The notes beneath the pieces were generated by a model. It worked only from the letters and a program-made list of their open reading frames with translations. It did not search any database and was not told where the DNA came from. A stretch of DNA of 55,831 bases, taken from a virus (lineage: Duplodnaviria; Caudoviricetes). Within the stretch, counting starts at the first letter, position 1, and the number at the start of each line of letters is the position of its first letter. A program made the position numbers and the translations under genes. The DNA is taken from IMG/VR virus record IMGVR_UViG_3300027336_000040, positions 1 to 55,831 of that record, one strand, 5' to 3'. This document shows positions 1-55,831 of this stretch, piece after piece.

Positions 1-1401
1 TCACCACGTCTTCCGTTTGTGGTCCAGGCTACACCGACGACCATCAACGGCGTAAGCGTGCCTGCTGGCGTCTACATCGACACCGCATTTATTCGTGACG
101 GCACGATCACGACGGCGAAGATCGGCAATGCCGCCATCGACAACGCCAAGATCGCCATCGGCCTCGATGCCACCAAGATCACGACCGGCTTCTTGGACGC
201 GGACCGGATTGAGTCGGAGAGCATCACCGCAGACAAGATCGACGCCAGAAACCTGACCATCAAGGACTCTCTGGGTAACGTCATTCTTTCCTCCGGGACG
301 CCACTCAGCTCTGCTTACATTGCCGCCGGTCAAGGCAAGAACCTCTTGTTCAATGGCTCCTTTAAGGATAGCGCAATAGGCTCCTACCTTGGCGCCAACA
401 CAACAGGTGGCCCGGTCATCCTTGGCCGAAATCTCAGCCCCGACTACACGCTGGCCGGAGAGGGCACGGCCTACATGTTCAGAGCCGGTGCATTGGCGGC
501 GGGAACCCAGTTTCAGGTCGCATTCAATGGCGGAATCTCCAACATTCCCGTGCTGCCGGGTCAGCGCGTTGAGGGCTACGCCCTGCTGAATACTCACCGA
601 TGCACCGGAGAGGTCTTGATCGCTTTCTACAAAGCCGACGGGACTCTTTTGGGATCGAACGCTGGCAACTCCGTCTCCTACCAGAGCACTGTCCAGTCGC
701 TTTCCAACCTAAGGATGTCTCTCGTCTTTGGGGTAGCGCCGCCGCTCGCGGCATCTTGCATCCTGATTATTCGGGCCACAGCAACAGGCGCAAACGACCC
801 GTACTTGTTCTTCTCTCGATGCTTCCTTGGGATTGCGGGCGCAGCGCAAACCGAGGCCTCCCCCTGGAGTGACGGTGGTGGCATCAAGCAGATCACGCCG
901 ATAAATGCGTCGACGTTCATTGCAGAAGCCTCCATTGGCAATGCTCAAATCGACGAACTGAGCGCAAACAAGATCACCTCGGGCTACATAAACGCATCCC
1001 GGATCAACACCGACACAATCACTGCGGGAATGATTGTGTCAAGGTCGGCTACTTCGTTTGAGATGATCATTAGGTACACGCCGAATGGCGTTTGGTCCTA
1101 CGTCGATTTCTACATGGACCACGTCGGAATTGCCTCAGTCATCCTTGCTGCCGCTTGGAATGCCACCGGAAACGCAAACACCTACACGTTCAATATCGGG
1201 CTGACAGATGGCAGTGCGACTTCGCCTCCCTACCAGCAGCCAGCCACCGCGACGCTAAACCAGCTCATACCAAATCCGCCGGTGCTGATGATTTCAAGGT
1301 ATCTGAGTGCAGGCTGGAATCGAGCTTGGGTCTTTGCCCAGATTTCAATCGCGACATCAGATCACTACGCGCAGTTTGCAATCTTCAAGAGCTACAGATG
1401 A
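1..1401 (+). CDS. Tail tip / host-specificity protein, C-terminal part (DUF1983-like segment, then a carbohydrate-binding-like region); 5' partial, continues the gene starting at 53623
   Basis: Frame open from base 1 (SPRLPFVVQATPTTINGVSVPAGVYIDTAFIRDGTITTAKIG), typical of the end of DUF1983 followed by ITADKI beta-helix repeats. Confidence 0.8.
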   Translation, partial: SPRLPFVVQATPTTINGVSVPAGVYIDTAFIRDGTITTAKIGNAAIDNAKIAIGLDATKITTGFLDADRIESESITADKIDARNLTIKDSLGNVILSSGTPLSSAYIAAGQGKNLLFNGSFKDSAIGSYLGANTTGGPVILGRNLSPDYTLAGEGTAYMFRAGALAAGTQFQVAFNGGISNIPVLPGQRVEGYALLNTHRCTGEVLIAFYKADGTLLGSNAGNSVSYQSTVQSLSNLRMSLVFGVAPPLAASCILIIRATATGANDPYLFFSRCFLGIAGAAQTEASPWSDGGGIKQITPINASTFIAEASIGNAQIDELSANKITSGYINASRINTDTITAGMIVSRSATSFEMIIRYTPNGVWSYVDFYMDHVGIASVILAAAWNATGNANTYTFNIGLTDGSATSPPYQQPATATLNQLIPNPPVLMISRYLSAGWNRAWVFAQISIATSDHYAQFAIFKSYR

Positions 1402-1784
1402 GCACGATCTACTACTTTGATGATGACGGCGTCTGCATTCTTTTGGCAGAAACGAGTGATGTCACCACGGCAGAGGACAGGGCGACCCGAATGGGCGCGG
1501 CGTCGTACCTGTGGAGTGACCAGAGCATTCACATCAGCAAGGCAAGAAACATTAACGGAGAGCTGGTGGAGGTTGATCCGGTCGTCAGCGCCGATGTCGC
1601 ATGGGCTCGCGTCCGCGAGAAGCGAAACATAGCTCTACTGTCTTGCGACTGGACCTTACTGCCGGATTCTCCGCTGAGCGAAGAGTCGAGGACAGAGTGG
1701 ATCGCCTACAGACAAGCCCTGCGTGACATCACCTTGCAGACCGACCCTTTCACTCTGGTCTGGCCAGCGCCACCCACCACCTAG
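1398..1784 (+). CDS. Tail fibre assembly chaperone
   Basis: ATG overlaps the upstream stop (ATGA); C-terminal RNxxLxxCDWTxLPDSP...WxxYRQALRDI...WP motif. Confidence 0.85.
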   Translation: MSTIYYFDDDGVCILLAETSDVTTAEDRATRMGAASYLWSDQSIHISKARNINGELVEVDPVVSADVAWARVREKRNIALLSCDWTLLPDSPLSEESRTEWIAYRQALRDITLQTDPFTLVWPAPPTT

Positions 1785-1820
1785 AATTAACGCAACTTAG
1801 GCGGCAAGCCACACATCACC

Positions 1821-2228
1821 TTGAACTCAAAGCTTACCCAGGACCCTGACCGCGTCTTCGAGCTGGTGAGTCGGTACACACCGATCTCCCGAATCGAAGG
1901 CATGAAGGGTATTGGTCTCGAGGTGGGTGAAGAGCTGGTCGCCGGAGTCATCTACGGTGAGTACAACACCGTAAACGTGTGGATGCACGTTGCCATTGCG
2001 CCAGGGCGCCAGGCTTCGATGGAGTTTGTGCAAGAAGTGTTCAAGTACCCGTTCATTGATCTTGGGTGCAAACGCGTCAGCGCCAGCGTCGAGGCCCGAA
2101 ACGCCGCATCTCGTCGGCTTTGCGAGCATCTTGGTTTCCGTGAGGAGGTATGCCTGAAGGAGGCTGCTTCCGATGGCGGGGACATTGTTTTATACGTGAT
2201 GTGGAAAGAGGGATGTCGCTATGTCTAG
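1821..2228 (+). CDS. GNAT-family acetyltransferase-like virion-module protein
   Basis: YPFIDLGCKRVSASVEARNAASRRLCEHLGFREE, RimJ/RimL-like motif; lies directly before the ejection genes. Confidence 0.8.
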   Translation: MNSKLTQDPDRVFELVSRYTPISRIEGMKGIGLEVGEELVAGVIYGEYNTVNVWMHVAIAPGRQASMEFVQEVFKYPFIDLGCKRVSASVEARNAASRRLCEHLGFREEVCLKEAASDGGDIVLYVMWKEGCRYV

Positions 2229-3351
2229 GTGGCACACAACTGAATTCGACCTCCTCCCGGAACAGGCGTTCCAGCCGCGAGGGTGGAAGGGCAACATGAC
2301 CTTGGAGGGCGGCGGCAAGGCGCCCGCGCCCGACCCAGCGATTGGTCAGGCTGCCAGGATGCAGGCTCAATTGGCCAATGAGTCGTTCAACTTCTACAAG
2401 ACGACCTACGAGAACGACCTCAAGCCAATGATGCTGAAGGACCTCGCTTTGCGCGAGGAGCTTCAGACTCGCGGTCTCGGGATCATGGATCGCCAGCAGG
2501 CCATCGCCGACGAGCAGTGGGCCCTGTACAAGGATACGTACAAGCCGGTTGAGGAGAAGGCTGCTCAAGAGGCGATGAGTTACGACTCAGCCGAGAACGT
2601 CAATCGCCGCATGGGGATTGCCTCGGCCAACGTCAACCAGCAGTTCTCGAACGCTCAGCAGCAGAACGCTCGCACACTGGCCAGATATGGGGTTAACCCT
2701 AACTCCTCGGCATTCGCTAGGGAGAACGCTAGGCTCATGTCCGACCAGGCGCTGGCCGCTGCTGGCGCTCAGACAGGAGCAGCCTTCGACACCCAGGACC
2801 GCGCTATTGCTTTGCGTGCTGGCGTTGCTGATCGTGGTCGCGGCGTTACCGGCACGGTTGGCAACTTCCTGAACAGCGGCTCGGCTACCGGCGTGAATAC
2901 CGGTAACACCTCGAGCCAGGGCGTGAGCACGTTCCAGCAGGGCACCAACACGATGGGCCAGGGTTTCACGACTTCAATGCAGGGCTACAACAACCAGGCC
3001 AACATCCTCAACCAAGACTTCCAGAACCGCCTTGCCTCGTACAACGCCAACCAGGCTGGCAGGAACGCCCTTCTGGGCGCAGTCGGCAGCATCGGCGGAA
3101 TGATGCTCGGCGCTGGACCCACCACGCTGGCTGGAAGGATGGGGGGCGCAGTCGCCAACAAATTCGGATTCGCCGATGGCGGCAAGGTCGAAGGGCCTGG
3201 CGGTCCTCGTGACGACAAGGTGCCAGCCATGCTGTCCGACGGCGAGTTCGTTCTGAACGAAGGCGCGGTCAAGCACTTCGGCTTGGCGAGGTTGAGCAAG
3301 ATGAACGAGGTCGGGCTGAAGAATCAGCAGGACCGTGGACTGCGAGGTTAA
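2221..3351 (+). CDS. Internal virion / DNA ejection (pilot-like) protein
   Basis: Q/N/A/G-rich helical body, Gly-rich hydrophobic segment, C-terminal FADGGKVEGPGGPRDDKVPAMLSDGEFV motif; synteny. Confidence 0.65.
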   Translation: MSRWHTTEFDLLPEQAFQPRGWKGNMTLEGGGKAPAPDPAIGQAARMQAQLANESFNFYKTTYENDLKPMMLKDLALREELQTRGLGIMDRQQAIADEQWALYKDTYKPVEEKAAQEAMSYDSAENVNRRMGIASANVNQQFSNAQQQNARTLARYGVNPNSSAFARENARLMSDQALAAAGAQTGAAFDTQDRAIALRAGVADRGRGVTGTVGNFLNSGSATGVNTGNTSSQGVSTFQQGTNTMGQGFTTSMQGYNNQANILNQDFQNRLASYNANQAGRNALLGAVGSIGGMMLGAGPTTLAGRMGGAVANKFGFADGGKVEGPGGPRDDKVPAMLSDGEFVLNEGAVKHFGLARLSKMNEVGLKNQQDRGLRG

Positions 3352-3353
3352 TC

Positions 3354-4499
3354 ATGTCAGTTGCAGCAGGTTTGGGAGCCCTTGGTGAGGGCTTTGTCCG
3401 TGGGATCAAGATCGGCTCCGATCTGACCGATGCTGAAAAGCGTCGCGGTCTGCAAGACATGCAGATGAAGCGCGAGCAGCAGGTTCTTGATCGCGACAAG
3501 CAGATGACGGATCTGAACGCGCAGATCGCCAAGGAGTACACCGAGTACCGCGATGGCTCTGGCGCATACGCTCCAGGCGAAGGGCTGACCTACAACCGCA
3601 TGGACCCGAAGGTCGCCGAGATTCACTACTCCCGTATCGAGCCCCTGCTTCAGCAGCAGGCAGCTCTGTCGGGCAAGAGCCCCGCCATGGTGACCAAGGA
3701 GCTCAACGACCTGCGTCGTGAGGGTTTCGCAGAGAACGTGTTCCGCGCCTCCCAGTTGCTCGAGATGGGCAACCCCGCTGGAGCGGAGATTCTCAAGCCT
3801 CTCTACAACAAGCTCTTTCCTGACGGCGTCACCGTCGGCGAGACCCGCTACGACAAGGCCACGGACACGTTCACCATTCAGACGGTCAGTGATGGCGTTG
3901 CGTCAGAGTCCCAGATGCCTCGCGGCAAGCTGGTCGAGATGCTGCACTACGGCGCTCTGAACCCAGCCGACGCCGTGAAGTACCGCATGCGCGAGAAAGA
4001 GAAGGCGGAGGACCGCGCCTTCGAGGGTGGCCAGCGTGACAAGGATCGCGGCCTCAAGGTCGAGGAAGGCGACAAGGATCGCGGTCTCAGACGCGATCTC
4101 AATGAGTCCGACAACAAGGCAGCAGATCGCCGCGCAGGAATCAGTGCTGACGCCACGGTCAGGGCGGCGCAGATCGGTCGAGAGGGCCGCGTCAACGCTA
4201 GTGCCAACGCACGCGACGACAAGGATTACGACGACTTCCAGACCCAGATCAACGATGCCCTGGGCTGGAACAAGAGCAACCCCCTGGTCACCCCTGATCA
4301 GCTTCAGAAGCGCAACAGGGATGCCGCTGCCATGACCAACATCTGGAACACAACCAGAGACGTCGGCGGCAAGAAGCTGTCTGCGTACGAGGTGGCTCAA
4401 GTTGTTCGCGGTATCGAAGGGAAGACCGCCAAGTTCGCCGAGAAAGACGGTTTCACGATTGTCGATGTCGGCGGCATTCGCGCCGTTCTCCCCAAGTAA
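3354..4499 (+). CDS. Internal virion / ejection protein
   Basis: N-terminal amphipathic AAGLGALGEGFVRG, coiled coil; between pilot-like and giant virion genes. Confidence 0.55.
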   Translation: MSVAAGLGALGEGFVRGIKIGSDLTDAEKRRGLQDMQMKREQQVLDRDKQMTDLNAQIAKEYTEYRDGSGAYAPGEGLTYNRMDPKVAEIHYSRIEPLLQQQAALSGKSPAMVTKELNDLRREGFAENVFRASQLLEMGNPAGAEILKPLYNKLFPDGVTVGETRYDKATDTFTIQTVSDGVASESQMPRGKLVEMLHYGALNPADAVKYRMREKEKAEDRAFEGGQRDKDRGLKVEEGDKDRGLRRDLNESDNKAADRRAGISADATVRAAQIGREGRVNASANARDDKDYDDFQTQINDALGWNKSNPLVTPDQLQKRNRDAAAMTNIWNTTRDVGGKKLSAYEVAQVVRGIEGKTAKFAEKDGFTIVDVGGIRAVLPK

Positions 4500-4523
4500 G
4501 AGGTTTGCTGTATAGGAAGTGCC

Positions 4524-7500
4524 ATGTCGAGTCCCCTGATTAACCTGAGCGACGATTCAATTTTCAACTCCTCGTCCTCGGGACGTGGGGCTCGACGCGG
4601 CATTCAAACTCCGCAAGATCCTGCCACCAAGCCCAGGGTCAATCTTTCTGACGACAGCCTGTTCTACAAGGGCAAGGAAGAGGCAAGCCAAGACACGCTG
4701 TCCGATCGCTACCGTGCCATGTACGGCTACGACAAGCAGGAAGAGCCCGTACAGCCCAAGCGCGGCATCACCAATGTCCTCTCTGATCTGGGCACCGCCG
4801 TCTTTGAAGGCGCTAAGAACACAGGTCGGGCAATTGGCGCGACGAGCAACACCATCACTGGCGACCTTGCTGACGTCGAGGGCTACTCCGCCGCTCAGCG
4901 TGCTGCCGCACCCAACAGCCCACAAGCCAAGCGTGATCTGCTCGATGAGATCGAGCGCCGCAAGCAGGCTGACCCTGACCCGAGCGTCGTCTCGGCCGTC
5001 AGAAACGTCGGCTCCGCCATGCTGGACAACCCAGAGGGCGCAGCCCAGTTCGTCGCTGAGCAGGCCCCCAACACAGTGGTCTCTCTTGGTGCTGGCGTTG
5101 CTGGCGCGAAGGCTGGCGCTTTGGCTGCGCCGTTCTTGGGTCCGCTCGCCCCGGCTGGGCCTGTGGTCGGTTTCCTTGGCGGCATGTTCCTTGGCAACTT
5201 CGCGCTGGAGACCGGCAACAAGGCAATGGAGAAGGCGCGAGACGGCTTCACCGAAGCTGACCGCTCCGAAGCCCTGCAAGAAGGCGCAGTCAAAGGCGGC
5301 GTGATCACCGCAGTTGATGCCGTCACTCTTGGTGCTGGCGGCAAGCTGGCCAAGACGCTGGGCAAGCCCGCCATTGAGGCTGGCGCACGCGCTGAAGCAA
5401 GAGTGCTGGCTGACGCTGGCGTCGACATGGCAAGCCGCGCATCCATCGAGAAGGCCCTGGCCGACCCGGCCATTCGCGTTGCAGCAAAGGCTGCTGGCCA
5501 GAGCGCAGCAAAGGCCGCATCAACAACTGGATCAAAGGCTGCGGCAGCGGGAACAGGCCTGGCCCTGGAAACGGTTGGCGAAGGCGCTGGCGAGTACCTG
5601 GGCGAGCTGGCTGCAACAGGCAAGGCTGACGTCTATGACGCTGTGCTCGAGGCGGCGGCAGGCTTGACTCAGAGCGCGCCAGAGACGGCGTACAACCTGC
5701 GCAATGCCGCAGGCAACGACCTGGATGTCAAAGGCATTCAACGCTCCGGCGTGCAGGCAACTCCGCCCGAGTCTCGCGGCATCACGCCACCTGGCCAGGA
5801 TCAGGGTAAACCCTTAGACCAAGAGGTCGACGAGCGCATCTCTTCTGAGGAGCGCCCACCCATGAGCTGGATGGAGGTCAACGAGACCCTCCAGTCCGAG
5901 CCTGCGTTGATGGCCCTCCTCCTCCAGGACGCCACGACACCCGAGCAGCGCGAGATGGTTGAGCGAGCTATTGCTCGTTCCGAGGTGGGTGACCAGGTGC
6001 AGCAGGCTTTGGCCGACCCGGAGCTGCTGGAGCGCACACGCATCGGCCTCAACAGCGATGTGGGTCAATCGTTCATCGGCGATCTTCAGGCCTCGCTGCC
6101 GATGTACGCCAATGAGATGCCTCCGTCCGGCATGTTCAAGGTTCCCTCGCCTGATCTCCAGCGCCAGCAGCAGCTCGATGAGATGACCGCCAGCCCTGAG
6201 TATCAGGAGCAGCTCGCGGAGGAGGCTGAGCGCGTTCGCGTTGAGCGTGAAGCCAGCCAGATGCAGGTCCGTAAGCCCGTTGCGGCCGACGCTCCCCAGG
6301 ATGCGCAGAGCGCTGAGAGCGGTGTAGACGTGGCCAGCATGACCACGCCTGACGGCACGGTCGTCCCGCTTGACGATGGCAACCGCTCTGGCTACGAGGC
6401 CTACTTTGCCGGTCGAGGCGCAGAGATCAACGGCCTGACCAACCCTGCTGTGCGTCAGTCTGCGATGCAGAACGTCATGCAGGAGATGACCAAGGTAGGG
6501 TTTACCCCAGAAGAGTCCCGCGAAATCCTGAATCGGGAAGAGCCGTCGGCTCCGGTCACTGGCCGCGAGGGCACGTTTGAGAACCTGTCTCAGACCATGT
6601 CCCGCGAGTTCGGCGAACCCATCGAGAACTTCCGGCAGACCAAGGCTCCGAAGTACTTCACTCGCATCGGCAGCCTGTTCGGCGTCAACATCGTCGCCTA
6701 CAACTACACGGGCAAGAACCCCGCCGTCCGCAAGAAGGCTGGCCGCTACATCGCTGGCACCAACGGCAAGGGCACGGTTCTGCTCAACCTCACAACCGCT
6801 GACAGCGCGGCGCTCTTCGTGCTTGGCCATGAGGTCTATCACGACCTCGAGCGGCGCTTCCCGCAGCAGGCGCAGCAGCTCGCCCTGGAGATCAAGTCCT
6901 ACCTGAGCAGCTCGGCGCAGCAACGCTACAAGCAGTTCTACGAGGGCAAGAACCAGGCGCAGAAGACCGACAGCGAGATTGCTGCCGACGTCATGGGCAC
7001 GATGTTCACGGACCGCAAGTTCTGGGAGCAGCTCGGCCAGCGCAACCCTTCCCTGCTCGATCGCGTGCTGAGCGTGCTCAGCACCATCATCGACAGCTTC
7101 CGCGCCAACGCAGACAGCAGCCGCCAGCAGATCGGCAAGGAGATCGCGCAGTTCGAGAAGGTGCGCGACATGATGGCCGAGTTCGCCAGCCAGGGCGTCG
7201 AGCAGACCGCTCAGGCCCGTGGCCGCGCACAGCCTGCCGCAGCTCCAGCCCAGGTCTCCGACATGGACGAGATGCCAGGCAAGGCCGAGGACGACGTCAA
7301 GGCTCTGGATCGTGTGATGAAGCTGCTCAAGGACGGCAACCTGCCTGCCGCAGCTCGCACGTTCAAAGAGGCTGGTCTGTACGCCAAAGGCTTCGGCTCC
7401 TTCACCGAAATCCAGCGCATGGCCACGCAGCCCGCTCAGAGCGCTCCGGTGGCTGAGCCTGCACCCACCAAAGAGCCAGCCGTTAAGACGCTTGATGGCA

Positions 7501-10500
7501 AGCGAGTTGATGAGCGCAGGCGCTTCGGCGACTTCGTGAACCGCGACGGCCAGGTCGTGCGCAACCCGAACGCAGTCCAGGTGGCACGCACTGACGAGAC
7601 CCCGGTCACCGATGACCAGGAGGGCATGTCGTTCGTTTCGGCCCCAAGCCAACCCAAGAAGAAGCCTGCTCCCGCGCCGGTAGAGGCACGCTCCGAGCCT
7701 CGTGAGCAGATGCGTCTGCCGTTCGGCCCCCGCCCCAACACCGACACTCCGGCGATGACCCGTCTGCGTAACCGCCTGGACGGCATCATCAAGAACGCCA
7801 GCAGCATCAAGTTCTTCCAGGACACCATCGTTGGCCTGGAGCAGCAGATCGCTGACATCGAGTCCAGGATCAAGTCCCTGGATCGCATCGAGGTGGACGG
7901 CAAGGTCTTCCGCGCCAGAAACGAGGAAGACGAGATGCCCGGCCTGTGGGGCATCTACGACATGAATGCCTACGATCGGTTCGCCGACGGCTTCATCGCT
8001 GACAAGCCCACCACAAAGCAGGAGCTGCTGGCTGCACGCCGCGCCCTGTCCGAGGAGCTGACCAAGGTGCGCGAGACCTCAATCGCCGCCAAGGCTGCGC
8101 TGTTCCGCCGCTCGATCAGCCGCATGGCTGACCAGATGATGAACGCCACGCGCTCGGCCATCAACGGCGGCATGCCCGAGGCTGACGCACGCAAGGTCTT
8201 CAACGACTACTATCAGGCGCTCTCGTTCCGAGAGACCAAGGCGCAGGACCTGGCTGAGGCCATGCCTGACCTGCCTGCCGCCGACGCTCAGTCCGACATG
8301 TTCGACGGCCTGCGTGTGGCGATGGGCTTCGTGGCTGACTTCCGCAACAAGCAGTCCACCGCCAGCGAGCTCAACGGCTACCTCGAGCAAGGCCTGCGTG
8401 ACGGCGACTTCAGCTACCAGGATGTGGTCGATGCCTTCCGCTCCTTCAAGCTGGACATTCCTCGCGGCGTCATGGACGTCAGCAGTCAGCTCGCCATTCG
8501 CAAGACGCTGGATGCTCACCTCAAGGAAGCTGGTCACTCGACCGCATCCCGTATGGAGTGGCTGGTCAGCATGGACAAAGTGCTGTCCGTCAAACCTGGG
8601 GCAAGGAGCGACTTCACCGCCGAAGAGCTGGCGCTGCATGACAACGTGTTCGCCAAGCGTGGTGAGCTGCGTTCCCGTCGCGCCGTCACAGAGCAGACCG
8701 TCGCCGCCAACGATCCTGATGACGCTTTCCCGAACCTGCTGTTCAACAACTACACGCTGGCCGAGGCGACCAACGACAAGACGCTGAACAAGTGGCTTCA
8801 GGGCAATGCCCGTGAGGCCTGGTTCCAGGACGTGGCGTTCGCCCTGCGCAGCCGCCCTGACCTGGCTGGCCAGGTGCTCAACAGCCTGGGTGATGACCGC
8901 GCACCTTTCGATGCTTGGGTGCAGCAGAAGAAGGACGCCATCGCCAAAGAGGCGACGATCCTAGCCAAGGCCCCGGCCTTCGCCGAGCTGCGCAACATGG
9001 ACTATGCGCAGACGATCCTGACCTCTCAGCCCGTCACGGCAAGCGACATCAATGCTGGCGCAGAAGATACCCGCCCAGATGATCTGGAGCGGCTCTACGC
9101 CACGGTCGCCAACTCCGAGCTCAACGACCTTCCATCCGTGCTTGATGCCGTCGCCAAGGTGCGCTCAATGCTCATGGCCGGAATCGACATGGAGACCGGC
9201 GAGATCTTCCAGAGCCAGTCGGCTGCCGAAGCTGCTGCCGCCGAATACATCGACAGCGTCTACATGAACGCCATGATGGTCGAGCCGCCGCGCTCAAACA
9301 TCGGCGCTCGATTCGAGGGTGACATCGGGTTTGGCATGACTGTCGAGCAGGCTGGCGAGCGCGACATCGGTCTGCCTCAGCAAACCTTCGACACAGACGA
9401 ATCCCTGAGCGACCTGATCTCCGCTGGTCTGGTGTCTGAAACCGACGTCGAGGGCCTGCTCGGTGAGCAGCAAGCCACCGACGAGGAGGCTGACGTCGAG
9501 GCCGAGAACGCTGGCGAGCAGACTGACATCGCCGCAGAGCGCGCTGATCGCAGCCCCCGTCCAGTGAACGTCCCGACCTCACTGGTCGGCACTGACCAGT
9601 ACCGCTTCCGCAAGGGCTTCTTCAACGGCAACTTGGTACCGGCCGTGGTGTCCGAGCACCTGAACAAGATCGCCTCCCGCTGGGCTGGCGCTCCCAACAT
9701 GGTGATCGTGCCCAACGTGCAGAGCCTGCCCGAAGAGCTGCGCGAGAAGGTCATGGCCAAGCTTGGCAGCAACATGTTCGCCAAGGGCCTGTACTACAAC
9801 GGCGACGTCTACGTCTTCACCGACCACGCCGAATCCCTGGCTGATGCCGAGTTCACCCTGTTCCATGAGGTGCAGGGTCACTTCGGTATGCGTGCCTTCC
9901 TCGGCGCTGACTTCGATGCGTACCTGGACCGCCTGTACAAGACCAACCCAGACATCCGTCGTGCTGCCGATCAGCGCATGGCCGAAGACCCGATGGGTCC
10001 GCTCGAGGCCGTGGACGAGGTCCTGTCCGACATGCAGGTCGATGGCGGCAACCAGGGGATGTTCCAAGCCTACGTCGGCAAGGTGATCGCTGGCCTGCGC
10101 AAGATCGGCATGGAGCGCGTGGCCAACTGGATCGCCAGCCAGGGCAACTTCGAGGTGGCCTACCTGCTGCGCGGCGCAAAGGATGCTGTCCGCCGTGGTG
10201 ACCGTCCGTCCATCGGCGCACCTGATGACATGCGTCTGGCAGCAACACGCACCCCATACGAGCTGTTCTCCGCCAAGGACGGCAAGACCGTTGCGTACGC
10301 CCGCTACAACCCAGTGCTCGACCGTTGGTCGATCTTCACCGCCAACGGCCAGGACATTCGCAAAGGGTTCAACACCGCCATCGAAGCTGACTTCGAGAAG
10401 GTGGTCACGACCATGCGCAAGATGGGCCGCGTTGAGCGCCGTCTGCGTTCCGGTGTGTACGTGGACAACAAGATCCCGTCCGACCTGGCCAAGATTCCAG

Positions 10501-13268
10501 ACTTCCGCATCCTCTCTGAAGACATCAACTTCACCAGCGTCGAAGGCCTGAAGACTCTTGGTGCGTTGATCAAGCGCAACGGCGGCATCTTCTTCCAGAA
10601 CGAGTACATCCCCGTGTTTGAGGTGGTCAACCACCTGGAGCGCGAGGGCAGAATCTCTGAAGCGTTTGACGTGCGCGGCGACCTCGAGGGCCTGTACGAG
10701 CGCCGCACTGGAGCCAAGCTCGAGAAGTACCGCAAGCAGTACGAGAAGCCGCTGATGAAGCTGGTTGAGCAGCTCGGCAAAGAGGGTGGCAACACGACTC
10801 TGGCCGAGGCGTTCCCAAGCCTTGCGGCATCGTTCAAGGACAGCCGCCTGGGCAACCTCAACGTGATCGACGCCTACCTCGGCGCACGCCACGCAGCAGA
10901 GCGGAACAAGCAGATCGCCAAGATCAACCCGAATCAGCCTGATGGCGGCTCGGGCATCTTCACGGCTGATGCCGATCTGATCCTGAACACGCTGTCGCGC
11001 CAGTCGTATGGCAACACCCTGTCTGAGATGACGCACATCCTGCAAGAGATCTCGCAACTCAAGCTCTCTGAGATGTACGACTCGGGCATGATCGGCCGCG
11101 ACGAGCTCAAGGCCCGCAGCCAGTACAAGTACTACGTCAACTTGTCCGGCATCAACGAGAACATCGACCAGTTCGACAACCCGGTGATCCTGGCTGGCGG
11201 TCCCAAGTTCGGCACCCGCAAGGACCGCCGCGCAATGGGCCGTGGCGACGCAGCTTCCGACATCTTGATCCGCACCCTCCAGTCATTCGAGGCATCGGTC
11301 ATCCACGCCGAGAAGAACAAGGTCAAGCAGAAGGTGCTGGCCATGCTCGAGATCAACTACGACCCTGACTTCGTGGTGATCAACAAGCAGGCAACCGTGC
11401 GCAAGCTCGATGAGAACGGTCAGGTCACCGAAGCGACAGATGACCGCTACATCCAGAACCGCGACGTGATGGTCGTCCATGTGAAGGGCAAGCCCATCAC
11501 GATGGAGTTCAAGCAGAAAGGCCCTGGCACTTTCGGAGAGGCCATCAACGGGATGATCTGGCCACCGGAGGCGACCAACTGGTTCCAGCGATTCTCTGGC
11601 CGAGCCAACCAGCTCATGGGTCAGATGCTGACCACTTGGAACCCGGCCTGGACAGCAGTCAACTACATCCGCGACTTGCAGAGTCTGTACTTCAACGCCG
11701 TCACCGAGGGTCGCATCACCCGTGAGATGGCCAAGGAGATGGTCAAGCTGCAACCGCAGGCCATCAAGGCGGCTTTCCACGTTGCCACCGATGGCAAGCG
11801 CGGCCACTCGGCCAGCCAGGACATGCTCGATGCCTACATCGAGATGCGTGACTCCGGCGGCGCAACCAGCTTCCTGAACCTGCGCGGCCTGGAGAACCAG
11901 GTGCAGGAGCTCGAGAAGCTGATGAACCCTGCCAAGAAGGGTTCGGCCAAAGACGTTCTCCTGAAGGCGGCTGACCTGATCGAGTCCATCAACATTCCGA
12001 TGGAAATGGCTCCGCGTATCGCCGCCTTCAAGGTCATGCGCGACAACGGTTACAGCGCCGAAGAGGCAGCACGGTTCGCTGGCGACATCACTGTGAACTT
12101 CAATATGCGCGGCAGCTCGAAGTTCATGCGCAACATGTTCCTGTTCTTCAACCCTGCCGTGCAGGGTACGAACAAGATGTACCGCCTGGCCAAGGAGAAC
12201 CCGAAGACCATGACCAAGATCGCTCTTGGCATGGCGGCAGCAGGCTTCATCACCAACATCATCGCCCGCGCTCTTGGCGGTGAGGATGATGACGGCATCG
12301 ACAAGCTCGACAAGGTGCCAGTGTTCAAGCGTGCAACCTCGATCGTGATCTGGCCTGACATGCCTGGCGCAGCGATCCCGATCCCGTACGGCTGGAACGC
12401 CTTCTACGCTGCCGGTCACTTCATGGCCGACACCCTCTGGGCTGGCTCGCAGTCTGCGTCCACCACCGCCAAGCGGATTGTTGGCGCTGCCTTCGAGTCG
12501 TTCTCGCCCTTGGGTGGCGCAATGTTGGATGCGTCGTCTACCGGCGTCGGCGCTCTCAAGACGGTGACACCGACGGTGCTCTCGCCGCTGGTGGATCTGA
12601 TCCTCAACGAGAACCGCTTCGGCGCACCCATCTCCAAGGAGGCGTCCATGTTCGGCGGCGGCAAGCGTGCCGACTCGCACATGAACTTCGACTCAGCGAG
12701 CCCGATCTCGACTGCCGCATTCCGTGGCTTGAACAAGCTGACCGGCGGCGACAAGGTCAACGCTGGCGTGATCGACATCAACTCCGGCGCGTTCGACTAC
12801 CTGGTCAGCGGCTACTTGCCAGGCCTTGCTGCGGAGACCTACAAATTCGCCTCGTGGACGGTGCGCAAGGCTCAGGGCTACGACACCAAGGACGCCGCTC
12901 TGCCGATCATCGACCGCCTGACCGCCAAGATTCCCGAGGGCTACAACTTCGGGATGCTGCGCAGGGCTGAGACGTTCATCAAGACCAAGGTGGACGACTA
13001 CGAGGTCAACCCCGGCAACCGTGAAGCGATCCTCAAGGAGTACCCGAACCTGGGCGCTGCCAAGTCGATCATCGGCGCGGTGGACTATCAGGTCGGCCAG
13101 CTCCGTCAGGCGCGCAATCAGCTCGAAGCGGCCGATATGCCTGAAGAGAAGAAGGTGGAGATGTACAACCTGAGCCGCCAGCGCGAGAAGGAGATCGTGG
13201 CCAAGGCTGTGCAGCTCGTTCTTCAGACCAATCCGCAGATGCGCAAGGTCCTGCTGGCCAACGATTGA
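4524..13268 (+). CDS. Giant internal virion polyvalent protein (two zincin-like HExxH regions, C-terminal LPD38-like domain)
   Basis: 2914 aa; LGHEVYH and LFHEVQGH motifs; C-terminal NYIRDLQ...ITVNFNMRG...FFNPAVQG...IPIPYG...NENRFGAPI resembles LPD38. Confidence 0.75.
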   Translation: MSSPLINLSDDSIFNSSSSGRGARRGIQTPQDPATKPRVNLSDDSLFYKGKEEASQDTLSDRYRAMYGYDKQEEPVQPKRGITNVLSDLGTAVFEGAKNTGRAIGATSNTITGDLADVEGYSAAQRAAAPNSPQAKRDLLDEIERRKQADPDPSVVSAVRNVGSAMLDNPEGAAQFVAEQAPNTVVSLGAGVAGAKAGALAAPFLGPLAPAGPVVGFLGGMFLGNFALETGNKAMEKARDGFTEADRSEALQEGAVKGGVITAVDAVTLGAGGKLAKTLGKPAIEAGARAEARVLADAGVDMASRASIEKALADPAIRVAAKAAGQSAAKAASTTGSKAAAAGTGLALETVGEGAGEYLGELAATGKADVYDAVLEAAAGLTQSAPETAYNLRNAAGNDLDVKGIQRSGVQATPPESRGITPPGQDQGKPLDQEVDERISSEERPPMSWMEVNETLQSEPALMALLLQDATTPEQREMVERAIARSEVGDQVQQALADPELLERTRIGLNSDVGQSFIGDLQASLPMYANEMPPSGMFKVPSPDLQRQQQLDEMTASPEYQEQLAEEAERVRVEREASQMQVRKPVAADAPQDAQSAESGVDVASMTTPDGTVVPLDDGNRSGYEAYFAGRGAEINGLTNPAVRQSAMQNVMQEMTKVGFTPEESREILNREEPSAPVTGREGTFENLSQTMSREFGEPIENFRQTKAPKYFTRIGSLFGVNIVAYNYTGKNPAVRKKAGRYIAGTNGKGTVLLNLTTADSAALFVLGHEVYHDLERRFPQQAQQLALEIKSYLSSSAQQRYKQFYEGKNQAQKTDSEIAADVMGTMFTDRKFWEQLGQRNPSLLDRVLSVLSTIIDSFRANADSSRQQIGKEIAQFEKVRDMMAEFASQGVEQTAQARGRAQPAAAPAQVSDMDEMPGKAEDDVKALDRVMKLLKDGNLPAAARTFKEAGLYAKGFGSFTEIQRMATQPAQSAPVAEPAPTKEPAVKTLDGKRVDERRRFGDFVNRDGQVVRNPNAVQVARTDETPVTDDQEGMSFVSAPSQPKKKPAPAPVEARSEPREQMRLPFGPRPNTDTPAMTRLRNRLDGIIKNASSIKFFQDTIVGLEQQIADIESRIKSLDRIEVDGKVFRARNEEDEMPGLWGIYDMNAYDRFADGFIADKPTTKQELLAARRALSEELTKVRETSIAAKAALFRRSISRMADQMMNATRSAINGGMPEADARKVFNDYYQALSFRETKAQDLAEAMPDLPAADAQSDMFDGLRVAMGFVADFRNKQSTASELNGYLEQGLRDGDFSYQDVVDAFRSFKLDIPRGVMDVSSQLAIRKTLDAHLKEAGHSTASRMEWLVSMDKVLSVKPGARSDFTAEELALHDNVFAKRGELRSRRAVTEQTVAANDPDDAFPNLLFNNYTLAEATNDKTLNKWLQGNAREAWFQDVAFALRSRPDLAGQVLNSLGDDRAPFDAWVQQKKDAIAKEATILAKAPAFAELRNMDYAQTILTSQPVTASDINAGAEDTRPDDLERLYATVANSELNDLPSVLDAVAKVRSMLMAGIDMETGEIFQSQSAAEAAAAEYIDSVYMNAMMVEPPRSNIGARFEGDIGFGMTVEQAGERDIGLPQQTFDTDESLSDLISAGLVSETDVEGLLGEQQATDEEADVEAENAGEQTDIAAERADRSPRPVNVPTSLVGTDQYRFRKGFFNGNLVPAVVSEHLNKIASRWAGAPNMVIVPNVQSLPEELREKVMAKLGSNMFAKGLYYNGDVYVFTDHAESLADAEFTLFHEVQGHFGMRAFLGADFDAYLDRLYKTNPDIRRAADQRMAEDPMGPLEAVDEVLSDMQVDGGNQGMFQAYVGKVIAGLRKIGMERVANWIASQGNFEVAYLLRGAKDAVRRGDRPSIGAPDDMRLAATRTPYELFSAKDGKTVAYARYNPVLDRWSIFTANGQDIRKGFNTAIEADFEKVVTTMRKMGRVERRLRSGVYVDNKIPSDLAKIPDFRILSEDINFTSVEGLKTLGALIKRNGGIFFQNEYIPVFEVVNHLEREGRISEAFDVRGDLEGLYERRTGAKLEKYRKQYEKPLMKLVEQLGKEGGNTTLAEAFPSLAASFKDSRLGNLNVIDAYLGARHAAERNKQIAKINPNQPDGGSGIFTADADLILNTLSRQSYGNTLSEMTHILQEISQLKLSEMYDSGMIGRDELKARSQYKYYVNLSGINENIDQFDNPVILAGGPKFGTRKDRRAMGRGDAASDILIRTLQSFEASVIHAEKNKVKQKVLAMLEINYDPDFVVINKQATVRKLDENGQVTEATDDRYIQNRDVMVVHVKGKPITMEFKQKGPGTFGEAINGMIWPPEATNWFQRFSGRANQLMGQMLTTWNPAWTAVNYIRDLQSLYFNAVTEGRITREMAKEMVKLQPQAIKAAFHVATDGKRGHSASQDMLDAYIEMRDSGGATSFLNLRGLENQVQELEKLMNPAKKGSAKDVLLKAADLIESINIPMEMAPRIAAFKVMRDNGYSAEEAARFAGDITVNFNMRGSSKFMRNMFLFFNPAVQGTNKMYRLAKENPKTMTKIALGMAAAGFITNIIARALGGEDDDGIDKLDKVPVFKRATSIVIWPDMPGAAIPIPYGWNAFYAAGHFMADTLWAGSQSASTTAKRIVGAAFESFSPLGGAMLDASSTGVGALKTVTPTVLSPLVDLILNENRFGAPISKEASMFGGGKRADSHMNFDSASPISTAAFRGLNKLTGGDKVNAGVIDINSGAFDYLVSGYLPGLAAETYKFASWTVRKAQGYDTKDAALPIIDRLTAKIPEGYNFGMLRRAETFIKTKVDDYEVNPGNREAILKEYPNLGAAKSIIGAVDYQVGQLRQARNQLEAADMPEEKKVEMYNLSRQREKEIVAKAVQLVLQTNPQMRKVLLAND

Positions 13269-13280
13269 TGGAGTGACGAC

Positions 13281-13661
13281 ATGGCATACACCAAGCCTGC
13301 GCTGCGAGAGCGCCTGAAGGACAAGATCATGGCCGGAGGCAAGGGTGGCGACCCTGGCGAATGGTCAGCCCGCAAGGCGCAGCTCCTGGCTGCCGAGTAC
13401 GAGAAGTCCGGGGGTGGCTACAAGGGCGGCAAGACCGGCTCCCAGCAGTCCCTGACCAAGTGGACCGGCGAGAAGTGGCGCACCAGCGACGGCAAGCCCA
13501 GCGAGGGCAAGAAGCGCTACCTGCCAGACGCCGCATGGAAGTCGCTCAGCTCGTCCGAGAAGGCGGCGACCAACCGGGCCAAGGCCGAGGGCAACGCGAA
13601 GGGCAGGCAGTTCGTCAAGCAGCCTGAAGGCGTGGCCAAGAAGGCTGCCAAGCACCGCTGA
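13281..13661 (+). CDS. Small Lys-rich protein, DUF5872-like
   Basis: YTKPALRERLKDKIMAGGKGGDPGEWSARKAQLLAAEYEKSGGGY...SLTKWTGEKWRT...RYLP signature. Confidence 0.75.
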   Translation: MAYTKPALRERLKDKIMAGGKGGDPGEWSARKAQLLAAEYEKSGGGYKGGKTGSQQSLTKWTGEKWRTSDGKPSEGKKRYLPDAAWKSLSSSEKAATNRAKAEGNAKGRQFVKQPEGVAKKAAKHR

Positions 13662-13739
13662 CTGTGTCATTTTCAGACAGTTGCAGTGCGTATCTGGGCG
13701 TACAAGGAGAGCGGCCTTCGTACGGTAGGTTGTTGATTC

Positions 13740-13780
13740 CACTACACCCGGCTACACACTGCTACCTGCCTGCACACCCC
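13740..13780 (+). repeat. Short CTACAC-like direct repeats; candidate integrase arm-type sites
   Basis: cactacacccggctacacactgctacctgcctgcacacc immediately upstream of the att core. Confidence 0.45.
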
Positions 13781-13789
13781 CGAGACCGG

Positions 13790-13834
13790 CTGTTAATCCG
13801 CAGGTCCCTGGTTCGAGCCCAGGTCGGGGAGCCA
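13790..13834 (+). mobile_element. attP: attP core: 3' half of a host tRNA-Asn(GTT)
   Basis: CTGTTAATCCGCAGGTCCCTGGTTCGAGCCCAGGTCGGGGAGCCA = anticodon loop, T-arm, acceptor 3' strand and CCA with no 5' half; 80 bp from the integrase stop. Confidence 0.9.
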
Positions 13835-13874
13835 AGAAAACGCGGGTCTTGTTGAGAGTGCCCGCTAACCCGAG

Positions 13875-13911
13875 AAGGCCACTGTGCTGAAAACGTACAG
13901 TGGCCTTTTCC
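13875..13911. terminator. Probable bidirectional intrinsic terminator between attP and int
   Basis: AAGGCCACTGT-N11-ACAGTGGCCTTTT inverted repeat. Confidence 0.6.
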
Positions 13912-13914
13912 CTT

Positions 13915-15006
13915 TCACGCCACCGCCTCGAGGAAGGGTTTGGCCAACCCCATTCCAAGATTCGGCTGCGCGGCACCCGCAACCAGCATCTGCTCGATCA
14001 CGAACGCATGCTGCGCCAGGTGCGACACGTTCAGATGGGCGTACCGCTGCACCATCTCCACCGACTTCCACCCACCCAGCTCCTGCAACCGATCCAGGCT
14101 CACCCCGGACTGACGCAGCCACGACGCCCAGGTGTGCCGCAGGTCATGCCAGCGCAAATCCTCGAGCTTCGCTTCGGTGAGCGCCTTCTTCCACATTCCA
14201 GGCGGGATGTCGCTGATCAAGCCACCATCGGGCCGAGGAAAGACGAGCTCGCGGTGCTTGCCCATCTGCCCCTTCACCACCGCCTGCGCGGTCGGTGACA
14301 GCGGGATGGCGAACGGCAGGCCGTTCTTCATCACTTGCTGCGGGAACGTCGCCACCGTGAGACCGCCCTGCACCGAGAGGTTGCCCCAGCGCAGACCGAA
14401 CACGTTGGCGCGGCGCAGACCCGTGGTCACCGCAAACCTCGACGCCGAACCGTAAGGCTCGGGCAAGGCTGCGGCCAGCCGCTCGTACTCGGGAGGGGTC
14501 AAGAACCTCATGCGCCAGTCGCCCTCTTCCAGCAGGACAAACTTCGGTGACTGAGGAATCCAGAGCCACTCCCTTGCCGCCGCCAACATCACCGAGCGCA
14601 AGAACGCAATGTGCCGGTTGACGGTGGCAGGCTGGACCACGCCGTCGCCCCGCAGCTTGGGGCGCCCTACCTCCTCGTCCCGGATGTCGGCGACCACATC
14701 GGGCGTCACCTCGTCCAGGTACTTCACGCCAGCCTCGGCGAACTCGCGCAACCAGAACGCGTGATACCGCTCGTCGTCCCGGATGCTGCGCTTGTGCGCG
14801 TGCTCGGCCAGCCACTTCTTTGCCGCCTCCTCCCAGGTGCGGCGCACTGCCTTCTTCAAGACTCGCTCACTCCAGGCCTCGTGCTTCAGCCTGTCGTGCA
14901 GCTCCTGGGCGGCTTGCTCATCCTCGGTCCTGCATGAGTTGCGGTACAGCTTCCCGCGCACAGAGAACGAGTACCACCACACTTTCCCACGGCGATGAAT
15001 CGACAT
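13915..15006 (-). CDS. int: Tyrosine integrase
   Basis: N-terminal arm-binding segment (RGKVWWYSFSVRGK), TGLRR, HDLRHTWASW, LGGW...RYAH; GGAGA RBS before ATG 15006. Confidence 0.95.
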   Translation of the reverse strand: MSIHRRGKVWWYSFSVRGKLYRNSCRTEDEQAAQELHDRLKHEAWSERVLKKAVRRTWEEAAKKWLAEHAHKRSIRDDERYHAFWLREFAEAGVKYLDEVTPDVVADIRDEEVGRPKLRGDGVVQPATVNRHIAFLRSVMLAAAREWLWIPQSPKFVLLEEGDWRMRFLTPPEYERLAAALPEPYGSASRFAVTTGLRRANVFGLRWGNLSVQGGLTVATFPQQVMKNGLPFAIPLSPTAQAVVKGQMGKHRELVFPRPDGGLISDIPPGMWKKALTEAKLEDLRWHDLRHTWASWLRQSGVSLDRLQELGGWKSVEMVQRYAHLNVSHLAQHAFVIEQMLVAGAAQPNLGMGLAKPFLEAVA

Positions 15007-15106
15007 GACTTCTCCGATCCGCCGAAGGCCGCGTTGCAAGAATACAACGGCCTGCGGATTCCTGTAAAGCTGTGTGTTGCTGTGGGTGGCTTGGCGAGAA
15101 AAAGGT

Positions 15107-15212
15107 GGGGGTACTCACGTCCTGCCGGTCGACTGGAGGGGTGGCCACTTAGCTCCTAGTTACGACGGAGCTCCCTCACTTGACCGGTGCTAGCGTCGGA
15201 CGCTTTCCCCCC
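15107..15212 (-). ncRNA. Candidate structured RNA (five nested helices, loop-E motif) upstream of int
   Basis: GGGGG-GAAA-GCGTCC..CCGGTC..GAGGG-AGCTCC..GGAGCT..CCCTC..GACCGG..GGACGT-GAGTA-CCCCC, followed by a U-run. Confidence 0.6.
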
Positions 15213-15216
15213 GTAG

Positions 15217-15501
15217 TCAGCACAGCCCGGCTTCGTGCCGACGCTGCTGGAGCAGGTAGCCCTCGAGCTCCCACACCTTCTCGAGCGCATTATCCCAGGC
15301 CACCTTCTCGCCAACGGTCTTGTTGAACTCGAGCGGGTCGATGCAGGCGCTGGTGCCCACGACCGTGAACCCGTTCTTGAGCGTGAGCTGGCAGACCGTG
15401 GTGGTCGTATCGCCCAGTCGCCAGTAGTCGGTGCGCAGCACGGCCTCGAGGATGTTGCCCATCGACAGCTTGTTGGGTAGTTTCTCCTGATGATCTTTCA
15501 T
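15217..15501 (-). CDS. Phage Gp49/Sf6 gp66-family protein
   Basis: TTVCQLTLKNGFTVVGTSACIDPLEFNKTVGEKVAWDNALEKVWELEGYLL signature. Confidence 0.85.
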   Translation of the reverse strand: MKDHQEKLPNKLSMGNILEAVLRTDYWRLGDTTTTVCQLTLKNGFTVVGTSACIDPLEFNKTVGEKVAWDNALEKVWELEGYLLQQRRHEAGLC

Positions 15502-15511
15502 GTGTTTCCTT

Positions 15512-15709
15512 TCACTTGATCGAATCGAACGCGGACATCAACTGCGTGACGGTCGCGCCGGGTTTCTTGAGTAGCTTCGAGGCGTGGTCGCGCTGACGCA
15601 TCCAGTCTCTTGTTGCTTGAACGGAGCCGTTCTGAACGCGAAGCGGCACCTTGTTGATCTGCTCTTCCAGCTTGCGGCGAAAGAGCTCGCGTTGTGTCTT
15701 GTCGTCCAT
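15512..15709 (-). CDS. Hypothetical protein
   Basis: MDDKTQRELF... tightly packed in operon. Confidence 0.6.
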   Translation of the reverse strand: MDDKTQRELFRRKLEEQINKVPLRVQNGSVQATRDWMRQRDHASKLLKKPGATVTQLMSAFDSIK

Positions 15710-15710
15710 G

Positions 15711-15851
15711 TCAGCACCCGAATCCAATACAGAAGAGTTCCTTGGCGGTACGGGCCATGAGCCCCAGGAACACAAAGAACATCACCCACATGGCGACCAC
15801 CAGGAAGATCGTCGTCAGCCACTCGAACGGTGTGTGGAAACTGCGCTTCAT
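15711..15851 (-). CDS. Small membrane protein (46 aa, absent from ORF track)
   Basis: MKRSFHTPFEWLTTIFLVVAMWVMFFVFLGLMARTAKELFCIGFGC; ATG overlaps the upstream TGA and fills the gap exactly. Confidence 0.6.
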   Translation of the reverse strand: MKRSFHTPFEWLTTIFLVVAMWVMFFVFLGLMARTAKELFCIGFGC

Positions 15852-16087
15852 CACACCATCCTTTCCAGGTCATAGAGCTTGCGCCGTCCTCCCACCACAG
15901 CCTCTGAGAACTTGGCGGATTCACGCGCAGCGTTATCACCGATCTGTGTGCGCCACTGCTGGTAGAGCGTCATGCGCCGGGTGGGCGAGGACATCGAGGA
16001 CGCCTCACGCACCCGTGCAATCAGACGCAGGCGCGACTCACGCAGCTCCTGCGCCCAGCGCTGCTCCTGCTCCATCGAGAAGCTCAT
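15851..16087 (-). CDS. Hypothetical protein
   Basis: Overlapping start/stop with neighbours. Confidence 0.6.
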   Translation of the reverse strand: MSFSMEQEQRWAQELRESRLRLIARVREASSMSSPTRRMTLYQQWRTQIGDNAARESAKFSEAVVGGRRKLYDLERMV

Positions 16088-16536
16088 ACGAACCCCGTCA
16101 GGTTGGGAGCACTCCAGCCCTCGGGCTTGCCGATCTTCCCGCCGGGAAGGATCACGGGCTTGCCGTCGACCAGCTTGGCGTCGTTGCTTGCCAGCACTGC
16201 CTCGTCTGCGCCTTCCTTGTCGAAGTCAGCCAGGTAGGCGATGCCGTTGCCGGTCACCTCACGGTCGCACAGAGCGTCGAGTGCTTCGATACGCCTGTCG
16301 GCCGGGATGCGAGCCATGATCACACCCTTCTTGAGCAGGGTGCCGATGCGCTCCAGGTCCTCGGAGAGGGCCTCGAGCTGCTCCTGATCAAACTCTGAGT
16401 CGAGCTCGACGTTGGTCAGGAACTCGGCGTACTCCTCCATGTCGCAGCCGATCTGAACCGACAGGTTCGCCACCGTCTGGCCCTTGCCGCAGGCTTGCAG
16501 CCACACGGCCGTGCGCTGGAAGTTCGAGTGCGGCAT
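16084..16536 (-). CDS. MazG-like / all-alpha NTP pyrophosphohydrolase
   Basis: EEYAE...DALCDREVTGNG...VLASNDAK...GKIGKPEGW motifs of PRA-PH/MazG-like phage enzymes. Confidence 0.8.
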   Translation of the reverse strand: MPHSNFQRTAVWLQACGKGQTVANLSVQIGCDMEEYAEFLTNVELDSEFDQEQLEALSEDLERIGTLLKKGVIMARIPADRRIEALDALCDREVTGNGIAYLADFDKEGADEAVLASNDAKLVDGKPVILPGGKIGKPEGWSAPNLTGFV

Positions 16537-16736
16537 CAGTCCGTGCCCCCGACCTCGGTGGAGGCAGCGCCAGCGCCCTGCTCCTGCGCCTGCTGGACAG
16601 CGAGCTGCTGCTCAGCCTGGTTCTTGACCTTGAACCAGGTGTCTGCGACCTGCTCGAAGGGCAGCTTGGCCAGCGCTTGCAGGATGCTCTGAGTCTCGTT
16701 GACGGACAGGGAGAGGTTGATTTGGTTGGTGCTCAT
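16536..16736 (-). CDS. Hypothetical protein
   Basis: MSTNQINLSLSVNETQSILQALAKLPFEQV, a common small phage ORF type. Confidence 0.65.
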   Translation of the reverse strand: MSTNQINLSLSVNETQSILQALAKLPFEQVADTWFKVKNQAEQQLAVQQAQEQGAGAASTEVGGTD

Positions 16737-17086
16737 TGCGTTTCTTTCTTCAGTTTCCAAAGGGTCTTGGGCGACCCGTGACAGGTCGCGCTCTTCTGCT
16801 TGCTGTAGCCGGCCGCAACGATGTGGCCATCGCGTGCCACCTTCTTTGCGACGTAGCCCCATGCTCGGTTGTCAGGCGGCGCATCGAATCCGAGCTTGCC
16901 TGCCCATACCCTGACGTCCTCAGTCATGAAGCCGTCCGGGTGTTGAATGGCGTAGAGGATGAACAGTTCCTCGGCGTAGTGCGTCCAGTCCATCGACTCG
17001 CTGTCAGCGTGCGATGCGGCGACCATCATCCCGGCGTCAGCGCCGAGCTCAGCCAGCCTCTCGTTCAGTACGGGGTATGCGTTCAT
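16733..17086 (-). CDS. Hypothetical protein (winged-helix-like)
   Basis: FMTEDVR...PPDNRAWG...W pattern; operon packing. Confidence 0.6.
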   Translation of the reverse strand: MNAYPVLNERLAELGADAGMMVAASHADSESMDWTHYAEELFILYAIQHPDGFMTEDVRVWAGKLGFDAPPDNRAWGYVAKKVARDGHIVAAGYSKQKSATCHGSPKTLWKLKKETQ

Positions 17087-17397
17087 GCCTTGCCCCTCTC
17101 GAACAAAACGGACATGCCGCAGTAGACGATCGAGCCAAGGACCTCGAGCTCAAAAGCATCGCCATTGCGCGTGGATGCCGCCTCTTCCAGCTTCTTTGCC
17201 GCCTGGCCAGTCAGGAACCCACGGCCATGCAGCTTCGAGTAGTGAACCCAGGGCTGATCAAGGAACGGCGTGACGTTGCCGCCATGACGCTCACCCTTGC
17301 CGTACATCGCCTGCTGAATCGCCGCGACGAACACCGGGAACAGCGGGTGGTTCTGCACGTCCAGCGGGACGGGTACTGAATCAGGCCGCTGCTGCAT
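17083..17397 (-). CDS. Conserved phage hypothetical protein
   Basis: QAMYGKGERHG...FLDQPW...GFLTGQAAKK; start uncertain. Confidence 0.6.
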   Translation of the reverse strand: MQQRPDSVPVPLDVQNHPLFPVFVAAIQQAMYGKGERHGGNVTPFLDQPWVHYSKLHGRGFLTGQAAKKLEEAASTRNGDAFELEVLGSIVYCGMSVLFERGKA

Positions 17398-17560
17398 CTG
17401 GCGCTCCGTACTGACTGCGCAAGAACTCGTCGAGGTCTTCCTTGCGAAAGCGCCACTGACGACCGACCTTGCCGGATGGGATACGCCTGTCACGCGCCAG
17501 CTTGCGCAGCGAGAACACGCTCAGACCGAGGTACTCGGCAGCTTCAAAAATCGACATCAT
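17381..17560 (-). CDS. xis: Excisionase-like HTH DNA-binding protein (HTH_17)
   Basis: MSIFEAAEYLGLSVFSLRKLARDRRIPSGKVGRQWRFRKEDLDEFL. Confidence 0.8.
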   Translation of the reverse strand: MMSIFEAAEYLGLSVFSLRKLARDRRIPSGKVGRQWRFRKEDLDEFLRSQYGAPDAAAA

Positions 17561-18407
17561 TTGTTGTTTCCTCTTGTGGTTGACTGGCTTTGATCTGCTG
17601 CCACTGCGAACAGAAGGGCGCGACCTCGCAGTACTCCTCGCACCTGCGGTTACGTCCGGGACGCTCTTGCACGTAATGACCGGGCGGGATATCGCCCAGC
17701 TCAGACAGGATCGGGACAACGCGTTTTGCGCGCTTGCCACCCTCTTTCATGAGGGCATAGGTAGTCCCGCTGTACCAGCGCTCCTCCGGGGAGCACTCGA
17801 TCTCTTCACCAGAGTCACTGCGCTGGTGGAAAGAAACCCTCTCTCTCACGTAACTCTCACAGTCTCCCAACGGCCAAGCTGGCACGTCAATGACTTGTAT
17901 TGCCTGCTTTGGGTAATCGTCGCGCCGTTGCGACTCTGCGCGTTTCCAATCCCGGAAAATGGCAACGACTTGCAGGCGGTCGACCTGATAGCCGTTCTTG
18001 TGAGCAAGCCAACGCAGCACGTTGAGCTGACGAGTCCACGACTCGTCGCCTAAGTACTTGTACGTAGAGCAGACCTTCCAGTCTTGCAGCGTCCTGTCGG
18101 CCAGGTGCATGCGGTCGAACTGACCGCTCACCTTCCAGCCATCGACCTCGGCGTACAGGCGCTCCTCAACAAGGGCGCTTGTCTCAGCCCTCTCGAGGAC
18201 TGTGTGGACGGCCTGACCCATCACGGACCAGACGCGCTCTGACACGTCCTCGACCACGCTCTCCTTGTGCGCCCTGTAAAGGGTGCGACGACGTGGCGAA
18301 TCAATCAGCTTGGTCGCGGAAATATCGCCGCCGCCCTGATACGGGTCGTTCAGGACGGCCGCGACGAACGCGTCAGGCAAGCCGTGTACGTTGGTGTAGA
18401 GGGACAT
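17544..18407 (-). CDS. PD-(D/E)xK exonuclease, Cas4/RecB-like
   Basis: GQAVH, GQFD...QDWK, QLN motifs and C-terminal Cys cluster (RCEEYCEVAPFC). Confidence 0.8.
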   Translation of the reverse strand: MSLYTNVHGLPDAFVAAVLNDPYQGGGDISATKLIDSPRRRTLYRAHKESVVEDVSERVWSVMGQAVHTVLERAETSALVEERLYAEVDGWKVSGQFDRMHLADRTLQDWKVCSTYKYLGDESWTRQLNVLRWLAHKNGYQVDRLQVVAIFRDWKRAESQRRDDYPKQAIQVIDVPAWPLGDCESYVRERVSFHQRSDSGEEIECSPEERWYSGTTYALMKEGGKRAKRVVPILSELGDIPPGHYVQERPGRNRRCEEYCEVAPFCSQWQQIKASQPQEETTNDVDF

Positions 18408-18414
18408 CGCGGCC

Positions 18415-18684
18415 TCAGAAAGGAATGTCCTGGTCCTGACGTGCAGGAGCTGCGCGATAGCCGCCGTTGCCGCCGTCGTTCTTTGTGTACTTGGGGTCGG
18501 GCAGCTTCAGGACGCCGGACTCGAAGGGCGTGCCGTTCTTGCTGACCTTGCTCCAGATGGCAACGTCGTACTTAGTCCCATCAGGGAAGGTGACGGTGCC
18601 GGTCTTGGTCGGGGCCTTGGCGCTGGTGGCTCGTGTGTTCTCGAAGAGAACGATCTCGATCTGGTTGTTGTACGTAGCGGACAT
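18415..18684 (-). CDS. Small SSB-like protein (DUF736-like)
   Basis: Beta-rich body, acidic-aromatic DIPF tail, next to ERF. Confidence 0.65.
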   Translation of the reverse strand: MSATYNNQIEIVLFENTRATSAKAPTKTGTVTFPDGTKYDVAIWSKVSKNGTPFESGVLKLPDPKYTKNDGGNGGYRAAPARQDQDIPF

Positions 18685-18687
18685 GAA

Positions 18688-19290
18688 TTACTCCTGAGTT
18701 GCGGTTGCTTCTTTGGCTTGCAGACGAGCGACGACTTCTTGCACCTTGGTTGCGGGAAGGTCGCTCAACGAATTGATCTTGTAGGCGGCGCAGATGGCGG
18801 TCGTGTCGACGCCTTTGGCTGCTGCCAGCTTCGAGATCGTGTCCACGTCCAAAGCTGAGGCCTTGGCCGGGGTGGGTGCTGCGGGTGCAGCGGTCGGGGC
18901 GCGACGCACGGGTGGTGCAGCAGTCGCTGCGTTGCCGTCGTCGTCCTCGGGGGCGATGCCGCATGCAGCCATAAGGCTGTAGCGACGCGCATAGGTGAGC
19001 GCCGAGCCGTACCCCTGGGCGTCGTGCTTAGACGAAGGGACGTGCAGCTTTCCGGCGCTGAAGGTCTCGCCGCTTTCGTGGATGAACGTGGTCTCCACGA
19101 TCACGCCGTTGTCGCACTCATGGGTCTGCTGGATCAGGGCCAGGCCGTTGTCGTTGAGCGCGTCGATGACGGCCTCAACACATGTGGCGAGGTCCGCATA
19201 GCGGCTCTTGAAGTGCGGGTTGGCGCTCTGTTTGAGGGCTGGACCGAACGCTTTTTGCGCACGAACCAACGCCGAGGCGATTTCTTTCAT
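18688..19290 (-). CDS. erf: ERF-family single-strand annealing protein
   Basis: NPHFKSRYADL, HESGE, QGYGSALTYARRYSLMAACGIAPEDDDGN. Confidence 0.92.
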   Translation of the reverse strand: MKEIASALVRAQKAFGPALKQSANPHFKSRYADLATCVEAVIDALNDNGLALIQQTHECDNGVIVETTFIHESGETFSAGKLHVPSSKHDAQGYGSALTYARRYSLMAACGIAPEDDDGNAATAAPPVRRAPTAAPAAPTPAKASALDVDTISKLAAAKGVDTTAICAAYKINSLSDLPATKVQEVVARLQAKEATATQE

Positions 19291-19617
19291 GGGTTCTCCG
19301 TGAGACTGGTTGAAAATTGGCGATAGCCAAATTGAATTGGACAGTCGCCGCGTTTTGTGGGTTGTAGTGTAGCTGTAAATGCAACGCTGTTGCTTTAGGG
19401 TATACCCCTATGGCAAAGTAAATTTCGTCGCAGATAATTCAACCCACTGATTCGTCTACGTTTTTTTGAGCGCCGAGGTGTTTGCTTAGATTGTTCTAAG
19501 TCACGCAGCGAAGCGTAACAAATAGGTCGGCGGTACGCAGACAAGCGGCGAAGCACACACAGCTCTATAGCTGCTCGCTATCGCTACATACAGCAACGCT
19601 TTTACTCACGGAGAACA
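19291..19617. promoter_or_regulatory. Divergent control region between recombination/integration and replication operons
   Basis: AT-richer intergenic space; TAGGGTATACCCCTA palindrome at 19396-19410; no repressor ORF. Confidence 0.6.
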
Positions 19618-21324
19618 ATGAAAACTTTTCAGGATTTCGGAATTGACCTGAAGGGTCGGACTGGCGAGGAGGTCAAGACGACCTGCCCGCAGTGCTCGCA
19701 CACCCGAAAGAAGCAGAGCTACCCCTGCTTGAACGTCAACACGCTCAAGGGCATCTGGCACTGCCATCACTGCGGCTGGTCCGGTGGTCTGGGCAGCGGC
19801 GTCATCAACCGCTCTGCCCCACCCTCACGTCGCGTCTACCCCAAGCCCGAGTTCCGTCCGGCCAGCCTGAGCGAGAAGGCTCACGAGTGGTTCACCAAGC
19901 GCGGCGTCACCACTGAGGTGCTGGTCCGCAACCGCGTGAGCATGGAGCGGGTCTGGATGCCTCAGATCGAGGACGAGGTCACGGCGATTGCCTTCCCCTA
20001 CTACAAGGGCGGCGAGGTCGTGAACATCAAGTACCGGGACGCGCAGAAGAACTTCCGCCAGGTCGCTGGCGCAGAGAAGATCCTCTACAAGTACGACGAC
20101 ATCTCGACCCAGCAGACCATCATCTGCGAGGGTGAGATGGACGCCCTGTCCCTCGAGGTCGCGGGGTTCCAGCACTGCATCAGCGTGCCTGATGGGGCGC
20201 CCGAGGTAAGGGCCACCAACTTCGACAAGAAGTTCGAGTTCCTTGACGACGAGCGACTCGACGCCGTCAAGCAATGGGTGCTCGCAGTTGACTCTGACGA
20301 GCCTGGTCGCAAGCTCGAGGACGAGCTCTCTCGCCGCCTGGGCAGGGAGAAGTGCCTTCGGGTGATCTGGCCCGAAGACTGCAAAGACGCCAACGAGGTG
20401 CTGGTCAAGCACGGCGCTCAACGTCTGCGCGAGTGCATCGAGGATGCCAAGCCCTTCCCTGTCGAAGGCGTGTTCTCGATCGACGACATTGCTGACGACA
20501 TCGACCAGATGCTCGAGTTCGGCATGGTCCAGGGCGAGCCGACCGGATGGGAGTCGGTCAACGGCCTGTACAAACCAGCGCCTGGTCAGTGGACCCTGGT
20601 CACAGGCATCCCCTCGATGGGCAAGTCCGAGTGGCTGGACGCGATGGCGGTGAACATCGCAGAGAACGCTGGCTGGACCTTCGGCATCTGCTCACCTGAG
20701 AACCAGCCGATCTCGTGGCACGCCGCAAAGCTGATCGAGAAGCGCATGGGCTCTCGCCTCGTGGCTGGTCAGGTGGATCGCGTGAGGTTCGCCGACGCCA
20801 AGGAGTGGATGAACCAGCACTTCCACTTCATCATGCCCGAGGAGCCAAGCCTTGATTCCGTGCTGGCTAAGGCTAAGGTCCTGATCCGCAGGCAGGGCAT
20901 GAAGGGTCTGATCATCGACCCGTACAACGAGCTCGATCACACCAAGCGCAAGGACGGGGTGAGTGAGACCGAGTACGTCTCGCTGTTCCTCACGCAGATG
21001 CGCAAGTTCGCCCGTGACAACCAGATCCACATCTGGCTGGTGGCGCACCCCTCGAAGCTGATGAAGGATAAGGACGGCACGTACCCCGTGCCCGATGGCT
21101 ACGCCGTCTCAGGCTCGGCGCACTTCTACAACAAGGCCGACAACATCATTGCCGTCCACCGGGACACCAGCAACCCGCGTGCGGCCACCGAGGTCCACGT
21201 CCAGAAGGTTCGTAGCCGCTGGCTTGGCAAGCGCGGCACAGCGTACCTGCAATGGCAGTCGCACTCCGGCCGCTTCACTGAGTTCAACGGGGCGTACTCC
21301 CCACCAACAGGGGGTGACGCATGA
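19618..21324 (+). CDS. Bifunctional primase-helicase (T7 gp4/Twinkle-like)
   Basis: Zn ribbon CPQC..CHHC, TOPRIM CEGEMDALS/DSDEPG/KDANE, Walker A GIPSMGKS, IIDPYN, LVAHP. Confidence 0.92.
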   Translation: MKTFQDFGIDLKGRTGEEVKTTCPQCSHTRKKQSYPCLNVNTLKGIWHCHHCGWSGGLGSGVINRSAPPSRRVYPKPEFRPASLSEKAHEWFTKRGVTTEVLVRNRVSMERVWMPQIEDEVTAIAFPYYKGGEVVNIKYRDAQKNFRQVAGAEKILYKYDDISTQQTIICEGEMDALSLEVAGFQHCISVPDGAPEVRATNFDKKFEFLDDERLDAVKQWVLAVDSDEPGRKLEDELSRRLGREKCLRVIWPEDCKDANEVLVKHGAQRLRECIEDAKPFPVEGVFSIDDIADDIDQMLEFGMVQGEPTGWESVNGLYKPAPGQWTLVTGIPSMGKSEWLDAMAVNIAENAGWTFGICSPENQPISWHAAKLIEKRMGSRLVAGQVDRVRFADAKEWMNQHFHFIMPEEPSLDSVLAKAKVLIRRQGMKGLIIDPYNELDHTKRKDGVSETEYVSLFLTQMRKFARDNQIHIWLVAHPSKLMKDKDGTYPVPDGYAVSGSAHFYNKADNIIAVHRDTSNPRAATEVHVQKVRSRWLGKRGTAYLQWQSHSGRFTEFNGAYSPPTGGDA

Positions 21325-21566
21325 CACTCGAAGAGCTGCGCAGCATTCCGCTGCAATACACGTTTGGCTACAGCGCCGACACCCACGCCGTACGTCAGTA
21401 CATGAGCAAGGACAAGCTGATCTGCAAGCAGGTCAGCACACCTCGCAACAAGAAGACCGGGATGTGGGGCAACGGCAAAGTGACCTACATGCTCGTGCCC
21501 ACCAAGCAGGAGTTCGAGACAGTCGAGGAGCTGCTCGAGGCCATCAATGCTCGGGAGGCCTCATGA
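21321..21566 (+). CDS. Hypothetical protein
   Basis: ATGA overlap with helicase. Confidence 0.6.
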   Translation: MTLEELRSIPLQYTFGYSADTHAVRQYMSKDKLICKQVSTPRNKKTGMWGNGKVTYMLVPTKQEFETVEELLEAINAREAS

Positions 21567-21793
21567 CCCGCGAAGACATCATCCGCATGGCGCGGGCTTC
21601 AGGCTGGTCAGACAAGGACATCGACAGCCTGATGTACATCGTCGAGACAGCCGCCGCAGCAGAGCGTGAGGCGTGTGCAAAGGTGTGTGAAGGGCTTACA
21701 CCTGAGTGGCCAGACCAGCTAGGCATCGCCCAGGCTGAGCGGACGACCATGCTTGACTGCGCCGCAGCCATCCGAGCAAGGGGGCGAGCATGA
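21563..21793 (+). CDS. Hypothetical protein
   Basis: MTREDIIRMA...AEREACAKVCE...AAAIRARG, common in betaproteobacterial phages. Confidence 0.7.
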   Translation: MTREDIIRMARASGWSDKDIDSLMYIVETAAAAEREACAKVCEGLTPEWPDQLGIAQAERTTMLDCAAAIRARGRA

Positions 21794-22083
21794 CTTATCG
21801 CAACCGCAAGCTTCTTGACCTGGCTAAGGACCAGCGATGCGTGATGTGTGGCGCTGATGACGGCACGGTCGTGGCGGCGCACAGCAATCTTGGCGAGCAC
21901 GGCAAGGGCTTTGCGCAGAAGGCGCATGACGGCATGGCCGCATGGCTCTGCTATCGGTGTCACGCCGAGTACGACCAGGGCAACAAGATGAACAAGGTGG
22001 ACAAGCGTGACTACATCCTCACGGCTATCTGCAAGACGTACCAAGAGATGTGGATCAAAGGACTTATCGGGGTGAACAAATGA
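21790..22083 (+). CDS. DUF1364/DUF968-like Zn-binding HNH-type nuclease
   Basis: CVMCG..TVVAAHSN..GKG...CYRCH. Confidence 0.75.
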   Translation: MTYRNRKLLDLAKDQRCVMCGADDGTVVAAHSNLGEHGKGFAQKAHDGMAAWLCYRCHAEYDQGNKMNKVDKRDYILTAICKTYQEMWIKGLIGVNK

Positions 22084-22457
22084 CAGAAGAGTTTTTCAAG
22101 AGCACTCAAGCGATTCGTGAAGAGTCGATCGGAATGATCAAGACACTGCGCGCAGTGCGTGGCGAGAACTACGCACGGCTGGTTCACTCGATCATCCTTG
22201 CCGATCAGATCGAGAACGTCACCAACATCTTTGTCGAGAGCACCACGCCTGAGACGAGAGAGCTGGCGCAGGGCATCTCCAAAGCGCAGATGAGCATGGT
22301 TGCGCAGATCATGACCTACTACACCCGCTGCACTCAGTTCAGCAAGGAGCAGATCGCAGAGGCGATTGCGGACGCCGATCGGATTCAGCGCAGCACGTAC
22401 GACCTGATCTCCAAAGCCGACGATCTGAGCAAGGCGGGAAAGGTGATGGGCGAATGA
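22080..22457 (+). CDS. Hypothetical protein
   Basis: ATGA overlap; helical. Confidence 0.6.
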   Translation: MTEEFFKSTQAIREESIGMIKTLRAVRGENYARLVHSIILADQIENVTNIFVESTTPETRELAQGISKAQMSMVAQIMTYYTRCTQFSKEQIAEAIADADRIQRSTYDLISKADDLSKAGKVMGE

Positions 22458-22666
22458 TCGAGAACGACATCACCATGCCTGGCATGCGAGACATCAGTGG
22501 CTACTCAGCTAACTGCTCGCGTTGCGAAGAGCGCAGGCCAATCGACGACGGCGTACAGATCAGCCGAAGCAAATGGGTATGCGGCAAGTGCTGGCGTCTG
22601 AAGGCAACCCGCCCTACTGGCGCGATGGCCGCGCTTTCTGCCGAGGGAAGGCGAGGCAAGTCATGA
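22454..22666 (+). CDS. Small Zn-ribbon protein
   Basis: CSRC...CGKC. Confidence 0.55.
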   Translation: MIENDITMPGMRDISGYSANCSRCEERRPIDDGVQISRSKWVCGKCWRLKATRPTGAMAALSAEGRRGKS

Positions 22667-23082
22667 GCATCGGCAAAGTCGTACGTAACGCAGGGTCGCA
22701 TCGCATCCTGTACGCGCTGTCCTTCGGCGAGAAGAGCAGCAAGGAACTCAAGCTAGTCGTCGGCGCGATCAACAGCATCAGCCGATTCGATGGCGAGTAC
22801 ATGTCCCGCCTCGTGGCCAGTGGCTACGTGCGCAGCGTTCAAAGCGCATGGGCAATCACCAAGTCAGGCAAGGCAAAGCTCGAAGAGCTCGGCCCTGTCT
22901 CTGGCTTCAATCCTGAATCAAAGAGTCTCAAGAACACCAAGATGCTGCTCCCTAACTACGTCCCCGAGCGGGACAACAAACAGCGCCCATTGCGCCCAGG
23001 ATCGCAGGACTTCCTTGCGTACCCGAGCCGCATCGGCAACTGGCACTACTACCGTGATGGCCGCATAGAAAGGATCGAATGA
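22663..23082 (+). CDS. Winged-helix-like protein
   Basis: ILYALSFGEKSSKEL...RLVASGYV...WAITKSGK. Confidence 0.5.
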   Translation: MSIGKVVRNAGSHRILYALSFGEKSSKELKLVVGAINSISRFDGEYMSRLVASGYVRSVQSAWAITKSGKAKLEELGPVSGFNPESKSLKNTKMLLPNYVPERDNKQRPLRPGSQDFLAYPSRIGNWHYYRDGRIERIE

Positions 23083-23417
23083 TGGACATCGAAGAAATGC
23101 TGGAGTTGTACCGCCAGCTTGCAGACAGGTACGCACCCGCCCGCGCTGCGCGTGGCCACCTCGAGGACTACAAGAAGTCCTGCCTGGCCATGCTCATGAA
23201 GGACGCCGAGCGCGAGAAGAAGATCACGACCACGTCCGGTCAAGAGCGTGAGGCCTATGCCCACCCCACGTACATCAAGCTGCTCGATGACCTCAAGCAG
23301 GCGGTGTATGAGGAGGAGAAGGTTCGCTACCACCTCAAGGCAGTCGAACTTCAGATCGAGTTGTACCGCACCAAGAGTGCGAACGAGCGTGCGGAGCGCC
23401 GCGCATACGGAGCCTGA
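23079..23417 (+). CDS. Conserved coiled-coil phage protein (possibly recombination-mediator-like)
   Basis: QEREAYAHPTY...YRTKSANER. Confidence 0.55.
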   Translation: MMDIEEMLELYRQLADRYAPARAARGHLEDYKKSCLAMLMKDAEREKKITTTSGQEREAYAHPTYIKLLDDLKQAVYEEEKVRYHLKAVELQIELYRTKSANERAERRAYGA

Positions 23418-23419
23418 CC

Positions 23420-23656
23420 ATGAGCATCACATTGAAGTACACAGCAGTGGCTCCATTGGTCGAGGCCAACCTCAGGCAAGTCATCAAGGCCGACCTGCGC
23501 AAGCGCCTGAACGAGGTGGTGAATCAGGAGATCGACGCTGTCATCGAGGAGGCCTGCAACGACATCGTTGCCAGGGTCTATGAGGTGCGCGACATCGGAC
23601 TCGATGGCATCACTCTGCAAATCGCGATCAACGGCGTGAGGAAGGACGTGTCATGA
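23420..23656 (+). CDS. Hypothetical protein
   Basis: Operon packing. Confidence 0.55.
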   Translation: MSITLKYTAVAPLVEANLRQVIKADLRKRLNEVVNQEIDAVIEEACNDIVARVYEVRDIGLDGITLQIAINGVRKDVS

Positions 23657-23958
23657 ACGAGCAGTGGAAGTTCTCGGCACAGCGGGAAATCTGGAGCGAT
23701 GCCATCTCGCTGCGCATTGGCGTCAAGCAAGACGATGGCGGCTTCTCTGTCGCCGAGCCACTGACCATGCGTGTCATCGAGTCTGGCCAGACGGTCTCGC
23801 CTTGTATGAGCATCCCGTTCGGTGCAGCGCAGTCTTTGATGGATGAGCTGTGGCAGGCGGGGTGCAGGCCATCGCAGTCGATCGGCACAGCAGGCCAGAT
23901 CGAATCAATGAAACATCACCTGGAAGACATGCGTCGACTGGTATTTGAAAGCAAGTAA
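23653..23958 (+). CDS. Hypothetical protein
   Basis: AQSLMDELWQAGCRP...HLEDMRRLVF motif. Confidence 0.6.
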   Translation: MNEQWKFSAQREIWSDAISLRIGVKQDDGGFSVAEPLTMRVIESGQTVSPCMSIPFGAAQSLMDELWQAGCRPSQSIGTAGQIESMKHHLEDMRRLVFESK

Positions 23959-24359
23959 TGAAGTGGTTGGACCGAAGAATCTCTGCGCCTGGGCCACACC
24001 TGACCTTGTGCTTGAGTGACCGCGAATACAAGCAGGCGATGAAGCACATGAACTGTGAGCCGATCTCGCCTTGGATTAAGACCAGCCAGGCGGATGCAAC
24101 AGCGCACCACCTGGTCTCCGCCAAGGGATTGGCTTGCATCGTCTGTTTGAGTGGATGGGAAGAGCGAAACCCCATCGAGATAGCTGGCCTGCTGGTACAC
24201 GAGGCGGTTCACATCTGGCAGGAATACTGCGATTACTACGGCGAGTCATCACCCGGCCGAGAGCAAGAGGCGTACGCCATTCAGGCAGTGGCGCAAGAGT
24301 TGATGGCGGAGTTCTCGTCTCGACTCAGCAAGAGCAGCAAAGCAAAGAAGGGTAAGTAA
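23958..24359 (+). CDS. Small HExxH (zincin-like) protein
   Basis: LLVHEAVHIW...EQEAY. Confidence 0.6.
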   Translation: MKWLDRRISAPGPHLTLCLSDREYKQAMKHMNCEPISPWIKTSQADATAHHLVSAKGLACIVCLSGWEERNPIEIAGLLVHEAVHIWQEYCDYYGESSPGREQEAYAIQAVAQELMAEFSSRLSKSSKAKKGK

Positions 24360-24811
24360 TGGGAAAGATCAACAGCAGGGCGAAAGGCGCCCAGGCCGAA
24401 AGAAGCTTCATCAAGGAGTTGAGCGAGTTCCTGGGGGATGCGCTACTCGAGCCGATGAAGCGCAACCTGGAGCAGACCCGCAAGGGTGGTCACGACATCG
24501 TTGGGCTGGATGGCTTTGCCATCGAGATCAAACGGTACAAGGTAATCAAGGAGGGGGACATCGTCAGGTTTTGGGCGCAGGCCGTGGATCAAGCGAGGCG
24601 TGTCGACGCCGAGCCAGTGCTGGCGTACCGGGAAGACTTCTGCTCGTGGCGTGTGCGAATCCCGTGGGGATTCATGATGGAAGAGGACTGGGATGAGGAT
24701 GTGGACTTCACCATTGAGCTGTCGCTCAAGGCATTTGCCACCCTGGTGCGGGAGCGGCTTGTCCTCGCCGCTTTACAAAGCAACGCAACACCACATAAGA
24801 TCGCGGCATGA
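24359..24811 (+). CDS. Holliday junction resolvase-like PD-(D/E)xK nuclease
   Basis: SRAKGAQAER...GGHDI...IEIKR...WAQA. Confidence 0.8.
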   Translation: MGKINSRAKGAQAERSFIKELSEFLGDALLEPMKRNLEQTRKGGHDIVGLDGFAIEIKRYKVIKEGDIVRFWAQAVDQARRVDAEPVLAYREDFCSWRVRIPWGFMMEEDWDEDVDFTIELSLKAFATLVRERLVLAALQSNATPHKIAA

Positions 24812-24858
24812 AGCGTTGAGGCATGAGCCTCCACCCAAATGCGGTGAGCTGCAACATA

Positions 24859-24890
24859 GGCCCCTGGCATTGCGTCCAGGGGCTTTTCAT
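24859..24890 (+). terminator. Intrinsic terminator of the replication operon
   Basis: GCCCCTGG-loop-CCAGGGGC-TTTT. Confidence 0.75.
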
Positions 24891-24898
24891 TTGGGCGG

Positions 24899-24918
24899 TC
24901 GTGTAAATATCGACTTGG
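24899..24918. promoter_or_regulatory. Post-terminator motif, copy 1 (TCGTGTAAATATCGACTTGG)
   Basis: 15 bp identical to 32113-32127; similar to 30172-30187. Confidence 0.6.
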
Positions 24919-24929
24919 CCCCCGAGGTT

Positions 24930-24959
24930 AAAAAAAAGAAATGGGGGCATAGCCCCCAC
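24930..24959 (-). terminator. Intrinsic terminator of the early operon
   Basis: GTGGGGG-CTATG-CCCCCAT then TTCTTTTTTTT on the minus strand. Confidence 0.75.
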
Positions 24960-24962
24960 TCT

Positions 24963-25373
24963 TTACTGGAAGAAGTCCTTGATGCGCTGCCACAGGCTGC
25001 GCTTCGGACCACGAATCATGGTGATGGTTCCGGCCTCGACCGGGGTCGGCTCGGGCATCACTATCTTCGGCGGCTTGTCCTTGACGATCTTGATCACTGG
25101 CTTGGGCTGCTTTCTGGCCAGACCGGGCGTGTCCTTGTTCCGGTCTGGAGTCGTGCCAGCCTTAGCGTAGTCATCGTACCCAGGCCAGAGACCGGCGCTC
25201 ATGAGCACGTTGTAGATGGTCGAGGTTGGACGACGCATTGCATCGGCGATCTCTTGCACCTTGCCCTGGCCTGACGTCCAGAGCTGGATGATGGTCATGC
25301 GTTCTTGCGGCGATACCTTGCGGCGCGGCGAGGACTTGCGTTTTCTTGGCTTGGTTGGTTCTGTGGAGCTCAT
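24963..25373 (-). CDS. HTH-containing protein
   Basis: ERMTIIQLWTSGQGKVQEIADAMRRPTSTIYNVL. Confidence 0.6.
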   Translation of the reverse strand: MSSTEPTKPRKRKSSPRRKVSPQERMTIIQLWTSGQGKVQEIADAMRRPTSTIYNVLMSAGLWPGYDDYAKAGTTPDRNKDTPGLARKQPKPVIKIVKDKPPKIVMPEPTPVEAGTITMIRGPKRSLWQRIKDFFQ

Positions 25374-25573
25374 AACTGAAAAGTCTTTCTGAGATACGAC
25401 ATCATGTTTTTCTTCCACCTCTGGTCGCTCGGCGACACCGGGAAGATGACTTTGTGAATCACGTCGTCCTTTCGGATGACGCACTTGATGTGTCCGCCTG
25501 ATTGATCGGTGGACTCGAGCCTGAGCCCGAGTCCCTTGATCAACCGCCGAACTTCTAGTTGATGGCGGTCCAC
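25370..25573 (-). CDS. HicA-like (dsRBD-fold) small protein
   Basis: LGLRLE..SGGHIKC...FPVSPSD pattern; GTG start inferred. Confidence 0.45.
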   Translation of the reverse strand: MDRHQLEVRRLIKGLGLRLESTDQSGGHIKCVIRKDDVIHKVIFPVSPSDQRWKKNMMSYLRKTFQL

Positions 25574-25818
25574 TCCTTTCCTTTCCTGATTCCCACTTCC
25601 TCGGGTGGGTAGCCGTCCGGGTACTGGATGTATCCATTGCTGGTGATGGTTGTCTCTGGGTGAATCCTGAGAGACATCATCACGGGCGAGTGAGTGACGC
25701 GCTGGATGCGCTGACGTGCAACTTCGATGGAAGGCCCACGCGAGCGTGAGCCGTCCTTGCACACCAGCATGTACTCCAGCTCTACCTCATTGCGAGGTAT
25801 CGCCTTGATTGCTGGCAT
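25555..25818 (-). CDS. Hypothetical protein
   Basis: ORF track; operon packing. Confidence 0.55.
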   Translation of the reverse strand: MPAIKAIPRNEVELEYMLVCKDGSRSRGPSIEVARQRIQRVTHSPVMMSLRIHPETTITSNGYIQYPDGYPPEEVGIRKGKEWTAIN

Positions 25819-25981
25819 CGTTGACTGTTTGAATGAGGGTTGTGAGTTCGGTGTGTATCGTGTTTGGGATGAGGTCGATCTCCTTCATGTCTGAGATGGC
25901 TACCTGAATCTGGAGAAGGCGGAACGTGTCTGTCGACGCGTCCGTGATCTCCAGCTTGACGTGCTCTTTCCAATCGTCCAT
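25787..25981 (-). CDS. Hypothetical protein
   Basis: GGAGG RBS then MDDWKEHVKL... Confidence 0.55.
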   Translation of the reverse strand: MDDWKEHVKLEITDASTDTFRLLQIQVAISDMKEIDLIPNTIHTELTTLIQTVNDASNQGDTSQ

Positions 25982-25994
25982 CTGCCTCCCGTGC

Positions 25995-26984
25995 TTAGTT
26001 GATGAGGCTGGGGGCGATGGAGTCGGAAGCGAACAAGTCGGCGATCCACTCGGCTGCGGTCTCGGGGAAGTCCTCGACCAGGTCCTCGACGTCATCGACG
26101 TCGTCGTACCAGTACGACAGCAGAGCTGCCGCCTTGTGCGGTGCGTCGAACACCCACTGCTCGACACCCTCTACGCCGCGACGCGACCATTGGTTGTGTG
26201 CTGCGCGAACGTACGGGCTGATCTGTGATGCGGTGAACGTCTGCTTCGGCAGGCCCCTGTGCGAGGACTTGGTGTCCTTGCTATCCGGGATGTACGAACC
26301 CTTGGCCTCGGTCGTGCCGGTGCGCCAGGTGCTGTAGTAGTCCTCGTAGTCGTCGTCCTGGAAGCGGCTGCGGTATCCGCCGTAGCCTGAGTACATGTTG
26401 GTGTAGCCGCCGCCTTGCGTGCCGGTGAACTTGTGGTACGACCAGGCGTAGGTGTTGGACAGCCAGGCGTTCTGGTAGTTGACGCCAGCTTGCGCGTTGA
26501 TCACCACGACGGCTCCGTCTGCACGCACCAGTGCGAACTTGTTGCTGCGGCCGATGAGCTCGCCCACGAACTTCTGCCAGTCGACGTCGGTCAGCAGCTC
26601 GGGGTTGCCGATGAGCGCCGGACGGATGAAGTTCTGGATGAAGTGCCAGGTGTCGGACTTGGCTTTGTCTGCGGCGTTGCCGGTGGACAGGATGCCGTTG
26701 TGCGCCAGCCAGACGTCGTCCGTCACCTTGTAGGGATGGCAGTTGTCGAAGTCGATGTCGCCGTGCGTCTGCATGCGTGCGTGCCACACGCAGTTCTTGC
26801 CTTCGGCGTGCTTGCGGTAGAAGTCGACGAACTCCTGCGCGTTGGCGGGCAGGCACTTGAAGATGTGCATCTTGTCGCCGTCGGCATACATGACGCCCAG
26901 GCCGTCCTGGTTCTTGTTGTAGACGTCGGCGAGAAACTCATCGCTGAATGTGGATTGGGTGGTTTGTTGTACGAGAAGACACAT
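25995..26984 (-). CDS. Class II (Ntn) glutamine amidotransferase
   Basis: N-terminal Met-Cys, NQDGLG, HARMQTHG, NCHPY, HNGIL, SDT. Confidence 0.9.
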   Translation of the reverse strand: MCLLVQQTTQSTFSDEFLADVYNKNQDGLGVMYADGDKMHIFKCLPANAQEFVDFYRKHAEGKNCVWHARMQTHGDIDFDNCHPYKVTDDVWLAHNGILSTGNAADKAKSDTWHFIQNFIRPALIGNPELLTDVDWQKFVGELIGRSNKFALVRADGAVVVINAQAGVNYQNAWLSNTYAWSYHKFTGTQGGGYTNMYSGYGGYRSRFQDDDYEDYYSTWRTGTTEAKGSYIPDSKDTKSSHRGLPKQTFTASQISPYVRAAHNQWSRRGVEGVEQWVFDAPHKAAALLSYWYDDVDDVEDLVEDFPETAAEWIADLFASDSIAPSLIN

Positions 26985-27012
26985 GTTGATATTTCCTTGG
27001 TTGAATGTTTGA

Positions 27013-28350
27013 TCAGGCGGTTTCGAGACGGTTCTCGAGATACGGGACGAGCATGTCGGTGTCGCCGGACTCGTCGGAGCGGATGAACTCGAGAAACTTG
27101 TCGGCCTTGAGTTCGCGGATCGACGTGGTTGAGCGACCGCAGAACTCGACGAGAGCGTTCGAGAACTGGATCGCAGCCATGACCGATTCGTACTTGAGGC
27201 TGCCCTTGAAGATGCGGAACTCGATGGTCTTGCGCGGCGTGATGTTCACTGCCTCGTACCGGTCATCGGACTGTGCTGATCGGCCGATCTTCTTGCTCTT
27301 GATGCGGCAATAGCCCTCGGCGTACCGACGTGCGACAGCGCGGACCAGGTCCTCGTTGTCCGGGTCGTTGATGAACGACACGATCTTGGCGATCTGCAAC
27401 TTGGACAACCCATCCTTGCTGACGTGAACGTGCAGTCCGCATGTCGTGGTGTTGTGCGAGCGCAGGCTGCGGACGGCGTTCTTGTCCTTGAGCCAGGCCC
27501 AAAGATCACGGTGCTTGTCCAGGCCCATCGGCTGGCTGATGATCTCGAAGCCGTTGCTCAGAGAGCCGTCGTTCTCGAAGAACACCTTGGCTCCGAACTG
27601 CTCGTCGTTGATCAGCTTGTGTAGCGCCAGAGCCTTCTCGCCACGCTCGTTATCCCGCACCTCCACCTCGAGCTCGACGCCGAGGTAGCGCTTCTTCATC
27701 TTGGTCCAGTCGCTGATCTGCGGACGCTGCGATCCCTTGCTGCTGTGGTAGTTGCCGATGACACGAGCTGACGGGCTGTAGTCGACGTGGTGGTACTCGT
27801 CGTCGTCGTCGTCGAACTGGAAGTCGTCGTCGTCCTCGTGGATCACGCAGCGGTTGCCGTATTGGTCGAGCGCGTCGCGTGAGCTGTCCGAGTAGACGTA
27901 CATGTCGTAGTAATCGGACCAGCGGTAGCTGTCGTCGATGCAGCTGCGGCAGATCTGCGCGTCCTCGTTGTTGTAGTAGGACCGCACCTCACGCACCAGC
28001 TCCCACTCACCGCAGTCATCGCAGCGGGTGATGATGTCCCTGTCTTTCAGGAGGTCGATGCAATCGTCTGAGTCGTCGGCGCTGTCGTACCGGCTGATCC
28101 AGTCGCTGAAGTCGCCGACTTCCCAGGCGGAGTAGCGATCAAGCCAGAGCTTGAGGTGCAGCATCATGCAGCCCTCTTCCTCCCCCATGATGGTGAGAAC
28201 AATGGACTTGATGCCGACGAACTTGCAGATGTCGAAGAGCTGGTCGACGTCACCTCCTTCGAGTGCTCGCTTGGCAACTTGATGTGCGAACTTTGACTTG
28301 GCCGTGTAGGTTTGTGTGGCCAGGCGTTCAAGGTATGGATAGTTCTTCAT
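27013..28350 (-). CDS. Putative amidoligase (COOH-NH2 ligase, glutamine-synthetase fold)
   Basis: GVELEVE, DGSL..GFEIISQP, TCGLHVHV, TIEFRIFKG; N-terminal Cys pairs. Confidence 0.85.
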   Translation of the reverse strand: MKNYPYLERLATQTYTAKSKFAHQVAKRALEGGDVDQLFDICKFVGIKSIVLTIMGEEEGCMMLHLKLWLDRYSAWEVGDFSDWISRYDSADDSDDCIDLLKDRDIITRCDDCGEWELVREVRSYYNNEDAQICRSCIDDSYRWSDYYDMYVYSDSSRDALDQYGNRCVIHEDDDDFQFDDDDDEYHHVDYSPSARVIGNYHSSKGSQRPQISDWTKMKKRYLGVELEVEVRDNERGEKALALHKLINDEQFGAKVFFENDGSLSNGFEIISQPMGLDKHRDLWAWLKDKNAVRSLRSHNTTTCGLHVHVSKDGLSKLQIAKIVSFINDPDNEDLVRAVARRYAEGYCRIKSKKIGRSAQSDDRYEAVNITPRKTIEFRIFKGSLKYESVMAAIQFSNALVEFCGRSTTSIRELKADKFLEFIRSDESGDTDMLVPYLENRLETA

Positions 28351-28372
28351 AAACCTTCCGTGTTTGGACAAT

Positions 28373-28395
28373 AAAAAACCCGCCGATTGGCGGGT
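28373..28395 (-). terminator. Intrinsic terminator just upstream of the amidoligase
   Basis: ACCCGCC-AATC-GGCGGGT-TTTTT. Confidence 0.75.
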
Positions 28396-28436
28396 CACGA
28401 AATGTGCAAACAGTTCTACATACAAACAGCAAGAGG

Positions 28437-28465
28437 GGCTTCCCTCCTCCAACAGGAGGGAAGAC
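28437..28465. promoter_or_regulatory. GGCT-N21-AGAC hairpin element, copy 1
   Basis: CTTCCCTCCT-CCAAC-AGGAGGGAAG. Confidence 0.65.
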
Positions 28466-28476
28466 ACTCAGTTGAT

Positions 28477-28953
28477 TCAAGCAGGCACTGGAATCCTCCG
28501 GGCCTTCTTCATCCTGATCTGACTCCACACGTAGTCGAGTGCCGACTCAAGTTGATTGATCGTGCAGATGTCGAGCTGGGCGTCGTGAATTTCCATCGTC
28601 TGGTTGATTGCTGTCAGCTCAGGTCCTGACAGAACAAACTTGCCAACCTTGGACGAGCGCACGCCGACGCTGTACAGAGCGTCTTGGCCCGCCTTGATCT
28701 CGCTTCTGTAGTCCTCGCCCAGGCCTTTGATGGCTAGCGCTTCGGTGACGTTGAACGCATTGATGATGGCGTCCATGTCGTCCTTGTTGGCCTCGCCCTT
28801 GCGCAGAGAGTCAATGGCGATGTGGTTTCTGATCCTGGTGCGGGTGATGATTGATCCGTTCTCGACGTCGGCAGCCTTCTGCATTCCCGACTTGATCCAG
28901 CTCATGTTGTCCAGGCGCACGCCTTTTGGTTTGTACTTACTGCGTTTGCGCAC
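28477..28953 (-). CDS. Conserved hypothetical phage protein
   Basis: MRKRSKYKPK...HDAQL; GTG start inferred. Confidence 0.65.
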   Translation of the reverse strand: MRKRSKYKPKGVRLDNMSWIKSGMQKAADVENGSIITRTRIRNHIAIDSLRKGEANKDDMDAIINAFNVTEALAIKGLGEDYRSEIKAGQDALYSVGVRSSKVGKFVLSGPELTAINQTMEIHDAQLDICTINQLESALDYVWSQIRMKKARRIPVPA

Positions 28954-29104
28954 CACGGTTCTCCAGCACAATTTTCTCCAGCTTCTCCACTGCAACGCAC
29001 AGGTCCTCATGCAGGTAGTCGGGCAGCGGTGTCTTGGTGCTGAATGCCCACGACTCCAGCGCGGACAGCAGCTTGATCAGTTTGATCGCGTCTTCTTTGC
29101 TCAT
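28937..29104 (-). CDS. Hypothetical protein
   Basis: MSKEDAIKLIKLLSALESW. Confidence 0.6.
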   Translation of the reverse strand: MSKEDAIKLIKLLSALESWAFSTKTPLPDYLHEDLCVAVEKLEKIVLENRGAQTQ

Positions 29105-29178
29105 TTGTTTCTTCTCCAGAAAGCCCACACGTAGACAAGCGTGTGAGCGGTGCCGATGAGGTACATCCACCAAGTCAT
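29101..29178 (-). CDS. 25-aa hydrophobic peptide (absent from ORF track)
   Basis: MTWWMYLIGTAHTLVYVWAFWRRNK; ATGA overlaps at both ends. Confidence 0.5.
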   Translation of the reverse strand: MTWWMYLIGTAHTLVYVWAFWRRNK

Positions 29179-29342
29179 AAGCAACTCCTCAACGTCATCA
29201 GGCCAAGCATCAGGACAATGAATCCCAACAGAGCCCACACCAATTGCCCGTCAGCAGGGGTTGGCTTTTCTTCCTCCAGTTGCTTTCGCACCGGGCATTC
29301 CCTGCCTTGTCGGCAGTTGCCGTATTCGTCACAGCAGTTCAT
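29175..29342 (-). CDS. Small Cys-rich membrane-anchored protein
   Basis: MNCCDEYGNCRQGRECPVR plus C-terminal TM helix. Confidence 0.6.
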   Translation of the reverse strand: MNCCDEYGNCRQGRECPVRKQLEEEKPTPADGQLVWALLGFIVLMLGLMTLRSCL

Positions 29343-29431
29343 TTGATGATCCTCATAAACGCGCCGCACCGAGAGCACTTGTAAAGTGGCTGACCCTCCA
29401 CGGGTTCCCAGCGGTGTTGGCATTGACTCAT
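29339..29431 (-). CDS. 30-aa Zn-ribbon peptide
   Basis: CQHRW...CSRCG; ATGA overlaps. Confidence 0.5.
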   Translation of the reverse strand: MSQCQHRWEPVEGQPLYKCSRCGAFMRIIK

Positions 29432-29820
29432 GGTGTTACTCCGAAAAGCGCGGACGTCAGCGCGTCGCGTCTTGGTTTTTTGTTTGCGTGATACGCCGCT
29501 CTGCGTCTTGCCTTGATGTCTTCCCATTCACCCGACGCACGAGCGTTGCGCCTGTACCTTCGAGTGCGGCCGATGTCGTTTAGCAGCTTGGGAATCTTTG
29601 GCTTGAAGCCAGCTGGCGCAGGTCCAGGGTGGAAGACAGAAACCATCGGTCCACCGTTTGGATGCACTTCCTTGTGGTGAAGATGAATCTCGTCTGCGGT
29701 ACGCAGGTCTGTGAACCATCGAGAGACAGTGGCCAGACTGAGACCTGTCCTGGCCCTGACATCAGCGTTGCTGCCTGGCAGTGCGGCCAGGACGATCGCC
29801 CTGTACGCACGCTTGCTCAC
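29428..29820 (-). CDS. Winged-HTH protein
   Basis: SNADVRARTGLSLATVSRWFTDL. Confidence 0.55.
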   Translation of the reverse strand: MSKRAYRAIVLAALPGSNADVRARTGLSLATVSRWFTDLRTADEIHLHHKEVHPNGGPMVSVFHPGPAPAGFKPKIPKLLNDIGRTRRYRRNARASGEWEDIKARRRAAYHANKKPRRDALTSALFGVTP

Positions 29821-29999
29821 TTGCCGTCCTCCCGGTCGATCGGGATGTATTGGCAGTTCTCGTCGAGCGAGTTGACGCACTCATGCTGCGGCGTGCGCTC
29901 ACCCCAGGTCTGATCTGGGTGCTTGGCCCAGCGCTGGCATCGCTTGCAGTTCTGATCAGGCAGCGATGCGTGGCATCTGGCGTAGTCATAAGGAAGCAT
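29817..29999 (-). CDS. Small Cys-rich protein
   Basis: MLPYDYARC...CKRCQR...C..C. Confidence 0.55.
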   Translation of the reverse strand: MLPYDYARCHASLPDQNCKRCQRWAKHPDQTWGERTPQHECVNSLDENCQYIPIDREDGK

Positions 30000-30171
30000 T
30001 GCCTGTTCCCCTTTCGATTGGTTTGGCGAGCAACCACCTGTCACCGAGCAAGCGAATCTGACGCACCCATTGACGCTGGTATGAGCGGTTGTGATTCGCC
30101 GGGATGTGAGGGTTGTTGAATAGTTGGCGCACATGGCGCAAAGCGTTTGTCTTCATTCGATTATCTCTTGC

Positions 30172-30187
30172 GTAAATATTGAAATGG
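30172..30187. promoter_or_regulatory. Post-terminator motif, copy 2 (GTAAATATTGAAATGG)
   Basis: Same spacing from terminator as copies 1 and 3. Confidence 0.55.
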
Positions 30188-30200
30188 GAGTGCTTCGCTT

Positions 30201-30225
30201 AAATGAAAACGCCCCCGAAGGGGCG
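30201..30225 (-). terminator. Intrinsic terminator
   Basis: CGCCCC-TTCG-GGGGCG-TTTTCATTT on the minus strand. Confidence 0.75.
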
Positions 30226-30245
30226 CTGTCATGGATTGTGTATGG

Positions 30246-30395
30246 TCATGTGAACCATAAGTAGACGCCGTGGATGATGCCGATCGGGAAGAAGATCGCC
30301 CCGGCCAACAGCAGCAGCCATGAGGCTGTGCTGAAGCAGAAGAAGATGTGCGTGAACCAGGCGCAGATCGCCGAGATGCCGATGACCCAGCCCAT
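30246..30395 (-). CDS. 49-aa two-TM membrane protein (absent from ORF track)
   Basis: MGWVIGISAICAWFTHIFFCFSTASWLLLLAGAIFFPIGIIHGVYLWFT. Confidence 0.65.
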   Translation of the reverse strand: MGWVIGISAICAWFTHIFFCFSTASWLLLLAGAIFFPIGIIHGVYLWFT

Positions 30396-30397
30396 GA

Positions 30398-30802
30398 TCA
30401 CCACCAAGAGTCGTACACGACTGCCTTGCCTTCGGCGATGGCTGCTCGTGCTTTGGTAACGAAGTCCCGGACCTCTTGGGTGGACTCTGGAGTCATCTCA
30501 TCCTCGTCACCCCAGAAGAATCCAGACCTGGGCTTCAGGTTTCCCGCCTCATCCCATAGTCTGTCCAGGTCGGCTGGCATGAGCCTGAGCGTGGTGCAGT
30601 TGAACGACTCAGAGCCGCCGCCCTTCTTGTAGTACAGGTCGGCCATCCACTGGTGCAGGTTGTTGAACTTGCGCCAGTAGGCGAAGTCTGTGTCGACGCC
30701 TTCTCTTGCCTTGCCATCCTCGAATACCTGGTCGTTAAGATCGACCTGCTTGTCACCGAGCCGATTGGCTGGGATCGTGTAAGCGTACATATCAAGACCC
30801 AT
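30398..30802 (-). CDS. Conserved phage protein (MGLDMY...YWRK...SWW family)
   Basis: MGLDMYAY, YWRKFNNLHQWM, FNC, GFFWG, YDSWW. Confidence 0.75.
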   Translation of the reverse strand: MGLDMYAYTIPANRLGDKQVDLNDQVFEDGKAREGVDTDFAYWRKFNNLHQWMADLYYKKGGGSESFNCTTLRLMPADLDRLWDEAGNLKPRSGFFWGDEDEMTPESTQEVRDFVTKARAAIAEGKAVVYDSWW

Positions 30803-31040
30803 GTGTTTCTCCTCGTTGTTCAATGTGGCGTTGTGCAGCCTTTAGCTTGAAGCCCAGGCTGCGATTCTCTTTGGTGAGCTGCTTGACCTCTTCCTCCAGG
30901 GAGATCAGACGCAGTCGCATGTACTCGAGCTGCATGGCCTGAGCGTGGATCGTCTCAGTCTTCATGCGCTCGGTAGTCTTGGCCGCTTTCTCGGCCGCTG
31001 TTGCTGGCGCTGGGGCCAGGCCTCTGGCGAGCTCGTTCAT
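30792..31040 (-). CDS. Coiled-coil hypothetical protein
   Basis: Heptad pattern; ATGA overlap. Confidence 0.55.
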   Translation of the reverse strand: MNELARGLAPAPATAAEKAAKTTERMKTETIHAQAMQLEYMRLRLISLEEEVKQLTKENRSLGFKLKAAQRHIEQRGETHGS

Positions 31041-31255
31041 CCGCCCACCTCGCAGACGCCGCACCAGAACCAGGTGTTGTGGTTGCGTTCGGTGATCATC
31101 TGGTTGGCATCGGCGCCGCAGTCGCTGCACGGCGGATGGGTTCGGCCCTTGTACTCAGGGCTGGTTGACCTGGTAACCGGCGTGCTGATCAACGGTCGGC
31201 CAAACATGTTGCTGGGCGTCGGCGTTCCCAGCCTAAAGTCCAGTCGGACGAGCAT
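31037..31255 (-). CDS. Small Zn-ribbon protein
   Basis: CSDCG...WCGVCEVGG. Confidence 0.5.
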   Translation of the reverse strand: MLVRLDFRLGTPTPSNMFGRPLISTPVTRSTSPEYKGRTHPPCSDCGADANQMITERNHNTWFWCGVCEVGG

Positions 31256-31496
31256 TCGGTCCCTCCAGTAGTTCGATTGCTTCGTTGAGGAATTGGCGAG
31301 CAGCCTCGATGTCCTCGCCTTCATACGGCGTGAACTCGGCGTTGGCCAGGAAGTCGCCGAGCAGGAACTCGGCTTGACGAATCTTGTCGAGCGCCTTCTC
31401 GCACGCGGCGGTTAGGTCAGTCGTGCGCTGCATGAAGTACAGGAACGGCTTGTCCTGTTCGGCGGTCAGCTCGTAGAGCTTCTTCATTCGACCCAT
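31233..31496 (-). CDS. Hypothetical protein
   Basis: AAGGA RBS; MGRMKKLYEL. Confidence 0.55.
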   Translation of the reverse strand: MGRMKKLYELTAEQDKPFLYFMQRTTDLTAACEKALDKIRQAEFLLGDFLANAEFTPYEGEDIEAARQFLNEAIELLEGPNARPTGL

Positions 31497-31734
31497 TGGT
31501 TTTTCCTTTCTGCTTCTCCATGTACTTGGCCAAGGCCTTTCTCCCCTTGTCGGTGAGCCTGTCCTTGGCGATGAGGTTGGTTGATGTTTTGACTGTCTTG
31601 CCTGCGCTGAGCAGTCCGCGCCGACGCAGAGACCAGTAGGTGTTCCAAGACCCCGGCTTGTCGTTGTACATCTTGAATCCCCACCCATCGGCGAACATCT
31701 TGAGCATGAAGGCCTGCTGTGGGGACAGGCTCAT
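31417..31734 (-). CDS. Winged-helix-like hypothetical protein
   Basis: LSPQQ...SLRRRGLL...LTDKGRKAL. Confidence 0.55.
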   Translation of the reverse strand: MSLSPQQAFMLKMFADGWGFKMYNDKPGSWNTYWSLRRRGLLSAGKTVKTSTNLIAKDRLTDKGRKALAKYMEKQKGKTNGSNEEALRADRRTGQAVPVLHAAHD

Positions 31735-31736
31735 GG

Positions 31737-32105
31737 TCAATACTCCGAGGTCAGCATCAAGACGTCTCCCTGAAGGAAGAAGCGCCAGTTGCCTGTCGGG
31801 CAGTCGGTTGCGCTGATGACCTTGGCCCACAGCTCGGAGTCATCGCCGTCAGTCACGACAATGTCGGCTGACTGGTTGGTGTGGACGCCCAGCTCGATGA
31901 CCAGGAAACTGCGGAAGTGCGCCAGGCTGCGCAGCTCGGTGCCGATGATGTCGAGGAACCAGTAGGCTCCGCCGCCTGCGTTCTCGGCGAAGTACTTCAC
32001 GCCGTCGGTGTATTTGAGCCAGCGGTACAGCGGGTTGTAGTGGTACTTCTCAGTGCCGATGAACTGTTCGAGCTCTTGCTGAAGGGTGATGGTGTCGGTT
32101 GTCAT
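31737..32105 (-). CDS. DUF6876-like protein
   Basis: LEQFIGTEKYH...YTDGVKYFAE...YWFLDII...LMLTSEY. Confidence 0.7.
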   Translation of the reverse strand: MTTDTITLQQELEQFIGTEKYHYNPLYRWLKYTDGVKYFAENAGGGAYWFLDIIGTELRSLAHFRSFLVIELGVHTNQSADIVVTDGDDSELWAKVISATDCPTGNWRFFLQGDVLMLTSEY

Positions 32106-32112
32106 GTCAGCC

Positions 32113-32132
32113 TCGTGTAAATATCGAATTGG
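32113..32132. promoter_or_regulatory. Post-terminator motif, copy 3 (TCGTGTAAATATCGAATTGG)
   Basis: 15 bp identical to 24899-24913; overlaps the RBS of the DUF6876-like gene. Confidence 0.6.
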
Positions 32133-32146
32133 GAGTAGCTCCCGAG

Positions 32147-32178
32147 AAAAGAAAAGGGGGTGACCGTAGCCACCCCCT
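32147..32178 (-). terminator. Intrinsic terminator
   Basis: AGGGGGTGGC-TACG-GTCACCCCCT-TTTCTTTT. Confidence 0.75.
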
Positions 32179-32194
32179 GTTCCGGTCAACCTGC

Positions 32195-32638
32195 TCAGTA
32201 CGGAGCTGGTTCTGCGTGCGCTGCGGGCTGCATGCCCACCACACGGCGCTCGACCGGCATCTGCTTGGCCAGTCGTTCCAGGCACGTTGCCATCAGCATC
32301 TTCACTGCGGCGTCGACGTCGTCCTGAGACTTGCTGTCGTCCAGCATGGCTCGCTGGATGGCTTGAACCTGCTCGAGGATCTTGACCTGGGTCATCGCCT
32401 CTCGAATGCCAGCGCCGGGCAATTCCTTGCCGCACCAGCCCAGGCCAACGCCGAGCATGTACGCAGCACCGAGAACCTTCTCGGGAGCGGGAGCGGTCTC
32501 CTGCTTGGCGATCTCAGCGGCGATCAACGAGCTCGCTTCCTCACGGGTAGCCGGAGCAACCATGTTGCGGCGAGCAAACCACTCCACTTGCTTGGGAGTG
32601 GGACCGTTGGCGTTCAGGGATTTGGTGGTGAAAAACAT
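32195..32638 (-). CDS. Early hypothetical protein
   Basis: AAGGA RBS; PTPKQ...TREEASSLI motif; phage-like codon usage. Confidence 0.7.
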   Translation of the reverse strand: MFFTTKSLNANGPTPKQVEWFARRNMVAPATREEASSLIAAEIAKQETAPAPEKVLGAAYMLGVGLGWCGKELPGAGIREAMTQVKILEQVQAIQRAMLDDSKSQDDVDAAVKMLMATCLERLAKQMPVERRVVGMQPAAHAEPAPY

Positions 32639-32693
32639 GAGAGTGTCCTTTCAAGACAAACAAGGGTTAATTAAACAAACACAAGAGAAAGCT

Positions 32694-32722
32694 GGCTGGC
32701 TCTCTCCAAAGGAGAGCCAGAC
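32694..32722. promoter_or_regulatory. GGCT-N21-AGAC hairpin element, copy 2
   Basis: CTGGCTCTCT-CCAAA-GGAGAGCCAG. Confidence 0.65.
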
Positions 32723-32732
32723 AGATTTAGGC

Positions 32733-32906
32733 TCAGCGGGAGACGTCATCCATCCTGGCGACAGCCCAGCAAGCGATGGCCAAGCACAGGAAGATGGGAA
32801 GGCAGAACAGCTCAAACCTCAGGTCATAGGTCTTGACTACCAGTAGACCGAGATACATGGCTGGAACGGTTAATACGGTGAAGAGGGTTGCGATGGTTGC
32901 GTACAT
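32733..32906 (-). CDS. 57-aa two-TM membrane protein (absent from ORF track)
   Basis: GGAG RBS; MYATIATLFTVLTVPAMYLGLLVV...FCLPIFLCLAIACWAVAR. Confidence 0.6.
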   Translation of the reverse strand: MYATIATLFTVLTVPAMYLGLLVVKTYDLRFELFCLPIFLCLAIACWAVARMDDVSR

Positions 32907-32909
32907 TTA

Positions 32910-33047
32910 TTAACTCCAGGAGGTTGTGAAGGGGTTGTAACCAGCTTTGAGGAGCTGATTGAAGCTGATGAGAGGCATGGGTTTGAGACCTCGGCTACGG
33001 CAATAGGAAACGTAGTCGAGATAGGTTTTTGCAATGGGGGGTTTCAT
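32910..33047 (-). CDS. 45-aa protein, first ORF of the leftward early region (absent from ORF track)
   Basis: MKPPIAKTYLDYVSYCRSRGLKPMPLISFNQLLKAGYNPFTTSWS. Confidence 0.5.
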   Translation of the reverse strand: MKPPIAKTYLDYVSYCRSRGLKPMPLISFNQLLKAGYNPFTTSWS

Positions 33048-33162
33048 GGCGATTTGCTTTCTAAATCAAGGGGTTGGGGTTATTGGTAGGAGGAATGTCA
33101 TAGATCAACCCACACGGGAGCTGGATTCCATACATTTTCATCACCAATAACCCAAGGAAGGT

Positions 33163-33191
33163 GGCTACCTTTCTCCCAAAGAAAGGTAGAC
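33163..33191. promoter_or_regulatory. GGCT-N21-AGAC hairpin element, copy 3
   Basis: CTACCTTTCT-CCCAA-AGAAAGGTAG. Confidence 0.65.
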
Positions 33192-33549
33192 AACAGACGA
33201 TTAAGTACACAGACAGTAGATAACCCATTGATTCACATAGGGTTACTACTGATTACCGGTCTGTACAGGCCGGAAGGTGGTGGAGGGAGGGGGCCTATGG
33301 CCAGCCGGAGCGGAGTACGGGGGGTATGAGGACTCCAGCACGTATAGGATCACTCGTGCGAGACCCGCCTTTCACAACCCCAAGCCCTAATCCCAGCCGA
33401 AGGCATAGCCAGGACGCTTATTTCAGGCCTTGGCTGCGTTTTCTTGGGGTGGGTGGTACCTACCCCCCAGTGGACCCAGGAAAACGACCCTGGGGGGCCT
33501 AAAGGAACCCCGGTCAGAATCCTTTTTGGAACATCAACCGGAGAAACCC

Positions 33550-33822
33550 ATGCTCAAAGCCCCTGAAGTGCAGGCTTTCCTGCGTCAATTCGACCCATTG
33601 CGGGAAGTGAACGTCGAGGAGACGACTCAGTTCGTCTATGCACCCTGGTTCGTGAAGGTTCACGGGACCGTTCTGGTCTACGGTGAGCCTCATGCGTTCG
33701 AGACCGAGCTCGATCTGCGTGAGTTCGGCGGTCAGGAAGACCTGATGAAGCTGGCCAAGCAGCTGCTGTACGCCTTTGCTGGCGCAGCCGAGCACGTCAA
33801 GCGTGGTCAAGCTGTGATGTGA
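33550..33822 (+). CDS. Hypothetical protein, isolated in the control region
   Basis: GGAGA RBS, ATG 33550, good codon usage. Confidence 0.65.
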   Translation: MLKAPEVQAFLRQFDPLREVNVEETTQFVYAPWFVKVHGTVLVYGEPHAFETELDLREFGGQEDLMKLAKQLLYAFAGAAEHVKRGQAVM

Positions 33823-33826
33823 GCGG

Positions 33827-33985
33827 TGGATACCGGTATCCAGCCATAGGTAACCAGATTAAGGTGGTTACTACCGGTATCCTTATACCGCTATGCGGAT
33901 AACCAATGATTAGAAAACCAGAATGCTTACGCATTCTTTTAGTTATTTTCTAAGGGATACCGGTATATAAGGATACCGGTATCCT
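33827..33985. repeat. Cluster of GGATACCGGTATCC palindromes in an AT-rich tract (candidate origin or packaging control)
   Basis: Perfect 16-mers at 33827-33842 and 33970-33985; partial copies at 33872 and 33954. Confidence 0.7.
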
Positions 33986-34000
33986 ATGTATATCTTAATA

Positions 34001-34018
34001 CAGCAAAGACTGTGCCAG
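34001..34018 (-). promoter_or_regulatory. Sigma54 (-24/-12) promoter consensus
   Basis: Minus strand CTGGCACAGTCTTTGCTG fits TGGCAC-N5-TTGC. Confidence 0.65.
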
Positions 34019-34211
34019 TTCTCGAAGTTTGATCTTGATTTGCGCTTTGCGCGGTGGATCAAACCCCAGTCAAACTGAGGTCTCGCCATGAGAAAACCCC
34101 AGCGGTTGGTGGGGACGTAACCTCCGCAGCGTGGGCCGGGAGTTTCTCCGTGGAGTCTTCCTTTCCTCCCTGGTGACCACGCCGACTGACCCCCGTAAGG
34201 GGTCCCATATA

Positions 34212-34267
34212 TAGGGTTTACCCTGGTTTATCGCCACGGGCTAAACCCCCTAAGGTCTGTATATAAT
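34212..34267 (+). promoter_or_regulatory. tRNA/late operon promoter region
   Basis: TATAAT at 34262-34267 preceded by TAGGGTTTACCCT and GGGCTAAACCCCCTA. Confidence 0.55.
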
Positions 34268-34308
34268 TGCCGCCATGCAACTCGCTTCCCTTCCACGACC
34301 GACTTTCT

Positions 34309-34386
34309 CTGGGTGTAATGTCAGCCCGGTAGACGGCCGCCCTTGGAAGGCGGAGGCCGCAGGTTCAAATCCTGCCACCCAGACCA
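34309..34386 (+). tRNA. tRNA-Pro(TGG)
   Basis: CTGGGTG/CACCCAG acceptor, CCGCC-CTTGGAA-GGCGG, TTCAAAT, CCA. Confidence 0.9.
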
Positions 34387-34438
34387 ATTCAAACTCTTGG
34401 CGTAATACGACACCCTCGTCGTATTGAACCCCCTGCCT

Positions 34439-34525
34439 GGGGGTGCGGCGCAGATGGTGAGGCGCGGCGGACTGTAAACCCGTTGACCAAGAGTCGAGAA
34501 GGTTCAAATCCTTCCACCCCCACCA
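34439..34525 (+). tRNA. tRNA-Tyr(GTA)
   Basis: GGGGGTG/CACCCCC, CTGTAAA loop, long variable arm, CCA. Confidence 0.9.
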
Positions 34526-34545
34526 CCATCAACCCCCGACGATTT

Positions 34546-34620
34546 TCCGAGGTAGCACAGCGGTAGTGCAGTTGGCTGTTAACCAATTGGTCGCTGGTTC
34601 GATCCCAGCCCTCGGAGCCA
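34546..34620 (+). tRNA. tRNA-Asn(GTT)
   Basis: TCCGAGG/CCTCGGA, CTGTTAA loop, GCCA. Confidence 0.92.
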
Positions 34621-34625
34621 GACGT

Positions 34626-34699
34626 ATCTCGCTCGTCCAATGGCAGGACGTCGGTCTCCAAAACCGAAGATGGGGGTTCGAGTCCCTCGCGGGGTGCCA
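34626..34699 (+). tRNA. tRNA-Trp(CCA)
   Basis: TCGGT-CTCCAAA-ACCGA, TTCGAGT, GCCA. Confidence 0.88.
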
Positions 34700-34700
34700 A

Positions 34701-34776
34701 GCCCTTGTAGCTCAGTTGGCAGAGCAGCCGCCTTGTAAGCGGAAGGTCGTGGGTTCAATTCCTACCAGGGGCACCA
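34701..34776 (+). tRNA. tRNA-Thr(TGT)
   Basis: GCCCTTG/CAGGGGC, CTTGTAA loop, ACCA. Confidence 0.92.
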
Positions 34777-34781
34777 GACGC

Positions 34782-34867
34782 GGAGCCTGGCGTGCAGGGC
34801 ACAAACGGGGTTTGAACCCCCGGCCACTTGGCGACAGGTGAGGGTTCGATTCCTTCAGGCTCCGCCA
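34782..34867 (+). tRNA. tRNA-Ser(TGA), atypical (8/4-compatible, 3-nt D-loop)
   Basis: GGAGCCTG/CAGGCTCC, GTGC-AGG-GCAC, CGGGG-TTTGAAC-CCCCG, long variable arm, G73-CCA. Confidence 0.75.
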
Positions 34868-34919
34868 AACCACCAGCCACAATTCCCGCAAAGCCACCAA
34901 CGAAAGCATAGAGGTTGAT

Positions 34920-35162
34920 ATGGCAGCGAGAATGCGCAAGACACATCAAGAGGATGTGCGAAAGAAAATCCAGGTCAGCCTGCTGATCAATCGACTCACC
35001 GATTGCGCCATGGGCAAGACCGACCTAAGCACGCAGCAGGTCCAGGCGATCAAGGTCCTCATGGACAAGAGCCTGCCCAACCTGTCCGACGTGAAGATCG
35101 AGACCGGCTCACAGGGCATCACGTTCAACCTGAACACAGGCGTCAAGCCTAAGGCTGAATGA
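34920..35162 (+). CDS. terS: Terminase small subunit (putative)
   Basis: Directly before TerL; RKKIQVSLLINRL...LMDKSLPNL. Confidence 0.7.
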   Translation: MAARMRKTHQEDVRKKIQVSLLINRLTDCAMGKTDLSTQQVQAIKVLMDKSLPNLSDVKIETGSQGITFNLNTGVKPKAE

Positions 35163-36616
35163 GCGAGGCGGTAGCAAATGCAGAAGAGGCGGTCACCTAC
35201 TATCCGCCTGGCCCTGTCGCTTCCGAATTTCATCAGGACTCCAGCTTCGTTCGAGGTCTCATGGGGCCTGTTGGTAGCGGCAAGTCATCTGCCTGCTGCT
35301 CTGAAATCGTCATGCGTGCTCTTGCCCAGCGACCCTGGCTTGACGGTGTACGTCGGTCCAGATGGGCAGTCATACGAAACACGTACCCCGAACTGAAGTC
35401 CACGACCATCAAGACGTGGCAGACCTGGTTCCCGCAGAACGTGGCGCCCATCCGCTGGGACACGCCCATCACCAGCTTCATGCGCATCGACGACATCGGC
35501 GACGGCACTTCGATGGAGCTCGAGGTCATCTTCCTGGCGCTCGACTCCGAGCTCGACACCGGCAAGCTGCGATCCCTTGAGTTGAGCGGAGCCTGGATCA
35601 ACGAGGGCTCAGAGATTCCCAAGGCGGTCTTCGACATGTGTACCCAGCGTGTCGGCCGCTACCCCTCCAAACTCAAGGGCGGTCCCTCCTGGTGCGGCGT
35701 CATCATCGACACCAACCCGCCAGACGACGACCACTGGTACTACCAGATCGCCGAGGTCGATACACCCAAGGGCTGGCAGTTCTTCCGCCAACCAGGTGGC
35801 CTGTACTTCGATCACGGCGAAGAGGACTACAAGCCCAACCCCGACGCCGAGAACGTGGACAACCTGCCCAACGGGCACGGCTACTACCTCCAGCAGCTCG
35901 GCGGCAAACAAGACACCTGGATCAACGTCTTCCTGCTGGGCAACTACGGCACGACCTCAGACGGCAAGCCTGTCTTCCCCGAATGGAACGACCGGATTCA
36001 CGTCAGCGATAAAGAGCTCGAGCCGGTGCGTGGCCTGCCCATCATCTTGGGCTGGGACTTCGGGCTTACCCCGGCGTGCATCATCGCCCAGCAGATGCCC
36101 AACGGCAGGCTGCACATCCTCGAAGAGATCATCAGCGAGGACATGGGTATCCGGGAGTTCGCCTCAGACGTGGTGCGCCCGATCCTCACCAACCGCTACA
36201 ACGGCTTTGCCCGGTTCAGCGACGGCGACCCCGCTGGTGCGATCCGCGCCCAGACAGACACTCGCACTTGCTTCATGGAATTGAACGAGTGCGGCATACC
36301 CACCGAACCCGCCGATACCAACGACTGGATACCCCGGCGAGAATCGGTGGCGTACTTCCTCACGCGGATGATCGACGGAGGACCAGCTCTGCTGCTGGAC
36401 CCGAGATGCACGACTCTGCGCAAAGGATTCAATGGTCGCTACCGGTATGAGCGGATGAAGACATCCGGCTCGGCACGATACAGGGACCGCCCCGTGAAGG
36501 ATGCTTTCTCGCACCCTCACGACGCTCTTCAGTATTTGTGCATGCGGGTGCGCAACGGCCTTCGTCCCATCCGGGCACGCCAGGTCGTCAACGCATCCAA
36601 TAGGGGCTGGACATGA
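35159..36616 (+). CDS. terL: Terminase large subunit
   Basis: GPVGSGKS Walker A, WINE Walker B, DTNPP, GWDFGLTPA nuclease motif, HPHDALQY. Confidence 0.95.
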   Translation: MSEAVANAEEAVTYYPPGPVASEFHQDSSFVRGLMGPVGSGKSSACCSEIVMRALAQRPWLDGVRRSRWAVIRNTYPELKSTTIKTWQTWFPQNVAPIRWDTPITSFMRIDDIGDGTSMELEVIFLALDSELDTGKLRSLELSGAWINEGSEIPKAVFDMCTQRVGRYPSKLKGGPSWCGVIIDTNPPDDDHWYYQIAEVDTPKGWQFFRQPGGLYFDHGEEDYKPNPDAENVDNLPNGHGYYLQQLGGKQDTWINVFLLGNYGTTSDGKPVFPEWNDRIHVSDKELEPVRGLPIILGWDFGLTPACIIAQQMPNGRLHILEEIISEDMGIREFASDVVRPILTNRYNGFARFSDGDPAGAIRAQTDTRTCFMELNECGIPTEPADTNDWIPRRESVAYFLTRMIDGGPALLLDPRCTTLRKGFNGRYRYERMKTSGSARYRDRPVKDAFSHPHDALQYLCMRVRNGLRPIRARQVVNASNRGWT

Positions 36617-38634
36617 AAATGGGACTTGCAATGGTGGCGGCTGAGCCACCCGTCGAAGTCGAGGTTCTCGTCGACGAGAAAAATCAACTGATCGACACGA
36701 TCGGCACCGAGCTTGCGGCGCACGTCAATGAGGCGTGGAGCCGAGCCAAGTTCGCCAAGACAGAGATCACCGAGCGTCTGCTTCAGTGCGAGCGTCAGCG
36801 TCGCGGCGTCTACGACCCGGACAAGGCGATGGACATCGCCAGGACCGGCGGCTCAGACATCTACATGCGCATCACCGACGTCAAGTCCAGGGCTGCTTCC
36901 AACTGGATCAACGACGTGATGATCAGCGGCGGGCGTCGCGCCTTCCAGCTCGATCCGGCCAAGGAGCCCGAGCTGCCGCCCGAGATCGCTGCTGGCGTCG
37001 TCGACCTGGTGCGCCTGGAGATGGAGGCGTTCGTGCAGGCCGGTGGCCAGGTTCACCCTGAAGCCTTCCGTGTTCGCATGGAGCAGGTCCAGGACGAGAT
37101 CATGGACAAGATGCGGGAGGAGGCAAAGCTCAAAGCCTTCCGCATGGAGAACAAGATCGAGGACCAGCTCAACCAGGGTCAATTCAACACAGCGTTCCGC
37201 GAGTTCGTGGACGACTTCGTGACCTACCCCACCGCGATCCTCAAGGGTCCGGTGATCCGCCGCAAGAAGGTGATGAAGTGGGGTCCTGGCTTCAAGCCGG
37301 TGATCATGACCGACTTCGTGCGCAAGGTTGAGCGCGTCTCCCCGCACGACGCCTTCCCCTCACCCAACTCAAGCACGATCCACGACGGCTACTTCATCGA
37401 GCGCCACCGCCTCACCCGCGCAGCACTCGACTCCATGAAGGGCACGCCTGGCTACAGCAACGACGACATCGACCAGGTGCTCGAGCGATTCGGCGACTCA
37501 GGCTTTCGCCAGTGGCTCATGGGCGACCAGGAGCGCGACCGCCTCGAGGGCAAGCCGCACGCCCGCCTGTACACCAAGGACGTGATCGAAGCCGTCGAGT
37601 ACTGGGGCAGCGTCAGCGGCAAGATGCTCATGGACTGGGGCTACAAGGGCAAGAAGCTCGAGCGGTACAAGGAGTACGAGGCCAACGTCTGGGTCATCGG
37701 CCCATTCGTGATCAAGGCCATCCTCAACCCCGATCCACTCGGCGCTCGCCCCTACGAGATCGCCCAGTGGGTTCCAATCCCTGGCAGCTTCTGGGGCACC
37801 GCACTGCCCGAGCAGATGCGCGACACGCAGACCCTGTGCAACGCCGCAGCCCGCAGCTTGGCGAACAACATGGGTATCGCTTCAGGCCCGCAGGCCGAGA
37901 TCAGTGTGGACCGTCTGCCCGACGGCGAGGACGTGACCTCGATGTACCCCTGGAAGATCTGGCAGACCACGTCTGACCGGACTGGTGGCGGTCAGCCAGC
38001 CGTCAGGTTCTTCCAGCCGAACATGAACGCTGAAGCCCTGATGAACGTGTACCAGTACTTCAGCCGTCAGGCCGATGAAGTCACCGGCATCCCGAACTAC
38101 GTCTACGGCAACACCTCTGGCGGCGGCGTCGGTCGCACGGCGTCTGGCCTGAGCATGTTGATGGACAACGCAGCCAAGGGCATCAAGGCGGCGATCGCCT
38201 CCATCGACAACGTGGTGTCCGCGTTGGTCGACAGGCTCTACGTCCACAACATGGTTTACGACTCGGACATGTCCTGCAAGGGTGACTTCAAAGTCATCGC
38301 CAAGGGTGCGATGGGCCTGGTTGCCAAGGAGCAGCTCCAGATTCGCCGCAACGAGTTCCTGCAAGCGACCGCCAACCCGGTCGACCTCCAGATCATCGGC
38401 CCGACTGGGCGTGCCTACCTCCTGCGCGAGGTTGCCAAGACGCTCCAGATGGACACCGACAAGCTCGTTCCCACGACCGAGCAGCTCGAGTTCCGCCAGG
38501 AGCAGCAGATGGCCGAGCAGATGATGCAGCAGGCTCAGGCCATGGGTGGCCAGGGCCAGGCGCCGCAAGCACCGGTCACACTTGACGCAGCCGGTAATCC
38601 CGCCGGGGGCGCAGAAGCCAACCTAATGCAATGA
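36613..38634 (+). CDS. Portal protein
   Basis: 673 aa after TerL; FWG..LPE, TASGLSMLM, Q-rich tail. Confidence 0.88.
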   Translation: MKMGLAMVAAEPPVEVEVLVDEKNQLIDTIGTELAAHVNEAWSRAKFAKTEITERLLQCERQRRGVYDPDKAMDIARTGGSDIYMRITDVKSRAASNWINDVMISGGRRAFQLDPAKEPELPPEIAAGVVDLVRLEMEAFVQAGGQVHPEAFRVRMEQVQDEIMDKMREEAKLKAFRMENKIEDQLNQGQFNTAFREFVDDFVTYPTAILKGPVIRRKKVMKWGPGFKPVIMTDFVRKVERVSPHDAFPSPNSSTIHDGYFIERHRLTRAALDSMKGTPGYSNDDIDQVLERFGDSGFRQWLMGDQERDRLEGKPHARLYTKDVIEAVEYWGSVSGKMLMDWGYKGKKLERYKEYEANVWVIGPFVIKAILNPDPLGARPYEIAQWVPIPGSFWGTALPEQMRDTQTLCNAAARSLANNMGIASGPQAEISVDRLPDGEDVTSMYPWKIWQTTSDRTGGGQPAVRFFQPNMNAEALMNVYQYFSRQADEVTGIPNYVYGNTSGGGVGRTASGLSMLMDNAAKGIKAAIASIDNVVSALVDRLYVHNMVYDSDMSCKGDFKVIAKGAMGLVAKEQLQIRRNEFLQATANPVDLQIIGPTGRAYLLREVAKTLQMDTDKLVPTTEQLEFRQEQQMAEQMMQQAQAMGGQGQAPQAPVTLDAAGNPAGGAEANLMQ

Positions 38635-38641
38635 GGTTCAC

Positions 38642-38806
38642 ATGAAGCAAGCCAAAGAGATGATGAGCAAGGTCGCCACCAAGAAGGTCAAAGAGCACGA
38701 GGCCAAGATGCACGGCAAGAAAGCCGCTCCGGTCAAGCTCAAGGACGGTGGCATGGTCAAGAAGTACAAAGACGGCGGCATGGTGCGTGGCGCCAAGAAG
38801 TGCTGA
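38642..38806 (+). CDS. 54-aa Lys-rich protein with two KDGGMV motifs (absent from ORF track)
   Basis: GAGG RBS; MKQAKEMMSK...LKDGGMVKKYKDGGMVRGAKKC. Confidence 0.65.
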   Translation: MKQAKEMMSKVATKKVKEHEAKMHGKKAAPVKLKDGGMVKKYKDGGMVRGAKKC

Positions 38807-38930
38807 GGCGAGCCATGTCCAAGCACATCAAAGAACAAGGCCCTAAGCCCTGCCCCGCTCCCAACCTGCCGTGCGGCACGCTCGGTCCTGGGGTTCGTAG
38901 CCCTCAGGACTACGGTAAGAAAAAGTCCTA

Positions 38931-39164
38931 ATGCTGCTGAAACCACCAGCTAGAGTTGTCGCAGCGCTGTCCTCCTTGGAGGGCAACAACGATTTCGAGG
39001 AGATCTGCAAGTGGCTCGATGAGTCTCTTTCTGATCTCCGAAAGCAGAACGATCTCACCAGGGATGAAGTTCAGACCAGGTGGCATCAAGGGGCATCCCA
39101 AGTGCTCGATGAGCTTCTCGAGAAGAAGCGATCGGCCAGGGACACGCTCTACAAGATGAAGTAA
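38931..39164 (+). CDS. Small head-module protein
   Basis: Helical, xxQG motif, between portal and scaffold. Confidence 0.6.
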   Translation: MLLKPPARVVAALSSLEGNNDFEEICKWLDESLSDLRKQNDLTRDEVQTRWHQGASQVLDELLEKKRSARDTLYKMK

Positions 39165-39289
39165 TTCGCCCCGTCGGGGCAAACCGCAGGACCTACGGCG
39201 GATAGCGTGGGCACCGAGAACACCGAATCGACCGTAAGGGAAAACCCTAAGTGGCTCCCAGCAGGAAGTGAAGGCTCAAGGAGTTTGAA

Positions 39290-40228
39290 TTGAACCTACC
39301 ACGCGCCGTCATTGAGGCGGAAAGAAAGGCAGAAGAAGCTCTTCAACGACTGCAACAGGCTCGCCAGCCGCAGCAGACACAACCAGAAGGTGTAACTCCT
39401 CCTGGTGACCCGACGCCTCCCAGCACGGAGTCTTCGGGCGGTATTTCGGCACCACCGGAAGCTCATGCTCCGGCACCCCAGAACACCCCTCCGGCCGAGG
39501 GAGATGACAAGTGGGAGGCCCGGTTCAAGACTCTGAGTGGCAAGTACAACGCCGAGGTCCCGCGACTGCATGCCGCGATCAAAGAGCGTGATGGCAAGTT
39601 GAATAGCCTGACCGAAGAAGTGGAGGCGTTGAAGGCGAAGCTGACTACTCCCCAAGAGAAGTTGGTCAAGCCTGAAGAGGTGAGCGAGTTCGGTGAACCA
39701 CTGGTCGACCTTATCCGCCGCGCAGCTCGTGAAGAGGTGCAGGTCAAGGACGGCGAGATATCAGAACTCCGCAGGAAGCTCGAGCAGTTGAGCGGTACCG
39801 CGACGGCAAACGTCGAGGTCAGCTTCTACGATCGTCTCGGCATGGCAGTCCCCGACTGGCGTGTCATCAACGACGACCCCGAGTTCCACACCTGGCTAGG
39901 TGAAGTCGATGACCTCACCGGCATGCAACGCCAAGACATTCTGTCGCAGGCTGAGGAGAAGCGCGATGCAGATCGTGTTGCCAGATTCTTCAGTGCGTTC
40001 AAGAGGGTTCAGCAAGATAAGTCGGCAGCAAGCTCGACTTCGTTGGAGTCCCAGGTAGCCCCCGAGGCTACTCGCACGCCAGAAGCGCCGAAAGGCAAGA
40101 AGCTCTGGGCTCGTGCCGAGATCGCCGCGTTCTACGCAGCTGATCGCCGTGGGCAGTACACCGAAGAACAAGCTGCTGCCATTGATGCAGAAATCCAGGC
40201 TGCGATCCGCGAACAACGAGTGCGGTAA
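39290..40228 (+). CDS. Capsid scaffolding protein
   Basis: Pro-rich N-terminus, coiled coil (KTLSGKYNAEVPRL), precedes the capsid gene. Confidence 0.75.
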   Translation: MNLPRAVIEAERKAEEALQRLQQARQPQQTQPEGVTPPGDPTPPSTESSGGISAPPEAHAPAPQNTPPAEGDDKWEARFKTLSGKYNAEVPRLHAAIKERDGKLNSLTEEVEALKAKLTTPQEKLVKPEEVSEFGEPLVDLIRRAAREEVQVKDGEISELRRKLEQLSGTATANVEVSFYDRLGMAVPDWRVINDDPEFHTWLGEVDDLTGMQRQDILSQAEEKRDADRVARFFSAFKRVQQDKSAASSTSLESQVAPEATRTPEAPKGKKLWARAEIAAFYAADRRGQYTEEQAAAIDAEIQAAIREQRVR

Positions 40229-40255
40229 GCGGCCACCAAGTTTTAAGGTGACATC

Positions 40256-41239
40256 ATGTCTCTCGCAGTAAACGGTAACTACTACGGCGCCGGTAGCGGC
40301 ACTGACGCATACGCTGGTGCCAATGGCTTCATCCCCGAAGTCTGGTCCGGCAAGCTCCAGGTCAAGTTCTACAAGAGCACCGTCCTGGGCGAAATCACCA
40401 ACAACGATTGGGAAGGCGAAATCAAGGGCCAAGGCGACAAGGTCTTCATCCGCACCATCCCAACGATCAACATCAGCAACTACCAGAAGGGTATGAACCT
40501 GACTTCCCAGGTTCCTAACAGCACTCCTCTGGAGCTGAGCATCGACAAGGGCAAGTACTTCCAGGTCGTCCTGGACGACGTGGACGAAGTCCAGGCCGAC
40601 ATCAAGCTGATGGACATCTTCACCAACGACGCAAGTCAGCAGATGAAGATCGCCATCGACGGCGACGTTCTGGGCTCTGTGTACGCAGACGCCGCTGCCG
40701 CCAACAAGGGCGCCACCGCTGGCGCGATCTCTGGCGACATCAACTTGGGTGCCGCTGGCGCTCCTCGCGCCCTGACCAAGGCCAACATCCTGGACATGAT
40801 CCTGGACATGGGCCAGGTCCTGGACGAGCAGAACACGCCTGAAGACGGTCGCTGGATGGTGATCCCCGCCTGGATGGCTTCGATGATCAAGAACTCTGAT
40901 CTGAAGCAAGCCTACCTGACCGGTGACTCCGTCACGCCTCTGCGTAACGGCAAGATCGGCATGATCGACCGCTTCACCGTCTACATCAGCAACAACCTGT
41001 CCAAGGTCACCGACCTGGGTAGCGATGGTGCTTCTGGCGGCACTGGCGGCGCTGCTGACAAGTCGGCCTGGAACATCATGGCCGGTACCCGCGATGCCAT
41101 CTCGTTCGCTTCGCAGATCACCAACGTGGAAACCCTGCGCTCGCAGTCCACGTTCGGCAACATCATGCGCGGCCTGAACGTGTACGGCTACAAGGTGACC
41201 AAGCCTGAAGCCTTGGTCCACGGCTACGTGTCCAAGTAA
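40256..41239 (+). CDS. Major capsid protein
   Basis: FIPEVWSGKL...WEGEIKGQGDKVFIR...RGLNVYGYKVTKPEAL; strong codon bias. Confidence 0.9.
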   Translation: MSLAVNGNYYGAGSGTDAYAGANGFIPEVWSGKLQVKFYKSTVLGEITNNDWEGEIKGQGDKVFIRTIPTINISNYQKGMNLTSQVPNSTPLELSIDKGKYFQVVLDDVDEVQADIKLMDIFTNDASQQMKIAIDGDVLGSVYADAAAANKGATAGAISGDINLGAAGAPRALTKANILDMILDMGQVLDEQNTPEDGRWMVIPAWMASMIKNSDLKQAYLTGDSVTPLRNGKIGMIDRFTVYISNNLSKVTDLGSDGASGGTGGAADKSAWNIMAGTRDAISFASQITNVETLRSQSTFGNIMRGLNVYGYKVTKPEALVHGYVSK

Positions 41240-41255
41240 TCCACGTTAACCCGTG

Positions 41256-41294
41256 AGGGGGAGGGGGTAACTCCCCTCCCCTTTTTTATTTTTT
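41256..41294 (+). terminator. Intrinsic terminator after the capsid gene
   Basis: GGGGGAGGGG-loop-CCCCTCCCC-TTTTTTATTTTTT. Confidence 0.85.
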
Positions 41295-41300
41295 GGCGCC

Positions 41301-41555
41301 ATGAAAAAACTTCTCAAGCAAAAGACAACCGGCCACATCTACGTGTGGACGGAAAACCTGGCCTCCCGTGACGACATGGAGGTCTACGACCCCACCCCAG
41401 TCCAGGCTTCCGAGCTAGAAAACACCAGTGAGAATCCTGTCAACACCAGCGCGGATGAGCCGGAAACAGACCTCGAGGTCGCCAAGGCAGTGTTTCGCAG
41501 ACAGGTCACCAAGCTGGGACGTAAGCCCAGCTCACGAACATCAGGTGCTCCATGA
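41301..41555 (+). CDS. Hypothetical protein
   Basis: ORF after the capsid gene. Confidence 0.6.
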   Translation: MKKLLKQKTTGHIYVWTENLASRDDMEVYDPTPVQASELENTSENPVNTSADEPETDLEVAKAVFRRQVTKLGRKPSSRTSGAP

Positions 41556-42241
41556 TCGTCTCCGACATCCTTGGCCGCGTACGACCGGTACTCAACGACA
41601 GTGATGCAGCCGCATATCGCTGGTCGAACTCTGACCTGATCAGCTACATCAACGATGCCTGCCGCATGGTCCTGATCAAGCGGCCTGACGCCAACACCAT
41701 CCTATCCCCCTTGACCTTGGTGGCTGGCGCGCTCCAAACGATTCCTGACTCCGCCTACCGCCTGATCGACATCGTCTGCAACCTCGGCGTGGACGACGCC
41801 CAGGGCCGTGCTGTCACCCTGGTGGACAACACCGTCCTCGATGCCTTCAGCCCCAACTGGCGAGCTGGAGCCAAGTCATCCACGATCAAGCACTACATCT
41901 TCGATCCAAGAACCGCACGGCGATTCGAGGTCTACCCGCCCGCCAACACTGGCGCAAGGATCCAGGCAAAGGTCTCTGCCGTCATTGGCAACGTGTCCCA
42001 GACCAGCGACACGATCGGCCTGCGTGATGAGTACATGGAGCACCTGGTCGTGTTCGTGCTCTACAAGTCCTACGCTCGAGACACGGAGTTCGCAGGCAAC
42101 GCAGAGCTCGCAGCCAGTTACCTGGCGCTCTTCAACGGAATGCTCGGCGACAAGACCATGGCGGACAACGCGTTCGCTCCGGCGATGAACCGGCCTGGCG
42201 ACCAGCCTAGCGCACCGGCCCAGCAGATTGGAGGCGTCTGA
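41552..42241 (+). CDS. Head-tail adaptor (DUF6682-like)
   Basis: RVRPVLND...RWS..DLISYINDA...YPP. Confidence 0.7.
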   Translation: MIVSDILGRVRPVLNDSDAAAYRWSNSDLISYINDACRMVLIKRPDANTILSPLTLVAGALQTIPDSAYRLIDIVCNLGVDDAQGRAVTLVDNTVLDAFSPNWRAGAKSSTIKHYIFDPRTARRFEVYPPANTGARIQAKVSAVIGNVSQTSDTIGLRDEYMEHLVVFVLYKSYARDTEFAGNAELAASYLALFNGMLGDKTMADNAFAPAMNRPGDQPSAPAQQIGGV

Positions 42242-42891
42242 TGGCGTCCTATGAAGACTTCTTCCCGTACGTCATGCCAGAGGTGATCGGCGCTCCTGAG
42301 CCGCTGGTCGTCCAGGCGATTCGCAATACCTGCATCGAGTTCTGCGAGAAGAGCTTAATCCTCACCCGCGATCACGATCCGGTGACGATCAGTCAGAACA
42401 TCGTCGACTACGACCTCGAGCCACCGACTGGTTACCTGGTCGTCAAGGTGCAGAAGGCGTGGCTCGACAACCGCGAGATCACCCCGCTGGCTCCTGACTT
42501 CGTGAACGACCCCGCCGTCTACAACCGGCTCTTCAGTTCATACCAGGCTCGCGGCAGCACGCCCACGGCGTACCTCCAGAAGGACGCTCGCACGATCTCT
42601 GTGTGGCCCCTGCCAGATCGACAGTACCGCAATGGTCTGACGATGCGCATTGCGCTCAAGCCCACCAGGGCCTCGACCACTATCGAGGACGAGGTCTTCG
42701 AGGACTACGCCGAGGCTATTGGTCAGGGCGCTGCGTATCGCCTTCAGGTGAGCGTTGGCAAGGCGTACACGAACCCAGATATGGCTGTGATCAACAAGGG
42801 CTTTTTCGACCAGGCGATCAACGTCGCCAGGCAGCGAGCCTCTCGTGGCCATGTGCGCTCGAGCCTGAGCGTGAAGATGAGGAAGATCTGA
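42241..42891 (+). CDS. Second adaptor / tail tubular-like protein
   Basis: AIRNTCIEFCEKS...WPLP...LKPT. Confidence 0.65.
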   Translation: MASYEDFFPYVMPEVIGAPEPLVVQAIRNTCIEFCEKSLILTRDHDPVTISQNIVDYDLEPPTGYLVVKVQKAWLDNREITPLAPDFVNDPAVYNRLFSSYQARGSTPTAYLQKDARTISVWPLPDRQYRNGLTMRIALKPTRASTTIEDEVFEDYAEAIGQGAAYRLQVSVGKAYTNPDMAVINKGFFDQAINVARQRASRGHVRSSLSVKMRKI

Positions 42892-43223
42892 TGGCCAAAA
42901 TCAATCTCGTGCAGGGCGACAACCTGCCGTACATCAAGCTGACATTGACCGACCCGTCGACCGGCGCGGCGATCAACTTGTCTGATTCAGAGATTGTTGT
43001 TCGCGTGCGCTTTCGCGCATCGGGCAGCAGCACAGTCCTGTCAACGATCACCTGTGAAAAGGTGAGCGGTGGCACTGGCGGTCAGGTCCGATTCAACTTC
43101 GGCCCAGGCGTACTCGACGTTGAGCCAGGCCCCTACGAGGGCGAAGTCGAGGTGGATTTCGATGGTCAGCTTCAGACCGTCTATGAGGTCCTCAAGTTCA
43201 ACGTCCGTTCCCAGTTTGCATAA
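42891..43223 (+). CDS. BppU N-terminal-like Ig-fold tail protein
   Basis: INLVQGDNLPYIKLTLTD...GPYEGEVEV. Confidence 0.65.
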   Translation: MAKINLVQGDNLPYIKLTLTDPSTGAAINLSDSEIVVRVRFRASGSSTVLSTITCEKVSGGTGGQVRFNFGPGVLDVEPGPYEGEVEVDFDGQLQTVYEVLKFNVRSQFA

Positions 43224-43233
43224 GGAGTAAACC

Positions 43234-43668
43234 ATGTCCGCAATGTCCGACTTTCTCGAAAACAAGATCATCGACCAGCTCTTCCGTGGCCAGGCCGCGC
43301 CCACGACCACCACCCTGCACGTCGGTCTGTTGACCGCAGCGCCCTCTGATTCCGGTGGTGGCACCGAGGTCACTGGTGGCTCTTACGCCCGTGTGGCCGT
43401 GACATCGTCGCTGGCCAACTGGGCTGGCACTCAGTCGGCCGGTAGCACCGTTGCCTCGACCGGTTCCGGTGGTCAGACCAGCAACAACGCTGCCATCACG
43501 TTCCCTACGCCCTCCGCTAACTGGGGCGCGGTGACTCACTTTGGCATCTACGACGCCGCGAGCGCAGGCAACCTGCTGTTCTGGGGTGCGCTCACCATCT
43601 CCAAGACGATCAACCAGGCTGACACGGTGACGTTCCCCGCTGCGTCCCTGTCGATCACCTTCGCTTAA
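43234..43668 (+). CDS. Tail fibre/head appendage protein
   Basis: MSDFLENK...EVTGGSYARV...WGAVTHFGIYDA...GNLLFWG. Confidence 0.65.
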   Translation: MSAMSDFLENKIIDQLFRGQAAPTTTTLHVGLLTAAPSDSGGGTEVTGGSYARVAVTSSLANWAGTQSAGSTVASTGSGGQTSNNAAITFPTPSANWGAVTHFGIYDAASAGNLLFWGALTISKTINQADTVTFPAASLSITFA

Positions 43669-43683
43669 TCGCTTGGGTCTGCG

Positions 43684-45486
43684 ATGTTGCTGAATGCGTC
43701 ACAGCTTAACCAGCTCGTCCTGAACGGGCGGTCTGGGACGCTTCAGCAGCTCGCAGGGGCAATCACCGCCACCGCAGCGACTTCTGCCGCCATCTCGAAG
43801 ACAGCCCGCGCTGCGGGAGTAATCACAGGCGCTGCAAGCCCGGTCGCATCGGCATCTCTCACCAAGAGACTTGCCGTCGCCGGGAACGCTTCTGTCGGCA
43901 CCGTGGCCAACTTCATTGTTGGCTACAAGATCGCTTCGAGCCAAACAGTCGCAGCAACCGTTGCCGCGAACGTGTCTCTGGGCTTCAAGCTGGGATCTGC
44001 CCCGACTGTCACAGCTTCTGTGGCTGGCGCGGCCGCAAAGACCTCCTGGCAGTCTGCCGCCATCTCTGCGTCGGCGAGCGTGTCTGGCGCGGTCGGCAAA
44101 ACCGCGAATCTTGCTGCGTCCATGTCCGTGGCAGCGGCAGCTTCTGCGGCAGTCAGCAAGACCTCCCGCCAATCCGGTTCGGCCTCCGTTTCCGCAGCGG
44201 TGTCGGGTGCAGTCTCGAAGACCAGCACGCAGTCCGCCGGAGCGTCTGTCGTCGCGATAGCGTCTGGAGTCTTCAGAGTCAACTATGTTGTTGCCGCCGC
44301 AGCCTCTGTCGTAGCAACGCCTTCCGTCGCGCTCAGCAAGACCAGTAGGCAGTCTGGATCAGCCTCGACGAGCGGTGTCACTGTCGGCTCCGCCGGTCTG
44401 TCGAAGGTGCTTGCATTTGTCGGCAGCACAACAGCCACAACCACTGCTAGCTCGAATGTCTCCAAGGTGTCTGCCGCTGCCGCGAGCGCCACCGCATCGA
44501 CCTCCGGTCTGGCGAGCCTGATTAACCCGCTTGCTGCACTTGGCGTGAACGCTGTTGCGCAAACAGCGGGTTCGGCTCTGATCGTCAAGAACATCGCCTT
44601 TGCCGGGAACGCAGTCGCCTCGACATCGTCTTCCGCTGCCGTCACCAAGCTGATGGCGGTTAACGCCGACGCAGTCGCCTCAACATCCAGCGCGGCTGAC
44701 ATCGAGAAGTCGATTGCCGCTGGCGGCTCTGCGACTGTGACTCCAGTCGTGCAGGCTGCTGTCTCGAAGAACATGAGCTTTGCTGGCTCCGCAACGATGA
44801 CCGTTGCCTCTGCGCCAGCAAGCATTACTAAGTCTCTGGGCATTACAGCCCAAGCAGTCGCCTCCACCGCATCCGCCGCCAGAGTTATCAAGTCAATGTC
44901 GATTGCTGCGTTGGCGACAGCGCAGACCTCTGGCGTGGCCTCGGTAACCAAGAGTGTTGCCTTCGTTGGCTCAACCGGCGCAACCACATCTGCGCTGCTC
45001 GGAATTCAAAAGCAGATTGCGGCGTCTGTCATCTGCTCAGTGTCTATTCCGGCCGCTGCTGTAGCGGTGTCCAAGAACATTTCTGGCGCGGGGGATAAGG
45101 TCTCGACCCTTGTTGGGCAGCTTGCCGTCACGGTCAGCATGTCCGGGATGTCGGGGTCGTTTGCTCTCAGTAGCACGACGCTTCACATCACCAAGAACGC
45201 CGACGGCTACTCGCTGGCTACGGTGGTCACGCAGGGGAATCTGCGCCGCCTCTACATCTACAACGGTGTGACGGCAGTTGCTTTTGTCCAAGGCCTGTCT
45301 GCTTCCGCAGTCGCTGAACGGATCGACGTGCAGGCCGAAGTGCAGCAGCTCTTGGCGGCTCCTATCGCCGGACTCATTGGCCTGAGCGCCGAAGCTGTGG
45401 GCGACTTCTCGCTGTCCTCCGAGGCCAGCGGCCAGATCAGCGTTGTTGCTGAGCTGGAAACGATTGAGATGAAACGGGTAGCGTAA
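43684..45486 (+). CDS. Ala/Ser/Thr/Val-rich repetitive virion protein
   Basis: Degenerate ~24-aa repeats, each with one Lys. Confidence 0.6.
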   Translation: MLLNASQLNQLVLNGRSGTLQQLAGAITATAATSAAISKTARAAGVITGAASPVASASLTKRLAVAGNASVGTVANFIVGYKIASSQTVAATVAANVSLGFKLGSAPTVTASVAGAAAKTSWQSAAISASASVSGAVGKTANLAASMSVAAAASAAVSKTSRQSGSASVSAAVSGAVSKTSTQSAGASVVAIASGVFRVNYVVAAAASVVATPSVALSKTSRQSGSASTSGVTVGSAGLSKVLAFVGSTTATTTASSNVSKVSAAAASATASTSGLASLINPLAALGVNAVAQTAGSALIVKNIAFAGNAVASTSSSAAVTKLMAVNADAVASTSSAADIEKSIAAGGSATVTPVVQAAVSKNMSFAGSATMTVASAPASITKSLGITAQAVASTASAARVIKSMSIAALATAQTSGVASVTKSVAFVGSTGATTSALLGIQKQIAASVICSVSIPAAAVAVSKNISGAGDKVSTLVGQLAVTVSMSGMSGSFALSSTTLHITKNADGYSLATVVTQGNLRRLYIYNGVTAVAFVQGLSASAVAERIDVQAEVQQLLAAPIAGLIGLSAEAVGDFSLSSEASGQISVVAELETIEMKRVA

Positions 45487-46466
45487 TGCCAGTCTTGTAC
45501 GCAAACAATGCAGCCTCGAGGCTCTCCGCCTCGATCACGAACACCGCCACCAGCTTTTCGGTGACCTCGGGCACTGGCGCATTGTTCCCGGCCATCTCTG
45601 GCGGCGACGTGTTCTACGCCACGCTAATGGACTCGGCTGGCAACCTCGAGGTCGTGCGGGTCACCGCTCGAGCCACCGACACATTCACCGTCGTTCGTGG
45701 GCAAGACGGCACCACGGGTCGCGCATTCTCCGTAAACGACATCGTTGAGATTCGGATCACGAGGGCGATGCTTAATGACCTGAAGGCCGAGCGACTTGCG
45801 CTGACTGGCGGCACGCTGACCGGCACATTAAACGGGGTCACCAGCGGCAGCACCACCACCGCAGCTTTTAATGCGGCAACCACAGGAGGTGGTTTTTCCG
45901 CGATGTGGGGCCGCTACGCGCCATTCAGAGCAACGGTAAACCATACGGGAAGTTCGTACGGGCCGGGGTTCTCGATGTACTACGAGTACACAGGCGGATA
46001 CGCAGGTCAGTACAGCCTCGGGCATTTAACTACCAGTGCCGCGAATCCGGGCAACTTCTGCATTCACCACATCAACAGCGCTGGGGCGTCCTTGGCCCTT
46101 TGGCAGTTTGATGGGGCGAACGGAAACTTTATTGCCCAAGGCAACGTCACCGCGTACTCGGATGAACGCCTGAAGAAAGATTGGGCCGCGCTGCCCGCTG
46201 ATTTTGTCGAGCGCCTAGCCGCCGTCAAGAGCGGCATCTACATTCGCGTCGACACCAACGAGCGCCAGGCAGGCGCGTCAGCCCAGGACTGGCAGAAGCT
46301 TCTTCCTGAAGTCGTCATGACTGGATCTGATTCCGACAAAACCCTGTCGCTGGCTTACGGTAATGCGGCCCTGGTTTCTGCAATCGAGCTGGCCAAAAAC
46401 AATCTTGAGCTTCGTGCGCGCATCGAGCGTCTTGAGCTGCTGATTGAGAAGTTGCTGGAGAAATAA
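45486..46466 (+). CDS. Tail fibre with C-terminal intramolecular chaperone (peptidase S74)
   Basis: N-terminal NNA...VTARATDTFTVVRGQDGT anchor; AYSDERLKK...AQD...LPE..YG chaperone. Confidence 0.85.
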   Translation: MPVLYANNAASRLSASITNTATSFSVTSGTGALFPAISGGDVFYATLMDSAGNLEVVRVTARATDTFTVVRGQDGTTGRAFSVNDIVEIRITRAMLNDLKAERLALTGGTLTGTLNGVTSGSTTTAAFNAATTGGGFSAMWGRYAPFRATVNHTGSSYGPGFSMYYEYTGGYAGQYSLGHLTTSAANPGNFCIHHINSAGASLALWQFDGANGNFIAQGNVTAYSDERLKKDWAALPADFVERLAAVKSGIYIRVDTNERQAGASAQDWQKLLPEVVMTGSDSDKTLSLAYGNAALVSAIELAKNNLELRARIERLELLIEKLLEK

Positions 46467-46883
46467 GTGCCAGCTCTTCAGTCATCCGGCGCGATCTCAC
46501 TTAACAACATAAAAACCCTGTTTGGTGGGGTAGCCAGCCCGTCGCTTGGGGACTATTACCGCAACAGCTCTTACATTCGAAGTTACTCCCAGAACTCAAC
46601 TCATTGGCTGTCTACAGACAGCGGCTATTTTGAGTTGTACTGGGGCGGGGCGAACATTGTTCCTCAATCGTCCGGCTGGTCACCGACCATGACCTCATAC
46701 ACAACGGGCGGTTACACGTATTTCAAGGGTGATGTTGCTGCTAACGATAGTGGATACGGCGGCTCAGGTTATGTGTGGAACTACGTGTATCGCGTTTTGA
46801 CAACCCTGGTTTCAGCCAACGGAGTCATACCCACCAGCGGCCCCATTTCAATGCGCAACTTCTACGGAGCAGAAAAACCATGA
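46467..46883 (+). CDS. Tail-fibre-associated small protein
   Basis: LQSSGAISL...IPTSGPISMRNFYG terminal motifs. Confidence 0.65.
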   Translation: MPALQSSGAISLNNIKTLFGGVASPSLGDYYRNSSYIRSYSQNSTHWLSTDSGYFELYWGGANIVPQSSGWSPTMTSYTTGGYTYFKGDVAANDSGYGGSGYVWNYVYRVLTTLVSANGVIPTSGPISMRNFYGAEKP

Positions 46884-47242
46884 ATGGAATCGAGCACAAG
46901 TTTTACATTGAGCGCCTTTACGTGCGTCAGTACGAGGGCACGCCCAATTCGATTGCTCGAGTGCATTGGGTGTGCGTGCTCAAGCGCAACGGCGCCAAGG
47001 TGTTTGCGCGGGGTCAAACTGACCTGGCTGCCCCGAACCCATCGACATTCATCAACATTGCTGAGCTAGAGGCTCAACAGGTTTTGGATTGGGTTGCAGC
47101 TCATGAAGGCGGTCAGCCTTGGGTCGATGGTCTGGTTGCAGTCCACGAACAAGCAATGCAGCAAGCCGAACAGAACCTGCTGTTTGAGGCTTGGCACATG
47201 CCTTTGATCAACCCTGTTCGTTTTGACCCCAAAGATGTTTGA
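46880..47242 (+). CDS. Hypothetical tail-associated protein
   Basis: ARVHW...FINIAEL..QQVLDWV. Confidence 0.6.
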   Translation: MNGIEHKFYIERLYVRQYEGTPNSIARVHWVCVLKRNGAKVFARGQTDLAAPNPSTFINIAELEAQQVLDWVAAHEGGQPWVDGLVAVHEQAMQQAEQNLLFEAWHMPLINPVRFDPKDV

Positions 47243-47822
47243 GTACGCCAAGCCAATAATTGATCTGACCAGCATCCCGGAAACCTGGGATGACGTTCGG
47301 GAATTTGCTCATTGGTGGTGCGGCGTTGGCATGCCGTTTCTCCCGCCAGATGGAGCGGAGATTTTCCTGTCTGATGATGCAACCTCGATGTGCGTTTTCA
47401 GGAGAGGGAGATTTCAAGTTGAGCTGTATTTGATTCACCCGAATCCAAACTTGCAGGCTCACGAGCACCCTGGCGTTGAAGTCATCAAGATGCGGATCGA
47501 GGGAACGTACTCTCCACGGACAGGCCCATTTGAATCTTCACCTACTTGGGGAAGGTTGTCTGAAACCTTGCTGGACGGCCAGGCTCATGGGAGCACTGGG
47601 TCACAGTATTCTCGACAGCTTGGATTTCCTCTGGTTGCGTTCCAGCAATGGAAGCACAGAGAGCCCTGCACCGTTGCTGCCGCTTGGAAGGGGCCGACTG
47701 TTGGCCCCATGCAGGAGAACTTGATTCGGAGGTTCTATCCCAACGCCTTCATTGAGCGCGGGTACGCCGACATCACGAAGCCTTCCAACTACAGGCAGCT
47801 GGTCTTGGAGGGTAAGGCATGA
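47235..47822 (+). CDS. Cupin-like protein
   Basis: FQVELYL...HEHPGVE...AHG. Confidence 0.5.
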   Translation: MFEYAKPIIDLTSIPETWDDVREFAHWWCGVGMPFLPPDGAEIFLSDDATSMCVFRRGRFQVELYLIHPNPNLQAHEHPGVEVIKMRIEGTYSPRTGPFESSPTWGRLSETLLDGQAHGSTGSQYSRQLGFPLVAFQQWKHREPCTVAAAWKGPTVGPMQENLIRRFYPNAFIERGYADITKPSNYRQLVLEGKA

Positions 47823-48235
47823 GCGCCCCGGAGATTGCCATTGGCTGCGTGGCCAACCTGTTCAGCCGCATGATGGTGTTTGAGAAGGTTGGAGACATTG
47901 AGGTTGGGCACGTTCACCAGTTTGATCACTTGACGCTGCTGGCCAAAGGCAAGCTCAAGGTAACGGTCAGCGGCCAGGTCTCGCTCTTCGCGGCGCCGCA
48001 CATGATCTACATCCATAAAGATCATGTTCATGAGCTTGAAGCGCTTGAAGACGGAACGGTTGCCTACTGCATTCACGCACTCCGCACGGCTGATCAGTCA
48101 GAGATTCTTGACCCAGCAATGATCCCGAACGGAGTAAACCCCGTAAGAGTTGCCGGGGCTGTGCGCGGCGACACCCTAAGCAACCCAAGCTCGCCGGGCC
48201 GTCGTATTGCCATCACGAGCCACGGTCATTCATGA
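47819..48235 (+). CDS. Cupin-domain protein
   Basis: GHVHQFDHLTLLAKG...HELEALED..AYCIH. Confidence 0.75.
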   Translation: MSAPEIAIGCVANLFSRMMVFEKVGDIEVGHVHQFDHLTLLAKGKLKVTVSGQVSLFAAPHMIYIHKDHVHELEALEDGTVAYCIHALRTADQSEILDPAMIPNGVNPVRVAGAVRGDTLSNPSSPGRRIAITSHGHS

Positions 48236-48328
48236 CCGCCACCTAAAATGTTTCCAAATGGGGTTGTCAATGCCAGCAACATTTCATTCCAGCAACCGGT
48301 CCCCCTGAACACACCAAGAGCATTACCT

Positions 48329-48559
48329 ATGGACGAGATTGATGTATCACACCGAGAAATCTACGACCGGCTTTTAGCCGTTGAGCATAAGGTCGACAAG
48401 ATTGACAGAGCAACCGAGAACGTCGTTGCAGCGTTTGGTGCTGCTCAAGGCGCATTCACCGTGCTCGAGTGGCTAGGCAGGCTGGCAAAACCCATCCTAT
48501 GGGTTGGAGGCGCCATCACTGCCATTGGCATTACTTGGCAGAACTTCCGTGTGAAGTAA
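48329..48559 (+). CDS. Holin-like / single-TM protein
   Basis: N-terminal coiled coil, C-terminal TM; start of the lysis cluster. Confidence 0.5.
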   Translation: MDEIDVSHREIYDRLLAVEHKVDKIDRATENVVAAFGAAQGAFTVLEWLGRLAKPILWVGGAITAIGITWQNFRVK

Positions 48560-48569
48560 GGAGCGCAGC

Positions 48570-49052
48570 ATGGAGCCGATCACGATGGCCCTTGCAGCTA
48601 TGGCCGCCGTACAAAAGACGGTGTCCATGATCAAGGAGGCGTCCAAGACTGCGGACGACGTACGAAGCCTCGGGCCTCTGCTGGGCAGATACTTCGAGCA
48701 AAAGCACGAAGTCACCAAAGCGCTGAAGGTCGCCAAAAAGAAGGGCGGCTCCAACATGGGGCAAGCCGTTCAGATCGAGCTCGACCTCAAGGCCCAGCGC
48801 GACTTTGAGGAGCAGGTCAAAGGACTGTTCTTCCCAAATAACATGGACGTGTGGAACTCCATCATGGTCCGCGTGGCCGAGATGGATAAGCAGGACAAGA
48901 TTGATGCGCAACTCGCTCGTGACCGGGCGCTTCGGGCTAAGCAGGAACAGGAAGAACTCTTCGAGATTTTGATTGTTGTCGGCGGCATCGTTGTCATCTT
49001 CGTTCTCGTGGGCTTCGGCGTCTACCTCGTGATGTATGGGATGAAACAATGA
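48570..49052 (+). CDS. Membrane-anchored coiled-coil protein
   Basis: MEPIT N-terminus, C-terminal TM helix. Confidence 0.6.
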   Translation: MEPITMALAAMAAVQKTVSMIKEASKTADDVRSLGPLLGRYFEQKHEVTKALKVAKKKGGSNMGQAVQIELDLKAQRDFEEQVKGLFFPNNMDVWNSIMVRVAEMDKQDKIDAQLARDRALRAKQEQEELFEILIVVGGIVVIFVLVGFGVYLVMYGMKQ

Positions 49053-49273
49053 AGCTCGCCGCAATATTGATGATCTTGCTGTTAACAGGTTGTGAAGACA
49101 GGTACCGGTATTTCTGCCAGAACCCCGACAACTTCGCCAAGGCAGAGTGTCAGAAGCCGAAGTGTCTGTTCACGCAGATGTGTCCCGAGTACTTAGTCGC
49201 GCCAATTCTGGAGAAGCAAATCAATGCCGTTCAAAATACTCAACCCGCATCCGAAGCAGCACCTAACCGCTGA
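49049..49273 (+). CDS. Small Cys-rich lipoprotein
   Basis: Lipobox LLTG-C; CQNP...CQKPKC....CPE. Confidence 0.7.
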   Translation: MKLAAILMILLLTGCEDRYRYFCQNPDNFAKAECQKPKCLFTQMCPEYLVAPILEKQINAVQNTQPASEAAPNR

Positions 49274-49730
49274 CGACATTGAAGTCCGAATCTGGGGCTT
49301 TGTTGTCATCACGGTGACCTTGATCCTCTGCTTCATCGTAGTCTCCATGCTGTACTCGGTGACGTTCGTCACCCAGCCGATTAAGTCGATGGCACCCATC
49401 GACCAGGCGTACACCAAGATGCTTAACGACATCGTCCTGCTCATCGTCGGCGGGATCGGTGGCGTCATGTCTAAGCGTGCCACTGGCGCAATCGCCAAGG
49501 CCATCGCGCCAACACCGACACCGCCAGCGCCAGCTCCGGCAGCGGGGGGTGAGCCCCCAAAGCCGCCAGCCCATCCGGTAACTCCTGACTGGAACTGGAT
49601 GGGCTACCAGAACCCCGAGCTCGACGAGTCCTGGGTGCCGCCTCCCCCGCCCGCCACACCGGCTAGCCATATCCCGCCGGAGGCTGAGGAGATTGCGCAG
49701 GAGCGCGCTGCTGCCAGGAGTGAGGCATGA
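49224..49730 (+). CDS. Two-TM membrane protein (holin candidate) with Pro-rich tail
   Basis: Two hydrophobic helices. Confidence 0.55.
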   Translation: MPFKILNPHPKQHLTADDIEVRIWGFVVITVTLILCFIVVSMLYSVTFVTQPIKSMAPIDQAYTKMLNDIVLLIVGGIGGVMSKRATGAIAKAIAPTPTPPAPAPAAGGEPPKPPAHPVTPDWNWMGYQNPELDESWVPPPPPATPASHIPPEAEEIAQERAAARSEA

Positions 49731-50227
49731 GCATTCAAAGACTTGGCATCGCCGTCCTGATCACCCTCTTGGTGATCTTCGGCATCTACCGGTTCGGCTT
49801 CGATGAGGGCTGGACCAAACGCGACGTTGAGATGCAAGCCGAGATCGCCAGAAAGAATGAAGAGGCTCGGCAGACAGAACAGCGCCTAAGCGATCAGATC
49901 AACACCCACGCCACAAAACTTGAAGAGGTCAACCATGCTCTCGATCAAAAGTCTTCCGCCCTTGATCGCGCTATCCGTACTGGCCGGGTGCGCCTCCCCG
50001 CCCCCAGTTGCGTACAAGCCCCCGCAAGTCCCGCCCCTGCCGCCGTCAATCTCGAAACAGCCAGCCAATCTGACCGACAGGCTGACCCAGGTCCTGATGC
50101 CGAGCGAGCAACCCTCCTCGCCATCGCCCAAATCGTCGCCGACGGCGACCGGGCAATCAACCAGCTCAACGCGTGCATCGACGCCTACAACTCAGTAAGG
50201 GAGCAGCTCAATGGCAGTAACCACTGA
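49727..50227 (+). CDS. Inner-membrane spanin (Rz-like)
   Basis: N-terminal TM, coiled coil, GDRAINQLNACIDAY. Confidence 0.8.
   Translation: MSIQRLGIAVLITLLVIFGIYRFGFDEGWTKRDVEMQAEIARKNEEARQTEQRLSDQINTHATKLEEVNHALDQKSSALDRAIRTGRVRLPAPSCVQAPASPAPAAVNLETASQSDRQADPGPDAERATLLAIAQIVADGDRAINQLNACIDAYNSVREQLNGSNH
49935..50198 (+). CDS. Embedded outer-membrane spanin (Rz1-like lipoprotein)
   Basis: +1 frame within Rz; signal with LAG-C lipobox, Pro-rich mature part. Confidence 0.7.
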   Translation: MLSIKSLPPLIALSVLAGCASPPPVAYKPPQVPPLPPSISKQPANLTDRLTQVLMPSEQPSSPSPKSSPTATGQSTSSTRASTPTTQ

Positions 50228-50822
50228 ACAGCTCCAGAAGCTGAAGATCAATCCAGAGCTCGCCCAAGCCTTAAACGGCACCTTCGATAGGTGGGGTATC
50301 ACCACCATGCGCCAGCAAGCCGCTTTCATCGGCCAGTGCGGACACGAGTCTGGAAACTTCAAGGTGCTCGAGGAGAACCTGAACTACGCCGCCGACCGCC
50401 TGATGAAGATCTGGCCTAAGCGCTTTCCTTCGATCGAGCTGGCCCAGCCATACCACCGCAACCCGCGCAAGATTGCCAACAAGGTGTACGCCAACCGGAT
50501 GGGCAACCGAGATGAGGCGTCAGACGACGGCTGGCGCTTCCGAGGCTCCGGCTGGGTGCAGCTCACCGGCCACGACAACTTCTATCACTTCAGTAAAGCG
50601 ATGGGCGTGGACTTCGTGATGAAGCCTGACCTCGTGCGCACACCTGAGTACGCCGCACAGAGCGCCGGTTGGTTCTGGTCAACCAAGGGCTGCAACCAGA
50701 TCGCTGACTCCGGTGACTGGAAGGCCCTGACTAGGCGCATCAACGGCGGCGAGATCGGCCTGGCCGACCGGATCAAGCACACCCAGGAGGCGATGCAGGT
50801 TCTGTCAGCCTCCCACGGATAA
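50211..50822 (+). CDS. Endolysin, glycoside hydrolase family 19
   Basis: AAFIGQCGHES, ENLNY, FRGSGWVQLTG, SAGWFW, RRINGG. Confidence 0.92.
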   Translation: MAVTTEQLQKLKINPELAQALNGTFDRWGITTMRQQAAFIGQCGHESGNFKVLEENLNYAADRLMKIWPKRFPSIELAQPYHRNPRKIANKVYANRMGNRDEASDDGWRFRGSGWVQLTGHDNFYHFSKAMGVDFVMKPDLVRTPEYAAQSAGWFWSTKGCNQIADSGDWKALTRRINGGEIGLADRIKHTQEAMQVLSASHG

Positions 50823-50843
50823 TTCCGGTCAAGCGAGGACACC

Positions 50844-51155
50844 ATGAAAGCATCCAACGTCAAGCGTGAAGGCGGCAAGCTGGTCTACCGAGGCCACGAG
50901 TTCGACGGCTTCAACAAGCCCAAGAGCGCGCCTTCCGGGGCCAAGGAAAAGAAGATGGTCCTCGCCAAGAAGGGCGACGAGGTCAAGCTGGTTCGCTTCG
51001 GCCTGCGCGGCATGGAGGACTACACCCAGCACAAGGACGACGGTCGCCGTAAGAACTACCTGGCTCGATCTGGCGGCATCCGCAACAAGAGCGGCGAGCT
51101 GACCAAGAACGACCCGTTCAGCGCCAACTACTGGGCGCGGAAAGTTTTGTGGTGA
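50844..51155 (+). CDS. Small Lys/Arg-rich conserved phage protein
   Basis: KLVRFG..GMEDYTQHKD..RRKNYLAR...SANYWARKVLW. Confidence 0.7.
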   Translation: MKASNVKREGGKLVYRGHEFDGFNKPKSAPSGAKEKKMVLAKKGDEVKLVRFGLRGMEDYTQHKDDGRRKNYLARSGGIRNKSGELTKNDPFSANYWARKVLW

Positions 51156-51159
51156 GCTG

Positions 51160-52782
51160 ATGCCGACCGCAGTCATTAGCGCCTTCGACGGCCTTAATCC
51201 CTCAACCGACCCGGTCTTGCTCGACCAGGGTGCGGCCCAGACGGCAAACAACGTAAAGCTACTTAGCGGTGCGCTTGCGCCTCTCAACGGCACAACCGCT
51301 CTCAAGGCGCTGACCAAGTCAGCTCCCAAGACGATCTACCGGTACGGCAACTCCAGTGTCGAGACCGAGCACTGGCTCGAGTTCCTGAACCGCACAGACG
51401 TCATGCGCTCCCCTATCACCAACAACCAGTACGGGATGCTGTACTGGTCTGATGGCGTCCAGCCCAAGTACGCTCCAGGCGAACTAATCCTGTCCGGCAG
51501 CAGCTACCCAGGTGCCAGCTACAACCTGGGCATCCCTGCCCCCATTAGCAAGCCCACGGTTGGCGGCACCATCCCTAACGAGGCGGCAAAGTCCGTGACG
51601 CTCACGGCCGTCTACACCTACGTCTCGGCTTACGGCGAGGAGGGGCCGCCGTCGCCCGCCGCCAGCGTTGGAACGATTGACCCGAAGGATGACATCACCA
51701 TCTCTACGATGTCTGTCGCACCGAGCGGTCCGTACAACATCGTCACTAAGCGCATTTACCTCTCGTCGACCGTTGGCTCGAACGCTGAGTTCCAGTTCTG
51801 GAGGGAGGTCCCGGTGGCCACCGTCAGCCAGACCGGCGAATACGACCAGAGTCTGCTGGGTGAGCTGCTTCCGTCCACCGACTGGGTCGCCCCGCCCGCC
51901 GGTCTGCGAGGCCTAAAGATGATGGCCAACGGGATCGCGGTCGGCTTCGTGGAGAACACGGCGTACGCCTCCGAGCCGAACCTTCCTCACGCCTGGCCGC
52001 ACCAGTACACGTCCGACTATCCGATCGTCGGCGTCGGCACATTCGGTCAGTCTGCGGCGTTTCTGACCAACTCCTTCCCGTACATCCTGTCTGGCGTAGA
52101 CCCGGCAGCGATGAGCTTCGAGAAGCTATCCCTGCCACAGGCTTGCGTGTCTGTGGATTCGATCGTCGAGACTGGAAACGCGGTCTACTACGCATCACCG
52201 GACGGCCTAGTGGTCATCAGCTCCTCCGGCATCGACATCGTCACCAAGGGCTTGCTTACCCCTGATCAATGGCGCTCGTACAACCCATCGAGCATCAAGG
52301 CCGTCAGCCACGAGAACAGGTACTTCGCCACCTACCAGATGCTCGACGGAACGCGAGGCGTGCTGATCTTCGACTTCAGCGGCGCTGGGGCCAAGTTCAC
52401 CACCTCGAGCATTAACAGCGCTTCCGCCATCACGGCGATGCACTACGACTCCAGGGCAGACACCCTGTACCTGGCGCAAGGCACAAACATCGTCAGGTAC
52501 GACAGGGGCTCGGTGCTCAGTTACACCTGGCGATCTAAGGTCTTCCGCTTCGGCCACCCATTGAACCTGGGCTTCGGCCAGGTCGTTGCCTCGTCATACC
52601 CAGTGACAATGCGTGTGTACGCAGACGGCCAACTTAGGGTGACCAAGACCGTCACAGACAACAACCTCTTTCGCCTTCCCTCTGGCTTCAGGGCGACTGA
52701 CTGGGAGCTCGAGCTGGTTGGCAGCTCGAAGATCACGCAGACGATGCTCACCACATCGACCGCCGAAGCTAAAGTCAATTAA
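51160..52782 (+). CDS. Tail nozzle / tubular protein
   Basis: FDGLNP, YVSAYGEEGPPS, SEP..PHAWP, YASPDGL, YTWRSKVF. Confidence 0.75.
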   Translation: MPTAVISAFDGLNPSTDPVLLDQGAAQTANNVKLLSGALAPLNGTTALKALTKSAPKTIYRYGNSSVETEHWLEFLNRTDVMRSPITNNQYGMLYWSDGVQPKYAPGELILSGSSYPGASYNLGIPAPISKPTVGGTIPNEAAKSVTLTAVYTYVSAYGEEGPPSPAASVGTIDPKDDITISTMSVAPSGPYNIVTKRIYLSSTVGSNAEFQFWREVPVATVSQTGEYDQSLLGELLPSTDWVAPPAGLRGLKMMANGIAVGFVENTAYASEPNLPHAWPHQYTSDYPIVGVGTFGQSAAFLTNSFPYILSGVDPAAMSFEKLSLPQACVSVDSIVETGNAVYYASPDGLVVISSSGIDIVTKGLLTPDQWRSYNPSSIKAVSHENRYFATYQMLDGTRGVLIFDFSGAGAKFTTSSINSASAITAMHYDSRADTLYLAQGTNIVRYDRGSVLSYTWRSKVFRFGHPLNLGFGQVVASSYPVTMRVYADGQLRVTKTVTDNNLFRLPSGFRATDWELELVGSSKITQTMLTTSTAEAKVN

Positions 52783-52791
52783 GGAGCCATC

Positions 52792-53616
52792 ATGCCCAAG
52801 AGTATTCGCCGCGCCACCGTTACGCGCACCGTCACCTTTACCGCAACCATCGACGTTCCCGGCTACCCCGAGGAAACGGATGCCAACATCCTGACCCTGG
52901 CTGGCGGAGCGGCAGGCAACACTGGCACGCTGTCCATCTCTGAGCTGCTCTCGGGCTCGATTGCCGCCAACGGCGCGATCAGCCGTGGCAACTGGTCTGT
53001 CACCGGCACCAGCATCAACGTCGAGAGCTACATCTCTCGTCCGCAGAACACCGCTTTGGCTGTCGGCGCACGAGTCGCATCAGTCTCCCCTCCTGCCGGT
53101 TTCGCCGCAGCGGTCGGCAAGATGTTTGTGGTCACCGTTGCTGGCACTACAGCGAACTCGTCCACTGAGCCGAGCTGGAGCCTGACCGATGGAGCCACCA
53201 CCACCGACGGCACGGTCACCTTCCGCACGATCCCGAAGTTCCCCACGTTCGTGAACTTCGCCATCAACACCGCCTACACGGTTGGCCAGATCATCCGCCC
53301 GACGGCTACCTCGATGCGCGAGTACCTGGTCACTACCGCAGGAACCTCCGCCGCTTCGGCCCCCACCTGGACCAACGCCGATACGGCCGGTGCCACGCTG
53401 ACCAGCAACACTGCCACCCTGACCGCACTGGTAAACGTCAGCACCTACGCCCAGCTCACGACATTCGGTCTTGGCGACATCGTTAAGCCGAGCGCAGCTT
53501 CCGCCGAGGAATACCTGGTAACCGTAGCTGGCACGACCAACACGACCGCATCCTTGTCTGCCTCTGTTGGCAGCTCTGTGACCATCGGTACCGCCACCTT
53601 CAAGCGCATCGTGTAA
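52792..53616 (+). CDS. Tail-associated protein with repeated carbohydrate-binding-like modules
   Basis: Three 'AYTVGQIIRPT..EYLVTTAGT..EPSW'-type units. Confidence 0.6.
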   Translation: MPKSIRRATVTRTVTFTATIDVPGYPEETDANILTLAGGAAGNTGTLSISELLSGSIAANGAISRGNWSVTGTSINVESYISRPQNTALAVGARVASVSPPAGFAAAVGKMFVVTVAGTTANSSTEPSWSLTDGATTTDGTVTFRTIPKFPTFVNFAINTAYTVGQIIRPTATSMREYLVTTAGTSAASAPTWTNADTAGATLTSNTATLTALVNVSTYAQLTTFGLGDIVKPSAASAEEYLVTVAGTTNTTASLSASVGSSVTIGTATFKRIV

Positions 53617-53622
53617 TCGGTC

Positions 53623-55831
53623 ATGAGCGAGACACGCGTACCGGCCATCCCGGCGGTTACGTCGTCAAACCTGACCGACGTAGCAAAGGCAATCAAGCAG
53701 GTCCTGGACGTCCGAGAGGGCGTCGTTGGGGACCCGCTTGATGCCAACGTCACTTTTCGCGACCTGGCTGATGCTGGTCTGGCCGAGATTCCGCAGATCC
53801 GCACGGGTGTTCGTAGGGTTTCACCAATCGTTCCTGTTGGCGTAGGCCCGGATGGTTATGACCCGGCGGCAGATCGTATCCCTCCGCCAGCTCCAGAGAA
53901 CTTCACGGCGACCGGCGCGTTTGCCACAGTCCTTCTTCAGTGGGATGCGCCGCAGTACCGGAACCACTCGTACACCGAGATCTGGAGATCATCCAGCAAC
54001 CTGCTGAGCCAGGCTGTCCTGATCGGCACTTCAGCGACCAGGTTCTACACAGACAGCCTCGGGACATCAGCGACCGCCTATTACTGGGGTCGTCATGTGA
54101 GCCTGGCGAACGTGTCCGGGGCGTACAGCTCACTGCTTGGCACTGCCGCAACAACAGCCACTGACCCAGCCCTTGTGCTTGCGAGCCTCACGGGCCAAAT
54201 CACAGAAAGTCAGCTCTACAACGATCTCGCCCAGCGGATCGACCTGATTGACGGCCCCTCAACGCTTGCTGGTAGCGTCGCCGCCAGGCTTGCGTCTGAG
54301 GCTCAAGCTCGAGCCACCGCGATTCAGGCCGAGGCCGACGCACGCACCGAAGCCATCGACCTTGAGGCGCAGGCCAGAGCAGACGCGATTCTCGATGAGG
54401 CCAACTCAAGGACGTCCGCCATCAGCACGGCGACCGGCTCGCTTCAAACGCAGATCGACCTGCTCTCTGCGGCGAGTGCTGGCGACGTCGGCGAGCTTAT
54501 CGCTACCGTCAAGGCTGAAGAGACATCCAGGGTGACTGCCGATCAGGCTTTCGCCAGGACAAGCGAAGCGCTCTTTGCGATCAACGCAAGCAACGCCGCA
54601 GCAATCAAAACGGAATCAACTGCTCGATCTACCGCAGACTCGGCGCAAGCATCATCGTTGAGTGTGCTGTACGTGACGACTGGTGACGCCAAGGCCGCAG
54701 TGGTAGCCGAATCCAAAGTGCGAGCCGCTGGGGACACGTCGACCGCATCTCAGCTCTCCGGCCTCTCAGCCATCTCGTCAGCGAACTCCGCTGGCATCGC
54801 CCTCGAGCGGCAGGTAAGCGCCTCCCAGTCCTCCGCCATCGCCGACCAGGCATCGGCTCTAACTGCAATTGCTGGAGGCTCCAGGGCGGCATTGCAGGTT
54901 GAGCAGCAAGCCAGGTCAGATGCGGATGCTGCATCTGCATCGCAGGCCGTCTCCCTCGCTGCCGCCTTATCTGACAGCCGCTCCTCACTCCAGGTGGAGC
55001 AAAGCGTCCGGTCTACGGCAGACCTCTCCCTGTCGACCCAGGTGACAACGATTGCTGCCTCATCAGGCGGCAACACGGCAGGCCTGCAAGTTGAGCAGAT
55101 TGCCAGGGCCAGCCAGGACTCTTCGATTGCGTCGCAGGTTTCCAGCTTCTCGGCGATCTCTGGGGCCAACTCGGCCGCCATCTCGATTGAGCAGCTGGTC
55201 AGAATCGACCGCGATCTTTCGCTGGCATCCCAGGTGTCCGGCTTCACGTCCGTCCTGGGCTCCACCGTCTCTTCTTTGCAGGTCGAGCAGCAGACCAGGT
55301 CCAGCCAGGACAGCGCACTCTCTTCCCAGATCACTCGCGCCCTAGCCAAGACAGACGAGGGTGCCGCTGCCCTTCTTGCCGAGCAGGTTGCGCGAGTCAC
55401 CGCCGACCAGGCGACGGCCAGCTTCTCGAGCTCGCTGGCATCCACGTTCGGTAACTCGAACTCGGCGCTGGTGGTGGAGCAGCTCACTAGGGCAAGCGCA
55501 GACTCAGCTTCTGCTGGCCTGGTGTCGAACCTGAACACCGCCGTTGGTGCCAGCGGTTCTGCTATCAAAACCGAGGAGCTGGCCCGCTCGAGTGCCTCAA
55601 GCGCCCTCAGCTCACAGCTCCTCAACCTTTCGGCCGCAACCGGCGCAAACTCAGCCGCCATTCGTTCCGAGATTCAGGCCAGGACTGACCAGGATGTTTC
55701 CGTATCGTCTGTGCTTCAGACGATTCAGGCATCCGCCGCAGGCAATACAGCCGCAATCCAGCAGGAGATCACAACTCGCGCCACAGAGACCGGCAGCCTG
55801 TTCGCCAAGTACGGCGTAAAGGTTGATGTCG
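53623..55831 (+). CDS. Tail tip / long fibre protein, N-terminal part (3' partial; absent from ORF track)
   Basis: ATG 53623 stays open to the window end; FN3-like segment, coiled-coil repeats, ends FAKYGVKVDV (start of DUF1983-like domain). Confidence 0.85.
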   Translation, partial: MSETRVPAIPAVTSSNLTDVAKAIKQVLDVREGVVGDPLDANVTFRDLADAGLAEIPQIRTGVRRVSPIVPVGVGPDGYDPAADRIPPPAPENFTATGAFATVLLQWDAPQYRNHSYTEIWRSSSNLLSQAVLIGTSATRFYTDSLGTSATAYYWGRHVSLANVSGAYSSLLGTAATTATDPALVLASLTGQITESQLYNDLAQRIDLIDGPSTLAGSVAARLASEAQARATAIQAEADARTEAIDLEAQARADAILDEANSRTSAISTATGSLQTQIDLLSAASAGDVGELIATVKAEETSRVTADQAFARTSEALFAINASNAAAIKTESTARSTADSAQASSLSVLYVTTGDAKAAVVAESKVRAAGDTSTASQLSGLSAISSANSAGIALERQVSASQSSAIADQASALTAIAGGSRAALQVEQQARSDADAASASQAVSLAAALSDSRSSLQVEQSVRSTADLSLSTQVTTIAASSGGNTAGLQVEQIARASQDSSIASQVSSFSAISGANSAAISIEQLVRIDRDLSLASQVSGFTSVLGSTVSSLQVEQQTRSSQDSALSSQITRALAKTDEGAAALLAEQVARVTADQATASFSSSLASTFGNSNSALVVEQLTRASADSASAGLVSNLNTAVGASGSAIKTEELARSSASSALSSQLLNLSAATGANSAAIRSEIQARTDQDVSVSSVLQTIQASAAGNTAAIQQEITTRATETGSLFAKYGVKVDV
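54517..55790 (+). repeat. About 14 degenerate 96-nt (32-aa) tandem coding repeats
   Basis: Glu codon at exact 96-nt spacing: 54517, 54613, 54709, 54805, 54901, 54997, 55093 ... 55765. Confidence 0.8.

Follow-up and report, generated by a model that had tools for sequence, protein, structure and literature searches.

Why does an operon of an uncultured phage carry three hairpins that keep one geometry while their stems differ in sequence? We analyzed a window, i.e., the whole stretch of DNA of 55,831 nucleotides, from a virus record that is 99% complete. The phage belongs to an uncultured, temperate, integrase-bearing podophage lineage that is widespread in freshwater and has no cultured member; its relatives were drawn from metagenomes. 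The hairpins lie in a leftward operon on the (-) strand, of which hairpin 3 is the first element:

33163-33191, (-) strand: hairpin 3 (copy 3), perfect 10-bp stem, loop CCCAA (+ strand reading)
32694-32722, (-) strand: hairpin 2 (copy 2), nine Watson-Crick pairs and a closing T.G, loop CCAAA (+ strand reading)
28437-28465, (-) strand: hairpin 1 (copy 1), perfect 10-bp stem, loop CCAAC (+ strand reading)

The original prediction described these hairpins with 10-bp stems, 5-nt loops and GGCT/AGAC flanks, and all of this was confirmed on the + strand. The GGCT...AGAC flanks and loops starting with CC are common to the three copies. They were said to be intergenic and to precede leftward genes by 56-116 nt; measured distances to the next leftward start codon were 87 nt for hairpin 1, 56 nt for hairpin 2 and 116 nt for hairpin 3. 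Hairpins 2 and 3 are only 470 nt apart. The "early" timing given to the operon was an assumption of that prediction. The bare pattern GGCT-N21-AGAC is not rare: it matches 5 times where 2.56 matches are expected, and 5 were reached in 13 of 100 shuffles; three of the five matches are perfect hairpins. Stems of 10 bp with at most one G.T pair and a 5-nt loop occur in the 55.8-kb window only at these three places, and 200 block shuffles of the window yielded a mean of 0.425 such hairpins, with three reached in 2 of the 200. All three are in the forward orientation (0 in reverse, 0 in a reversed-pattern control).

In metagenome relatives, too, hairpins stand at these three places: the operon start, before a gene for a 147-aa protein, and before an amidoligase/GATase gene pair. 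Their stems are completely different in sequence and still paired. The claim that pairing is kept while stem sequence varies thus survives the test of conservation, because related phages retain the hairpins with compensatory changes. The hairpin is present in 17/17 distinct leaders of the 147-aa gene. Hairpin 3 scores 59.1 bits with model R1. Complete relatives also have three, all on one strand; the covariance-model counts were three each for G002, G003 and the G004 contig; G005 (91% complete) has two and G006 has none with this model. In distant relatives, almost all matches fall on the gene-sense strand. Pairing was kept in 94.4% of cells among nine close sequences, where both sides had changed in 5 of 10 pairs, and among nine distant ones the values are 95.1% and 8 of 9, counts that are inflated by the choice of hairpins with a hairpin finder, a bias from which the position-based counts are free. 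The observed covariation score was reached by 0/500 shuffles in each set. Relatives' stems measure 9-12 bp and their loops 3 to 8 nt, the loops being more alike within one phage than between phages. With a closing U.G pair, several gene-strand loops of distant relatives have the sequence UUCG or UACG, as do the loops of the phage's own terminators. The stop codon of the upstream gene precedes hairpins 1 and 2, and likewise their orthologues, by 9-15 nt; in the window, the stop codon of a 177-aa ORF lies 12 nt 5′ of the start of hairpin 1, and a 57-aa membrane ORF ends 11 nt 5′ of that of hairpin 2. The hairpins are therefore conserved and covarying, at fixed positions and in one orientation.

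Which strand folds is less clear-cut. The single T.G pair had been taken as a hint of template-strand folding, but relatives have wobble pairs on both strands, with G.T and A.C departures on either, so the hint fails. The + strand is slightly more stable when folded as RNA in 14 of the 17 distinct 147-aa-gene leaders, many of these rows sharing one hairpin.

The sequences that flank the hairpins are as follows:

33192..33262, (-) strand: block upstream of hairpin 3, kept in relatives, promoter- or operator-like
32639..32693, (-) strand: C/U-rich tail and 5′ UTR after hairpin 2, with a Shine-Dalgarno sequence ahead of the start codon (ATG, 32638)
28397..28436, (-) strand: spacer from hairpin 1 to terminator T3, containing CTCTTGCTGTTTGT at 28422-28435

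Within the upstream block are TCAATGGGTTATCTAC (33216-33231) and, some 10 nt ahead of the hairpin 3 stem, TGTG..CTTAAT; the block has no clean sigma-70 consensus, and a sigma-70 scan returned no site there. The C/U-rich tail is always found 3′ of the hairpin on the gene-sense strand, which gives the element a polarity. Tails begin with CC, and many then read (C)GCTCTT or GCTTT before a run rich in G and T. That of hairpin 2 contains CTCTTGTGTTTGT at 32675-32687, and the downstream CTCTTG(C)TGTTTGT reported as shared by two copies was seen after copies 1 and 2. The U-rich stretch starts 3-8 nt past the stem. A U-run directly after a G+C-rich stem, as in an intrinsic terminator, was found at the phage's true terminators and at none of the hairpins.

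Genes and terminators of the operon are arranged as follows:

32910..33047, (-) strand: first ORF after hairpin 3, encoding a basic 45-aa protein
32195..32638, (-) strand: 147-aa gene, always 3′ of hairpin 2
32155..32178, (-) strand: T1, internal intrinsic terminator after the 147-aa gene, 35 nt before the start codon at 32120
30208..30227, (-) strand: T2, internal intrinsic terminator from the terminator scan
28371..28396, (-) strand: T3, canonical intrinsic terminator, 8-bp G+C-rich stem and T run
27013-28350, (-) strand: Amidoligase_2 gene, in the block gated by hairpin 1 and T3
25995-26984, (-) strand: GATase_4 gene, in the same block
24939..24961, (-) strand: T4, end of the leftward operon, facing that of the convergent rightward operon (24858-24885)

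Measured at 28396-28377, T3 lies 42 nt past hairpin 1, in agreement with the predicted 40 nt or so between copy 1 and a strong terminator, and it leaves about 26 nt to the amidoligase start codon (ATG, 28350). In 10/10 distinct amidoligase leaders, the hairpin is followed by a 37-64 nt spacer, a canonical terminator and 23-30 nt to the leader end at the start codon, this last distance being 67 nt in one exception (L054). The gap between terminator and amidoligase start is too short for a promoter. The L063 lineage, the one related lineage without the hairpin, has neither hairpin nor terminator before the amidoligase gene, and the L055/L060/L068 group has the hairpin with no canonical terminator after it. 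Scanning the gene strand from 24 to 36 kb revealed no sigma-70-like site. With three internal terminators and no such site in this interval, the downstream genes need read-through.

Evidence at the RNA level comes solely from contigs of RNA libraries. Contigs X19 and X21 bridge hairpins 1 and 2, indicating that these two are not efficient stops. X19 has one end 4 nt beyond the hairpin 3 stem, at position 33161, and X24 ends 12 nt beyond that of hairpin 1, at 28427; such contig ends are weak evidence, as other runs bridge those sites.

We propose, with a probability of roughly 0.35, that the hairpins and their C/U-rich tails are cis-acting leader RNA elements for processive antitermination. Antitermination was one of the functions originally put forward; it fits the anatomy best and is now the leading explanation, while the effect itself, and RNA rather than DNA as the active form, are what we infer. 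The leftward operon would be transcribed by the RNA polymerase of the host. When an element emerges as nascent RNA, its hairpin and tail may alter the elongation complex, by RNA alone, with host Nus-type factors or with a putative phage protein, and the altered complex would read through T1, T2 and above all T3. This proposal draws on the three internal terminators, T1 and T3 sitting just 35 and about 26 nt before start codons, on the hairpin-then-terminator order of all ten leaders and the joint absence of both in L063, and on the one-strand orientation, tail polarity, stem covariation, terminator-like loops and bridging RNA contigs. Moreover, hairpin 3 lies about 10 nt past the promoter-like block and thus at the spot expected for an antitermination loading site. 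Counting against it are the missing terminator in the L055/L060/L068 group, the slightly stabler + strand in 14/17 leaders, the lack of a recognizable antiterminator protein and of any informative fold match for the 147-aa gene product.

As to proteins, family searches recognized no antiterminator of the N, Q or NusG-paralogue kind among those of the phage, no N-like family match near the hairpins and no RNA-binding domain in the operon proteins. The 147-aa protein has an invariant motif, G-[KR]-[DE]-LPGAG-[VI]-RE; its structure model has a mean pLDDT of 76.7 and returned no informative match in a fold search. The 45-aa protein has faint winged-helix-like Pfam matches, all below cut-off, and a 150-aa ORF with an arginine-rich C terminus is also present.

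The elements resemble nut and rrn sites in combining an RNA hairpin with a linear pyrimidine-rich segment, downstream of a promoter and upstream of terminators. Lambdoid boxB is a short hairpin with a defined loop, whereas stems here are 9-12 bp long with a variable loop. The boxA of rrn type is bound by NusB:NusE; some members have tails that match the E. coli boxA consensus UGCUCUUUA at 5-7 of 9 positions by eye, and the tails lack the A-rich half of the rrn leader in Sheuella amnicola, a possible host-lineage bacterium. In rrn antitermination leaders, the order is hairpin, boxA and GU-rich boxC, according to an excerpt of PMC6614797, and the order here is alike: hairpin, boxA-like (C)GCUCUU segment, GU/U-rich run. 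The lambdoid order given in that excerpt places boxA 5′ of boxB, and the linear element here is 3′ of the hairpin. Three sites in one operon and the lack of a recognizable N-like protein also set the phage elements apart from nut and rrn. A functional likeness to such sites, outside membership in either family, may tentatively be proposed.

The put RNAs of HK022 are factor-independent antiterminators found shortly after an early promoter. They and the present elements are alike as cis-acting, structured nascent RNA close behind a promoter of a temperate phage, and in both the stems covary from site to site. However, put consists of two stem-loops spanning about 65-70 nt, with one site per operon, and here a single hairpin with a linear tail occurs three times in one operon; three loading sites within an operon distinguish this phage from both lambda and HK022. 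Folds of 111 nt of the gene strand gave no put-like second stem-loop beside the element; past hairpin 1, the first strong stem is T3.

A rather unlikely alternative is mRNA processing or stability, in which an endonuclease would cut the single-stranded U-rich tail, the hairpin would guard the upstream 3′ end, and hairpin 3 would act as a protective 5′-terminal stem-loop, so that gene blocks differ in half-life. Intercistronic stabilizer hairpins and T7 RNase III sites are hairpins of conserved structure between operon genes, just past stop codons. The start of hairpins 1 and 2 and their orthologues 9-15 nt after a stop codon gives them the same intergenic placement, the likely transcript start is no more than about 10 nt from hairpin 3, and the contig ends at 33161 and 28427 are near stems. 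The tails hold GC followed by UUU, which resembles RNase E-type sites. Nevertheless, stability alone explains neither the coupling of hairpin 1 to a terminator in 10/10 leaders nor expression of the genes behind T1 and T3, and the contig ends weigh little given the runs that bridge those sites. Stems of 9-12 bp are too short for RNase III, and short perfect stems with a conserved tail, one at the operon start and another terminator-coupled, differ from the known stabilizers and RNase III sites.

Pause sites or leaky terminators (attenuators) for the host RNA polymerase at the head of each gene block, setting expression ratios or coupling transcription to translation, are quite unlikely. The hairpins are G+C rich with a U-rich tract 3-8 nt past the stem, and a simple terminator scan flags alternative weaker stems with T-rich tails at copies 1 and 2. 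Among 4227 Rfam models, only tRNAs reached the gathering cut-off; the best sub-threshold match, of copy 1 with T3 to Trp_leader (25.6 bits versus a cut-off of 41), would also suit an attenuator. Yet no U-run directly follows the stems, unlike in the phage's own terminators, and RNA-library contigs bridge copies 1 and 2. A trp-like switch gains no support: predicted pairing of the hairpin 3′ arm with the terminator 5′ arm was no better within a phage (-8.96 kcal/mol) than between phages (-9.39 kcal/mol).

It is very doubtful that the hairpins form a shared operator through which a phage or host RNA-binding protein exerts joint post-transcriptional control, by translation or decay, over the three blocks. 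Each genome does carry the same module in three leaders, with loops alike within a phage and less so between phages, and a conserved gene always adjoins hairpin 2; but at 56-116 nt from start codons the hairpins leave ribosome-binding sites uncovered, and the operon proteins have no recognizable RNA-binding domain.

Finally, the hairpins might extrude from DNA as structure-specific promoters for an uncharacterized polymerase, injected or early, as for the N4 virion RNA polymerase. The resemblance lies in a structure kept while stems vary, with flanks and loop start fixed within a phage, and in three copies of one orientation heading gene blocks in a podophage with a giant virion protein (2914 aa). 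The + (template) strand is slightly stabler as RNA in most distinct leaders, and contig X19 begins just downstream of hairpin 3. The C-terminal part of the giant protein is common to Stx-converting, Vibrio, Ralstonia and Burkholderia phages; the Stx phages among these are lambdoid and rely on host polymerase. Co-occurrence of the giant protein with the hairpins, a check named in the original prediction, breaks down in the L063 lineage, which has a 2915-aa homologue and no hairpins in the 10 kb upstream of the terminase gene. The prediction had recognized no N4-type polymerase or N-like protein, and our sequence and family searches agree: Pfam, PHROGs, a PDB sequence search, Atlas features and motif regexes, including T7-like motif B and DxDGD, gave no RNA polymerase signal at the sequence level in the 2914-aa protein or elsewhere, and no other ORF of the window is large enough for a virion-packaged T7-like enzyme. 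N4 promoters, as described in an excerpt of PMC4496689, have a GC-rich heptamer centered at -11, a 3-base loop with required bases and conserved positions -17 to +1, and need the virion polymerase, gyrase and SSB; none of these features or requirements was found here, where stems of 10 bp with 5-nt loops compare with a 7-bp stem and 3-base loop at P2. Transcription started at copy 1 would meet a terminator after 42 nt, copy 3 has a conserved promoter-like block about 10 nt upstream of it, and RNA contigs cross copies 1 and 2. The idea of promoters read by an injected factor thus gains no support, given the other geometry, the terminator after copy 1 and the absence of a polymerase signal. It is highly improbable that the hairpins are DNA promoters or loading sites for a new type of polymerase or factor, contained in residues 1-2000 of the giant protein or supplied by a small protein of the operon; such a finding would extend N4-style hairpin-directed transcription to temperate, integrase-bearing podophages.

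If the antitermination reading is correct, a compact hairpin-plus-tail signal, not in Rfam, would control a terminator-gated operon in widespread uncultured freshwater phages, and it would do so without a recognizable protein of N, Q or NusG type. It would represent a new variant among the few known processive antitermination systems, and its hairpin, spacer and terminator would form a simple cassette open to testing. Should its role prove to be RNA stabilization, the hairpin would still be a clean covarying, position-fixed structured regulatory element, suited to modeling and to searches of viral metagenomes.

Three hairpins of one layout lie in the window:

Hairpin 1: 28437-28465, read on the + strand, perfect pairing.
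Hairpin 2: 32694-32722, read on the + strand, one closing T.G pair.
Hairpin 3: 33163-33191, read on the + strand, perfect pairing.

All three are on the same strand, and each copy (+ strand) consists of GG, a 10-position stem that starts with CT and ends with AG, a 5-nt loop starting with CC, and AC. A scan of the whole window for 10-bp stems with at most one G.T pair and a 5-nt loop returned just these three; the mean over block shuffles was 0.425, and 2 of 200 reached three. The flanks alone are not a rare pattern: 5 matches occur where 2.56 are expected, and three of the five are these hairpins. Sequence reading, window scan, and shuffles thus confirmed the three fixed-geometry hairpins of the original prediction.

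Analyses of viral contigs with the exact pattern yielded 22 loci, of which 7 carry hairpin 2 or 3 as a perfect copy; the remaining 15 were set aside as chance matches, with pairing at only 5 to 8 of the 10 positions. A terminase search brought in 49 further loci (53-95% identity). The operon order in the relatives is conserved, i.e., 45-aa ORF, 57-aa ORF, 147-aa gene, DUF6876 gene, others, amidoligase, and GATase. The hairpin was found upstream of the 147-aa gene in 17/17 distinct leaders (23 loci) and upstream of the amidoligase gene in 10/10; in the 147-aa gene leader of one related locus, L054, the automatic picker took another stem, and the element itself is present there. At the start of the operon, the relatives have the hairpin 10-17 nt past a conserved block. 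By eye, the block preceding hairpin 3 gave no convincing sigma-70, sigma-54, or ECF reading.

Between lineages the stem sequence is wholly different and the pairing is retained. Nine close sequences had 94.4% of cells paired, with both sides changed in 5 of 10 pairs, and nine distant ones had 95.1% paired, with both sides changed in 8 of 9, counts that are inflated because a hairpin finder picked the sequences; the position-based leader counts are free of that bias. The observed pairing score was reached by 0/500 shuffles in either set, and slid controls fell far below it. With a covariance model of the distant set, two complete genomes and one MAG contig each gave three same-strand elements; a 91%-complete record gave two, and a fifth genome gave none, although its elements are visible by eye. 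The proposal that the stems covary across related phages was borne out by the both-side changes and the shuffles. The hairpin family is real, conserved, and covarying, with its count and positions fixed. No Rfam family scored at or above cut-off for the elements, and the family is new as a motif when judged against Rfam alone.

Downstream of every hairpin, in the gene sense, come CC and a C/U-rich tail, often (C)GCTCTT or GCTTT and then a G/T-rich run; the downstream CTCTTG(C)TGTTTGT already reported as shared belongs to this tail. Nearly all covariance-model matches in distant relatives are on the gene-sense strand, and for hairpins 1 and 2, as for their orthologues, the distance from the preceding stop codon to the hairpin start is 9-15 nt. 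Folding as RNA gave the + strand a slight stability advantage in the majority of distinct leaders, with small energy differences; an apparent + strand bias in the wobble pairs traced to a scan confined to that strand, and an even-handed scan of the strands found both G.T and A.C departures, so that assignment of the folding strand from wobble pairs or energy was dropped. Shine-Dalgarno mimicry by the purine arm was dropped as well, distant members having plain G-runs. Several gene-strand loops of distant relatives are UUCG or UACG with a U.G closing pair, and the phage's own terminator loops are alike. The 147-aa gene leaders of L036, L037, and L073 have an extra small UUCG-loop hairpin about 25 nt past the main one.

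The window, a virus record of 55,831 bases, is 99% complete by CheckV and, on its gene content, is a temperate podovirus-like element, encoding an integrase, an ERF recombinase, a primase-helicase, a terminase, an SU10-type portal, adaptors, and six tRNA genes; its nearest cultured phages share ≤46% terminase identity. ORFs extend past either end of the record (1-1401 and 53623-55830, +), the one at the start with tail-fibre-like Pfam hits, so the record appears to be a permuted circular assembly cut within a tail-fibre-like gene. All three hairpins are housed in a leftward operon (about 33.2 to 25.0 kb), which includes the following features:

32178-32155, gene strand (-): canonical intrinsic terminator T1.
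30227-30208, gene strand (-): canonical intrinsic terminator T2.
28396-28377, gene strand (-): canonical intrinsic terminator T3.
24961-24939, gene strand (-): canonical intrinsic terminator, the operon's last.
32195-32638, - strand: 147-aa gene, always following hairpin 2, with homologues in related loci.

The 10 distinct amidoligase leaders all have a canonical terminator 37-64 nt after the hairpin, and 23-30 nt (67 in L054) separate it from the leader end at the start codon. One related lineage, L063, has no hairpin, and the terminator is absent too; the L055/L060/L068 group has the hairpin and no canonical terminator. In the window, the next start codon is 35 nt past T1 and about 26 nt past T3, distances too short for a promoter, and the genes behind these terminators therefore need read-through. 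Only one sigma-70-like site was found at 24-36 kb, on the strand opposite to the leftward operon. A near-consensus TATAAT precedes the rightward tRNA and late genes, and the phage thus evidently uses the host polymerase. The spacer after hairpin 1 has an ATG with an immediate stop (ATGTAG; 28405-28412, -) and no evident ribosome-binding site; orthologous spacers read ATGTAA in L029 and L033 and AAGTAG in L028, and the ATG-stop may be chance. Between the operon and the tRNA/terminase genes is a 1.1-kb gap in which a 14-bp palindrome, GGATACCGGTATCC, and near-copies occur three to four times (33828-33985); relatives have other palindromes there. These palindromes are probably operators or an origin. 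Another hairpin, TAATACGAC ... GTCGTATTG (34403-34426), between tRNA-Pro and tRNA-Tyr, is kept in relatives with small changes.

Eight RNA-labelled riverine runs have the stretch, and four (X19, X21, X23, and X24) were examined as contigs only. Contigs from these RNA libraries span hairpins 1 and 2. Region 33162-33284 is not covered by any contig piece among those listed (17 more are unlisted), and depth there is none in X24 and some in X19, X21, and X23; two contigs end at 33038, within a G6 run. Contig depths are unfit for ranking genes, and we drew no inference from gaps or depths. In some RNA-library contigs the ends at 34300, just before tRNA-Pro, 28514, and 29298 are Illumina adapter sequence.

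Our tentative inference, at a probability of about 0.35, is that the hairpins act in the leader RNA as signals of processive antitermination. Excerpts of PMC6614797 give the order in rrn antitermination leaders as boxB, boxA, and boxC; here, the order is hairpin, boxA-like segment, and GU-rich run, an arrangement reminiscent of those leaders, and the tails match boxA in part only. Among named genomes, just that of Sheuella amnicola, a possible host, carries a related terminase fragment; the rrn leader of this bacterium matches the phage tails poorly. Burkholderiales are a tentative lead for the host. Set against the nut, rrn, and put families, the elements show a clear fit to none. No N-like protein is recognisable. 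A trp-like attenuator, with the hairpin 3′ arm pairing with the terminator 5′ arm, was rejected: predicted duplex energy was no better within a phage than across phages (-8.96 versus -9.39 kcal/mol), giving no sign of co-variation between the arms.

The 147-aa protein and its homologues have an invariant G-[KR]-[DE]-LPGAG-[VI]-RE...Q motif, and its model is a five-helix fold (mean pLDDT 76.7). A known regulator was not recognised in it: Foldseek against the PDB gave no match at E <= 0.001, and the best VIA-align match (Z 6.0) was to helical repeats and uninformative. When three operon proteins were searched by sequence against the PDB, none had a match below E 0.09. A 150-aa ORF (29428-29880, -), which faintly matches a helix-turn-helix and has an arginine-rich stretch at the C-terminus, could encode a nucleic acid-binding product. 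A 30-aa ORF (29339-29431, -) has a Cys...Cys-x2-Cys zinc-ribbon look; it lies in a 103-nt stretch with 84.6% DNA identity to the otherwise unrelated Phage DSL-LC05, in which a 93-nt CDS at the matching place is annotated 'DNA-directed RNA polymerase'.

It is doubtful that the hairpins are mRNA processing or stability elements, and unlikely that they are pause or leaky-terminator sites; a shared RNA-protein operator is quite unlikely. An N4-like hairpin promoter, as originally proposed, might involve this protein:

4524-13268, + strand: giant protein, 2914 aa, LPD38 domain in the last ~800 residues.

As outlined in excerpts of PMC4496689, the GC-rich heptamer of N4 promoters is centred at -11, the 3-base loop has base requirements, and conservation extends from -17 to +1; these promoters depend on a virion polymerase, gyrase, and SSB. 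That reading lost support and is very improbable, because the geometry is unlike N4 (10-bp stems, and loops of 3-8 nt among relatives), a polymerase is unrecognisable in the giant protein or elsewhere, the L063 lineage has a 2915-aa homologue of this protein and lacks hairpins over the 10 kb ahead of its terminase, a promoter at copy 1 would meet a terminator after 42 nt, and the RNA-library contigs run over copies 1 and 2. Sequence-level searches gave no polymerase match of any kind in the giant protein, whose first 2000 residues could conceivably hold a cryptic enzyme. Named relatives are confined to its last ~800 residues, which are similar to large proteins from Stx-converting, Vibrio, Ralstonia, and Burkholderia phages. 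The giant protein contains the motifs HEVYH (residue 769) and HEVQGH (near residue 1781), and its Atlas features are like those of polyvalent (LPD-domain) phage proteins.

Under the antitermination reading, the leader RNA hairpin and its tail would let transcription go through the terminators of the operon.
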